This document shows, one piece after another, positions 1 through 64,000 of a stretch of 64,000 nt of DNA; position 1 is the first letter of the stretch, and the number at the start of each line of letters is the position of its first letter. Source of the stretch: Heterodontus francisci (lineage: Eukaryota). Location: positions 55,720,153-55,784,152 of the forward strand of contig NC_090390.1 in NCBI RefSeq assembly GCF_036365525.1, given 5' to 3'. The translations under genes were made by a program, and so were the position numbers. The notes beneath the pieces are model-generated. The model was not told where the DNA came from and ran no database searches. It was given only the letters and a program-made list of their open reading frames with translations.

Positions 1-578
1 CTTACACGAAGCCCAAACATAAACAAAGCCTAGTGTTAACTCTAACCTAAGGCTTAATTTAGTCCAAACGCTAGTGCTCAATCTAAGGTTGAGGCAAGGA
101 TCCACTGAACTTGTGGTTGCCCAAAGTTCTGCTCTCAGACAGAACAATGGATATATTGAGGAAGGGCCCAGCAGGGGCATGCTAGTGGTAGGAATGGCTG
201 CAAAAGCTGTCTTGCAAGGTGAATTCACACGCAGCCCATCAATTACCCTTTTGCAACAGACAATTGATGTGCAAGGAAACTAGCAGGGTCAGTCAGCCAC
301 AATAGCATTGAATGTGGCTGACTCAGATGCAGGGCCATTCCAGTGCAGTCCTTAAGGAACTTTAGTGCCTCCCGAATCCCAGCAGGATATCAGTGAATTC
401 TTGCAGCTAGCCAGCACAATTCCTCCTTCCATAACTGAGTCATTCAAAAAGAAAAATTGTAAGTTAGCCATCAGGTCAGCAAGAAACTATAAGCACAAAG
501 GGGAAAGACTATCAATAGATAAAGTTAACAACATTCACACATGACACAGTGGGTTAAATAAATACACTGCACTTGATT

Positions 579-2409
579 TGAACACACTTAACAAATTCTT
601 CCCCATCTGATCCCTTAGCACTAAGGCAGTCCCAGTCATTATTAGGGAAGTTAAAATCACCTACTATTACAACCCTATAATTCCTACACCTATCTGTGAT
701 TTCCCTACATATATGCTCCTCCACTTCCCTCTGACTATTGGGGGGCCTATAGTATAATCCCATCAAAGTGATCACCCCTTTCTTATTTCTAAGTTCTACC
801 CAAATGGCCTCGCTGGACATTCCCCCCGGGATGTCCTCTCTAAGTACTGCCGTGATGTTCTCCCTAATCAATAGTACACTTCCCCTCCTCTCTTACTTCC
901 ACCTCTGTCACGCCGGAAGGATTGGTACCCCGCAACATTGAGCTGCCAGTCCTGCACATCCCTCAACCATGTTTCCGTAATAGCTATAATATCACAATCC
1001 CATGTACCGATCCATGCTCTGAGTTCATCTGCCTTACCTGTAAGGCTTCTTGCATTAAAGTAAATGCAGTTTAGCCTACCAGACCTTCCACGCTCCCTGT
1101 CCTGCCCCTGCCCGGCCTGCCTGCTGGACTTGCTTGGTTTAACCTCTACGTTTGCCTCAATTATCTCATCGGAGAGACTACTACTTTGGGTCCCATCCCC
1201 CTGCAAGACTAGTTTAAACACTCCCGAGTAATACTAGCAAATCTCCCCACAAGGATATTGGTCCCCCTCCAGTTTAGATGCAACCCGTCCTTCTTGTACA
1301 GGTCACCTCTGCACCAGAATAGATCCCAATGATCCAAGTAGCTCAAGCCCTCACGCCTACACCAGCCACGCATTCATTTGCCTAATCCTCCTATTTCTAC
1401 CCTCACTAGCACGTGGCACAGGGAGTAATCCTGAGATTACAACCCTAGAGGTCTTGCTTTTTAACCTTCTGCCTAACTCCCTATATTCACTTTTCAGGAC
1501 TTCATCTCTCTTCCTGCCTATGTCGTTAGTACCAATATGGACCACGACCTCTGGCTGCTCACCCTCCCCTTTCAGAATGTTCTGCAACCGCTCCGAGACA
1601 TACTTGACCCCAACACCAAGGAGGCAACTTAACATCCTGGAGTTTCGTTTGTGGCCACAGAAACGCCTATCTGCACCCCTTACAATATTATCCCCTATCA
1701 CTATAGCTCTTCCAACCCTTTTCCTCCTCTGCTGTGCAGCAGAGCCCTCCGAGGTGCCACGAACTTGGCTGTTGCTGCTTTCCCCTGGGAGGTCATACCC
1801 CAACAGTATCCAAAACGGTATATCTGTTTGAGAGGGGAATGGCCACAAGGGACTCCTGCACTACCTGCCTGTGCCTACTGCTCCGTCTGGTGGTCACCTA
1901 TCTCTTTTCTGCCTGTGCAGCCATTACCTGCGGTGTGACCACCTCTCTAAACGTGCTATCCACGACTTCCTCAGCATTGCAGATGCTCCACAGTGAATCC
2001 ACCCGCAGCTCCAGCTCCGTAATGCGGGTAGCCAGTAGCTGCAGATGGATACACTTCCTGCACACATGGTCTTCAGGGACACTGGAAGCGTCCCTTATTT
2101 CCCACATAGCGCAGGAGGAGCATATCATGGGGCTGAGCTCTCCTGCCATGACTTACCCTTAGGTTAATTAGTTGCTCTCTTCATTTAAAAATGCTAATTA
2201 TACTAGGGGCCTTGTTGTACCCAGTTCAATCTAAAGTCCTTAAAAAAAAACTTTAGTAGTTCTCACCTTATCACCAGAGATATTTTTTTCAAAAAAAAAC
2301 CCAACTTTCCCCTTCAACCAATCACCTCTGACGTCACTGTTTGCCTTTTCTTTTTCAAAACTCCGGTGCACTGGAAGAGCTCCGGTCCTCTCCGCTCCGC
2401 TCCCGGAAG
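579..2409 (-). mobile_element. CR1 LINE, 5' half only (5'UTR, ORF1 Zn-finger/coiled-coil plus SGNH esterase, APE N-terminus of ORF2); 3'-truncated
   Basis: ORF fragments 1898-2149 (CSSC...CRKC then leucine-rich helix), 1357-1848 (IVIGDNIV, HIGTND) and 554-1221 (YFNARSL, AITETWL, YYRPPN, VGDFN). Colinear in reverse with 10366-12258. Confidence 0.95.
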
Positions 2410-2694
2410 GTAAAAGTTTTTAAAGTCATGAGTTTATTCCAATGTTGTGAGATATAACCCTTGTTCTTTCTTTAATTGATTACTCATACTAACTAAAATG
2501 AAAGGACAATTAAACAAAAACATTCAAAAGGATAGTGAGATATAACCACAGCTTAGTCAGGAATGCTGAAATTGGAGCAGTACACAACTAAATCAATCAT
2601 TTCTCTTTTCTAAGCTCTGTAACATGGTTAAGAAAACATGATAGAACCTGGCAAACAGTAAATCCAAGCAAACTTAGCATCATAAATGTAATAC

Positions 2695-5230
2695 GGTGGC
2701 ATAGTGGTATTGTTACTGGACTATTAAACCAGAGACCCAGGGTATTGCTCTGAGGACATGGGTTCAAATCCCACCACAGCAGAAGGTGGAATTTGAATTG
2801 AATTAATAAATCTCGAATTAAAACCAAGTCTAATGATGGCCATGAAACCATTGTCGATTGTTGTAAAAATCAATCTGGTTCACAAGGGAAGGAAATCTGC
2901 TGTCCTAACCTGGTCTAGATTTGATTCCAGACCCACAGCAATGTGGTTGACTCTTACATGCCCTCTGAAATGGCCTAGTAAACCACTCAGTTGTACCTAA
3001 CTGTGACCAAGCCAATAAAGAATGAAACCGGCCGGAGCACCCGACATCGACCTAGGTATCGGAAACGACAACGGCAAACCCAGCCCTGTTGACCCTGCAA
3101 AGTCCTCCTTACTAACATCTGGGGGCTTGTGCCAAAGTCGGGAGAGTTGTCCCAAACACTTGTCAACTACAATCTGTAACCTCATGGCCTGGCATATTCC
3201 CCACTCTACCATTACCATCAGGCCGTGAGACCAACCCTGGTTCAATGAAGAGTGCAGGAGGGCATGCCAGGATCAGCACCAGGCAGACTTCAAAATGAGG
3301 TGTCAACCTGGTGAAGCTACAAGCCAGGACTACTTGCATGCCAAACTGCGTAAGCAGCATGGGATAGACAGAGCTAAATGATCCCATAACCAATGGATCA
3401 GACCTAAGATCTGCAGTCCTGCCACATCCAGTCGTGAATGGTGGTGCACAATGAAACAGCTAACTGGAGGAGGTCACTCCGTAAATATGCCCATCTGTAA
3501 TGAGGGGGGAGCCCAGCACATCAGTGCAAAAGGCAAGGCTGAAGCATTTGCAACCATCTTTAGACAGAGGTCCCGAGTTGACGATCCATCTCGGTCTCCT
3601 CCTGAAGTCCCCAACATCACAGATGCCAGTCTTCAGCCAATTCTATTCACTTCGCGTGATATCAAGGAACGACTGAAGGCATTGGATACTGCAAAGGCTA
3701 TGGGCCCTGACAACATTCCGGCAATAGTACTGACAACCTGTGCTCCAGAACTTGCCGCAGCCCTAGGCAAGCTGTTCCAGTACAGCTACAACATTGGTAT
3801 CTATCCTACAATGTGGAAAATTGTCCAGGTATAGCCTGTACACAACAAGCAGGATAAGTCCAACCCGGCCAATTACCACCTCATCAGTCTACGCTCAATC
3901 ATCAGTAAAGTGATGGAAGGTATCGTCGACAGTGCTATCAAACGACACTTGCTTAGCAATAACCTGCTCAGTGACTCTCAGTTTGGATTCCGCCATGGGC
4001 ACTCAGCTCCTGACCTCATTACAGCCTTAGTTCAAACATGGACAAAAGAGCTGAACTCAAGAGATCCAGTGAGAGTGACTGCCCTTGACATCAAGGCAGC
4101 ATTTGACCGAGTAAGGCATCAAGGAGCCTTAGCAAAACTGAAGTCAATTGGAATCGGGGGGAAAACTCTCCACTGGTTGGAGTAATACCTAGCGCAAAGA
4201 AAGATGGTTGTGGTTGTTGGAGGTCAATCATCTGAGCTCCAGGACATCACTGCGGGAGCTCCTCAGGGTAGTGTCCGAGGCCCAACAATCTTCAGCTGCT
4301 TCACCAATGACCTGCCTTCAATCATAAGGTCAGAAGTGGGGATGTTCGCTGATGATTGCACAATGTTCAGCACCATTCGTGACTCCTCAGATCCTGAAGC
4401 AGTCCGTGTAGAAATGCAGCAAGACCTGGACAATATCCAGGCTTGGGCTGATAAGTGGCAAGCAACATTTGTGCCACACAAGTGCCGGGCAATGACCGTC
4501 TCCAACAAGAGAGAATCTAACCATCTCCCCTTGACAGTCAATGGCATTACTATTGCTGAATCCCCCACTATCAACATCCGAGAGGTTACCATTGACCAGA
4601 AACTGAACTGACAGTACCGTGGCTACAAGAGGAGGTCAGAGGATAGGAGTCCTGCGGTGAGTAACCCACCTCCTGACTCCCCAAATCCTGTCCACCATCT
4701 ACAAGGGACAAGTCAGGAGCATGATGGAATACTCTCCATTTGCTTGGATAGGTGCAGCTCCGACAACACTCAAGAAGCTCAACACTATCCAGGACAAGGC
4801 AGCCCACTTGATTGTCACCCCATCCACAAACATTCACTCCCTCCACCACCGACGCACAGTGGCAGCAGTGTGTACCATCTACAAGATGCACTGTAGCAAT
4901 GCACCAGGGCACCTTAGACAGCACCTTCCAATCCCGCAACCTCTACCTCCTAGAAGGACAAGGGCAGCAAATGGTTGGGAACACCATCACCTGCAAGTTC
5001 CCCTCCAAGCCACACACCACCCTGACTTGGAACTATATCGCCGTTCCTCAACTGTCGCTCGGTCAAAATCCTGGAACTCCCTTCCTAACAGCTCTGCGGG
5101 GGTCCCTACTCCACATGGACTACAGCGCTTCAAGACAGCTCACCACCACCACCTCAAGGGCAATTAGGGATGGGCAATAAATGCTGGCCTAGCCAGCGAT
5201 GCCCACATCCCATGAATGAATTAAAAAAAA
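2695..5230 (+). mobile_element. CR1-group non-LTR retrotransposon with a tRNA-derived 5' head, no ORF1, internal deletion of most of the APE domain; degraded RT ORF
   Basis: A box TGGCATAGTGG 2697-2707 and B box GGTTCAAATCC 2761-2771. APE start KVLLTNIWGL at ~3099. RT motifs ALDIKAAFDRV, GAPQGSVRGP, MFADD in ORFs 3451-4611. C-terminus to 5167, then tail ...CATGAATGAATT(A)n. Confidence 0.92.
2697..2771 (+). promoter_or_regulatory. Type 2 Pol III internal promoter (A box and B box) at the head of the LINE
   Basis: Matches to TRGCNNAGYGG and GGTTCRANTCC consensus, 53 nt apart. Confidence 0.8.
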
Positions 5231-5299
5231 TATATAGATTGTGCAAAATGCAACACTTCTCTTGTTGCAGTCCACGAGACTGAGGCCTTAAAGTACAGC

Positions 5300-6480
5300 T
5301 CCTTAGTGCCTGGGTTTCTATGTCAAAAGTGCTGTTTCAGCTACAAAATAGCATCCACACCATGTATGCACACTGCTGGTGCGAGCCGCTCCGGATGCTA
5401 TTTTGGTGAGGGAGTTAGTGTGCTTGCAGTCAATGGCACCCTGTAAATCAGAAGAGATTGTAGGATGAGGGGGAAATGCGATGGGAGAAGGAGGAATAGG
5501 TGGGAGGATACTGCCATCTTCTATGGTTTCAGCCCTGCCAATGATGGCAAGCACCGTCTCATACATGGGGGTGAGGCTATGCAGCAAGCCTGTTCTCTGT
5601 TGGTTAAGTACTGCTGCCTCTGGGTATATGCTACCTTCTGCTGCAAGGAAGAGGGAAGTGTGTCAGTGAGTGTCGCGCAATGTGTTTAGTTGATCTGACT
5701 CTCATGGACTCTGGCAGTGTGTTCCGGGTGAAATGTGGGTGTCAGGCTTGCAGCAGTGTAAAGTGTCTGAGGGTGAGGTGAAGCTCTGAATGTTATGTAT
5801 GAGTTGTGATTGATAGAGACTGTTCGTGATGGCGTTGTGGTGCATTGAGCCGTGGCTGAGGCTAGTGCTGCAGTTGGTGAAATGCAACATTTGAAGATAT
5901 ATTCACTGATGTTGACAACTCATGAGATCATTGAACTTTTTGCAGCACTTTATTCAGGTCCTTGGAGCTTGGTCATTGTCATTGGCAGCCATGACTATCT
6001 TGTCCCATGTCTTTGCAACATTTTCTGGAGGGTCTCCTGGCCCTCTGTAGATAGATCACATCTCTCCTCCTCTTCACCTTCACCACCAGGGCATCCAATG
6101 CTGTGTCACAGAACCTTGGAACATACTTTTTCCCCTGTTACATGATAGGTCTCTCTTATACCTGCTCACAGTCTCTTCCACAAAGAGTTCCAGCAACTCT
6201 ATAACACTCGAGCCAGAATGCACCTTCCCTTTAAAAGGTGCAGGCTAGCTTTAAGTAGTGCAGGCAAACTTTAAGTGATGCTAGCCTCACACAAACTTGG
6301 GCCCCCTACTGAGGAATGAAGCCATTCAACAGCATGTTTTGCGAAGGCTGCATGCAGTAGTTACGCAAATAAACAGGCAGCACGAGGTTAGCATGCCGCC
6401 TGCATCAGAAGCAATGGGCATGGGTACGACGCACATCACGATTCCCATGACCGTCTTATGGGACTATCGAATTTTCCCCC
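5300..6480 (-). mobile_element. Harbinger-derived element carrying a degraded, spliced Myb/SANT (MSANTD/NAIF1-like) gene
   Basis: Minus-strand 6143-5895 reads PRFCDTALDALVVKVKRRRDVIY...WDKIV...CCKKFNDL. A second exon follows a TTCCTTGCAG acceptor (~5640-5500, QKVAYTQRQQ...LTPMYETVLAIIG). End GGGGGAAAATTCG at 6480 is flanked by TTA. Left boundary uncertain. Confidence 0.7.
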
Positions 6481-7237
6481 TTATTTTCTGTACTTGTGAA
6501 TTATATGGCCTACGTTGGCTTCTTATCTCTTCGTATTAGGATGTTATCAAATCATTGGTCATTTTCTTGTATTCATTAAGGCAAAAGGTATGAGATTTCT
6601 TTTGAACAGTAACTAAGACTCACTGGCTTCAACTTTTTGGTGGCATGAGGCAAATTGGACCAGACATTTGCTGAGAGATACACTCTGTTATTCCCCACCC
6701 CCACCTTTTTAAAGAGTGGGAGCAGGAACATTAAATGCATTTTAATTTTAATGTTCTCTGTATAGTTACTAGTGGATCTCCTGTGGTGTACTTGCAGACT
6801 GAAGAGATGAATGGGCTCTACGTCACTCTACCAATGAGAAAGAAAAGTGACACTGCAGACACTTAGGTTGGTCAACTAAAAATGGTTTAGTTATTTGCTC
6901 AAGTTCTCATTTGAAACAAATAAACTTACTATTTGACCGTGAATAGCCTATGCATGTGATACAAAATGTTGCCACCAGACTAGTGTAAACAAAAAAAGTG
7001 AATAGAGATCTCAACAGATGAATCTGGCAAATAATTTAATATCTCTTGGTGCATAAAATGACCTGAGGCCTTTATTAAACCCTCAGGGACTGCACTCAGT
7101 TCAAGTCACTACAATTGAATTATATGCAGTGCCTATGGCACAACTGAAAGTTTAAATTGGCACTGCACTAAAGAACAAATGTTACCCTATCTGGCTCCAG
7201 CAAATCAAAAGAGCAAAGTCAACCTCTAGCATTAATA

Positions 7238-9740
7238 GGAACGGGAGCAGAGATCCAAGAGCACAGCAAGAGCGGGACCAGTGACCGAGAGCAAGGGGCG
7301 GCAGGGATAAAAGGAGTGGAAGCAGACAGAGAACAAAAATTAATCAAGGAGTGCTGTCACAGGACAGCAGGTAGGTATTCAGTTAGTGAGTATTACTTTT
7401 TTTGCTCTTTAAGTTAGGGAAGTGATTTAAACTAGGAGCTGGGAAAATATAACTATCACTTTATTAAATCAATAATTTAAAACTAGATAAACCAATTAGT
7501 CAATGAAACTAAAAATATTGAGTGAATGAAAGCCTCAGCTAATTAAACATACAAAACAAGGTTAGATAGGAATAGCAGGGCAGATGGACATAACTGCAGC
7601 ATGTGGGAATTGATGGAGACCAGTGAGATCCCGCATCTGCAGTAGGTGTTTGCAACCCAAGGAAATTGATCTCAGAGATGTTGAGCTGGAGACTGATCTG
7701 CAGATATTGTGACATATCAGGGAGGGAGAGAGTTCTCGGGGCACTTTTGATGTGGTCATACCCCTTAGTTTAGGCAGTAGTTTAGATTTGGTCAGTGGGG
7801 AGGGACAGCAACATGTGATTGTGAGTCAGGCAGGAATGTCATCCCAAAATGCAGTGACAGAGGAGTCTCACCAGGTACAAGGTACTTGTTACCTGATTGG
7901 ATGAGAACAAATATTGGAAGGAGGATGAGAAAATTCACCTCGACATCATAGTAGAGGAGGCCATTCAAGTTGGAGACTAGAAAGGAATGTGGTAATGATA
8001 GGGGATAGTATAGTCATGGGGATAGATACTGTTCTCTGCAGCTGCAATTGTGAGTTCCAAAGGCTATATTTCCTCCCTGGTGCCAAGGTTAAGGATATTT
8101 CCTCCTGGTTAGAGAAGAACTTGGAGTGGGAAAGGGATGATCCAGTTGTCATGGCCCATGTAGTAACCAGCCATGTAGATAGAACTAGGAATGAGGCTCT
8201 GCTGAGGGAATTTGAGGATCTAGGGTACAAATTAAAAAGCAGAACCTCAAAGATAATAATCTCTTCATTACTACCTGAGCCATGTGCAAATTAGCATACG
8301 GTCAATAAAATCAGAGAGTTGAAATTGCAGCTCAAAGAATGGCGTGTGAGCCAGAGGTTCCAATTCTTGGGGCACTGACACCAGTACTGGGGAAAAAAGG
8401 AACTGTTCCATTGGGATAGGCTCCACCTAAACAGGACTGGGACCAGTGTCCTCGTAAATTGAATGATGCAGACTATAGATAGGATTTTAAAAGGTTGGGG
8501 TAGGGTGTAGTTCAGGTAAGGTGTAATTTATAAATCTAAAGAGAAAAATCAAAAGCCATAGAGCACTGTAGCAATTTGGGTAAAGAAAGCAGTTTGTAAC
8601 AGGAAGGGACAAAAAGTTTAAGAGTATGAGTGCATCAGTGAATAAGGTCAGATCAGGGAGAAATGATAAACAGTCAAAATTCAAAGCGCTTTATCTGATA
8701 AATGGGTTTGATCTAATAACCATTTCAGAGATGTGGTTGCAGGGTGACCACAGCTGGGAACAAAATATTCCAGGGTACTTGGCATTTTGAAGAGACAGAC
8801 AAAATAGAAGAGGTCGGAGTGGGTCTTGTGGAAATAACCCTGATAAAGGATGGCATGAGGACAATGGTAAGGAAGGAACTCAGCTCGGAAGACCAGGCTG
8901 TAAAATCAGTATGGGTGGAGATTAGGAATAACAAGTGGCAGAAGAGACTGATGGTAGTAGTTTATAGGCCCCCTTAACAGTAGCTATACAGTTGAGCAGA
9001 GGATTAACCAAGAAATAAGAGGAGCTCATAACAAAGGTAATGCAATAATCATGGGGAGTTTAATCTTTATATAGACCAGACAAATAAATTTGGCTAAAGT
9101 AGTTTGGAGGACGAGCTCTTGGAATGCATTTGAGACAGTTTCCTAGAACAATACATCATGGATTGTAATGCGACAGGGTTAATTTGTAATCTTATAGTAA
9201 GGGATCCTCTGTGATAGAGTGATCATAATGTGATAGAATTCCACATTGAGTTTGAGAGTGACGCACTTAAACCCAAAACTAGAGCCTTAAACTTAAATAA
9301 AGCCAATTACATAGGTATGGGAGTGAGTTAGAAACATAGGAACATAGAGCAGGAATAGGCCAGCCGGCCCCACAAGCCTGCTCCGCCATTCAACTAGATC
9401 ATGGCTGATCTTCTACCTCAATGCCAGTTAGCTAAGGTAGATTGGGAAATTAAATTTAAAGGTATGACGGTAGATAGTGAACATTAAAAGTAATATTTCA
9501 TAATTCTCAACAAATATACATTCCATTGAGAAATAAAATCTTCATTAGAAAGGTGAACCATCTGTGGCTAACTAAAGAGGTTAAGGATAATATTAGATTA
9601 AGAAGAGGCTTATAATGTTGCTATGAAGAGTAGTAAACCTGAGGATTGGAGAGTTTTAGAAACCAGCAAAGAATGACCAAAAATTGATGAAGAGGGAGAA
9701 AATAGAATGAGAGAAAGCGAGTAAAAAATATGAAAACAAA
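7238..9740 (+). mobile_element. Older CR1 LINE, 5' part (5'UTR, ORF1 esterase, ORF2 APE), heavily degraded and 3'-truncated
   Basis: ORF 7989-8294 (MIGDSIV...FLPGAKVKDI) and ORF 8744-8977 (SVWVEIRN...VVYRPP). Confidence 0.85.
9332..9425 (-). mobile_element. Very short 5'-truncated CR1 3' end inserted in the older CR1
   Basis: Reverse-strand CR1 3' tail with (TTCCTATG)-like repeats. 6-bp TSD AGTTAG at 9326-9331 and 9426-9431. Confidence 0.8.
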
Positions 9741-9749
9741 TTTGCTCAC

Positions 9750-10265
9750 CATTTCTCAGTTTGAGTTCTACCAGGGCCTCTCATCTCCAGACCTTATTAC
9801 AACCTTGGTCCATACATGGACAGAAGAGCTGAATTGAAAAGGTGACATGAGAGTGATTGCTCTTGAGATCAAGGCAGCATTTGACTAAGTGTGGCATCAA
9901 AGAGCCCCAGCAAAATTGAAGTCAATGGGAATTAGTGGGAGAACTCTCCAGCGGTTGGAGTCATACCCATCACCAAGGAAGATAGTTGTGGTTTTTGGAG
10001 GCCAATCATCTCAGTCCCAGCTCATTGCTGCCGGAGTTCCTCAGGGTAGTGACTAGACCTAGTCATCTTCATCAATAACCTTCCCTCCATCATAAGGTCA
10101 GAGGTGGAGACATTCACTGATGATTGCACTGTGTTCAGTACCATTCACAACTTTTCAGATATTTAAGCATACATCAAGACTTGGATAACATTTAGGTTTG
10201 TGCTGATAAGTGGCAAATAACATTAGTGTTACAAAAGTGCTAGGCGATGGCCATCCCCAACAACA
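9750..10265 (+). mobile_element. RT fragment of the tRNA-headed CR1-group LINE family
   Basis: Colinear with 3970-4505 (ALEIKAAFD, GVPQG). Confidence 0.85.
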
Positions 10266-10694
10266 TTCTGGGAGTAGAGCAGAGAGGACCAGAGCGGACC
10301 TGTGGGGAGAACGCTGGGAGAGGAGCCTATAAATCAACCCCGAGGATAGAGGCCCAGTCTCTCACCTTCCGGAGCGGAGAGGACCGGAGCGGACCTGTGG
10401 GGAGAACGCCGGGAGCGGAGAGGAGATCTTCCAGTGCGCCGGATTTTTGAAAAAAAAAGGGCAAACAGTGATGTCAGAGGAGAGCTGCAAGGTGATTGGT
10501 TGGTGAGTAGCAGCTGTTAGAATATCTTTAAAAAAAGGGGAAATTTTTTTTTGTTGGAAAAAAAAATCTCTGTGATAAGGTTTCTACTAAAGTTTTTTTT
10601 TAAGGACTTTAGATTGAACTGGGTAGAACAAGGCCCCTAGTATAATTAGCATTTTTTAATGAAGAGAGCAACTAATTAACCTAAAGGGTAAGTC

Positions 10695-11645
10695 ATGGCA
10701 GGAGCGCTCAGCCCCGTGATATGCTCCTCCTGTGCTATGTGGGAAATCAGGGACGCTTCCAGTGTCCCCGACGACCATGTGTGCAGGAAGTGTATCCATC
10801 TGCAGCTACTGGCTACCCGCAATATGGAGCTGGAGCTGCGGGTGGATTCATTGTGGAGCATCTGCAATGCTGAGGAAGTCATGGATAGCACGTTTAGTGA
10901 GGTGGTCACATCGCAGGTAATGGCTGCACAGGCAGAAAAGGGATAGGTGACCACCAGACAGAGTAGTAGGCGCAGGCAGGTAGTGCAGGAGTCCCTTGTG
11001 GCCATTCCCCTCTCAAACAAATATACCGCTTTGGATACTGTTGGGGGGATGACCTCCCAGGGGAAAGCAGCAACAGCCAAGTTCGTGGCACCTCGGAGGG
11101 CTCTGCTGCACAGCAGGGGAGGAAAAGGGTTGGAAGAACTATAGTGATAGGGGATTCTATCGTAAGGGAGGCAGATATGTGTTTCTGTGGCCACAAATGA
11201 GACTCCAGGATGGTAAGTTGCCTCCCTGGTGCTGGGGTCAAGGATGTCTCGGAGCGGCTGCAGAACATTCTGAAAGGGGAGGGTGAGCAGCCAGAGGTCG
11301 TGGTCCATATTGGTACTAATGACATAGGCAGGAAGAGAGATGAGGTCCTGCAAAGTGAATATAGGGAGTTAGGCAGAAGGTTAAAAAGCAGGACCTCTAG
11401 GGTTGTAAATCTCAGGATTACTCCCTGTGTCACGTGCTAGTGAGGGTAGGAATAGAAGGATTAGGCAAATGAATGCGTGGCTGAAGAGCTGGTGTAGGCG
11501 TGAGGGCTTGAGCTACTTGGATCATTGGGATCTATTCTGGTGCAGAGGTGACCTGTACAAGAAGGACGGGTTGCATCTAAACTGGAGGGGGACCGATATC
11601 CTTGTGGGGAGATTTGCTAGTATTACTCGGGAGTGTTTAAACTAG
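10695..11645 (+). pseudogene. CR1 ORF1 (Zn-finger/leucine zipper plus SGNH esterase), disrupted
   Basis: In-frame TAG at 10944 and frameshifts. Motifs CSSC..CRKC, GDSIV, GTND, DGLH. Confidence 0.9.
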
Positions 11646-11779
11646 TCTTGCAGGGGGGTGGGACCCAAAGTAGTAGTCTCTCAGATGAGATAGTTGAGGC
11701 AAATGTAGAGGTTAAACCAAGTAAGTCCAGCAGGCAGGCCGGGCAGGGGCAGGACAGGGAGCGTGGAAGGTCTGGTAGG

Positions 11780-14553
11780 CTAAACTGCATTTACTTTAAT
11801 GCATGAAGCCTTACAGGTAAGGCAGATGAACTCAGAGCATGGGATTGTGATATTATAGCTGTTACGGAAACGTGGTTGAGGGATGTGCAGGACTGGCAGC
11901 TCAATGTTGCGGGGTACCGATCCTTCCGGCGTGACAGAGGTGGAGGTAAGAGAGGAGGGGGAGTTGCACTATTGATTAGGGAGAACATCACGGCAGTACT
12001 TAGAGAGGATATCCCGGGGGGAATGTCCAGCGAGGCCATTTGGGTAGAACTTAGAAATAAGAAAGGGGTGATCGCTTTGATGGGATTATACTATAGACCC
12101 CCCAATAATCAGAGGGAAGTGGAGGAGCATATATGCAGAGAAATCACAGATAGGTGTAGGAATTATAGTGTTGTAATAGTAGGTGATTTTAACTTCCCTA
12201 ATAATGACTGGGACTGCCTTAGGGCTAAGGTGGAGAAGAATTTGTTAAATGTGTCCAGGATAGTTTTCTGAAGCAGTATGTGGATGTTCCTACTAGAGAA
12301 GGGGCTACACTTGACCTCCTCTTAGGAAATGAGGATAGGCAGGTGGTTGATGTGTCAGTGGGGGAGCACTTTGGGACCAGTGACCACAACTCAATTAGCT
12401 TCAAGATAGTTATGGAAAAGGATAGGACTGGTCCTCAGGTTGAAGTCCTAAATTGGGGGAAGGCTAATTTCGATGGCATCAGACAGGAACTCTCAAAAGT
12501 TGAATGTGAGAGGCTGTTTACAGGTAAAGGGACGTCTGGCAAGTGGGAGGCTTTTAAAAGTGAGATAGGAAGAGTTCAGGGCTGGCATGTTCCTGTTAGA
12601 TGGAAGGTCAAGGCTGGCAAGTTTAGGGAACCTTGGTTGACGAGGGATATTGAGGGTCTGGTCAGGACAAAGAAGGAGGCATATGTCAGGTATCGGCAGC
12701 TAGGATCGAGCGAGTCCCTCGAGGAGTATAGGGGATGTAGGACTACACTTAAGAAGGAAATTAGGAGGGCAAAAAGGGGCCATGAGATTTCCCTGGCAGA
12801 TAAGATAAAGGAGAATCCTAAAAGATTCTATAAGTATATTAAGAGTAAAAGGGCAGCTAGGGAGAGAGTAGGTCCCCTTAAGGATCAGTGTGGCAATCTA
12901 TGTGTGGAGCCATAGGAAATGGGAGAGGTCTTAAATGAATATTTCTCATCCGTATTTACTGTGGAGAAGGTCATGGAAGCTAGTGAGTTCAAGGGAGGGA
13001 ACACCGATATCCTGGAGCATATCAACATTACAAAGGAGGAGGTGTTGGAAATATTGAAGCACATTAAGGTGGATAAATCCCCAGGGCCTGACCAGGTGTA
13101 TCCTAGGATGCTATGGGAAGCAAGGGACGAGATTGCTGGGGCCCTGGCAGAGATTTTTGTATCATCGTTAGCCATGGGTGAGTGGAGGATAGCGAATGTT
13201 GTGCCATTATTTAAGAAGGGCAGCAGGGATAAGCCAGGGAACTACAGGCTGGTGAGCCTTACATCAGTAGTGGGAAAGTTACTGGAAGGGATTCTAGAAG
13301 GCAGGATTTAAATGCATCTGGAAAGGCATGGTCTGATTAGGGATAGTCAGCTTGACTTTGTGCATGGGAAATCATGTCTCACGAATTTGATTGAGTTTTT
13401 TGAGGTGGTGACCAAGAGGATTGACGAGGGCAGGGTGATTGATGTTGTCTACATGGACTTTAACAAGGCCTTTGACAAGGTCCCGCATGGTAGGCTGGTC
13501 CAGAAGGTTGGAACACATGGGATCCAGGGTGAGCTAGCAAATTGGATACAAAATTGGCTTGGTGAAATGAGGCAGAGGGTGGTAGTGGAGGGTTGTTTGT
13601 CAGATTGGAGGCCGGTGACCAGTGGTGTGCCGCAGGGATTGGTGCTGGGCCCTCTGTTGTTTGTCATATATATTAATGACTTGGATGTGAATGTAAGGGG
13701 CATGATTGGTAAGTTTGCAGATGACACCAAAATTGGTGGTATCATGGACAGTGAAGAAGGTTGTCTAAGGTTACAATAGGATATAAATCAACTGGGAAAG
13801 TGGGCAAGGGATTGGCAAATGGAATTTAATGCAGACAAGTGTGAAGTGATGCATTTTGGGAAGTTAAACCAGGGCAGGACATATACAGTGAATGGCAGGG
13901 CCCTGGGGAGTGTTCTTGAGCAAAGAGACCTTGGGGTGGAAGTACATAGTTCCCTGAAAGTGGCAACACAGGTAGACAGGGTGGTGAAGAAGATGTATGG
14001 AATGCTTGCCTTCATCGGCCGAGGCATTGAGTACAAGAGTTGGGACGTCATGTTACAGTTGTACATAACGTTGGTTAGGCTGCATTTGGAGAACTGTGTG
14101 CAGTTCTGGTCGCCACACTACAGGAAAGGTGTGATTAAGCTAGAGCAGGTGCAGGAAAGATTCACAAGGATGTTGCCTGGTTTGGAGGGCTTGAGCTATA
14201 AAGAGAGATTGGATAGGCTGGGTCTGTTTTCCCTGGAGCGAAGGAGGCTGAGAGGGGACATGATAGAGGTATATAAAATTATGAGAGGCATAGATAGAGT
14301 AGATAGCCAGAGTCTGTTTCCCATTGTAGGGGTGACTAAAACTAGAGGGCATAGATTTAAGGTGAGAGGGAGGAGGTTTAAAGGGGATCAAAAGGGTAAA
14401 TTTTTCACACAAAGATTAGTGGGTATCTGGAATGAGCTGCCAGAGGAGGTGGTGGAGGCAGGAACAGTAGCGACATTTAAGAGGCATCTGGACAGGTACT
14501 TGAATGAGCAAGGCACAGAGGGATATGGAATTAATGCAGGCATGTGGGATTAG
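11780..14553 (+). pseudogene. CR1 ORF2 (APE endonuclease plus reverse transcriptase), disrupted
   Basis: Consecutive ORF fragments 11876-12271, 12280-12915, 12919-13311, 13312-13779 and 13819-14553 with canonical APE and RT motifs. Confidence 0.95.
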
Positions 14554-15464
14554 TATAGATAGGCATTATGGTCGGCATGGACACGGTGGGCCGAAGGGCC
14601 TGTTTCTATGTTGTACGACTCTCTGACTCTATATCAACAGGGCACACTAAAAATACGATCTGCTGTTCATCAAAGTCACACAAAACTGTTTGGTAATTAA
14701 CAGAATTAGGTTGTAAAAACTATGCAGATTCCCATTGCATTTAACCATAAAGTCCACGGGAAGCTGAGAAAATTTCAAAATGTACATTGCAGAGGCTCAT
14801 GAGATACAAAACTATTAATTGAAAACCAATTCAGAAATCACTCACACATGTAGTAAAATGAAATATAAAACTAAAAATTCTATGAAATAATGAAAACTGA
14901 CATTTTAAATTCTAAACCTGACTCATTTAACTCGACTGCTGTGTACAGCACAACCATCCAATACTAGTTTACGATTTCTTTCCTGCATTTCTATGGTCAC
15001 TGACATTCTATAATATGCCCTGGGGAGTTTCGTTATCTGTGGGATGGCTTCATTTAATTGAATATTTAATGCTCTCATGAACTTTTCTTGAATAAGACTG
15101 ATAACAGGAATATGCACCCACCTCAGCTTGCTCTTGAAAGTGCAACATTCTGACAAAGCCTGCTTCTGGCTAGATTGAGAATCCAGTTGTTATGTTCAAT
15201 AAATTAAAAATAATCAGCAGATAGATCCTCATTGTCTCACTTGTTACACAACATGTGATTTCATTATTTTCAGCATAACTGTGTAAATATGTGGGTGCAG
15301 TTTTGAGGGTGAATTATCCAGTGATCCAGTGGTTCAGGGGCACAAGAGGCATTGGGGGACTGGAATATCGATAACAGATCCATACAGTAAAATATGTGCC
15401 ACAGTGACTTTATAAGCTTGAGCTCATTCAAAATACTGCTGACGATATCCTAACTCAAACCAAA

Positions 15465-15935
15465 TCCCATTTACCCATTACCTCTGTGCTCACTGACCTA
15501 ATTGGTTCCCAGTTTGGCAACGCCATGATTTAAAACTTCTCTTCTTTGTTTTCAAATCCCTCCATGGCCTCACCGCTCCCTATCTCTGTAACTTCCATCA
15601 GCCCTACAATCCTCTGAGATACCTGCTTTCCTCCAAATCTGGCCCCTTGCACATCCCCGATTTTAATATCTCTACCATTGGCGGGCATGCCTTCAGCTGC
15701 CTAGGCCCTAAACTCTGTAATCCCCCCAACCCCAACAAGCCTCTCGGCCTCTCTAACTCTCTCTTCTCTTTTAGGACATTCCTTAAAACCTAGCTCTTTG
15801 ACAAAGCTTTTCTGTTCTAATATCTCCTTCTGTGCTCAGTATCAAATTTTGTTTGATAGTGCGCCTAAGCAGCTTCTCAGGATGATTTACTATGTTAAAG
15901 GTAGTATAGTATATACAAGTTATTATTCTTATTGT
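15465..15935 (+). mobile_element. L2-clade LINE 3' end
   Basis: Degraded ITSVLTDLxWFPV...FKSLHGLTAPYL motif, followed by an L2-type 3' tail ending in TTATT/TTGTT repeats. Confidence 0.8.
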
Positions 15936-17461
15936 TAGTACCAGTTGGTATTTGTTTGATACCAGGGCCATTTTTTCTTTATCCCATCTACCTGAGTGCC
16001 AGACAGACAGAACACATCCACTTGCAATGACCTGAAGTTGCCTGCATTTCCAGGTTCAGATAATTAATCTCAGCTCTGAACAGGCCCACTCCTCAGCAGT
16101 GCAGCACGCTCAGAAACAGTAGAGGAGGGGGGAAGGGCAGGGGGAATAGAAAGGTAAAGCTGCAGATCTCGGAGGTCAGCAGCAGTGGGAATAGTCACCA
16201 GTTTTGTGCCCTTCTGACTGCTGTTCAAACACAGCAGCCAGAAAGCCTCCAGGCCTTCAGATCCACGGGGAGGCTGCGAAAAGCAAAGGTTTTTAATTAC
16301 CCTTTTGGACCTCCCTTGTCTGCTGCTATCAGATTCTCTGACCTGAAAAGATCTAGGCTCACAACCTACTTATTCTGCAATAGCATCGCTGCTCCTGCAT
16401 GTCCTTTTCTGTGAACCTTCAGGAAAATAAGGCAAGACGACGGGAGTGCCTAATCTTACTTCATTACCATGGTTAGGTCTTACCATAAATACTTGTAAAT
16501 ACAAGCATTACCATTACCCTGCCACCACCCACCACCCACTCCCCACACCCCCCCAAAACCCTCCTCTCCAGAGAGGCCGCAGAAATCCCATGGCATTGCA
16601 AAGGGGACAGAGAGCCGATGTCCTGAACCACTGCCTTCTTTTCTGCTCCTTTGGAACATAGCATTCACCAGGCACACTCAACAGGCATATCACCCACCTC
16701 ATTTTTTGAAAAGGCTGCAATTTGTTTTTATCCTGACAGTAGATAATGTTTATTTGGAACCTAAAATTGACCTGCTGAGGTGGACTGAGTACTAGCTAAC
16801 CTAGAAAAAGCAAAGCATGATCATGAATGGAGCTGTATGAACATGACAAGGGGTCACTAGTGGAGGGGTTGCACAGGGATCAATGCTGGAACATACTTGC
16901 CGTACATATAAATGATCTGGAGATGGGGACACAGAGAGTGAACAGCTGGGGCCTTCAAAATTAATCTGGGTGGCTGCCCCAGGTCTCTGACCCTCCATGA
17001 TCATGACACTCCCTGCTCCTCTGCATTTTACCATGATGTCGACTACTCCGGCCTGATATTGAGGCCTCAATCTAGTGAGCTATAATGGGACCCCTGTCTG
17101 GCACCCCACAGCTCCCTGACAAATTTAAATGAGGCCGGAGCCTCAAAATCAAGGCTGCCTCTTCGCAGCCAGAACAGCTGATTGGTCACCCAAAAATCAA
17201 AATAGCACTCCGTTCTTTGAATATTTAATCAAAGCATGCTCGAATACATCACAAAGTTCCAACACAGTTTCACAATAAATAATATTTGAAAATGCAGCTA
17301 TTAGTTAAAACATGTTGTGCCAAAATAAAAACATTTCTGTTAGATTATTAGGTTACTAAAAAGTTACTGACCTGAATACTAACAGTTAAAATTTAGCTAT
17401 TGTAAACTAACAAATAAATAATTAATATAAACTAACATTTAGCTTTGTTAGAACCCTTCTT

Positions 17462-17953
17462 TGTAGTAACATAAAGTGGGAAAACTTAGGAAATAGGGCG
17501 CAATATAGACAAGATGTCAAAGTAAGGGAATTCTGGGAGATTATGTCAAGTTTTAAAATACTTACCTGCAGTAAAAGGGTGAGACCTTGAGAGCAGACAG
17601 CGAAAAACAGCTTGTCAAAACAAAGTGTAGATTTGCCTTGTAATGAGATAAGGAATGTAAAAGCATTGAGATAAAGTAGTCAACACAAAGGGGTATTCCT
17701 TGCGTAAATCTGAAAGGTTAGCAACCATCACAAAATGATCCTTGGCTGGTTACGAAAGCCATCCTTTAATACAAGACTAATTACTGAAAGAAGCCAGGAT
17801 AAAAGAAGCCTTGACTGTGTCCCTGTACGGCAGAGAATTTTTGAACCAGAAGAAGAGACAAGAGAGAGAGACCGAACAAAAAACTTGAAGACCAAAAGCT
17901 GCAAGATAAAGAGTCGTGCGCTCTGCTGTCCAGTCTCTAATATGGGTGATATC
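17462..17953 (+). mobile_element. Possible LTR (ERV-like), truncated by the adjacent Gypsy LTR
   Basis: Starts TGTAGT; purine-rich body; polyA-like GATAAA followed by a U5-like segment. No internal region seen. Confidence 0.3.
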
Positions 17954-17956
17954 TGT

Positions 17957-20360
17957 TGTCATGACCAGGTGAGGAAGGGGTCTCAGGCTCTCCGTTAGCC
18001 CTGGCCCTGGTTTGGCCGTAAACAGGGTTTAGCTTTTAAAACAAAGTGATTTTAACTTATCCCCTCAGTGAATCCTTGGCTCACTGCACTCTAATTGTAA
18101 TTGCAAATGAACCAACCAGACAGGTTTTCTTAGGTTTAAACAAGAAAGATGTACGTTTATTAGCCTTGTCACTCTAACTCAGTTAAAATTACTAAAATAC
18201 GCAAGCAACCACGCTAGCATGCATACGAGAGAAACACACACACAAATAGATACAGATGGGAAGAAAGAATTGGGGGGGGGTGGTGTTGTTGAAGTAGAAT
18301 TCGTAACAGAGGGAATTCAGTTACTGGGTGGAAATGTCCTTGATAAAAGTTGAAGTCTTGGAGTTCTCGCTAGGGCCCAGTACACAATTTCCAACTTGTT
18401 TCTCTGTTACCAGAAGGCTGAAGAAGTGCTCTGTCTTGAGGCTGAAGCTGCTGCTGTGAGTTCCTGGGACTTTGCTGGATCGAGAGAGAGAGAGAGACAG
18501 GGAGAGAGAGCTTCCTTCTCTTTGGTCTTCAAATTGCAGTCTGTTACCTTTCTGTCAGGCACAATTCAAACAGTCCCCAGTCTGGCCAGCAGGTAAGTCA
18601 TGTGACCATCTCTTCATTTGAAATCGCAACTTTTCAGTGGGTTGCTGGGCTTCAGAGTCTTCCAGACACTCAGCGAGGTGGGGGTGGCAGTACTGGTGAA
18701 GGTTTGTCTCTTACAAAGTCAATGGCTCTCAATGCCTTTTGATCATCACTATTGACAAAACCTATCTCGCTAATTGAATCAGGGAGCATTCCCATTTGTC
18801 TTTCTATTCACCTGTCTCTCAGAATGCAAATGTGCAACCGTGTTTGCAGCTGTTCAACTCTGTGGTCCTTTTAAACAAGTTAGGTTCAATTTCCAGTTAA
18901 AGAAAAAGGTTCAAGTAGTGTTAATATGTTTCCATTTGGCAGGTGAGACTTCCATCACACCTCCACCCTTGCCGAACGAAATTCGACATTAGGGGAGCAT
19001 TTAATTATAAATGAGAAGGGAGAGAAAGTACAGGATAGCACACATGCATTTCTCTCATTCATTTTCATTCATTCAGAAATCTTAAAATTGATACAGCCTG
19101 TCTTTCCTTTGTACCAGTGCTGCTTCAAACTGCCCCTTTTCTTTGAGGTGGGTCTGAGATAGCTATGTGTTGCCCAAGGGGTTTAAAGTTTCTTTAATAT
19201 CAGCTTGCAATACGTTGGGAATGGGCATCCCAATAAACATGTGATTTTTGAGCTTTGCAGATTTCTATGATTGTCTAGGGTTTCTTTGTTCCTGTTGAGG
19301 TCTGCAGGGGAATGGTTAGATTTAATTAGCCCTGGTTTGGAGCTCTGATCATGGGTGTCGGCAGTGAGCGGATCCACTCTGATCTCACTTCCAGTTTTAT
19401 GGTGAGTCATGCAAGCGCTGTTCACTTCAGGGTATGGTTGGTTCCCTTTTCTCCTGACTTTGGGTGGGGGGGGTGGAATTCTTTGCTAATCTTCCTTTTG
19501 TTCTGAGTGACATTCCTGCTTGCAGGTATTTGTCCAGATTCTATTGCACTCACCTGCGGCACTTTGACTAGTGAGGCATCATCCTCACGGTTTCTGTGCC
19601 GTCCTGAGGACTTTCTTCATCCTAGCAGGTTTCTGCAAATGCTGTTAGCAACCCTGGTAGGGTGCTTCAGTGTTCTGCATTTACATAGGAGGATGTGGGG
19701 TCTAATTTTTCCAACATTTCAGGGTTGGCTGATCGGACAGTAGGGGTTTTTATTTGGGAATCCTCCAGGACCTCCTTTAACCTGTCCTCTTTGTCCCTTT
19801 TTCCCCTTTGCTCTCAAACTTTTGTCAGCCCTGTGCCTGTCTGTCCCCTTTTGTTCTCAGCAGGGGTCCCTTACAATTCACCAGCCCTCTGCTGGAGGGT
19901 CCTCCTAATGCCGGTGCAGGAATTAGGGGTGCAGACTTCACTGCAGGTTGGGGTTTCTCCTCAACCTGGCACATGTGGCAACTCCTAAATCTTTGTGGCG
20001 TTTTAGCCAGTCAAACTGTTGTCTTATACGAGCTTTGGTTTTTCGTATACCGACATGTAGAGCCATTGTAATCTCATGGGCCATTCTTAATATTTTTCTC
20101 CAGTACCTCTGCGGCACCACTAACTGGTGAACCACTGTCCACTCTTTGTCCTCACGTCTGTGAGGAGAACTCCATTTCCTCATCAGTACCTCATTCTTTA
20201 AATAGAAGCAATCAGGGACTCCTCTGCTTCAAGTTCAGACTGGGCAGCCTGTGCTAACCTTCTCAATACTGGGTCAGCTCGCAGAGCCTCAATTAGGCAA
20301 GATCCATTTAATTCATTCCCTGGGTCTTCTAACTTTCCAAAGAAAGTTTCAGATAGACAG
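17957..20360 (-). mobile_element. Gypsy LTR retrotransposon remnant: 3' LTR (17957-18959), PPT and integrase Zn-binding fragment
   Basis: LTR ends TGTGATG...CATGACA on the minus strand. PPT AAGGGTGGAGG at 18960-18970. ORF 19938-20183 QLVVPQRYW..ILRMAH...HVGIRKT..RI.Q.FDW is an integrase HHCC region. Confidence 0.85.
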
Positions 20361-20408
20361 ACAGCATTTGCTATAGCAAATGTTGATGCAGGATCAGGTT
20401 TATCTATG

Positions 20409-20457
20409 CTGAGGTGATTCATAATCCTGAGGCAATTCATAATCCTGAGGCAAATCC
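20409..20457. repeat. 18-bp tandem repeat, ~2.7 copies (CTGAGGCAATTCATAATC)
   Basis: Units start at 20409, 20427 and 20445. Confidence 0.85.
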
Positions 20458-21234
20458 TATGTAGTAGTTCAGCTCTGAAATGCTCATCTCCAGGTTCATA
20501 CGAAGCAACGCTAAGCTGTTGATATTTAAAGGGAAGGAGGCACAGGGAGATCAGGTAAAAACTGTGTCTCCTGACCTTTTGTACAATCCTTGTATTTATA
20601 TTCACATTATATTGTATTTTTATTCACATAATGTGCTAAAAACACTTCCTATTAACTTTTTATGTGTAAATTATAAAGTTAAAACTAACCATTCTATATA
20701 AAAGTTCAAATTGTAAGGTGCTCCATGATGCTATTTTTGCCAGTCAAGGTGCCTGACACATGCTGTGACTTTTTTTTAATGGTACACATCTGTCTTTTTA
20801 CTGTAAGCATGCAGACAGGGTACACTGATTGGTGCTTACTTATTTATTGGATACAAGAAGCCATAGTAATTCTCAAGCAGCATAGAAATTGTTAACTGCT
20901 ATTCATTTAAAATTGGCTGGCACTGGAATACAAGTGCCATCTTCGGAAGAGGTAATTATAAGAAGAAATATATTTCTTCTCACATTTAACTCCAATTGAA
21001 CCTTCTGCAAGGCTGGAGTTTGGACGATGTAAGACAAGCAACTTCTTAGCTTCCCACATATTTTTGAAGAGGCTTACTTTCCTTGATTAATCCATTAAAA
21101 AGACAAAGACATCACCTCCCACAATAAAGCACCTACACTTGTAGAGATAGATGTCATAGATATCCAGCTGCTCGCTGACAGTTCAGCAATATTCAACTAT
21201 TTGCAACTCATCTGATAATAAAGTAGCCCAAGAC

Positions 21235-21620
21235 AGGAATATAAACAGAAAATGCTGGAATACTCAGCAGATCAGGCAGCATCTCTGGAGAGAGAAACGG
21301 AGTTAATATTTCAGGTGAATGACCTTTCATCAGAACTGGAAAAAAGCTCGAGGTATAACAGGCTTTAAGCAAGTACAGAGGTCGAGAAAGGGGGAGAGGA
21401 GGAAAGAACAAAAGGGAAAGTCTGTGATAGGGTGGAAGGAAGGAGGGATAAAATGACAAAAGGTACAAGGCAAAAGGAGATGGTAATGGGACTAAAGTAA
21501 AGTAACAAAAGATGGGACTAGAGAAGATGTAAATGGTGATAGCAGAATCACAACCAACAGTTGCAGTCCAAAAAAATGGAAGCAGAGGATATGATCTGAA
21601 CTTATTAAACTCAATGCTGA
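21235..21620 (-). mobile_element. Penelope-like element 3' end / pseudo-LTR fragment
   Basis: Same terminal motif (AAATGCTGGAA-TACTCAGCAG...GCAGCATCT-TGGAGAGAGAA) as the 30659 hairpin. Reverse strand carries the end of the GIY-YIG ORF (NIS/EFNKFRS, like 62260-62287). Confidence 0.75.
21301..21337 (-). ncRNA. Minimal type I hammerhead ribozyme motif (Penelope-associated)
   Basis: Minus strand reads AGTT-CTGATGA-A-AGGT-CATTC-ACCT-GAAA-T-ATT-AACT: both core boxes, 4-bp helix II, 4-bp helix I and a loopless palindromic helix III. Confidence 0.6.
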
Positions 21621-21669
21621 AATGTTATAAAGTGCCTGGTCAAAAGAGTACAATAGGACTGGATAATAT

Positions 21670-22390
21670 CCAGACTTAGGTTGACCAGTGGCAGATATCA
21701 TTTGTGCCATGAAGTGCCTCAAGTAAGCAAATCCCAGGTGCCTCCCCTTCACCTTCAATGACCCTACCATTGCTGAGTCTCCAACTACCTACATTCTAGG
21801 GGTCACCATTGACCAGAAGTTTAACTGAACTAACCGCATCAATACTATGACTACAAGAGCAAGGCAGAAACTGGATACTCTGTGGCAAGTGGCTCACCTC
21901 CCGATCCCTCAAATACTCTCTACCATCTAGAAATCTCAAGTCAGGAGTGGAATGAATTATTCAAAATTGACCTGGAAAGGTGCAACTGCAGCTACACTCA
22001 AGAAGCTCAACACCATCCATCAAGGTGCAGTTCTGTTAAATGGTGCCCCTGCAATTGGACTCAATATCCATCTCCTTCACTGGTGCACTTTGGCAGTAGT
22101 ATGTACAGTCTACAGAGTGCACTGTAGCAATTCATCAAGGTTATTTTGACAGTGCCTTGCTCTACTGCAGCCTCTATGACCAAGAAGAACAAGTTCAACA
22201 ATGTTGTGGGAACACTGTCACCTCCAAGTTCCCACTGAAATACTCAGCCATCCTGACTTGGACTTATATCGGGGTTCCCTCATTGTCACTGCATTTGATT
22301 TCTGGAATTTCCTACCTAATACTTTTTTGGGAGCACTATAACCAACTTGTCAGGGCAATGAGAGATGAGCAATAAATGTGGTCTACATTC
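21670..22390 (+). mobile_element. Old 3' fragment of the tRNA-headed CR1-group LINE family
   Basis: Colinear with 4430-5200 (ATLKKLNTIH, AVVCTVYRVHCSNS; GGGCAATGAGAGATGAGCAATAAATG tail). Confidence 0.8.
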
Positions 22391-23179
22391 TTACAAGTGA
22401 GAAAAGTACAAGTTAAGGAGGTTGAAAACTGAGGTAATACAACATTACAATTGCTGGGATAGGGTAATTATAGATGACTAGAATACATCAGCATTTTCCA
22501 TGCTAAAAGTGGAATTAGGAATTTATAATGGAAAAAGTTCACAAGTACATTTATGAATTTGAATAAGTTGGTCTAGTTGATTGTTCCCAGGGCATTGCAT
22601 ATAGGTTAGAGTCAAGGCAGTTTAATTGGATCTTTCTTATGGGCAAGAAGCAGGGGGGGGCATGTCAAACCTGCCAGATAGCATCAATTCGAGGTCAGGC
22701 TATTTTAACTTCAGGGCCTAATTTAAATTCAGCTGGCCAGCTGCCAGTATGAAATTGGCAGAAAGAAGCAGCTTGCTGTTCAACTTCGCAGCTCTTGTGA
22801 GATCATTGGACCTTTTCTTACACTGAAGCCAGGTTGTGGGATGATGCTGCTGGCACTGACCCTGCCAGCCACCTCTGTCCAGGCTAGTTGGTTAGTGACC
22901 CTGGTGTTGCTCCTGCAGATGCTGGGGAACAGTATCTTCTCGATACGATTGACTGGGCAGCCTATCAATCATATTAAAGCAAGATGTGGGAGGTAAAATC
23001 ACCCAGGCCTCAAGCTAGCAACATTGGTGGAGATGCCGAAATCTCACAACAGGTCACAACAGGGAAACCTGTGAAGTTGGAGCGAAGAAAGATTGTCCCC
23101 AAGCTTCTTTAGACTGTCCTAGACCCTCCTCCTCTGTCTCTTATTTTTCCTCTTTTCCATGTCTAGCAATGTTTGACTT

Positions 23180-26100
23180 ATTTATTCATTCATGGGATGT
23201 GGGCATTGCTGGCAAGATCAGCATTTAATGCCCATTCCTAATTGGTTTTGAGAAGGTGATAGTGAACCACCTTCTTGAAACACTGGAATCTGTGTGGCGA
23301 AGATATTTCCACAGTGCTGCTAGGGAAGGAGTTCCAGGATTTTGACCCAGGAGGATCAAGGAATCGCAATACATTTCCAAGTCAGGGTAGTGTGTGACTT
23401 GGAGGTAGTGGTTTACCCATGCTCCTACTGTCTTTGTCCTTCTAGACATGTGCTTTGGTGAAAAGGCTTGGAGAGTCAGAAGGTGAATCTCACCACAGAA
23501 TACCCAGCTTCTGGCCTGCTCTTCTAGCCACAGTATTTATTTGGCTGCTCCGGTTAAATCTGTCAATGGTGACCTCCCCAGGATATTGATGGTGGGGAAT
23601 TCAATGATGGTAATGTCATTGAATGTCAAGGGGAGGTGGTTAAACTTTCTCTTGTTGGTCATGACCACTGCCTGGCACTTGCTATTTGTTATTTGCCACT
23701 CACCAGCCCAAACCTGAATGTTGTCCGGGTCTTGCTCTATACAAGCATGGATTGCTTCATTATCTGCGGAGTTGCAAATGGAACTGGACACATTGCAATC
23801 ATCATGAAACATCCACACTTCTGATCTTATGTTGGAGGGAAAGTCATTGATGAAGCAGCTGAAGATTGTTGGGTCTAGGACACTAGCAACTCCTGCAGCA
23901 ATGTCCTGGGGCAGATATGATTGGCCTCCAACAACCACAACTGCTTCAATTGTTGCTAGGTATGACTCCAACTAATGGAAAGGTTTCCCCCGATTCCAAT
24001 TAACTTCAATTTTATTAAGGCTCCTTGATGCCACACTTGGTCAAATGCTGCCTTGATGTCCAGGGCAGTCACTCTGACCTCACCTCTGGAATTCAGCTCT
24101 TGTCCATGATTGGACCAAGGCTGTAATGAGGTTTAGAGTGCTCCTGGCGGAACCCAAACTGAACATTGGTGAGTAGGTTACTGATGAGTATGTGCTGCTT
24201 GATAGCACTGTCAACAACACATTCCATCACTTTGCTGATTGAGAGTAAGCTGATGAGGTGGTAATTGGCCAGATTGGATTTTTGTGGCAAGACATACCTG
24301 AGCAACTTCCCGCTTTGTTGGGTAGCTGCACTGGAACAGTTTGACTAGAGTTCTGGAGCACAAGTCAAGAGCAATACTGCCAGCATGTTGTCAGGACCCA
24401 CAGCCTTTGCTGTATCCAGTGCGCTCAGCTATTTCTTGATATCACATGGAATTAATCGAATTGGTTGAAGACTGGCTTCTGTGATCATGGGGACCCCAGG
24501 AGGAGGCTGAGATGGATCATCAACTCTGACTGAAGATGGTTGAAAACTTTTCAGCCTTGTCTTTTACACTGATGAGCTCTGTTCTGCCATCATTGAGGGT
24601 GGGAATATTTTTGGAACTTCCTCCTCCAGTCAATTGTTTAATTTTCCACCATCATTCATGACTGGATATGGAAGGAGTACAGAGCTTTGATCTGATCCAT
24701 TGGTTGTGGGATTGCTTAGCTCTGTCTACAGCCTGTTGATTCCACTGTTTCGTAGGCACACAGTCCTGCATTGGAGCTTCAGCAGGTTGACACCTCACAG
24801 TTAGATACTACTGCTGCTGCTCATTGGACCAGGATTGATCCCCTTGTTTGATGGTAATGGCAGAGTGAGTGATATGCCAGGTCATGAGGTTACAGATTAT
24901 GGTGGAATACAATTCTGCTGTTGCTAATGGCCCACTGCACCTCACGAATGCTCAGTATTGAGCTGCTAGATCTTTTCTCAATCTATCCCATTAGGATGAT
25001 GGTAGTGCCACACAACATGATGGAAGATGTCCTCAGTATGAAGATGGAACCTTTTCTCAACATGGACAGTGCGGTTGTCACTCTTATCAATACTGTCATG
25101 GATAGATGCATCTGTGACAGGTAGATTGGCAAGGATGAGGTCAGCAGGTTTTTCCCTCATGTTGGTTCTCTCAACCACCTGAAACAAACCTGTCAGTCAG
25201 CTATGTCTTTCAGGACTCAGCCAGCTCAGTCAGTAGTGGTGCTACTGAGCCACTCTTGGTGATGAACATTGAAGACTCCAGCCAGAGTACATTTTGCACC
25301 TGCGCTTCTTCCTATTGATCTTCAACATGGAAAAGCACTAATTTATCAGCTGAGAGAGAGCAAGAGGTTTTCTTGCTCATGTTTGACATGATGCCATGAG
25401 ACTTCATGGTGTTCAGAGTCAATATCGATGCCTCTTCCTCCCAACTGTGTACCAATGTACCACCACGTTTGGATGTATCATGAGGGATGGTGATGGATGA
25501 GTCAGGGACGTTGGCTGAAAAGTATGATTACGTCAGGCTGTTGCTATAGCCCTCTCAGGGCTGAAAGTTGAGGCCCTAATGGGGGTGGGCTTGAAGGCAG
25601 GTGGGTACAGAATTTTGCACCGCCGACCAGCGTACCGGATCCCTGACTCCATCCCACCCCCAGGCCATTATCCAGGAGGAGGGATAGGGTGGGTGGCGTG
25701 TGAGAAGCCAATTAAGCCAATTAAAGGCTTATGAATGCCTGTTGTCGAAGGCCAACTGGAGTTTTCCAGTTGGTCTCCAGGACCCCGGAGATGTCAGGGA
25801 ACAGTATACATGCCTGGAAGTGGACTTTACAGCACGTGTCTTTGTTCTGGTGTGTCCACATCCAATGCCATCCATCTGATTTCACTCTTATTATACTTTG
25901 TCACAGCAGTTTGGTACAACCGAGTGGTTTGCTAGGTCATGTCAGCGGTAAGTTAAGAATCAAGCACATTGCTATGGGTCTTGAGTTACATATAGGGTAG
26001 ACCAAGTAAGGATGGTACATTTCCTTTCCAAACAGGCAGTAATGAACAAGATGGGCCTTTGCAACAATCCAGTAGTTTCATGGTTATCAAATATTCCATA

Positions 26101-26225
26101 TTTATTTAATTAACTGAATTTAAATTCCCCAGCTGTCATGGTGGGACTTGAACTCATGTCTGCAGATCATTAGTCCCAGCCTCTGGATTACTATTTCAAT
26201 AACATAACCACTAGTCTACCATTCC
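23180..26225 (-). mobile_element. Second, older near-full-length copy of the tRNA-headed CR1-group LINE (APE retained), interrupted by a MITE-like insert
   Basis: A box TAGACTAGTGG (26218-26208) and B box AGTTCAAGTCC (26154-26144). Same head-to-ORF junction as 2975-3006. APE remnants 24880-25545 (DLILANLPVTDASIHDSIDKSDNRTV), RT 23537-24305, 3' tail at 23180-23240. Confidence 0.9.
25558..25815. mobile_element. Harbinger-type MITE fragment inserted in the LINE
   Basis: Starts GGGCTGAAAGTT; CCAATTAAG repeats; interrupts LINE colinearity. Confidence 0.5.
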
Positions 26226-27031
26226 CAGATTCTGGAGCTATGTTGCATTGTACACAAAGCGATTACAGGCTGGATTTTCATAATGGAGGTGGGAAAAAGG
26301 AACCAGGTCTGATTTTGGGTCAGAAACCTGTCTCCCATGGGAAGCTGATTCACATTACAATTTTCAAATGGCTAAACCTTTAATTGGCATGGAGATAGGT
26401 TTCCTGCCCACTTAGAGCCAGTGGGATTGAAAATGGCAGTGGGTCAGATCAAAAGTGGGGCTCATGTAGACTTCCACGGCAGCCATCATTGACACTGCTT
26501 GTTTTCCTGAGGGAGAGATCTGCCTTCCACAGCATCAGGAGGAAGCAAAATGTCACAGGGGAGCTGGAGGCCTGGCACTAGGGGCACAGCAGACCCTTGC
26601 TTCATTGATCACCTGGATCTAATGCTCGAGGCTGTGAAAGAGAAGAGGGAGGTCCTCTTCCCAGAGGATGGTAGGAGGAGACCATCATGTCATGCAGCAG
26701 GGGCATCTCTATGTTCAGTGTTATTCCGCCCTCCACCCACTCTTCCTCCTCTGTTTTACCTCCTGCTCCTCCCCTGAAAAGCTGTCTCTATTCAGTCCTC
26801 AAGATCCACACCTCTCTGGAGGGTCATGTTATACAGAGCACAGCAGACCATCACAGTGACTGAGACCCTTGCAGAAGGATATTGGAGGGCACCACTGACC
26901 AATCCAAGCACCGGAATCGAATCTACAGAAACCCGATGGCCTGCTCAATGGTTGTCCTGCTGAGCAGATGGCATTGGTTGTTTTGCCTCTGTGCCTCTGT
27001 CTGGGATGCACGTAGAGAGGTCAGTAGTCAT

Positions 27032-27387
27032 GATTATGATTAGATTAGAGATACAGCACTGAAACAGGCCCTTCGGCCCACTGAGTCTGTGCCGAACATC
27101 AACCACCCCTTTATACTAATCCTACACTAATCCCATATTCCTACCAAACATCCCCACCTGTCCCTATATTTCCCTACCACCTACCTGTACTAGTGACAAT
27201 TTATAATGGACAATTTACCTATCAACCTGCAAGTCTTTTGGCTTGTGGGAGGAAACCGGAGCACCCGGAGAAAACCCACGCAGACACAGGGAGAACTTGC
27301 AAACTCCACACAGGCAGTAGCCGGAATCGAACCCGGGTCCCTGGAGCTGTGAGGCTGCGGTGCTAACCACTGTGCCACTGTGCCGCC
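27032..27387 (-). mobile_element. tRNA-derived V-SINE (HE1-like) with CR1-derived 3' tail
   Basis: A box TGGCACAGTGG, B box GGTTCGATTCC, V-domain GTGGAGTTTGCAAGTTCTCCC...GGTTTCCTCCCAC, tail GGGCCGAAGGGCCTGTTTC shared with CR1. Confidence 0.92.
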
Positions 27388-28046
27388 AAGGGATTTCCCT
27401 TGTCCCCTTGGATCCATCCACATACTTTGGGGGATGGAGTAAAGTACCGAGGCAGCCTGGACTGGCAGAGGATGAAGGAGTCATGGCAGCTGCCAGGAAA
27501 GCAAGTGCACACATAGACGAAGCTCTTGTTGTCACAGACTAATAGACATTGAGGGATTGAAATCCCTTCCTGTTGATGGATCTCACTGGTTGGTCATTGG
27601 GTGCCTTGATGGCCACATGGATGCAATCAACGATGCCCTGCACCTGGGGGAATCTGGCAATGGAGGCTGAACCCAATGCCATCTATTCCTGTGCAGACCC
27701 ATCTGTCTCAAACTGGGTATGGTTCCCTGCCCTCCTGAAAATGGCATCCCTGACCTGCCTAATGGCTTGATGAGCTGCCGACTGTGAGATGCCACCTAGG
27801 TGCACACCTTTATCCCTGGAACGACCCAGTTGCATAGAAATTTACAGCGACAGAGACCTTGATGGCTGCAGGTAGGGGACTGCCATGGGAGCTGTGAGAT
27901 CTCAGGTCATTGTGGATCAAAGCACACAGGATCGAGACCATCTGCCTGGATAGGCGCAGCCTCCTATGGCGCTGGTCCTCTGTCATTTGCAGGCAGCTGA
28001 CTCTTAGGCTGTGCACCTAATGTCTTGGGTAGCACCTTCCTCCCCT

Positions 28047-28295
28047 TGAGTTCTTTACGTTGTCTTGTGCAACATAAATGAGATGCATGGAGTCCAGTTA
28101 TGCTGAAGATCTCTAACAGGTTTATCAACAGCTAACAAGTATGTACAGTACAGATCTAACTATTTACAGAACCTTCCTCTAGGTGTTACTGTTACAGAGT
28201 GACTCTCGCTTCGATTCACATGACTACATCTGGGTGCTTAGCTCATTAGCATACTTAGATCTTAAAGGGACATCACTCTTAAAGGCAATCATACA
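28047..28295 (-). mobile_element. Solo LTR of the same Gypsy family as 43845-44080
   Basis: Reverse complement aligns with 43845-44076 (TTTAAGAGTGATGTCC, AGTATGCTAATGAGCTAAG, TAGTCATGTGA). Confidence 0.85.
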
Positions 28296-28943
28296 AGAGC
28301 AGCCACCCCTCCACTGTGCTCCTCTGGCCTCCTGCTGTCTAGGAGTTTGCATCTGCCTCAGCTCATCCTGGCTGCTCTGTCCAATGTCAGAGTAGCCTGT
28401 TCCTATCTGAACTCCCTCAGCTCGGCTTTGTGCCTTCACCAGGCCTTCCCCTACCAACTCCATCTGCCCAAGTGAAACCTTATGTCCCTTCTCCAGATTC
28501 CTGTCACTCATCACTGAGGAAAGCAAGTTTTACAGCTGCAGCAATGGCTACTCTGTGGCACTTTTGAAGCAGCTGAGCTTTTTTTGGTCCTCTGCAGTTT
28601 CTTAATCAGCCCTTCCCACAGCCCTCAGGGCCCCCTGCTGTGTTCACATCTTGAACATCCTGTTAAGATCCCCCATAGTGTCCTCCACATTCCCAGCCTT
28701 TAAAATTAAAACCTGCTGCTGACAAGCCTGATAATGAGTTCTTCAATGAGCTGAACATGCAATTAATTGGAAGCGAGCGCCCAACCCATTCCCTCGTTGC
28801 TGGCATCCTTTTAAAAATGGCGGCATGTTCCGGAGATGGCAGTTCCCAATGCCGACCTCCAAAAACACGATATTCAAATTGCGCTCGCCTCCATACTCAC
28901 ACTCAGCAAGTTTTAAAAATCCCGTCCTACATGTTCCCTAGTG

Positions 28944-30456
28944 GGGCCTTGACAGAAATCTTTGCATCCTCACTGGCTACAGGTGAGGTCCCAGAGGACT
29001 GGAGAATAGCCAATGTTGTTCCTTTGTTTAAGAAGGGTGGTAAAGATAATCCAGGAAATTATAGGCCGGTGAGCCTTACGTCACTGGTAGGGAAACTATT
29101 AGAGAGGATTCTTCGGGACAGGATTTATTCCCATTTGGAAACAAACAAACTTATTAGCGAGAGACAGCATGGTTTTGTAAAGGGGAGGTCGTGTCTTACT
29201 AATTTGATTAAGTTTTTTGAGGAAATGATGAAGATGATTGATGAGGGAAAGGCAGTGGATGTTGTCTATATGGACTTTAGTAAAGCCTTTGACAAGGTCC
29301 CGCATGGCAGACTGGTGCAAAAGGTGAAGTCACATGGGATCAGAGGTGAGCTGGCAAGATGGATACAGAACTGGCTCAGTCACAGAAGACAGAGTGTATC
29401 AGTGGATGGGTGTTTTTCTGAATGGAGGGATGTGACTAGTGGTGTTCCGCAGGGATCAGTGCTGGGATCTTTGCTGTTTGTAGTATATATAAATGATTTG
29501 GAGGAAAATGTAGTTGGTCTGATTAGTAAGTTTGCGGACGACACAAAGGTTGGTGGAGTTGCGGATAATGATGAGGATTGTCAGAGGATACAGCAGGATA
29601 TAGATCGGTTGGAGACTTGGGCGGAGAAATGGCAGATGGAGTTTAATCCGGACAAATGTGAGGTAATGCATTTTGGAAGGTCTAATGCAGGTGGGAGGTA
29701 TACAGTAAATGGCAGAACCCTTAGGAGTATTGACAGGCAGAGAGATCTAGGCGTACAGGTCCACAGGTCACTGAAAGTGGCAATGCAGGTGGATAAGGTA
29801 GTCAAGAAGGCATACGGCATGCTTGCCTTCATCGGTCGGGGCATAGAGTATAAAAATTGGCAAGTCATGTTGCAGCTGTACAGAACCTTAGTTAGGCCAC
29901 ACTTAGAATATTGCGTGCAACTCTGGTCGCCACACTACCAGAAGGACGTGGAGACTTTGGAGAGGGTACAGAGGAGGTTTCCCAGGATGTTGCCTGGTCT
30001 GGAGGGCATTAGCTATGAGGAGAGGTTGGAAAAACTCGGATTGTTTTCACTGGAACGACGGAGGTGGAGGGACGACATGATGGAGGTTTACAAAGTTATG
30101 AGCGGCATGGACAGAGTGGATAGTCAGAAGCTTTTTCCCAGGGTGGAAGAGTCAGTTACTAGGGGACATAGGTTTAAGGTGCGAGGGGCAAAGTTTAGAG
30201 GGGATGTGCGAGGCAAGTTTTTTACACAGAGGGTGGTGAGTGCCTGGAACTTGCTGCCAGGAGAGGTGGTGGAAGCAGATACGATAGCGACGTTTAAGAG
30301 ACATCTTGACAAATATGTGAATAGGAAGGGAATAGAGGGATATGGGCCCCGGACGTGCAGAAGGTGTTAGTTTCGGCAGGCATCAAGATCGGCGCAGGCT
30401 TGGAGGGCCGAATGGCCTGTTCCTGTGCTGTACTGTTCTTTGTTCGTTGTTCTAGT
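28944..30456 (+). mobile_element. 5'-truncated young CR1 LINE with an uninterrupted RT/C-terminal frame
   Basis: Open frame to 30370 with YMDFSKAFDKV, GVPQGSVLG and KFADD. 3' hairpin and GTTCTTT-type tail. Possible TSD CTAGTG at 28938-28943 and 30457-30462. Confidence 0.95.
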
Positions 30457-30625
30457 CTAGTGTGTTGTTTCCTATTTTCCTCCCTCCTTAAACTTTTTTG
30501 GCTGCATCCAGTGCTTTAATATCAATTTTAACTGAGGATGTTGATGTGATGAGCAAATGAGGTACCTGCTGTAGAAATTGTCATGTTCTCCATTAGTTGC
30601 TCATTAACAAGTTAAAAATGTTAAT

Positions 30626-30835
30626 AAAAGCAAAATACTGCAGCTGCTGGAAATCTGAAATAAAAACAAGAAATGCTGGAAATACTCAGCAGGTCTGGCA
30701 GCATCTGTGGAGAGAGAAGCAGAGTTATCGTTTCAGGTCAACAGAAGGGTCACTGACCTGAAACGTTAACTCTGCTTCTCTCTCCACAGATGCTGCCAGA
30801 CCTGCTGTGTATTTCCAGCATTTCTTGTTTTTATT
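30626..30835. mobile_element. Penelope-derived palindromic (hairpin) element
   Basis: 82-bp inverted arms 30659-30740 and 30754-30835 with 2 mismatches and a 13-nt spacer. 14-bp direct repeat TTAAAAATGTTAAT at 30612-30625 and 30834-30847. Confidence 0.88.
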
Positions 30836-33799
30836 AAAAATGTTAATGTTGGGTCTGTGCATGAACATGGGACATAATTATTGATGTGTGGGTCATCTCC
30901 GTGGGGGAATCAAGTCTGAACCATCAAGCCACTAGTAATATTGCACAAAATTACTATATATAAATGCTCACTAAGTGCTGTCCTCCCATAGTGCATGCCC
31001 TTCCTCCAATGCATAGAGGAAATTTATCTCTAAGTATGGATATTTTGAATTGTTTGCATAATTGTATTTCTGGATTTCCAAATGCATCTTGTCTAAAAAC
31101 ATTAAGGTACAGTACTTGTTGACTGTGTGACTGTGATTTGGAAAGAGTTGCGAGGAAACCTCCTGTAGTATAAAAACATGGGTCTATGAAATGCTCTTTC
31201 TCTTCATCTCTACGATCCTTTGAATCCCTGCAGCAGCTGAAACTCTTAATATGCCAACCAAACAGCTGTTGCATTTTAAACAGTCCTCAGCTGGAACAGA
31301 AGGCACCATTTCTAACCGCTGGACAAGAATGTATGTCTGCAAACAATGAAGCAATGGAAACAGCAGAGACATCCAGAAGCTATTTATTGGCGTTACAAAC
31401 TGCAAGACAAGGGAAAATATTACAACTTGTCCACCCCTGTTGGAAATGTCAATCTAGACTGTTGAGAACTAGGAAAGAGCAGTCAAATTAGACTGATCTC
31501 CTTCTGTATTAGAATGATTAATCTAGTGAAATCTGAAACAGAATTTATGCATAAAAATCAATAAAAAAAATTTCTGGAGTGCACTTTATTTTGCTAGTAT
31601 ATGAATGCATGAGAGGGCGGGCAGTTAAAATCACCCTTGGGCTTACCTGCCAGATACCACTGTCTTCCCCTGGGCTCTGATTTTAAGCTGCTCTCGGAGC
31701 AGGCATGAAAGACACCCACCGGAAGCCTTCTTCAATTATACAGAGCAGGCTCCAATTCGATCAACGGGGCCTGCCTGCAATTTTAACTGGAGATCTTCAC
31801 CGGGAAGCTGTTGTGGGTTCCCCAACAGACCAACCTAGTGGGAAGGGGTGCCAAGATCAGAAGAGCAATTTTGGTCACACTGCTGCCTTGTTCCCACTGA
31901 GAAATAGGTTAGTAGAGTGATCAAAATTGTAAACAGCATGTTCTGCTTTTTCAAAATGAATCAGGGTCATCCGAGCTGATGAGCCTGGGTTGAGACAATG
32001 ACCAACATTGTATCAGTTTAGAATCGAGAGTGAGCAGTGGCAAGCCAAAGACTGGCCCCTGCAACCTTAATTCACCTCTTCAATGCCGATAGCAAGTGTT
32101 TATTTTAAGCCTGTGCAAATTCACTTTGTTTTTAAAATACAACAATTAAGCATAACTCAATCCCAAAATCCTTTCATTGAAGAAAGTCATTGATCACAAG
32201 GACAAGAATTTACCACAATCTGCCAGTTGTTCCAAAGTATAATTCTTGTGGCACTCTTGTTTCCTCTGCAATACATCTCTCCTTTCTCGAACAGATTCAA
32301 CACAGCACACTCAATTGTTGGAAGGATTAATTGTGATACTTTCACTTTTAATTAGGAATTGTCATAATTCCCTTCCATTTCCCATAAGGATTCATTAAAT
32401 ACTTGAGGTCCAATTTTTCACAGCAATTCTCCACAATATTTGCACCTTGCTATGATTCATGATGAAACTTAGTTCTCAAAGAAATTCAACCTGATACATG
32501 CTATTTTAATTCTCACAGGAATTCATAACAACACTTTTTCTTGAATCTATTTTGTAAAATGCTGTCATTTCTTGCAGACGTTTGCTGTGAACTTCAAGGT
32601 ATACCAATTTCTTATGTTGATTCGCTGCGATGTTTTTGTTGCTGCTAGACATTCCAATGTGGCCACTCTTGTTTCTCCTTGGGATTTATTGTGATGTTAT
32701 TGCTTCTCACGGAGCATCACCACCATGTTCTCATTTCTCCTTTGTTGCAATGTTCATGACACTTTTGTTTCTCACACTAATTGACTGTGACAATCTGCTT
32801 TCTTATTTGCTGAGTTTGCTTCAACACTGTCCTTTCTCATTTAAATTAATCGTTAACTCTCATTTCTTGCACAGGTTCAATTCAAAGTTCTCAGGTTTTT
32901 GCAGGCATTTAGAAATGGTCAATTATTTCTCAAAGCTTAGGCCAATTAAGCTAATTGAAGTAGTACTATTGGTAAAAAGGATACAACTATTGAAATTGAA
33001 AGGATATAAATAAGTAAGGCGAGATAGCAAAAGCATCTGAATAAAAATTAGTAATGACAACAACAACAAACTAAAACTGTCAGTTGCGATCAAGCACCCT
33101 TAAGGTAAATAAACAACAAACATGTGTGACAAAAAAAAAAGGAATTATGATGCAGCTATCACAGGAGCCCCAGCATTTCTTGGGAGATCTGTGGTCTCGA
33201 ACTCTATTTCAGGCAGGGAACTGATGGAAAATCTGAGCAATGCCGGAAACCCAGTTGTACCAGGAATTCCACCATTTCTGAGAGTTTCCTGTTTGTCTTC
33301 TAAGGGGAAATACATCAATTTGCATAAGACAAAGCAAGAGGCTGAGCCGGTGCTGGGCTCCCTTCATTGAGAGATGCCACTCCATAGACACATTAGGGAC
33401 TCGTATCCATGGACAATGGTATGTCTAGTGAGGTAAGGTGTGCCAGCCTCCAAAGGGATGGATGTGAGTCTCACAGGTGAGGTCCAGGTCAAGCAAGTTT
33501 CTAGCTGCTGTGAGCAAGCAAGCACCGGAAGTGCACTCAAAGTGGTGCTTAGGCCCACCTGTCTCATGATATATTCTCCAACTGACTTCAAGGATTTTCG
33601 GTGCAGGGTATTTCAATGTTCAGGAGGTAAAGTGAAAGAGCCAAGTCAGAGGGATGAAATTATAAACAATTTCATGGAAGTAATTAGTGACTGCTTCTCG
33701 ATGTACTGTCATAGTGATTGGGGGAAAGGAGCAGTGCACAGCAGGAGAAGGTACACCTGCTCTTTCACTTCCTCTTCTGCTACCGTCCAAGGCTATAAG

Positions 33800-33890
33800 C
33801 ACAGCACTGCAGTAGAGTACCAGCCAAGGTTCTGGAATTTGACCTCGCAACCTTCCCATTCAAAAGCAAGAGTGTTACAACTGAGACAAG
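33800..33890 (-). mobile_element. Degraded tRNA-derived SINE head (DeuSINE-like)
   Basis: Reverse strand TGTCTCAGTTGTAACACTCTTGC...AGGTCAAATTCC...GGCTGGTACTCTACTGCAGTGCTG. Confidence 0.4.
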
Positions 33891-34082
33891 GCCAGCACCT
33901 ACCATCAGCATTAAAGACTTGCCAGAAAATTGATCAGGGTTAGTTTTCAGTGGGAACTGAGTGAAATCAAAACAATTAGATTTTCTGGTTCCAACTCCCA
34001 CTCGCAATGCCCAAAAGAAGATGCCTACTGATCTGAAAGCACCTGAAAAACTGAAAAGGTACGTAATAGGCACTATACTAAA

Positions 34083-34310
34083 CTTCTTCTTCTTCTTTGG
34101 CCTCCTTGTCTTGGGAGACAATGGGTAAGCGCCTGGAGGTGGTCAGTGGTTTGTGGAGCAGCGCCTGGAGTGACTATAAAGGCCAATACTAGAGTGACAG
34201 ACTCTTCCACAGGTGCTGCAGATGAAATTGGTTGTCGGGGCTGTTACACAAGTTGGCTCTCCCCTTGCGCTTCTGTCTTTTTTCCTGCCAACTGCTAAGT
34301 CTCTTCGACT
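34083..34310 (-). mobile_element. RTE LINE, short 3' end
   Basis: Near-identical to 43350-43570 and 48424-48645; (GAA)n tail; 7-bp TSD TACTAAA at 34076-34082 and 34311-34317. Confidence 0.93.
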
Positions 34311-36090
34311 TACTAAATAAAGATACTAAACTTAGTATTCAGCAAACTACCAAAGTTGATTAGTTACAAAAGATTAAGAAATCTGGAATAACTGTAGCTG
34401 TCACTGCAATACCACTGGAACTGGATAATTACATGTACAATGGATACATTTTTACAGGACTTCATGTGACTTATGTAATGGGCAGCAGAAGTTTAGATAT
34501 GTTTTAGCTGAGCTAGTGTTTACAGAGGGTAGTAGATGGGAGGCCTGCCAGAGAGAGTTGGTAGGTGCCGAAAACAATGACTTTGGTCTGTTTAACTGGA
34601 GGATGATCCTGGGATAGTGGATGGTTTTGGCAAAGGACAGTAAGGCCAAATGTGGTCCAGCCAGATTTGTTGAAGGGTGGTTAAACCAGTGTAACTGTCT
34701 GTTCACAAAGTGGTTTACCCCAATTCTTCTGGAACATGAGCAAAACAAAATGAAAATGTCTGTCTGAGGCTTGATAGTTGGTTTAAACGAAATAATTCCT
34801 TGCCCAGGATGCCTAATATTTACTAAATGGCATTACACTTCTCTGCTTTGCTGGCCTTAACTTCTGTGCTTTCCTTTCCAGGCCAGGTTGGGCCTCTGCA
34901 CTGCTCTACTCACTGTGAGCAATGCCATGGAAATGAAATAAAAGCAAAACCTTTGATCTCAACAGTTGTTATTTAATGAATGCTTGTCACTCCAATGAAG
35001 AAATTATTCCTGTCAAGCCATGTATTTGGTCTCAGCAAGATATTGCCAGAGTGTTTTATGCATGTTTCAGGAGAAAGGAGGATTTAACTCATTTCTGTGG
35101 GTCACCCAAATATATCCAAAGTGTCAGAGAATGTCTAAATCAGAATTGTTTCTTTCAAGTACAATTATGTCAAAAAGAGTCTAATATTAATCAAATATAC
35201 AAACAAACATAATCAGTTCTTGAACTATATCTTACTATCTAAATATAACATGAATAGGTCTTTTTAAAAATCTAAATGGAGCTTCAAGAACAGATGTTTT
35301 TACATACATGACACAGGTCTATATCTGTCAAAGTCAGGACCAAATTTAATACCAATTAAATAGTGGGTGTCAGGTCAATTAGGGTCCCCGTAAATCCTAT
35401 TTAGAAAATAGCCATAAAATTATAGTCTGTCAGCAGCTGTAGAATTCAGCACTATGAACAAAATGCAGAAGGCAAGAATTAAAGTAATTATAACCAAATC
35501 CCATATATTTTTCAAAATGTAATCACTTATTTATAGGATTAACTGTCAAGGTCTGTTCGTGTAGTTCCTGCTTAAAATCTTTAAATATGACAAGTCTAGC
35601 AGTTCCCACTTGTTTTGGGGAATACTATTAACTGCATATTCCTTGTGATAGTTAGATACTACTCCGTGATCACTGTGTAATTACTGTATTTTAAATCTGC
35701 AAAAGTAGATCATATTTATTATATTACAACCCTCCCAATTATACTTGTCTTACAAAACCCTGGAAACAGAAGACAGTCGTCCCAATATAGTGATAGCTAA
35801 CCCTTTGACAGGTACATGAAAATTAAAAATGTGATAAAATTATTTTCAGTGAATCCCAAAATAGCTCCTTAACCCTGAGAATGCTGGACAGATCTGCCCA
35901 TTCATTTACGCACGCTGGCTAATTGTTTCTTCAAAGTTTTCAGATCAATCAGTGTGATGATAATAGTAATAATAAAGCTACTCAAATGTCAGGAATATAT
36001 TTATGACTACAACTAACGGACTGCTACTAAAATAGAAAGTACTTTGGAAATAAAAACGCAACATTATATTGGTTCCCTCAACGCCTCAGT

Positions 36091-36851
36091 GGCTGGGATT
36101 TTATCTGGACGATGGGGGTGTTTTCCTCCAACAAAAGCGCCGCCATGAACTCTACGTCGTCCCTTCTCTGGGAGGCCCTTCGAATCAAGTGCCAACTTAG
36201 GCACTTAACTAAGCAGCGGCAGGCCTTCCATGGACTCAAGGACCCAGTGGCAGATGTCCCGGCCTTTGAGAGCTGCCGGCCAATCTGAGCAGCACCACGA
36301 CGGAGGTGGTGGCCGCTGCTGGTGGAACTCCCACCTGAGGCTCAGGAGCGGTGCTAGACCCAGGCCACAGGTAGGTCAGGACAGGAGGGGTCTTGCGGGG
36401 TGGGGGGTCGCAGGCGAGCAGAGTGTAGTGGAGTTGGCAGCAAGGGCAGGGAAATGGCTCTCAGCAGACCACCCACCCTTCCCGATGGTGGGTCCTTCAT
36501 TCAGGCACTAAGTGCCTTTTAACAAGGGACCCACCCCCTGCCCTCAAACCACCCCTGGAGCTGGCAAGCAACCCACATGTTTTTTGGTGCCTTGCTTCCT
36601 GTGTTGCGACAGGCCCGCCCGACTCTTTGCTAATTGTGGCGGTGGCAGGATGAGGCCCTTAATTGAGCATTAATTGCTCACTTAAGGGCCCCAATTGGCA
36701 GCGGGGTGGGAATGCCATGCACAGGCCTTCCCACCCCAGAATTAATTTCAGCGGAGGCGAGAAGGTGATGGGGACCCCAGCCACCATCCCACCTGATAAT
36801 ATGGTCTCCCCACCTCCAAACCCACCATGGGGTAGAGTATAAAATTCCCCC
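36091..36851. mobile_element. Harbinger-type MITE (non-autonomous)
   Basis: TIRs GGCTGGGATTTTAT and ATAAAATTCCCCC; 3-bp TSD AGT at 36088-36090 and 36852-36854; internal palindrome at ~36656-36690. Confidence 0.8.
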
Positions 36852-37199
36852 AGTGAGTTTCTCCAGTGAGTGGATAAGTCATACAGACTAGGTTCCTAAT
36901 CGGTGTTAAGCAAACTGATTTCAGCTTGGTTGTAGTAGAAGGACTATAGTTGACCTTAATGCCTCCGTGCCTCCTGGAACATTTTCCAAGGTTATCACCT
37001 TTGATTATTATCCAGTGACTCCTGCTGAAGTTCATATGTGTGAAGCTGGGATTGTAATCACTTGTGTTGGTCTCAATAGTTGTCAAGGCTCATCCTTGAA
37101 TGAAGGCTACAATTGGTGTGGTGATGAAGGACAATCAGCACCTGTACCTAACAATGAGAGGAGAATAGTGGAGAGAAAAAAATGAGCAAAAATATTCTG

Positions 37200-37800
37200 T
37201 TGGAGGCTGGGAGTTCTGTGGCAAGTAACCCACCTCCTGACTCCCTAAAGTCTGCCCACCATCTACAAGGTACAAGTCAGGACTGGGATGGAATATCCTC
37301 CACTTGCCTGGATGGGTGCAGCTCCAACAACACTCAAGAAGCTCGACACCATCGAAGACAAAGTAGCTCGCTTGATTGGCACTCCATTTACCACCTTCAA
37401 CATTCACTCCCTTCACCAGCGACACAGTGGCAGCAGTGTGTCCCATCTACAAGATGCACTGCAGCAATGCACCAAGGCTCCTTAGACAGCACCTTCCAAA
37501 CCCGCAACCTCTACTGCCTAGAAGAACAAAGGCAGCAAACGCATGGGAACACCACCACCTGCAAGTTCCCCTCCAAGTCACACACCATCCTGAATTGGAA
37601 CTATATCGCCGTTCCTTCACTGTCGCTGGGTCAAAATCCTGGAACTCCTTTCCTAACAGCACTGTGGGTGTTCCTACCTCACATGGACTGCAGAGGTTCA
37701 AGAAGGCGGTTCACCACCACCTTCTCAACGGCAATTAGGGATGGGCAATAAATGCTGGCCTGGCCAGCGACATCCACATCCCGTGAAAGAATAATTTTTA
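37200..37800 (+). mobile_element. 5'-truncated 3' fragment of the tRNA-headed CR1-group LINE family
   Basis: Colinear with 4640-5225 (MEYPPLAWMGAAPTTLKKLDTI; WEHHHLQVPLQVTHHPELELY). Confidence 0.92.
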
Positions 37801-38149
37801 AAAACATACTTCACTTACACTTGCCTTTGACTCAATTCTCTCCACTGATTATTTTCAATTTTTATTTTCTTCAATCTCACTGTTATTATTGCCTGGTCTC
37901 ATTATCAGTCTTGGAAGTGTGGGTAAAAAGTGATGCCCAGAAACAAGGACTGAAAATGTATAGGCATAAATGATGAGCTCAACCAATAAAGTGATTTCTT
38001 GTTACAAATATAGGCTTGTTATTGCCAGGCAAGTTACCATCGCAATGACAGTGGTTTTCTGATTGTGGCTGTGCTGCCCTTGCTTATTCTATGTCTGTAT
38101 TGCTGTGCTGATTTTTTTTAATGCAAAGAAAAGAATTAGCGTAAGGAGT

Positions 38150-38530
38150 GCCATTGTCTGATGGGATGCAAGTTTGCTTACCACTCCACTGAACCTGTGG
38201 TCTCAACAATAGTGAATGGAGAACTGCACCATTATTGTATGATAGGTTTCTCCAAAGGTTAAACATTATTGATGGCACCTACACCCATACAAGCTTCTAT
38301 CCCCAATTCCGCTATCCCATGAACAGAAAGGGGTTCCTATCCATTCATGTTCCACTGGTTGGTGATCATGGGTACACAATTTTGCACATGAATCTTTACT
38401 ACCCTGGTCATAATTATGATGTCTTTGTTTTACGGTAATCTACGGTTCACTATTACTTCAACATACAGAAAAAATTGCTTAATAACTTCTTAGTGGCCCA
38501 GGATGTAATTTTCAGTCCTGGCTCGTATAC
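38150..38530 (+). pseudogene. Harbinger (HARBI1-like) transposase remnant
   Basis: ORF 38235-38438: IIDGTY...NRKGFLSIHVPLVGDH..ILHMNLYYPGHNYDVFVLR. Confidence 0.75.
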
Positions 38531-39349
38531 AGCAGGAGTGCTTGAGTTCAATGGATGCAGACTCTAACCTCCATCATCATAAATTGTGTGTGGTTCTTTA
38601 GCCTTGGTTGTAGCCCACCTCGAAGAAAATATTTCAAAGATAACATCTATGAGGAAACAACTAGAAACTACCTCAGCTACTGTAGTAACCTGTGTGACCT
38701 GCAGAACACAATGGATGGATTGGCACCACTATCAGGATCATGGTGGATCATATTACAACAGTGTTAAAACGAAGGTTCAAATGATTGAATAGATCAGGAG
38801 TGGGGTGATATTGCAGTACAGTGCTAAGTGGAGTGAGTGTATTGGCTGGCAGATATGTACCAATGCAAGCCTATTAGGATGGAGGTGGTCTACCAGATTC
38901 TTGTTCTGGGAAATGAGATGGCTTGTTACTGCTGGTGCCAAGGGTAGCGTTAGAGTGATTGTACTCCTTTGTTCACCAGCCATATAGATTGGGTACATAA
39001 CTGATCTACTGGCCTAGCCCTGCTTTAGTTGCCACCTTAAAGGTCGGTTGTTTATTGGATATTTGAGTTTGAAAGTTGCTTTCTGTGCTGGTGCATTTTG
39101 TACTTTGCATTTTAAAAAATTTTTTAATTGCTCTTTGGCATTTTAGCAAAAATCTTTGTTTTGAATCCAAGACATTCCTAGTCTTTTTCTTTGCTGCATT
39201 TTTGTGCCTTTCCTACAAAGATGCCTTCGAGTGTCCCTTTAGGTGTTCCCATCGTGCCAAATGATTTAGCTGAGAAGGACAATTTCATGAGGGGTCATTA
39301 CAGTCAGGTACAATGACACATCACATAGTATATGCACCTATCAACATCC

Positions 39350-40110
39350 CGAACTCCGTACCTGGGCATGTCTAAGGAGACCTGTCTTCAACACCTCCAT
39401 CTCACTACAGAAGCCATGAGACGTTGGGTGCAGAAAACTTGAAGAACTGGGAAGGCTTTTTCCAGCAGTTGTGAAGATCATTATCTCTATGCTATAGAAT
39501 CTTTCCAGACCATCACAGGATACAGCTACAAAATCACAGTCTGCTGTCTATAGATGCATCTGATGGCGCCATAATTGCACTTCATAACTTTCCTTGGGGA
39601 AAGCAAGCAGAGAGGGCACAGAATGTTTTCCATGTCACAGCCTTTTAAGAGTATAGGTTTTTACAGACAGAACCTGTTTGGTCAGCCCACAGCCTATATA
39701 TGCTCCTGTAGTGGCAGTACTATTCCGAGAAAACTTTGAAGACTTATGTATTTCAGTTCAAGCTATTAGTCTGCCCCTCTGGAATTGTGCCTTTTGAATA
39801 ATGAGGAAAAGAGAAAGGTTGTCTTCATGGTTTTCATGCCATGTCCTTAAAAGTGCAGCTGATCACCATATACATTTGTATCTTGTCTACTGTGCCCCAG
39901 TAGTAATAATGCATGCAAAGGCGAAGGCACTTACTTTGATAGCTCTGCATCCTTATTTACAGCCCGAGTGACTACATTCATCCAACTTGCACCTTTCACA
40001 GAAGGGTGTCTTCTGCTCCAAAGAGGAACATATTCCCTTACTGCACCTCGTGCAACAGAGCTTCCAAGGTTTCCTTGTAAATGTGGAAGTTTGCCCCGCA
40101 TGTCTCCAGC
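39350..40110. pseudogene. Ancient Harbinger remnants: transposase N-terminal fragment (+, ~39350-39680) and Myb/SANT exon (-, ~39935-40100)
   Basis: Plus strand: SQSAVYRCI...KQAERAQ. Minus strand: KETLEALLHEVQ..FLFG...W..V.RAVN, ending at a GTAAGT donor. Confidence 0.5.
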
Positions 40111-41644
40111 CAAACATTTGCAGTTAATTACTCCTCTCTAATCACAATGTGTTCTATGAATAAACAGTAGTTTAATAAACAAGCACACATCCATTAGCTT
40201 TAATGATGAGCAGCAGCCCTTTAGGAACTGCTGTCTGGCCAGTATTCCTGCCAGACCCTAGCCAAGGATACTACTGGCCTAGACCCTACACCATTGTTTT
40301 TTTTTTACTCTGCAGAGATCAGAATAAAATGAGGAGGAAGGCTAGCTTCTATAATTCAGTGAGGCCAGCCATCCACATGCCTATCACACACATGTCCACA
40401 CCACAGACAAGAACAGTCCCAGTTTTCCCTGTCTTCCAATATCAGCAATAATGCATTTAAATGAGCAGAACTTGCGAACTCAAACATGTTTAGCTTTCTT
40501 TGATGATTTTACACAATTTAAGTGATGTGATATAATCCCACCAGTACTGCGATAGAATTGCATAGCCAAATATTTTTCTACAAAAGAATTTCAGACAAAC
40601 ATTCCCTCACCTATATTTATGACCTTGACAATTTTGCTGAACTTTAAGGGTTTTTTTTTTAACTATCCTGTGTATTAAACTTGCTGGGAACAAAGTTGAC
40701 AGTGTCACAACTTCTTTTACCCATCATTTTTAATAGTTCACAGAAAGGAGGGTCTGAAATCCTTTCCTTATTTAAGAATTCAAACATAGAACCCAGAAAT
40801 ATGACTGTAGTGCTCGAAGTCACTGTAATGCCTATTTTTCACATTTTCAGGTTTTAAATCTCATTACTTTTATGAGCCTGCATTGTTAGTACTTTAAATA
40901 GTTAATGTGAAGTGCCTGGTTTCAGTAACCAAATTGCTTCCTGTCATCATTTTATTCTATATTCAGTATAATACAAGATTGGTAGATTTATCCTTTAGGG
41001 AATTATAATGGCTTAAGCCAGCCAAAAAGCTGATTTCTTCTCACCTGAAATTGAGGCAGTTATCCCTTAGTACAGTTCATACTGCTTAATTTATTAAATT
41101 CAGCAAGAGTTCTTTTTCTATTCTACACTGCTCTTACTTCTCTGTGATGTGGCCAATAGATGAGGGCTAGTAATCTTCTGGACATTTGCAAGGCAGCAAA
41201 CTTTCATTTTAATCTTTTCAGAGATCGTAATTGCCTTTTATTACACAAAATTGCCAATTCTGTAGTGCCATGTATTAATAAAATAATAACTGTTATGTAG
41301 AAAATCTCCTGAGAGAAACAATCCCATAAATATTACATAGTATTTAGATTTATTAACAAACTTTAATGATATTGAAGTAAAACGATAAAGAAACAGCAGT
41401 TGCAAATAATGTTTGAGATGAGTAAGTTGATAGATTCCAAAATACCATATAGATGATTAGATTTAGAAAATTCTCTGGGATCCAAGATCAAATAAGATTC
41501 TGCAGGAGATTTTCAAATTCCTCCAAGCTGTTCTGAAGTGTTGATAAGCCTGGGTAATCAAAAGATACCTGCTGACATCAACGGTGGATGATATTTATGA
41601 CCTTTACAGATGGGGATGGTTACATCCCATCTAAGCTTTCAACA

Positions 41645-41776
41645 GAAACATAGGAAGGAACAGAGGAATAGGAGTAGGCCATTAAGCCCCTCAAGCCTAT
41701 TCTGCCATTCACTTAGATCATGGCTGATCTATATCTGAACTCCCAACAACACGCCTTAGTTTGAAACCCTTATTAC
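41645..41776 (-). mobile_element. CR1 3'-end fragment
   Basis: GGAATAGGAGTAGGCCATT...AGATCATGGCTGATCT motif, shared with 9332, 53514 and 57550. Confidence 0.75.
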
Positions 41777-43830
41777 TGTTATGAGAGTACTTTTTTTTGT
41801 AAAATATGTTTTAAGGACTTATAGTTGAATTATGGACATTGATTCATCTGGAATTAATGAAGAGATGCTGAACTTTGTGTTTTTTTTAAAAAGAAGTCAC
41901 CAGAGGTTCCTGGATTTGGCTTATAAACAAGTCTTACTGGAAGACATCTGTCTGTGGATAATCACCAGCAGTGGTTGTTTTTGATTTGGGGAAAGATTTA
42001 CAAAGAAGTGACAGGTCAAGATTTTTAGAAGTGACAGGTCAAGACTTACTTCTGGAAGGTTTTTAATTTCAGTTTGAACTGTTACAAAAGACAGTTGGTT
42101 TTTGCCTGCCAAAGAAGATTCGGCTCTCTTTCTCTCGCTTGAAAAGAAACCCTGCATACAGTGAGTCAATTTCCTATTTCCAACTATATTTGAAGAAACC
42201 CTGCATATTTGAAGTAAACCTGCATATTGAATGTGTGGGAACTGAAAACCCTTGTTGCTGCATTTCTGCTGTAAGGAAGGCCTATCTGAAGCCTCAGTAG
42301 CTGCATTTCTTTGAAAGCCTACCCAAACTGATCTTCAACATCGCCTGGAAAAAACTGTTCAAGGAAGATCCCAGTCACAGCCATCTATACGCATTTGGGA
42401 TGCCAAACCAAAACCAAGGACAAGTATTCTACCTAAGTGTTTTTGTTTTGTTTTCTTTGTAACAATACTGTAAACAAAAATCCTTTTTTATTTTTTCTGA
42501 TTAACTGGTGTATGTATGTATGTGTGCGTGTGAGGTGCAAAGTACGGAAAGTCCTCATCAGGGAACTCCTCTTTGCTGACGATGCTACTTTAACATCTCA
42601 CACTGAAGAGTGCCTGCAGAGTCTCATCGACAGGTTTGCGGCTGCCTGCAATGAATTTCGCCTAACCATCAGCCTCAAGAAAACGAACATCATGGGGCAG
42701 GACGTCAGAAATGCTCCATCCATCAATATTGGCGACCACGCTCTGGAAATGGTTCAAGAGTTCACCTACCTAGGCTCAACTATCACCAGTAACCTGTCTC
42801 TAGATGCAGAAATCAACAAGCGCATGGGTAAGGCTTCCACTGCTATGTCCAGACTGGCCAAGAGAGTGTGGGAAAATGGCGCACTGACACGGAACACAAA
42901 AGTCCGAGTGTATCAGGCAATGTGTCCTCAGTACCTTGCTCTATGGCAGCGAGGCCTGGACAACATATGTCAGCCAAGAGCGACGTCTCAATTCATTCCA
43001 TCTTCGCTGCCTCCGGAGAATACTTGGCATCAGGTGGCAGGACCGTATCTCCAACACAGAAGTCCTCGAGGCGGCCAACATCCACAGCTTGTACACACTA
43101 CTGAGTCAGCGGCGCTTGAGATGGCTTGGCCATGTGAGCCGCATGAAAGATGGCAGGATCCCCAAAGACACATTGTACAGCGAGCTCGCCACTGGTATCA
43201 GACCCACCGGCCGTCCATGTCTCCACTTTAAAGACGTCTGCAAACGCGACATGAAATCCTGTGACATTGATCACAAGTCGTGGGAGTCAGTTGCCAGCGT
43301 TCACCAGAGCTGGCGGGCAGCCATAAAGACAGGGCTAAAATGTGGCGAGTCGAAGAGACTTAGTAGTTGGCAGGAAAAAAGACAGAGGCGCAAGGGGAGA
43401 GCCAACTGCGCAACAGCCCCGACAAACAAATTTCTCTGCAGCACCTGTGGAAGAGCCTGTCATTCTAGAATTGGCCTTTATAGCCACTCCAGGCGCTGCT
43501 TCACAAACCACTGACCACCTCCAGGCACGTCTCCATTGTCTCTCGAGATAAGGAGGCCCAAAAGAAAGAAAGAGGTGCTAAAATAGATAAAGGGCTTTGA
43601 TATTTCGATTTGCATGTGTATGTTTTACTTTGTTATTGGTTGAGACTTGTATAATAAAACTGATCATTTTGTTGTTTATTAAAGAAACCTGGTTGGTGTA
43701 TTTTATTCTACGAAAAATAGAGTATATGATTGACTATATTGGTAAGTGGGAAAATTTAAATATATGTTGTGACCTGTGGAGAAGTGGGACTGGAATAAAC
43801 AGTGGCACTCCTCCCGCCTCAGTCGTAACA
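41777..43830 (+). mobile_element. Solo LTR (Gypsy-type) interrupted by an RTE LINE
   Basis: Ends TGTTATGA...TCGTAACA (inverted); AATAAA signals near the 3' end; LTR sequence rejoins across the RTE TSD. Confidence 0.75.
42539..43571 (+). mobile_element. 5'-truncated RTE-clade LINE
   Basis: LLFADD, FTYLGS, LYGSEAW, LRWLGHV and a C-terminal CSTC...HSRRC Zn finger; (GAAA)n tail; 7-bp TSD GAGGTGC at 42532-42538 and 43572-43578. Confidence 0.95.
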
Positions 43831-43844
43831 CCACCCTTGAGTGC

Positions 43845-45770
43845 TGTCTGATCATTTAAGAGTGATGTCCTTTTAAGAACTCAGTATGCTAATGAGCTAA
43901 GTCTCAGAATATAGTCATGTGACTAGAAGCCATAGTCACTCTGCGATGTAACACCCTGGACAGAGGTTCTGTATTGTGTGTATTAGTTTAGCTGTTAATA
44001 AACCTTCTGGAGATCGTCAAGGAACTGGAATCCACATACCTTATTGTGTTGCTTAAGATAACACAAAGCAACTCATGATATGGTGGCAGCAGTGGAGAAA
44101 AGACAAGATATAAGGTTGAAGATCATGGGTAAAACAGCAAACAAAATTTAAAAAACAGCACAGAAAACAGAAGAGAAAATTTGAAGCAACAAGAAGAAAC
44201 TTTAAAACAAGGACCAAAAAAAAGTGAAAGAAAGCTACATACCTTAGAAGGCTGAGAAAAGCTCCACAGAACGGAAGCGTGGCTGAAAAGCAAATGATTG
44301 GGTGAGTCATTGTGCCAACGATCGAGAAATCCCGGTAATAAAAAGCCTTTGAAGAGTTTTTAAAAATTCATTTTCTAAAAGCTGTGTGTGAGTGAGAAAA
44401 AAAGGGGGAAACCCTGAAAAATGCACGAACTGGAAAAAAAACAAAGTCCAATAGCGAAAAAAAGCGCGAAACCCCCAACACAGTAGAATCTCCAAGACAG
44501 TAGTCAAGCTGAAAAAAATCATTAAACCAGTCAAGCGTGAAGAAGATAAATAAACTCTAGCAAAAAAAGCAAAGGGGAAAACCCTTGAACTGCCTATCGA
44601 ACAGTTGTACAAACATACAAGAGATGCACTGAAAGAGAAAAAATCAGAGAACACTGTCAAGCACCTGTCACACTCCTTCAAAGCAGCTAGCCTGAAAAAA
44701 AGAATTTCTTAAAGGAGGAACAGTGCACAGTTAATAGAACAAGTTTTAAAACAAATTTTAATCCATAAATACAAAAGTCATAATAAGTACGGTGCTGAAG
44801 GCACACGCAGAGCTGAACAAAGTTAAATATAGAGCAGAAAGCAAAAGACAGCAGAAAGATAGATATCAAATTTCCCAGCATGAACTGGAAGGCCATTGAT
44901 ATCCTTTCTGAGTTCAAACTTTTTAAATGAAGAATGCAGTTATGCTTCATAGACCAAGCAATTGAAGAACCAGAGAAGCAGTCTGCAAAAATACTATTAG
45001 CAGTTGGAAAGGAGGGGTTATACAGAATCAATACTTCTGGCTTATCTGAAGGGGACCAGAAAGATCCCACAAGGATATGGAAAGTGATAGAAGATGAGCT
45101 ACGGGTAAGAGTGAATTTTAGAATTCATCACCTGGAGTTGATGTCCTAAAGGCAACAGCCACAGGAATCAACAGATCAGTTTATGAGTAGATGATGCAGT
45201 AAGGGCAACAAATGCGATTTTTCAGAAACGGAGCTGTCGGAGTGAATACTGGAGCTGGTGATTGTCTCAACAACTATTTAAACATTTCAAAAAGACCTCT
45301 TGGGGAAAAGAAAGGTCACAGCATAGATGTGCTGCTGGAAGATGGCAGGAAATACAAAGTCATTGTAGTTGGACAACAGTATCTGCAAGCTCTAGGTGCA
45401 GCTGACAATATCAGCATGGTAACTGGGTCACAAAAAGCAAGCAAGATGTGTGGTAAGTGTGGAATGTCCCACTCACCGCGAAGTTGTCTTGCATTTCAAG
45501 ATCTGAGCAAGGCGTGCAGTGCAAAAGGACACTGGGTCCACCTATGCAAGAAACCTGGCTTCAAAAACGCAGCCAGAAGTCACAATAGGACACAAACAAA
45601 CAGAAGAGAGGCTCAGCAGCATGTCAACAGCAGGAGGAGCGCCACAGACCTACATAAACGCAAGTCAATACGCAAAGTGTGCAGCGAGATAGACCTGAGA
45701 CAAGACTCAGAGTGGAGCGATTCTCAACCAGAAGACAAGCAGGTGTTTCGCTTTGTGAACCCGACACACT
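43845..45770 (+). mobile_element. Gypsy LTR retrotransposon, 5' part (LTR 43845-44080, PBS, A-rich leader, degraded gag), truncated by a Harbinger end
   Basis: PBS TGGTGGCAGCAGTGG at 44081 (tRNA-Leu-like). gag remnants 44860-45770 (ILLAVGKEGL; Zn knuckles CGKCGMSHSPRSC and C..KGHWVHLC). Confidence 0.88.
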
Positions 45771-45934
45771 GGGCTGAATTTTAATAGCTGGCCACCATTC
45801 TCAGCGGTGAGCTTCAAAAAGTGCGTGGCGCACCCATGAGACATGTACGGTGGCTCATTAACATGGAGAGGGAGGACCGCCTGCCCCTGATGACATAGAG
45901 GAGGCGGTTGCTTCATCCCTGGAAATGGCGTCCT

Positions 45935-46200
45935 AGCCCTTTAAGTAGCACTTGTGGGGTGGTCCCTTGTGCAGCTGAACACATGTAACTGATGACATCA
46001 TCACACACATATAAGGAGGAGATACCAGTTTGAGAGACACACTGAATGCATGGCTTGCACAGAGCACACACGCTAGTGAGGAAAAGACCAGGACCTGAGA
46101 TCATGCAATGTAGATAAGTAGGACATTAAATAGCGCTTGTGTTGAATCTAAATATAAGCTTGCGGTTATCATTTAATAAAGAACACAGCACAACACTACA
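45935..46200 (+). mobile_element. LTR-like fragment
   Basis: TATAAG at ~46010, AATAAA at 46175, ends ...AACACTACA. Confidence 0.4.
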
Positions 46201-48423
46201 ATGGCTGTGGGAGAAGTGGCTGGAAGCATCCCGGCTGACATTTTTTAAGCCTTGGGCTTCCGTAGCACCAGCACCTGTGATGCTATGGAGCAGAATTTCA
46301 CAGTCTATGATCCTAAATGTTTTAGAAATCAGTGAGTTAATGTGGAAGCTGGTGACCTACGAGTGGAAGTAGGGCTGTGGACATTTCATATCTGCCCAAT
46401 GGAAATGAGCTGACTATGCCTAGTTTCCAGGGTCAACCTAATTAAAATATTTTTAACAAGCTCCTCTAATGAGGAGTGTCAGTGATTCAGAGCTCAGTCA
46501 CTGAGAAGGGAGAGGGTTTCCCCAATGGAATGCTGCAGTGGGATTGAAAAGCCTGCAGAGGCTTAAACAGGCAGGCACACACAACAAAACAGATCTGCAG
46601 CATTAACATTAAACAATGGACTGCTAGGTGTGCAGGGTGGTACAAAGCAATGAGGTGCTACTGACAATCAGGACTTACTTCAGAGTTAATAGAGAGCAGG
46701 TGATGTTCATTGCAGTTTGTATTTAAGGGCTGGGTTCCCCCCATCTGCCTGTGGTTGGTTGGTCTTTGAAGTGTGGACTGAGAATAAAACAGTTGTGGAT
46801 CAGAGACTGTCTCCTGCTTCCTGATTTTGGTGAATGGATATCTACCAATTGATCACTATGACTGGATTAAATCAGGTAGAGAAGAAAACCAAGCAATGCA
46901 GGGCCTCAAAGATAGTAGCACAAGAGCAATGGAAAGAGGTTGCCAGAGCAATCAATGCTAATATAAGCCACCCATGTACAACAACACAGTTTAATGATTG
47001 TACCAGGTCAGACAAGGTAAGTAGAATCAGCAACAGCCAAAATGTAGAGTACTAAACATTGTCCATCACTTACAATGACTTCCCCTTGTACTGTGCTAAA
47101 GTGCTTGAATTGCTTACCTTCAATGCCCCTGGTGCCCTTTCCACAACCAGCCTTCACTGGCAGAGTTGAGTATGAAAAGGGGGGGTGGGAGGGTTGGCAG
47201 CAGTGGGGCAGCATAACCATGAAGAAGGTGCTGGCAGCCTGTTTAAAATGCTGCTAGCACTTGAAATGGCTCTGAAATTTCGCATTTCATCACTGTATAG
47301 TTTTGTACATGATTGTCAAACACCTTTGAGTCCTAATCATCACTGAAAATTAATCTCCAGCCTACTCAGACCACCCCTTCATTTGCCAGTGACCAGTGCA
47401 CCACTGGACTGACAACATCCCATCGGTAGACCTTGAAGCCTGTGTAACCTGTTTGTGGCCATGGCAGAGACAAAAACCCATGTGTCCCCATGGATCAACG
47501 ATGACTCCCTGTAGGTTGCTGAGGCAAGGCCGGAGTCATATGCAGAACTTTAGATCCAGTGCCCCAAGCAGGTCGATGACCACCTCCGCTCTACTAGGGT
47601 GAATGGCAAACTTTTGTCTCCCTTGGGTCATAGCAAATTGGTGGGTGCCTCTGTGGATGTTGGGATGTCGAAGAGGGAATGGCTGGAGCTCTGTCATGGG
47701 GCATATGCTTGGAGTCATCCATTAAGCAGCAGATGCTGGAAATGCAGCATGAGGTGCTTGAAGATCTGGTGGAGATTCCAGAGGGTATGCGCACCGTGGC
47801 TCGGATAATGGAGGTGTCGTCCAGGACATAAGTGCTGCCTTTTCCCTTTCGTCTGCGTGCGCAGCCTCCTCTGTCGAAAGATTGGCGACTTTCAGACAGC
47901 CAGATCCAGCAGACCAGTCAGTGGCTGCCGGAGATGCGCACAGACAGGCACATCATCGTATTGTCCATGAGCTCGATGCAGCAGTGGTGAGGTGAGAGGG
48001 GTGACAAGAACCTGGAGCCTCCACCAGGCTTTCATCCTTCTCAGGTGAGCAGCAAGGTACAAGTGTGCCTCATGATGGCAGAGGAGCAGTCTGCATTTAC
48101 GGGCTCCTCTCTGGGCATTCCTGGAGTGGACAGTGGCTCCTCAGCCCCTCTGCCAGTGACACCAGCATCTCAAGTTGCCAGGGGGACAAGAGAGGATCCT
48201 GCGACTCTTCAGGAACCCCTCAGTGTGCTGGGGCTCTCCTGGCCACGGGCAGCCAGAGCACAACTGCCAAGCTCATCGCAGGCCATGGGGCAGCCTGGTC
48301 AGCAGCCTGCGTCCACCACAGCTGGCAGTGAAGGGGGAGCACCACATAGGGGGAGCACTCAACAAACACTGTAACTGCACTTGGGCTTCATGGGTGTGAT
48401 TTTAGTGGCATGTTGAATGGTGT

Positions 48424-49842
48424 CTTCTTCTTTGGCCTCCTTGTCTCAGGAGACAATGGGTAAGCGCCTGGAGGTGGTCAGTGGTTTGTGGAGCAGCGCC
48501 TGGAGTGGCTATAGAGGCCAATTCTAGAGTGACAGACTCTTCCACGGGTGCTGCAGATAACATTGGTCGCGGGGCTGTTACACAGTTGGCTCTCCCCTTT
48601 GCGCTTCTGTCTTTTTTCCTGCCAACTGCTAAGTCTCCGACTCGCCTCACTTTAGCCCCGCCTTTATGGCTGGCCGCCAGCTCTGGCGAACACTGGCAAC
48701 TGACCCACAGGACTTGTGATCAATGTCACAGGACTTCATGTCGCGTTTGCAGAATCTTTAAAGCGAAGACATGGACGGCCGGTGGGTCTGACACCAGTCG
48801 CAAGCTCGCTGTACAATTTGTCCTTGGGGATCCTGCCATCTTCCATGCAGCTCACATGGCCAAGCCATCTCAAGCGCCACTGACTCAGTAGGGTGTATAT
48901 GCTGGGGATGCTGGCCACCTCGAGGACTTCTGTGTTGGAGATACGGTCCTGCCACCTGATGCCAAGGATTCTCCGGAGGCAGCGAAGATGGAATAAATTG
49001 AGATGTCGCTCTTGGCTGACATACGTTGTCCAGGCCTCGCTGCCATAGAGCAAGGTACTGAGGACACAGGCTTGATACACTTGGACTTTTGTATTCTGTG
49101 TCAATGCGCCATTTTCCCACATTCTTGGCCAGTCTGGACATAGCAATGGAAGCCTTTCCCATGCGCTTGTTGTTTTTTGCATCGAGAGACCGGTTACTGG
49201 TGAAAGTTGAGCCTAAGTAAGTGAACTCTTGAACCACCTCCAGAGCGTGGTCGCCGATATTGATGGATGGAGCATTTCTGACGTCCTGCCCCATGATGTT
49301 CATTTTCTTGAGGCTGATGATTAGGCCAAATTCGTTGCAGGCAGCCGCAAACCTGTCGATGAGACTCTGCAGACACTCTTCAGTGTGAGATGTTAATGCA
49401 GCATCGTCAGCAAAGAGGACGTTCTGTACTTTGGTCTTCGCTCTTAGACGGGCAAGGTTGAACAACCTGCTACCTGATCTTGTGTGGAGGAAAATTCCTT
49501 CTTCAGACTTGAACGCATGTGAGAGCAGCAGGGAGAAGAAAATCCCAAACAGTGTAGGTGCGAGAACACAGCCCTGTTTCATGCCGCTCAGGATAGGAAA
49601 GGAGTCTGAGGGGGTACCGCTATGCTGAATTGTGCCTTTCATTTTGTCATGGAATGAGGTGATGATACTTAGTAGCTTTGGTGGACATCCGATCTTTGCT
49701 AGTAGTCTGAAGAGATCACGTTTGCTGACTAGATCAAAGGCTTTGGTGAGATCAATGAAAGCAACGTAGAGGGTCATCTGTTGTTCGCGGCATTTCTCCT
49801 GTAGCTGACGAAGGGAGAACAGCATGTCAATGGTGGATCTCT
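48424..49842 (-). mobile_element. 5'-truncated RTE-clade LINE
   Basis: ORF 48758-49825 (FIDLTKAFD, GMKQGCVLAP, LFADD). 15-bp TSD CATGTTGAATGGTGT at 48409-48423 and 49843-49857. Confidence 0.96.
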
Positions 49843-52419
49843 CATGTTGAATGGTGTAGTAAACCTTTTATTAAATGTCACTATTTGTTTGACTGTTTCA
49901 ATGCATTGATGGTGGCCATGGTGATATACGTGTTTGGGAGATGGCAACTCTGGCTGGTTGGGGTTGATCATAGCTGGGCCATTGCCGAAGCATTGTGCAC
50001 TAATGGGTGAATGGTTCTGGGTTTCCAGCAAACCTGAGTGGCTGCAGTGAGCCTGAAATGTGAATATTTGGTGGATGAGTTTGTTGATGTGCTGTATTTC
50101 AGGAGAAATGCCTGAGTATAAGAGCTTCCCAAGCCTCCCTGACACACAACTCTTGAGACCCTCCAGGTGGTCCCCTAGGTCAGTCAGGTTGCTGTGCATC
50201 CTCTTCAGCACCCTCCTCGTTTGAGGACGCCTCACGCTCTACTATGTCATCAGCAGCCAGGGCTTCCCACCTCCTGCAGGGCCAGGTTGTGCTAGACACA
50301 GCAGACAACCACAATCTGGGAGACTTGCTGGTGAATACTAAAGGGTGCCACCGAAGGTCTGCTCAATGGTCATTCTGGTTGTCATGTGGCTAACATTGTA
50401 GTGTTCCTCTGCCTTGATCAGTGGGTTCCTCACTGGTGCCATCAGCAATCTCTTCAGTGGGTAACCCCTGTTACAAAATATCCATCCTTGCAAGCGCACG
50501 GTGGCGGTGAAAAGCAATGGCACCTGGGAATGCCAGAGAATATAAGCATCATGACGGCTCCCAGGATAATGAGCACACAACTGCAATATGCCACTTGCAG
50601 TGGTCACAGACAAGTTGGGCATTGAGGGAGTGAAGTGCCTTCTGGTTTATGAAGGCCCCTGGCTGGCCTACAAGAGCCCGGATTGCAACATGGGTGCAGA
50701 CAATGACTCCTTGGACCAGAGGGAATCCATCGATGGTACTGAAGCCTCTATCTCTCTCAGCCTGACTGTCCACATCGGTTGCAAACTTGATGTATTGGTT
50801 GGCCCTCCTGAAGAGGGCATCGGTCACAAAATTGATGCAGTGATGCTGCACATTTTCTCCAGTGGCAGTCTGGAATGAGCCTGAGGCACAGAAATTCAGG
50901 ACGACTGACCTTGAGAGCCACTGACATCGGATGGATTAGAGCTGACCTCCACCATCATCATGTTTCGCAGCGCTGTAGCAGACGCTTGGGATAGGCGCAG
51001 TTGTCCGAGACACTGGCGGTCTGACATCAGGAGGAAGGACGTCTGCTGCCGTCACACTCTGTCATGTCTTTGCGCCCAGTCTACTCTGAGCCCTTCTCCC
51101 ATCACCAGGCTGCACCTGCAGGTGGCCAGCAGGTCGTTCTTGTCCTCAGCCACTTGCCCGCCTGTCCCTTTTTTCTCTGGATCATCTCCTCGCTGATGCG
51201 CTTCCTCTGGAATGGATGATGCCCATGGCACCTGCGCACTAAATATATAATGGGGACACCTTTCCAGTGATTTCTGAGGACACGCAATCCCAACCCCCTC
51301 TTCGGGCCATCTTGGAAGAGATTTCTGCCAGGATGACCACTTGCTCAAGTGGGCCTCAGTGAGCCAATAATTCCTGCCCTTCAACTTCCACTCCCCTTTA
51401 ACTTGAAGCCTCAAGGTTGCTAGCCCAAATCTTTCAGGCCCCTTTGTCTGACGCCCAGTTACCACTGATTTAAAGCTGCTGAGGCTCTGACCTCTGTGTG
51501 ACCCATACGCATCCCATAAAATGCTGCAGGGCGTGTAAAATGGAAGTCAATTGGATTTCCAATGACCTTAAGCCTTTACTTGTCTTTTAACGGACGGCAA
51601 GAGGAGTCCCCATCTTGCTTGCTGTCCGTTGCACGTAAAATGTGTTAGTCATGACATGGGGGCCCGAGCCAACGCCATGATGTGCCATTTTTCATTTCTC
51701 CCACCTCTGACAATGTCTGCATTTTGAAGGTAAAATCCCAGCCATAATCATTCCACTAAAAACCTTGCAGGAATTATATCTTAGTGCATGTACCTGTCAT
51801 CATACCCATTATGTGCAGCTTTCTGGGTTGTATTGCATGCCCTACTACCTGAATCATAGAATGGTTCAGCACAGAAGGAGGCTATTCAGCCTGCCGTGTA
51901 TGTGCCAGCCCCTTGCCGCTATGTTTAAATTCCCTTTTCAGGTCTCTAATCGGCCCCTCTCCTTTTTTTTTTTTTTACCACCCTTTTACTATTTAAAGGA
52001 AATTCTCATTCTATTTCAAGCGCCACACCCTCTAAATGTAACTGAAGTTAGAAGTTGAACCAGGCCAAAATGCATCTAGCCCTGCAGGCACACACCATCA
52101 CTCAATGTCTCCCTCACGAGCATTAACGCAGACTTCTACTCAGGAGAATTAGAGAGTGAGACGGATGAGAGTGCACTGGGTGACATACAGAGCAGGAGGA
52201 GCTGTTGTAAGAAAGAGGCTACCTGAACAAAGGGTTCAGATCTGTCGCCTCTCAGCCTGAAAACCCTGCTTTTTAAAAGAAGGATGCTTGGCAACTCATG
52301 TATATGAAAACGCTGAGGAACATATTATACAGAGTGCTGCAGATGGTAGATCAAGTGGATGCATTCACTACTTGCATGTGCAGTTTTATATTGGATGAGG
52401 GGGGGAAAAGAAATCATGT

Positions 52420-52637
52420 AACGAGTTGTTATGCCAGAAGGCAGTACCTGAAAGGGTGGTGGAAGCAGATTCAATAGTAACTTTCAAAGGGGAATTGAAT
52501 ATAATACTTGAAAAGCAACAATTTGCAAGGCTATAGGGAAACAGCAGGGAAGTGGGACTAATTGGATAGCTCTTTCAAAAAGCAGCTGAGGTACAATAGG
52601 CCAAATGGCCGCCTCCTGTGCCGTATGATTCTGATTC
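52420..52637 (+). mobile_element. CR1 3'-end fragment
   Basis: PERVVEADSIVTFKGEL motif; GGCCAAATGGCC hairpin; GATTCT tail. Confidence 0.8.
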
Positions 52638-53179
52638 AATCAGGTCCCATATGCATTGTAATGTTAGAATCCGATTACAATGATTTGAGATGCCGATTTT
52701 TGATACCATGTAATGTAAGCTTGTCCAATGGAATTAGATTCCATAGTTGTGAGTCACATATTAAAAGCTGGTGGATGACAGACTTTCTGTTACCTTTTAA
52801 TATCCCATTTCTGGCAGGAAAAGGAAATCAATTAACTTAATCAATCCAGCGCTACATTTTGATTCCAGCGCAAGTCTCCAGATATACTGGAGTGAATCTG
52901 CTGGAATTATGATGCTTCTCTTAACTTAATTTAATATTATTTCCTCCCAGAAGTTGCACAGCATAGGACTGTCTAGGAGTTATTCATGTGCATTTGTCAA
53001 CCTATCTTCAGGGGTACTTTCACTGCTGATTTTGAATTGGACCTTTTGTTATGATTGAGATATGGAAAAAGCCAAAGTAATAGTCATAAAGCCTGTGTTA
53101 ATAATAGATCAATACCAAATTGTTACTTTTGTATAAAGAGCTTCAGACAACATTAGAACTTTCATTCATATACTTGCTC

Positions 53180-53357
53180 TAGCCATAGTCCCAAAGACCA
53201 TAGGTGCATCACCCCATTAGAGAGACAGTTGATGTAGAGCTTGAGGGCAAGGCCTCCATGAACTACCACAGCTGGTATGGGGATTGAACCTGAATCTATG
53301 CTGTTGACCTCTTTCTGTATCATAAACTAGCTGTCTAGCCGACTGAGCTAACTGACC
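53180..53357 (-). mobile_element. tRNA-derived SINE
   Basis: Reverse strand A box TAGCTCAGTCGG and B box GGTTCAATCCC. Confidence 0.65.
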
Positions 53358-53513
53358 ACCACCCCCTGCCCTTCAGTCATATACAAAACCTATAAATGTG
53401 TTGTATTTTAACTCAAAAGTGCCATCTTGTGGATAAAAAAAAGTATTGCCTGTAAATTATCTTCTAGTTATGAAGCATTCTCTACCTCAAAAATAATGCT
53501 CCTGATGAAAGAT

Positions 53514-54131
53514 CATAGGAAATAGGAGCAGGAGTAGGCCATTCTGCCCATCGAGCCTGTTCCGCCATTCAAGCAGGTCATGACTGATCATCTACCTTTA
53601 CGTCATTTTTCCGCACTATCCCCATATCCTTTATTGTCATTAGTATCCAGATATCTATCGATTTCTGTCTTGAACATGTTCAATGATTTGAGCTTCCACA
53701 GCCCTCTGGGGTAGAGAATTCCACTCTGAGTAAAGAAATTTCTCCTCATCTGAGTCTTAAATGGCCTACCCCTTATTCTGAGACTCTATGTCCCTCTGTT
53801 CTCGACTCACCAGCCAGAGGAAACATCGTATCCGCATCCACCCTGTCGCACCCTGTGAGAATTGAGAGTTTCAATGAGATCAACTCTCACTCCTCGAAAC
53901 TATATAGAATACAGGACCAGTTTCTGCAATCTCTCTTCGTAAGACAAGCCCACCATCCCAGGGATTAGCCTGGTAAACCTCCATTGCACTCCCTCTATGG
54001 CAAGTATATCCTTCCTTCGATGAGGAGACCAAAATGGTACACAATGCTCCAGGTGCAGTCTCACCAAGGCTTTATACAGCAAGACATCTTTACTCCTGTA
54101 TTCAAATCCCCTTGCAATGAAGGCCAACATA
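53514..54131 (-). mobile_element. 5'-truncated CR1
   Basis: ORF 53900-54130 (LYKALVRLHLEHC...LSYEERL); TTCCTATG tail. Confidence 0.88.
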
Positions 54132-54346
54132 CCATTTTGTTTGATTTTGATATCACCACTACATTAAAGTCTATTATTTCCATAAGAATTGTCATATTTA
54201 TTTTTAGAGGAGATCACTCTGACTATAATTCGGTAATTTTGAATGCAAGTACAACAGATATTTTGCATTTTAAATCTTTAAAACATTATTTGACTAAATT
54301 TATTTCATATGATTGAATAATGTAATTTAGAATGATTGGTATTACG

Positions 54347-54741
54347 CGAGGAAAGGCTGAGGGATTTGAGGTTGTTTTCGTTGGAGAGAAGGAGGAGGAG
54401 AGGTGACTTAATAGAGACATATAAGATAATCAGAGGGTTAGATAGGGTGGATAGGGAGAGTCTTTTTCCTCGGATGGTGATGGCAAACACGAGGGGACAT
54501 AGCTTTAAGTTGAGGGGTGATAGATATAGGACAGATGTCAGAGGTAGTTTCTTTACTCAGAAAGTAGTAGGGGCGTGGAACGCCCTGCCTGCAACAGTAG
54601 TAGACTCGCCAACTTTAAGGGCATTTAAGTGGTCATTGGATAGCCATATGGATGAAAATGGAATAGTGTAGGTCAGATGGTTTCACAGGTCGGCGCAACA
54701 TCGAGGGCCGAAGGGCCTGTACTGCGCTGTAATGTTCTAAT
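54347..54741 (+). mobile_element. Young 5'-truncated CR1 3' end
   Basis: ORF 54336-54671; near-identical in reverse to 62641-63035. Confidence 0.93.
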
Positions 54742-57129
54742 AAGCATAAGTGATGAGATCTGTCAACCCAATAATCTATAATACCTGTTTTTTTTTTTTA
54801 GCCTGGCTGCTTATTTTCTCTATCATAAGTAGATTACCGAGGTGAAGAATTTAATGCACTAAGCAACAGTGGACATATAAAGTGGCAAAAACAACATTAT
54901 TTGTAAGTGTTTGTGTCTATTGTGATATAGAAATCTATGTATCAGGATTGCCTTCAGATTCCACTACTTCACTCTAGTAAAGGTTTGGGGGTCTTCAGAA
55001 GGCCTTAAACGTATTGACTTAACTGATGAGTTCCTCCTGAAGCCTTTCAAGCTTTAAAGGGAAGAACTCCCCTGGGAAACGCAGGAATGTTTCCCAACAC
55101 ACCTCCTCCTGAGCATAATTTACAGGCCCAGTCTAAATGAGGCGGAATCCAGTAGTACCAGTTTTCAGCCCTAATTCTGAGCTCCCGCCAGGTAGAAATA
55201 GGACTTGCTCCTGATATTTATGTGCCATTATTTCTTCTTTTGCTGATGTGTTGAGAGACAGGGGCTGGTTTTCATCTTCACTGTCAAGCGGGAACATGGC
55301 GATAACAGAATGACAGCAGTTACTGTCCCATTCCTGCTAACACTCTAGTCACCATCATTTTGGTAGGAACCTTGAAATGCGCAGCCTGGATGCCAGCTAG
55401 TAACAGCTGAGTGCCTCACTTAGCCCCTGCAAATTGGGGTCCTATTATGTCAATAGGACACTGGTACAATTTTGAAGTACCATTGGACAGAGTGTATGAC
55501 ACATGAGATCCACCCATTGGTGTCTGGCATAGAATGTCCTCCTGCCCCCACAAAAATTGCCTCCTCGAACGCCCAATCCTCGGTGGCCTTCACCCAGGAT
55601 TGCCTCCCCCTTCCTTTTTTACTTACTGCAACCAGCCCAGATCCGCAGAGAAGCCATCAGACTTTCCGTCTTTACAATCAGCAAGCAGCCTATCAACACT
55701 CATTTAATGCTGGCAGATTGTAGGGAAATGATGTCTGAACATAAAACATGGCTCCATCGAACAGGCAATGGAATACACCTGCCCAACACATACCCAATAG
55801 AAGTGGTCACATCTATTTTGTGGGAATTGCTACATTTGAGAGGATAGTCATTTTGTTATAAATGGTGACTATACCAAATAGAATTTATACTGTCCAGCTG
55901 TTCTCCCTATGCTTATAATGGATTTAGCAACCAGCAGCAGAGTTTAAAGGAACTAATCAGAATGATTTACTGTTCAAACTCAGTCTGAATGATCAGTTTT
56001 TTTTTCAAAAAACTACCCTCATCTTATGGAGGCACTGATGCATGCTGGGTTTTGGTTCAATGGACAGCAACAGGCTTCTGATACCTCTCTCTGAAATGGC
56101 CATTTTTCAGTATGATGAATTCAGGAGAGTTCACTCCAGTGACATTAGTCATGGACATCCATTATCAGCGTAGATGTCATGCTATTTGACTATTTATTTC
56201 CTTCAAACAGATGAGAAGCTGTTCCGAGAGTCAGAAAGTCCACTTGGGGTCTCCTTATCAGAAAATGGCTGCATTTAATTAGCTGGCGGTTTCTCTCCAA
56301 AGTCCCGAACCAAGGCAACTGATCCATCCCCTATCCGCATTTGATCTGGGCTGAAATTTTGGTCTTCTGATCTTTATTAAAACACACCACATCAGTGGTA
56401 CTGATGGATACTCAGATGGAAAATCTGATGTATGTTCATGAGAATTGCAATTCAATTATGTATTCACAGCTGGGAGTAAAAAGAGCATTTTTAAACATTA
56501 AGGAATTTTAATATATTTCATAGTTAGCTACGAGAAGGGAGCATTTAAAATTGAATTCTAAATCTGAATATACAAATCCTTCGGCTAGACAACATTAATA
56601 TTGTTTCCCAACCAATATTACCTCTTTTACCACATAGCTTTGCCAGTACTTAATTGCTTAAGTCTTTTAAAATATTATAGATTTGTTGATAGAAATAGCA
56701 ATTGCAGAAAGCAAGAAACACAGTGCATACTCAACCAAGGCACAGTCCAAATACAGGAGATTGTGGACACTGCAATGTAATGTGATGGAATTTCAGCCCT
56801 CAATATGATCATTTTGGAAACATTTTTATTAACTTTCTCATTTCCCTTTTGTAGTTAAAGGGAAAACACGAGATAAAATATCAAATTGTAAATGAGGAAT
56901 AAATTGGTCTGATGTAAGGAAACCAGGGGAGTGATCAATGGCAGCAGTTGTAATTAAGCAACTGTTCTGTAAGGAACACAGATCCTGGACCCTGGGGTTG
57001 GATCTAGGATTACTGTTCTTTTATGACTTACGATTGTTAAGTAGTTTTAAAAGTAAAGTACACAAGTTGGAGGATAGTTCCGAGTCATGTGGGAAAGTAG
57101 GACATTCTAAGGAGATTTTCCAAAGCTGA

Positions 57130-57548
57130 ACAAATGTTCAGATTAACGGCTATTGGTGTTTAATTGAAAAATCTAAAGTAATGTACGTTGGTGTTAAAAA
57201 CATTTGATTATTGCTGCATTTTGCTAGGAAGACTAAAAGGGCCACATACTCTTTGGAAAATAAGTGTCTAAAAGTGCTGGAGGAGCAGAGGGATCTGGGG
57301 TACAGATAAACAAATCACTAAAATTTGCAGCACAGATTACTAAGGCCATATAAAAAAAAACAAATAACAGACTGGGGTTTTTTCTAGAGGGATAGAATTG
57401 AAAAACATAAAAGTTATGTTAAACTTGTATGGAACCTTGGTTAAACCACACTTAAGAGTATTGGAAACAGTTCTGGTCTCCATATTAGACAAAAGATACA
57501 TAGGCACTGAAGAAGATGCAAAAAAGATTTACTAGAATGGTATCAGAA
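57130..57548 (+). mobile_element. Old CR1 fragment
   Basis: Degraded EQRDLG...LYGTLVKPH...QFWSP...KRFTRM. Confidence 0.7.
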
Positions 57549-57549
57549 C

Positions 57550-60500
57550 ACAGGAAGATAGGAACAGGAGTAGGCTATTCAGCCCCTTGAGCCTGTCCCA
57601 CCATTCAATGAGATCATGGCTGATCCACGGCCTAACTCTATATACCTGCCTTTGGCCCATATCCCTTAATATCTTTGCCTAACAAAAATCTATCTATCTC
57701 AGATTTAAAATTAACAACTGTTCTAGCTTCAACTGCTGTTTGTGGGAGAGAATTCCAAACCTCTACCACCCTTTGCGTGAAGAAGTGCTTCCTAATATCT
57801 CTCCTGAACGATCTGGTCCTAATTTTTAGACTATGCTCCTAGTTTTAGAATCTCCAACCAGTGGAAATAGTTTCTCTTTATCTAGCCTGTTTTTTCCTGT
57901 TAATATCTTGAAGACTTCGATCAGATCACCCCTTAACCTTCTAAATTCTAGCAAAAACAGGCCTAATTTGTGCAATCTCTCCTCGTAACTTAACCCCTGT
58001 AGTCCAGGTATCATTCTTGTAAACCTACGTTGCACTCTCTCCAAGGCCAATATATCCTTCCTAAGGTGTGGTGCCCAGAACTGCTCACAGTACTCCAAGT
58101 GGGGTCTAACCAGGGTTTTGTACAGCTGCAGCATAACCTCTGTGTCTTTATACTCCAATCCTCTAGATTTAAAGGCTAGCATTCCATTAGCCTTTTTGAT
58201 TATTTTCTGCACTTGCTCGTGGCATTTTAAATATCTACATACCTGAACCCCCAAGTCTCTTTGGACATCCACTGTACTTAACCTCTTCCCATTTAGAAAA
58301 TACCCTGCTCTATCCTTTTTTGGTCCAAAATGGATAATCTCACACTCGCCTGCATTGAAATCCATCTGCCACAGTTTTGCCCACTCATCTAGTCTGTCAA
58401 TATCTCTTTGCAATTTTATGCTATCATCTAGACTGTCTACAATGCCGCCTAACTTTGTATCATCAGCAAATTTGGATATATGACTTACTATGCCATCATC
58501 CAAGTCATTAATGAATAATGTGAATAATTGAGGCCCCAGCACAGATCCCTGTGGGACACCACTAGTCACATCCTGCCAATCGGAGTACTTACCCATTATC
58601 CCCACTATCTGTCGCCAACCAATCAACCAACTTCTTAACAATGTCAATAATTTGCCCTCAACTCCATGGGCTTCTACCTTAGTTAACAGTCTCTTATGTG
58701 GGACTTTATCAAATGCCTTCTAGAAGTCCATATAAATAACATCCATAGACATTCCCCTGTCCACTACCTTAGTCACTTTTTCAAAAAATTCGATGAGATT
58801 TGTCAGGCATGACCTTCCAGTCATGAATCCATGCTGGCTGTCCCTGATTAACTGAAAATTTTTCGAGATGTTCAGTCACCCTATCCTTGATTATAAACTC
58901 CAGCAACTTGCCCACCACAGATGTCAGGCTAACTGGTCTGTAATTTCCTTGGTTCCCCCTTTCACCCTTCTTAAAAAGTGGAGTGACATGTACAACTTTC
59001 CAATCCAGAGGGACCACTCCTGAATCTAGGTAACTCTGAAAGTCTATAGTTAGAGCATCTACAATGTGCTTCCCTACTTCCTTTAACAGCCTTGGATGGA
59101 AACCATCAGGTCTTGGGGATTTCTCACTCTTTAGTTCCATTAATTTCCTTGTTACTGATGTTTTACTTAGTCCCTGTCCCCTATCGGCTATTAATTTTTT
59201 CGGGACTTCCGACAGGTTATCCTCCTTTTTCAACAGTAAATACTACGGCAAAGTAACTGTTCAACATGTCTGCCATTTCCCCATTTTCAATGACAATGGC
59301 CGGAATTTTACATCACTCCAAGGGGTTGGATGGTGGCATGGGGGCAGCGTAAAATTGAGCGGCTGGCTCCGGGAGGCCTACCCGCCCCGATTCCGCCTCT
59401 GACCAAGTTTACAGAGGTCCAATGTGGGGTAGCGGGGGGTGGGAAAACGGCCCTCCCACCCGAGGCTAATCAAGACCCTTAAGTGCCACTTAAGGACTCT
59501 TGCCCGCCTCCACAGGTATTTTACTCGTGGCAAGCGGGTGTGCTGGGGACGTGAAAGGCCGCCCAGCTATAGCTGCCAGCCTTTCTGCACCCCGGGGGGG
59601 GGGGGGGGGGGGCCATGTCAGTCGAGCACAGGGTGCCCAATTGAGGGCCGCCTCTGCCTCCCAACCCAACCCCGGGATCTAAGACGCCCCCTCCCTAGTC
59701 TGTCTCTCCCAATCTATGTGTAAGTTAAAATCCCCCAATAATACTACTCTGCCTTTGTTACATACTTGCCTAATTAGTGCATTTATATGATCTACCACCT
59801 CAGAACTGCTACCAGGGGGTCTATACACAATACCTATTATAGTTTTAGATCCTTTTCTTTTCCTCAATTCCACCCATAAGGTCTCCACTGGATGCTTTCC
59901 CCCCATTATATCCTCCCTCACCAATGAGGTGATATTATTTCTAATCAGTAAGGCTACTCCACCCCCTCTGCCATTTTCCCTGTCCCTCTTGTAAACTTTA
60001 TAACCAGGTATATTTAGTTCCCAGTCCCGACCATCCTGCAGCCACGACTCCGCAAAGGCCGCCACATCATAATCTTCCATTTGAATTTGTGCCTGCAGTT
60101 CATCCAGTTTATTCCTTACACTCCGTGCATTTGTATATAGTACTCTTATTTGAGCTATACCCCCTAACCTGTCCCTCAGCACTGATGCTTTATTCGCCTG
60201 TTTATTATTTCTCTCTTTTGGTTTAACCAGTATACTTCTTGCAGTTTTGCCATTACCTGCAGTTCCTGACTGTTTGTTTGTTTGTTTCTTTCTTTACTCT
60301 CTGCCCTGTTACTTGTTTTTGAAACTATATTGACTACCCGAGGCCTCCCCCTCCTCCCCGCCCCCCCCCCACCCCCCCCCCCCCACCCCCCATTTACTAG
60401 TTTGAAATCCTTGTGACCACCCTATTTATCCTTTCCGGTAGGACACTGGTCCCAGATGGGTTCAGGTGGAGCCCGTCCCAACGGTGCAGTTCCCTTCTGT

Positions 60501-60750
60501 CCCAACACTGATGCCAGTGCCCCATGAAATGGAACCCCTCTTTCCCACACCACTCCTTTAGCCACGTCTTTACTTCCTTAATTTTCTTATCCCTATGCCA
60601 ATTTGCATGTGGTTCAGGTAATAATCCAGAGATTATAACCCTTGAGGACCTGTTTTTTTAAATTTTGTTCCTAGTTCCTGATAATACCCAAACAGGTCCT
60701 CTTGCCTAGTCTTGCCGATGTTGTTTGTCCCAACGTGGACCACAAGAACT
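57550..60750 (-). mobile_element. CR1 LINE (ORF1 end, APE, RT, 3' end) with an internal deletion occupied by a MITE
   Basis: ORFs 60633-60750 (VHVGTNNIG), 59679-60182 (YTNARSV...LGDFN), 58781-59233 and 57826-58647 (GVPQGSVLGP, KFADD). Confidence 0.92.
59298..59690. mobile_element. Harbinger-type MITE, left part only
   Basis: Starts GGCCGGAATTTTA after AAT; CCCTTAAGTGCCACTTAAGG palindrome; resembles the reverse of the 36091 MITE's right end; no right TIR. Confidence 0.7.
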
Positions 60751-60774
60751 CTCCAATATCCTTTCAAGCCGCTT

Positions 60775-60935
60775 AGAGCAACTAGCATAGATGCATTTAA
60801 GGAGAAGCTGGATAGACACATGAGTGAGGAAGGAATGTTGAAAGGTGGGAGGAGGTTCATGTGGAGCATAAACACTGGAGGAACTGTTGAGCTGAATGGC
60901 CTGTTTCTGTGCTGTGGCTACTCTATAATACTATG
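60775..60935 (+). mobile_element. CR1 3'-end fragment
   Basis: SIDAFKEKLDRHM; GAGCTGAATGGCCTGTTTCTGTGCTG tail. Confidence 0.75.
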
Positions 60936-61446
60936 TGATTGCAAAAAAAATTATGAAGTTAATAATAATACCATGGTGTGAGAGCTGAACACACATCAAA
61001 AGTATGAACACAGGGCATGGCAGCTATTGCAAAGGCAAATAGAATGCTAGTGTGTTGAAGTGAATTCTTGGATGTAATACCAACCGAGAAATACCGACAG
61101 TCAATAGAGCATTGATGGAACCACATACAGAGCAACATATTCTATTGTGTTCATCATTCTTTTCAAAAGATGTATAAACCACATAAATTCAGAGAAGTCT
61201 AATGATGGGTAGGTAATATTAATAGACTTTTATTACAGGTACTCAAATTTATTAGTCTGTTTACACAATCAGTGCAGACTGGTTCGTTATTAGCCACAGA
61301 TATTCTGTATAAAACAGAAAGGTACTGAAACAAAACTGCACTAAATATTTTAACAAGCTCATCCTGAATTTTGTGACACTTTGAGACCACGAGGTCTAAA
61401 GGATCTAAACCTATGGTCATTGAAGACAAAACTTAAGGCTGGCAAA

Positions 61447-61751
61447 TTTATTTTATTTAGAGATACAGCACTGAAACAGGCCATTCGGCCCACCGGGTCT
61501 GTGCCGACCAAGAACCACCCATTATATTAACCCTACAATAATCCCATATTCCCTACACTAGGGGCAATTTACAACGGCCAATTTACCTATCACCTGCAAG
61601 TCTCTGGTGGGAGGAAACCGGAGAAACCCGGCGAAAACCCATGCGGTCACAGGGAGAACTTGCAAACTCCACACAGGCAGTACCCAGAATTGAATCCGGG
61701 TCCCTGGAGCTATGAGGCTGCGGTGCTAACCACTGCGCCACTGTGCCGCCC
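61447..61751 (-). mobile_element. V-SINE (HE1-like), second copy
   Basis: Colinear with 27032-27387; A and B boxes; CR1-type tail. Confidence 0.92.
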
Positions 61752-62019
61752 ACAGTGATCCAAGTTCTCTAATTAATAAAAGTAATTAATAACCAACCAT
61801 CCCATACTCTGAGAGAGATAGCCTGCCATCCTTTGGCCTCAGGATTTCAATCTCACATATGTTCTCAAGATGCAGCTAATTTTCAACATTTGTCCTGCTG
61901 AAGAGCAAGGGAAGGCAAAAATGTCATGGAGAGGGCAATTTCAGCACACAAAGCACCACAAAGGCCTCAATTAAAAAACAGTCATCCATAGCATGTTGTT
62001 AGATCCATAGCATGTTGCT

Positions 62020-62630
62020 AGACTGGGTGACCGCTTTGCGGAACACCTCCGCTCAGTCCGCAAGCAGGACCCGGAGCTTCCGGTTGCTAGCCATTTCAAC
62101 ACTTTTTTTTCCCCCCCCCACCCCACTCCCCCTCCTCCCCTGCTCTCATGCTCACATCTCTGTCCTGGGATTGCAGCAGTGTTCCAGTGAACAAGAACGC
62201 AAGCTCGAGGAGCAGCAGCTCATCTACCGATTAGGCACACTACAGCCTGCCGGACTGAACATTGAGTTCAATAAGTTCAGAGCATGACAGCCCCCCATTT
62301 TACTTTCATTTTTAGTTATTTTTTTCTTCTTTTCTTTTTTACATTTTTTACAATTTTTTTTTGCATTTATTTCATTTCATCTTCGTTTGTTCAGTTTGCT
62401 TACCCACTGTTTTTTTTTCAGGTTTGCACTTGCTGCTGTTCACTATTCCGTCCGTTAACACCTAATCTGTACTAATGCTTTGTCTTTCAACACACCATTA
62501 ACATATTGTTTGCCTTTGCTCCATGACCTTTTGGTCAGCTATGTGGCCTTGTCCAATCTACACCTTCTCCTTTGTTATCTCTTGCCCCACCCCCACCTCA
62601 CTTGCTTATAACCTGTGACTTTTCTAATAT
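62020..62630 (+). mobile_element. Penelope-like element fragment (GIY-YIG endonuclease C-terminus plus 3' region)
   Basis: RLGDRFAEHLRSV...PVASHFN...RKLEEQQLIYRLGTLQPAGLNIEF (stop 62287). Preceded by a 19-bp tandem duplication at 61984-62021. Confidence 0.88.
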
Positions 62631-62640
62631 TTTTTTTTTT

Positions 62641-64000
62641 AGAATTAGAACATTACAGCGCAGTACAGGCCCTTCGGCCCTCGATGTTGCGCCGACCTGT
62701 GAAACCATCTGACCTACACTATTCCATTTTCATCCATATGTCTATCCAATGACCATTTAAATGCCCTTAAAGTTGGCGAGTCTACTACTGTTGCAGGCAG
62801 GGCGTTCCACGCCCCTACTACTCTCTGAGTAAAGAAACTACCTCTAACATCTGTCCTATATCTATCACCCCTCAACTTAAAGCTATGTCCCCTCGTGTTT
62901 GCCATCACCGTCCGAGGAAAACGACTCTCACTATCCACCCTATCTAACCCTCTGATTATCTTGTATGTCTCTATTAAGTCACCTCTCCTCCTCCTTCTCT
63001 CTTACGAAAACAACCTCAAGTCCCTCAGCCTTTCCTCGTAAGACCTTCCCTCCATACCAGGCAACATCCTAGTAAATCTCCTCTGCACCCTTTCCAAAGC
63101 TTCCACATCCTTCCTATAATGCGGTGACCAGAACTGCACGCAATACTCCAGGTGCGGTCTCACCAGAGTTTTGTACAGCTGCAGCATGACCTCGTGGCTC
63201 CGAAACTCGATCCCCCTACTAATAAAAGCTAACACACCAAATGCCTTCTTAACAGCCCTATTAACCTGGGTAGCAACTTTCAGGGATTTATGTACCTGGA
63301 CACCAAGATCTCTCTGTTCATCTACACTACCAAGAATCTTCCCATTAGCCCAGTACTCTGCATTCCTGTTACTCCTTCCAAAGTGAATCACCTCACACTT
63401 TTCTGCATTAAACTCCATTTGCCATCTCTCAGCCCAGCTCTGCAGCCTATCTATGTCCCTCTGTACCCTACAACATCCTTCGGCACTATCCACAACTCCA
63501 CCGACCTTCGTGTCATCCGCAAATTTACTAACCCACCCTTCTACACCCTCTTCCAGGTCATTTATAAAAATGACAAACAGCAGTGGCCCCAGAACAGATC
63601 CTTGCGGTACACCACTAGTAACTAAACTCCAGGATGAACATTTGCCATCAACCACCACCCTCTGTCTTCTTTCAGCTATTCAATTTCTGATCCAAAGCTC
63701 TAAATCACCTTCAACCCCATACTTCCGTATTTTCTGCAATAGCCTACTGTGGGGAACCTTATCACATGCCTTACTGAAATCCACATACACCACATCCACT
63801 GCTTTATCCTCATCCACCTGTTTGGTCACCTTCTCGAAAAACTCAATAAGGTTTGTGAGGCACGACCTACCTGTCACAAAACCGTGCTGACTATCGCTAA
63901 TGAACTTATTCTTTTCAAGATGATTATAAATCCTGTCTCTTATAACCTTTTCCAACATTTTACCCACAACCGAAGTAAGGCTCACAGGTCTATAATTACC
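62641..64000 (-). mobile_element. Young CR1 LINE, 3' portion (continues beyond window)
   Basis: ORFs 63680-63985, 63002-63658 (GVPQGSVLGP, KFADD) and 62714-62938; (TTCTAA) tail at 62641. Confidence 0.96.

Follow-up and report, generated by a model that had tools for sequence, protein, structure and literature searches.

The window analysed here is a 64,000-nucleotide stretch of the Heterodontus francisci genome. It contains a LINE copy with a tRNA-derived head, together with other pieces of the same family. Compared by eye, this family appears to be the elasmobranch Zenon of Stuart et al. 2026 (PMC13343379), which belongs to the CR1 group. The family features in the window are as follows.

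2695..5230, + strand: decayed copy of the tRNA-headed LINE, apparently a Zenon (CR1 group), 8.4% off the column majority of 19 copies
2695..2782, + strand: tRNA-derived head, closest to the genome's tRNA-Leu(AAG/TAG) among four isotypes tested
2697..2707, + strand: A box TGGCATAGTGG, present in 46/55 young and 8/10 older copies
2761..2772, + strand: B box, present in 47/55 young and 7/10 older copies
2783..2995, + strand: remaining 5' UTR, without a Deu domain, common to the companion SINE (family nt 1-323)
3022..3024, + strand: conserved out-of-frame AUG (family nt 354) of a uORF 46 codons long, overlapping the start of the endonuclease
3099..3166, + strand: codons 1-22 of the APE endonuclease, the other ~720 bp being deleted in this copy
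3163..5167, + strand: linker, reverse transcriptase and C-terminus, disrupted by stops and a single frame change; the family stop codon occupies 5165-5167
5156..5230, + strand: 3' end (~77 nt), common to the companion SINE, terminating in ATGAATGAAT and a short A tail
23178..26213, - strand: second, older family copy with head, APE, RT and tail in order, 72-81% identical to a young copy
37205..37804, + strand: 5'-truncated 3' fragment of the family, with T5 ahead of its A tail

The copy at 2695-5230 is a dead element, because ~720 bp of the endonuclease are missing at 3163/3166 (with a 4-bp overlap), six internal stops are present (3226, 3379, 3832, 4183, 4609 and 4658) and the frame changes near 4612. 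It also begins ~8 nt downstream of the family start. An earlier note on this DNA had described an A box at 2697, a B box at 2761 and a head that runs uninterrupted into the endonuclease start KVLLTNIWGL at 3099, with no ORF1 between the two; the arrangement is as described. ARAGORN made zero tRNA calls within the window, and the Rfam tRNA model scored 19.3 bits on the head, below the gathering cut-off of 29. The older copy carries an insertion of ~340 bp at 25529-25871. Further old family fragments lie at 9755-10263 (+) and 21659-22319 (+), with 70-77% identity; they contain a few T4 runs, as expected from decay. Ordinary CR1-type LINE copies are found at 1-2160 (-), 10275-14632 (+), 28940-30097 (+), 58009-60149 (-) and 63062-64000 (-).

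The family itself begins with the tRNA-Leu-like head. A query covering the head-ORF junction gave 3068 first-look candidates in the 6.0-Gb genome, 40 of which were scored. Thirty-nine candidates were taken with their flanks, and 18 collinear head-to-tail copies (3.0-3.7 kb) were aligned with the window copy, leaving out those that were truncated, inverted or interrupted. The column majority of these 19 copies is 3.29 kb long and has a stop-free frame of 975 codons; the aligned copies differ from it by 3-6%. The element has a single APE-RT frame, and the Pfam families Exo_endo_phos and RVT_1 match natural copies. There are 430 nt between the start of the element and the APE, the longest AUG frame in this region has 46 codons, and the upstream ORF1 that, by the earlier note, would have counted against its reading is absent from the family.

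A junction query selects for the junction, so the unit was tested again from each side. In these searches, which report the best-scoring copies and so favour well-preserved ones in the counts, 17 of 29 copies anchored in the APE extend to nt 1-5 (one of them via an internal deletion), and the other 12 end at scattered truncation points in family sequence and have unrelated flanks. Twenty-eight of 29 copies anchored in the head run on into the ORF, the remaining one being internally deleted, and in 23 of the 30 copies retrieved with the older window copy head sequence leads into the ORF, at 72-94% identity. The contiguity seen at the locus holds family-wide, in copies, subfamilies and species, and one junction is found in nearly all copies examined, in place of the few copies with variable junctions that the earlier note had allowed for. 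The head, 5' UTR, APE-RT frame and tail mobilise as a single unit. The old and young majorities differ at 62 codons synonymously and at 30 non-synonymously, which shows that the ORF was under purifying selection while it was joined to the head.

Pieces of the family protein match proteins named from two sharks at 74-85% identity. Contigs from four other runs (organisms A, B, F and C, whose RNA status is guessed) cover all 30 family bins, and one organism-B contig spans the head to the APE. No close relative of the LINE was found in the viral contigs searched.

The head was compared with the genome's tRNAs of four isotypes, which gave z values of about 9 for Leu, 7 for Ser, 6-7 for Thr and 2-5 for Lys. 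In the alignment to the genome's tRNA-Leu genes the start of the head coincides with the tRNA start. The A and B boxes are retained across subfamilies, in sharks and in a ray; the B box of the ray Zenon consensus is apparently one base short, as judged by eye. No tRNA-headed relative from outside the elasmobranchs is present among the matches listed, which comprise 80 metagenome loci, many of them too short to reach the 5' end. At least six B-box-like matches occur upstream in the metagenome loci, and these lack an A box and a tRNA call.

SacSINE1, LmeSINE1 and AmnSINE1 are Deu-SINEs that, in the available text of PMC5499810 and PMC4824008, are similar to the companion SINE described below in tRNA head, shark host and size. 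Identity of the head with Deu/SacSINE1 was rejected, as Deu motifs are at chance level in a full copy; the separation was made via the Deu motif and the genome's own Deu SINE. The Deu-motif SINE of H. francisci, with 112 exact motif matches, is a separate family with a different tail, and BLAST found no similarity between it and the LINE head outside the B box (best E 0.08). This tRNA-headed SINE (L359-L366, for example G000:C2:7867716) has an L2-type tail and is likely to be the SacSINE1 of this genome. Many of the Deu-motif matches are clustered on C44 and C46.

Several other tRNA-like loci were observed. ARAGORN calls tRNA-Ser at locus L402 (1500-1580), where a family head has lost 13 nt; heads with such deletions can inflate tRNA gene counts. 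A tRNA-Ser(AGA)-type tandem array at G000:C34:12636732-12762173 contains over 50 units with ~2.15-kb spacing. Many near-identical tRNA-Thr(TGT) loci (L367-L383 and L394-L396) have broken T tracts (T3) and no T4 downstream; these are possibly repeats, or genes with non-standard terminators.

The available text of PMC13343379 describes elasmobranch Zenons as elements of 2.9-3.3 kb without ORF1, with an A tail, and so far absent from repeat repositories. The tRNA-headed LINE is like them in length, in the absence of ORF1, in its A tail and, by eye, in the first 400 nt. In the available part of Table S2 of that paper, seven elasmobranch Zenon consensus sequences open with the family head (first 400 nt, by eye), namely CarCar_Zenon-1, RhiTyp_Zenon-1, ScyCan_Zenon-1, HypSab_Zenon-1 and SquAca_Zenon-1 to -3. 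Their hosts are the white shark, whale shark, catshark, dogfish and a stingray. The two hagfish Zenons and one coelacanth Zenon given there do not open with this head, and by eye they contain T4+ runs within the first 400 nt. The lack of ORF1, which the earlier note had taken as pointing to Pol III, is on the available text a general Zenon trait and is therefore uninformative on the polymerase.

In the available main text of PMC13343379 the terms tRNA, polymerase III, Pol III and promoter have zero occurrences, the available supplement text does not mention tRNA, and the account of Zenon given there is without promoter type, T depletion or companion SINE. We also compared the available text of PMC3747384, PMC9004415, PMC5753468, PMC3520738, PMC11481361, PMC7245038 and PMC10572872. 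No coding LINE with a tRNA head or Pol III transcription is described in the literature searched. The family head or SINE may be present under another name in Repbase, Dfam, SINEBase, subscription journals or the PMC5499810 supplement. The Zenon family is published, and its tRNA promoter is apparently undescribed. In a quick RT tree, which had no labelled Zenon, the LINE joins two named proteins of Lepidoptera (SH-aLRT 87), and the family lies among lepidopteran and invertebrate-type elements, apart from the genome's CR1s.

The LINE has a companion SINE family of ~400 bp, which consists of LINE nt 1-323 fused to the last ~77 nt. The SINE head is identical to the young LINE majority at 294/323 positions and to the older majority at 304/322, and each of the four other runs (organisms A, B, F and C) has contigs that contain the joint. 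The SINE is non-coding and non-autonomous; the LINE itself is coding, with its ORF under purifying selection. The SINE is likely to have come from an older LINE subfamily by ORF loss, which is the simplest origin, and then to have been mobilised in trans. The order may also be the reverse, the LINE having acquired the head of a pre-existing SINE through recombination in the UTR common to both, since the head tree gives no supported root that places the SINE within the LINEs.

Bipartite SINEs, as described in the available text of PMC5786205, are made up of a tRNA head, a LINE 5' part and a LINE 3' part, and are unable to encode protein. The companion SINE shares this anatomy in its head, 5' UTR and last ~77 nt. 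The autonomous LINE of bipartite SINEs is reportedly without a tRNA head, whereas here the coding element itself has the head. The clades contributing to bipartite SINEs are reportedly only RTE and Vingi.

The + strand of 2695-5230 contains 0 T4 runs, 10 A4, 7 C4 and 5 G4. The earlier note had pointed out this absence of T4 beside frequent A4, the many T4+ runs of the CR1 at 10275-14632 (we count 12) and the lack of T4 in 37200-37800 except at its terminus, where there is a single T5 at 37795-37799; all three observations stand. For the window copy alone, base shuffles give P=0.014 for T4=0, and T3 occurs 8 times against 19.4 expected. The main test used 934 codons from KVLL and 2000 synonymous shuffles preserving codon usage. 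T4 was observed 0 times against 2.0 expected (P=0.09), T3 4 times against 12.5 (0/2000 shuffles this low), windows with four T in five once against 8.7 (P=0.002) and TT 76 times against 95. Runs of A, C and G are at expectation. Under a dinucleotide model T4=0 has P=0.15-0.17. With the TT count fixed, P is 0.06 for T3, 0.06 for 4-of-5, 0.02 for 4-of-6 and 0.53 for T4, and overall the cluster measures give P=0.02-0.14.

The depletion of T clusters on the sense strand is real and family-specific. Most of it is a shortage of TT. Such a shortage is expected from terminator avoidance but is not a unique sign of it, and since the residual depletion is borderline with TT fixed, the TT loss may have another cause. 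Of the earlier proposal that the family is under selection to avoid terminators, to be checked against codon- and composition-preserving shuffles, one part stood: T3 and 4-of-5 clusters are depleted, and on the sense strand only. The absence of T4, on which it had been based, is not significant by itself (P~0.09).

The control LINEs were two CR1-type families present in the window, one of them the element at 10275-14632; they have 10 and 7 T4 runs, with observed/expected ratios of 0.8-0.9. Among 80 metagenome LINE frames T4 is absent solely from one 71-codon piece, and in every frame of at least 300 codons T3 reaches 0.75 of expectation or more. In two metagenome frames with equal T content (0.20) T runs are at expectation. 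The nearest metagenome relative among the matches listed (37% identity) contains 20 T4 runs, and the 1 kb upstream of it lacks a B box; this ~1 kb (L210 1-1100) is without ORF1 or tRNA head and contains a short direct repeat at ~390-485. Phe makes up 1.9% of residues in the LINE protein, the lowest value among 22 proteins compared.

The column majority has no internal T4+ run, which the earlier note had named as a point to check. Natural copies contain 9 T4+ runs in 51,643 bp (16 copies), and a count across 197 kb of copies gave 30 T4 runs, a single CpG site accounting for ten; T4 runs in individual copies arise by decay. T3 sites are common to the old and young majorities, so these two are not independent tests.

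Short A tails are present in both LINE and SINE copies, with AATAAA at the tail junction in most. A single T precedes the A run in 29 of 48 intact tails, T4 or more is found in 11 of the 48, and no inherited 3' Pol III terminator is present in these tails. The lengths of T and A are anti-correlated (rho -0.45, P=0.002, n=44), and an inherited terminator was rejected as the main reading of the terminal T run. Flanking T runs serve as terminators for many SINEs. In B2, Dip and Ves, according to the available text of PMC8466645, terminators lengthen by T as the A tail shortens below ten, or near A10. The tRNA-headed LINE resembles these in T growth at the junction with the A tail; B2, Dip and Ves differ in being non-coding and in having an inherited terminator, where the LINE mostly has one T. 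In light of this T elongation on shortened A tails, the T5 at 37795-37799 is better read as T added to a short A tail, probably after insertion. At internal T-A4/5 junctions the A-to-T rate is not raised (1/199), so the T-extension process appears peculiar to the long tail. For 11 full-length copies, target site duplications around head plus body average 2.6 nt, compared with 1.9 nt for shuffled pairs, which is no significant excess over chance (P=0.125); two copies have 5 nt or more.

The family has ten AUGs upstream of the APE start. The last of these, at nt 354 (window 3022), is intact in 101/113 copies, and its context is the same, by eye, in five published shark/ray consensus heads. The first Met of the endonuclease frame is at codon 285 of 975. 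Shared variants in the overlap between AUG-354 and the APE are mostly CpG decay and favour no frame, and no standard slippery heptamer was seen by eye in this region. APE initiation may occur by a non-AUG start, a frameshift (perhaps a programmed one out of the AUG-354 frame) or re-initiation. Folding of the leading 473 nt gives z -2.7, with 2/100 shuffles as good, and is not evidence of an IRES.

The tRNA-derived promoter at the start and the avoidance of T runs on the coding strand together suggest that the LINE is transcribed by Pol III, which we consider the best explanation and probably correct. TFIIIC would bind the A and B boxes of the head, and Pol III would initiate, in the manner of SINEs, at the first G. 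Termination of the 3.3-kb RNA would occur at the first downstream T run, and this uncapped RNA would be translated via a non-standard start. The encoded protein would copy the RNA back by target-primed reverse transcription, and each full-length copy would thereby regain the promoter. The SINE (family nt 1-323 plus the last ~77 nt) would result from ORF loss in an older subfamily and be mobilised in trans. We put at about even the chance that the whole of this holds, namely that the family is an autonomous protein-coding SINE, stable since the shark-ray split, with a 3.3-kb uncapped Pol III RNA, a non-standard start and a SINE derived by ORF loss. R2 is site-specific, has a restriction-like endonuclease and no internal promoter, and its RNA is a Pol I co-transcript freed by a ribozyme. 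R2 is itself a LINE, its RNA is something other than a capped Pol II product, and its ORF is read without a standard start; the tRNA-headed LINE is proposed to share these last two properties.

The element could alternatively be a Pol II LINE that captured a tRNA or SINE head as its 5' UTR and is low in T from another cause; we regard this as rather unlikely. The captured head could provide a Pol II start or RNA structure, or its boxes could be merely passengers, and low T could reflect composition, codon choice or avoidance of U-rich RNA signals. Capped RNA would make translation easier, AATAAA lies at the tail junction of most copies, and the T signal is mostly TT depletion, T4 depletion alone being not significant. 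To our knowledge, all LINE promoters are Pol II or depend on host co-transcription. A possible conflict of LINE and Pol III cis-signals is also noted in the available text of PMC5786205. Against a Pol II origin of the RNA stand the boxes and the exact tRNA-like start, which are conserved across subfamilies, sharks and a ray, and a depletion that is T- and strand-specific and absent in 82 other LINE frames, including composition-matched ones. Ten AUGs ahead of the APE start are also poor for cap-scanning.

A dual mode, in which Pol III RNA is copied to DNA and the protein comes from Pol II read-through or a Pol II start in the head, would explain promoter retention and T avoidance without the translation of uncapped RNA, and thousands of copies (3068 candidates) could act as read-through sources. 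We think it improbable: the purifying selection on the ORF (62 vs 30) has its simplest explanation in an RNA that is both copied and translated, the cis preference established for other LINEs. Hardly any probability attaches to a chance or rare chimera at 2695-5230, with a SINE inserted beside a 5'-truncated LINE. The head does occur as a free SINE in the H. francisci genome, but the chimera is refuted by the one junction shared by nearly all copies, the older subfamilies and the published consensus sequences of five species.

Pol III transcription of the tRNA-headed LINE would be simple to test experimentally, as the unit is only 3.3 kb long and has a single ORF. The current split sets LINEs, which are transcribed by Pol II and encode protein, apart from SINEs, which are transcribed by Pol III and are non-coding. 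If Pol III transcription is true, this split would be broken by a coding element whose tRNA promoter has persisted in both sharks and rays, and a SINE would be reachable in one step, by deletion of the ORF. The family would also be a natural example of a long, translated RNA made by Pol III, an enzyme thought to be limited to non-coding RNA, and the 430 nt of its leader would make a candidate element for cap-independent translation.

Follow-up and report, generated by a model that had tools for sequence, protein, structure and literature searches.

LINEs and SINEs are usually told apart by their polymerase and their content: LINEs are transcribed by Pol II and code for proteins, whereas SINEs are transcribed by Pol III and are non-coding. 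The stretch of DNA analysed here (hereafter the window, 64,000 nt of Heterodontus francisci contig NC_090390.1, positions 55,720,153 to 55,784,152) raises the question of whether a single element can stand on both sides of this division. It contains two copies of an element in which a tRNA-like head precedes a LINE: a younger one on the plus strand (copy 1, 2696-5230) and an older one on the minus strand (copy 2, 26226-23178). Is the head part of the LINE, and which polymerase would then transcribe the whole? The features of both copies and of further copies of the same family are given in Table 1.

Table 1. Features of the Zenon copies in the window.
Feature	Positions	Strand	Remarks
Copy 2, tRNA-like head (A box 26218-26208, B box 26154-26144)	26134-26226	-	tRNA model 16.9 bits, below gathering score
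Copy 2, conserved non-coding 5' UTR body, up to head/leader junction	25917-26133	-	74% identity to 2777-2993; nearest to dogfish-type consensus by eye
Copy 2, A-rich spacer and leader, decayed, partly deleted	25816-25916	-	72% identity, first 43 columns
Copy 2, foreign insert of 258 nt in place of the start of the APE region	25558-25815	-	MITE identity unconfirmed
Copy 2, AP endonuclease (APE) region, decayed, absent from copy 1	24907-25557	-	tblastn with P0002/P0005; loose read ends
Copy 2, linker, RT and C-terminal region, disrupted by numerous stops, frameshifts and deletions	23252-24906	-	
Copy 2, 3' tail	23178-23251	-	85% identity to 5154-5225
Copy 1, tRNA-like head (A box 2697-2707, B box 2761-2771)	2696-2775	+	19.3 bits, E 0.26; A+B pattern at 2697
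Copy 1, conserved body; departure point of the short forms at 2991 or 2993	2776-2993	+	joints 2991 to 5154 and 2993 to 5154
Copy 1, spacer, leader and first APE codons (from 3099)	2994-3162	+	out-of-frame ATG at 3022
Copy 1, linker, RT and C-terminal region, after copy-specific APE deletion; T-run-depleted	3163-5167	+	Pfam RVT_1, E 6e-31
Copy 1, 3' tail (stem-loop, AATAAA, A-run), retained in short forms	5154-5230	+	fold z -2.64, 3/200 shuffles
Old RT fragment, same Zenon family	9730-10263	+	
Old 3' fragment, same Zenon family	21706-22385	+	
Younger 5'-truncated Zenon copy with tail	37203-37792	+	86% identity to copy 1; T4 = 0 in 583 nt

A preliminary description of copy 2 had placed an A box, a B box and the end of the head (25936-25908) on the minus strand, and all three read as it said. 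The head of copy 2 aligns with positions 2702-3003 at 69% identity over 317 columns (E 3e-31), a score that none of 500 shuffles reached. Identity between the copies is 73% in the tRNA part, 74% in the body, 72% across the junction and first leader, 77% in the linker, 80% in the RT, 74% in the C-terminal part and 85% in the tail. Their flanks are no more alike than shuffles (413 of 500 score as well upstream and 223 of 500 downstream). Hence, we see no segmental duplication with shared flanks, a possibility that the description had itself raised. Judging from these unrelated flanks and a likeness of 72-85% throughout, the two copies are independent insertions.

The copies have decayed in different ways. 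Copy 1 lacks nearly all of the APE, with a join at 3162/3163, and copy 2 retains most of it. Behind the insert of copy 2 we recovered, as described, the remains of the APE (25285-25142, E 2e-4), then the RT and the tail. The copies had also been given the same leader; its two ends are recognisable, but the leader alone is not significant (34 of 500 shuffles reach its score). The insert is foreign, as had been proposed, but its identity as a MITE was not confirmed: we found no terminal inverted repeat or target-site duplication at its ends and no second copy of it. It may be a remnant trimmed by a deletion. A 16-nt inverted match (94%) links it to the upstream flank of copy 2 (26260-26700), hinting that the two belong to one family of short non-autonomous elements. 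No convincing target-site duplication surrounds either copy of the LINE (the best candidates match at 7-9 of 9-11 nt and are displaced from the ends). By eye, copy 1 has a head of the white shark/catshark type and copy 2 one of the dogfish type, as would fit a copy 2 from an older subfamily. Of the 40 listed sites at which copy 1 lacks the family-majority letter, 31 can be aligned, and copy 2 has this letter at 26 of them.

The window contains several other repeats. Another tRNA SINE with A and B boxes occurs at 27052-27387 and 61457-61750 (both on the minus strand), and its tail matches the 3' end of a canonical CR1 (14543-14615). This pairing resembles that of the V-SINE HE1 with HER1. An inverted pair of 1.9 kb (579-2393 and 10412-12257, 91% identity) comprises a CR1 5' part and APE start, and its second member continues into a nearly full CR1 ORF, to about 14616. 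Another inverted pair, of 395 nt and 97% identity, lies at 54347-54741 and 62644-63038. Dispersed repeats (53510-54080 and 57545-58126; 9330-9418 and 41644-41730) are 66-82% alike.

Which LINE is this? By sequence likeness, both copies are decayed members of the elasmobranch Zenon LINE, in the CR1 group. We text-searched two window motifs in the supplement of PMC13343379, where they matched seven rows and one row. The seven rows holding the head motif are all seven elasmobranch Zenon consensuses of that supplement (CarCar_, RhiTyp_, ScyCan_, SquAca_ and HypSab_Zenon, from white shark, whale shark, catshark, dogfish, with three, and Atlantic stingray; five species, 2,886-3,314 nt). We assign the copies to Zenon because their 5' DNA matches sequences placed in this family by that paper. 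The comparison with the consensuses was made by eye over their first 400 nt, a stretch that ends before their tails and ORFs. Within it, all seven start at most 6-10 nt before the A box, keep A- and B-box-like motifs, share head, body, junction and leader with the window copies, and lack runs of four T (T4). The corresponding 400 nt of two hagfish and one coelacanth Zenon have, by eye, no such head, and contain T4 runs. Like the window copies, the published elements have no ORF1, an APE-RT ORF, an A-rich tail and a length of about 3.3 kb, and we see no structural difference.

The protein searches place the RT region of copy 1 in Pfam RVT_1, at 27-36% protein identity to the canonical CR1s of the window. 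The nearest named proteins come from the shark Heptranchias perlo (63-73%), and the nearest whole proteins are APE-RT proteins of 850-1,050 residues (37-41%). A Pfam search with two short APE pieces and the C-terminal piece returned nothing. By tblastn and Pfam there is no ORF1: about 105 nt lead from the head end to the APE start, and a single APE-RT ORF follows. Copy 1 ends in an A-run (5223-5230), and A-rich loose read ends lie behind 5216-5230 in all four sequencing runs aligned. One database protein (P0125), a Heptranchias aldo-keto reductase gene model, includes about 250 residues of the Zenon ORF, through exonisation or as an annotation artefact.

Zenon is known from elasmobranchs, coelacanth and hagfish, as an element with no ORF1 and a poly-A end (Stuart et al. 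2026, PMC13343379). According to that paper, elasmobranch Zenons were previously not in any repeat repository. Its table gives intact ORF2 counts of 0/2,313, 1/1,419, 3/612, 0/59, 1/294 and 0/396 (one cell is garbled). With almost no intact ORF2, the elasmobranch family is largely decayed. The words tRNA, promoter and polymerase have no match in the main text of PMC13343379 or its preprint, nor has Pol III in PMC13343379, and a whale shark preprint (bioRxiv 443036) names CR1-Zenon once and tRNA never. The accessible supplements of PMC7245038 gave no motif match. In our literature search, a tRNA head or Pol III promoter on a shark Zenon was undescribed; Repbase, Dfam and subscription journals lay outside this search, and prior notice there is possible. 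The family is thus a known one whose promoter architecture in elasmobranchs was apparently unremarked before.

How tRNA-like is the head? Both copies score below the gathering score of the Rfam tRNA model (29 bits), and ARAGORN finds no tRNA in either head. The A and B boxes lie near the 5' end in a tRNA-like frame, with a long spacing between them, and the B boxes of the stingray and dogfish consensuses deviate from the canonical form. An early guess that the head is that of the shark SacSINE1/Deu elements was dropped: a 14-letter motif from bivalve Deu sequences, the one motif compared, has a single chance-level match in the window, outside the head. SacSINE1 and the DeuSINEs (PMC5499810, PMC4824008) also include a shark tRNA-derived SINE with a conserved body. 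However, the body of SacSINE1 is a Deu body and its tail is of the L2-2_CM type, whereas here the Deu motif is absent from the head and the tail is that of Zenon. The nearest precedents we found are RTE-1_DAn with its relatives and Ingi-3_AC (PMC5786205), LINEs that include part of a SINE body or a tRNA-like sequence. These belong to the RTE and Ingi clades, and the accessible text mentions them briefly, giving no position for it, no role as a promoter and no analysis of T-runs.

The head motif has no match in metagenome contigs. None of 83 related LINE loci resembles the head (best E 0.41) or has an A+B pattern, and a tRNA gene scan of 45 of them was negative, although the 5' end may be missing from many of these contigs. 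The three matches in viral contigs were weak and irrelevant. Within the body, a purine-rich motif (2884-2902) resembles part of a conserved RTE 5' UTR domain in the accessible supplement of PMC5786205, over about 15 letters that may match by chance. A possible stem at this motif shows, by eye, a paired change in the consensus from whale shark.

We aligned reads to positions 2550-5400 at 80% likeness, for 4 of the 24 runs listed; read sets of five organisms contain a fraction of 0.18-0.55 of the words of copy 1. One of the aligned runs consists of contigs and is RNA-like, its RNA status being a guess. Another, X22, holds raw reads of a capture library, in which depth is only a rough guide. In the flanks its summed depth stays below 2. 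It rises to 3,564 and 4,583 over the head and reaches 6,523 for the junction bin, 6,196 over the leader and 5,500-7,900 over the 5' RT body, with about 29,000 at the tail. This is the usual 3'-biased profile of a LINE, with head and leader at one level. Before 3163, 3,603 loose read ends (agreement 0.9) match the 3' end of the APE region of copy 2, indicating that full-length members carry the APE. Among the loose ends listed, none falls at the head/leader junction. This is no proof of continuity, because the loose end expected behind 3162 is equally missing from the list. In X22, 1,152 molecules end at 3115 on one strand, giving a strand excess at about 2970-3115, possibly an artefact of capture or amplification.

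The preliminary description regarded the head as an integral part of the element, and the sequence comparisons support this view. The junction is the same in both copies, identity is flat across head, junction, RT and tail, and read depth is continuous from head to leader. A SINE that inserted by chance beside a LINE, or a segmental duplication, has in its favour that SINEs and LINEs are both abundant in the window. Such an origin now deserves next to no credence, given the unrelated flanks, a continuous depth in the thousands and the architecture shared by all seven consensuses; the published elasmobranch Zenons refute it.

Short elements made of the head joined to the tail had been predicted, and they are present in all four runs aligned. 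The best-supported joints lead from the head end to the tail: 2991 to 5154 (four of four runs, 470 reads in X22) and 2993 to 5154 (three of four runs, 395 reads in X22). Both have no letters in between and one shared base. Together, the 13 head-to-tail joints listed for X22 comprise at least 1,167 reads. In organism A, the short form does not account for the depth of the head, among the joints listed. The available parts of PMC13343379 do not describe such forms. Made of the LINE's own 5' and 3' ends only, they are SIDEs (short internally deleted elements) by structure. Most simply, they are deletion derivatives of the LINE, because the main joints hold no extra letters.

The direction could have been the opposite, with a short head-plus-tail SINE coming first and Zenon gaining its head by template switching. 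Exchange of modules is common among SINEs, many of which use Zenon tails (PMC11481361, PMC6685494), and the head end has about 3.5 times the depth of the leader in runs X6 and X15. However, the switch would have had to occur no more than 2 nt from the border between body and tail of the SINE itself, a coincidence that deletion from a LINE does not need, and Zenon repeatedly generates internal-deletion elements (PMC6740152). We therefore consider a SINE origin rather doubtful. In Lepidoptera, a single-ORF Zenon likewise yields short elements, Persaeus, from its 5' and 3' ends (moths and butterflies; PMC6740152). As far as the accessible text of that paper goes, Persaeus shows neither homology to tRNA nor a Pol III promoter, whereas the short form found here is structurally a tRNA SINE. 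ZenoSINE and the bivalve HCD-SINEs (PMC6685494, PMC11481361) are also short elements mobilised via a Zenon 3' tail, but in the accessible text they have only the tail in common with the LINE, whereas here head and body are common too. Under the deletion account, which we prefer, internal deletions keeping head and tail would have given rise to a SINE-like short family.

Vertebrate Pol III terminates at four T. The ORF of copy 1 (1,944 nt) has 6 runs of three or more T where 13.7 are expected, and none of 1000 synonymous shuffles was as low; under a null based on four-fold sites the expectation is 19.7. It has no T4, against 2.5 expected from synonymous shuffles (P 0.06) and 3.8 from four-fold sites (P 0.007). 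The absence of T4 taken alone is borderline (P 0.05-0.09 under the stricter nulls). T4 is missing from 2,527 nt of copy 1 and from the 37203 copy, which has 2 T-runs against 4.3 expected (P 0.05) but is too short a fragment to be very informative. In the three old copies we count 4, 2 and 2 T4 runs. The preliminary description had counted about four sense-strand T4 runs in copy 2. The count is right, but as evidence it has no weight, being equal to chance (4.07 expected under a first-order model; 6.6 from base composition, P 0.22). The T-run statistics come mainly from copy 1, an APE-less copy, and the test is presumably conservative because decay should add T.

The depletion concerns T only: copy 1 has as many runs of A, C and G as expected. 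The three CR1 ORFs of the window show no T-run depletion. Our outside control consisted of the best 80 of 452 related LINE loci, on metagenome contigs, which are distant (25-35% protein identity where scored) and mostly AT-richer. The 61 loci with a long open RT frame have a median observed-to-expected ratio of 1.0 and a minimum of 0.74, against 0.44 for copy 1; the other 19, tblastn segments, range from 0.79 to 1.22. All 80 contain T4. Copy 1 of this elasmobranch Zenon thus carries a strong signal of terminator avoidance, specific to T and to the sense strand. The window also contains young RTE-like LINE fragments (42563-43566, 48425-49424 and 34088-34310, 91-94% alike), of which the two 1-kb pieces have no sense-strand T4, yet only about one is expected in each.

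These data bear on the polymerase. The element might be an ordinary Pol II LINE whose integral head is a relic, or a Pol II promoter or enhancer, with T-runs depleted for some other cause. LINEs are generally regarded as Pol II transcripts (PMC5786205), the tRNA scores are weak, and lepidopteran Zenon-derived elements have no Pol III promoter in the accessible text of PMC6740152. However, a depletion that is T-specific on the sense strand, and absent from all 80 relatives (the best 80 of 452) and all three window CR1 ORFs, is hard to reconcile with this account, as are A- and B-box motifs at a tRNA-like distance from the 5' end in all seven consensuses. We regard it as improbable. That Pol III makes a full-length Zenon RNA is, in our assessment of these sequence features, quite probable, even if tRNA-model scores below threshold and departures in the B box weigh against it.

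Could such an RNA also be translated? Pol III RNAs are uncapped and poorly translated, which weighs against it, as does the lack of an in-frame ATG before the APE. Third codon positions are the most diverged in all four copy pairs (0.245 against 0.178 and 0.175 between copies 1 and 2), which indicates that the source elements were under selection for protein. In copy 1, there is no in-frame ATG from the stop at 2976-2978 to the APE start, and the out-of-frame ATG in the leader is kept, by eye, in six of the seven consensuses. An ATG-codon-TAG at 2970-2978 is in frame with the APE in both window copies and, by eye, in three consensuses. Readthrough of this stop into the APE was considered and rejected, since in the consensuses of whale shark and dogfish-1 the two are out of frame. 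Nor do the window copies support an IRES-like structure in the body: their decayed sequences give z values of -1.0 and +1.4, no better than shuffles. The tail stem-loop of copy 1 has a z of -2.64, and that of the 37203 copy one of -1.3.

We propose that, before the split of sharks and rays, a SINE-type head derived from a tRNA became the 5' end of a Zenon. Its A and B boxes, as internal promoter elements, would recruit Pol III, with transcription starting at the first bases of the element, and a sense strand purged of oligo-T terminators would allow the whole 3.3-kb RNA to be made. Pol III would stop at the first T-run of the 3' flank, which lies 171 and 180 nt downstream of the two window copies. 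The RNA would then serve as template in target-primed reverse transcription, via the 3' stem-loop. Most likely the single APE-RT protein would be translated from it as well, through cap-independent, non-standard initiation. We lean slightly towards this complete scheme, in which Pol III transcribes the whole Zenon and the same RNA is both reverse-transcribed and translated cap-free.

The labour might instead be split, with Pol III making the template RNA and the protein coming from capped Pol II read-through RNAs driven by host promoters. This would explain the head, the start position and the T-run depletion with no need to translate an uncapped RNA, and 39% of whale-shark Zenon-like sequence is intronic (bioRxiv 443036). 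Yet host-driven RNAs would still meet the upstream ATGs and lack an in-frame start, and the third-position bias of all four pairs fits selection on a protein that acts on its own RNA. Hence, we find a split of this kind unlikely.

At its broadest, the reading of a single Pol III RNA is that a vertebrate autonomous LINE has replaced its Pol II promoter by a Pol III head of tRNA origin, purged terminators from about 2.8 kb of coding sequence and is translated from uncapped Pol III RNA, in hundreds to thousands of near-full-length copies per shark or ray genome, and that its deletion derivatives are SINEs born complete with head and body. We judge the case for and against this whole to be evenly balanced. 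A compact single-ORF element with its own internal promoter would be directly testable in a retrotransposition assay. If the reading is true, the elasmobranch Zenon would offer a one-step route to a SINE, with a SINE body traceable to the 5' UTR of a LINE, an origin proposed by Kojima (2018) and, in the accessible text, found only for RTE and Vingi. It would also be a naturally occurring long message made by Pol III, whose codons record selection against terminators, and as a coding LINE of 3.3 kb with a Pol III promoter it would break the division between LINEs and SINEs.
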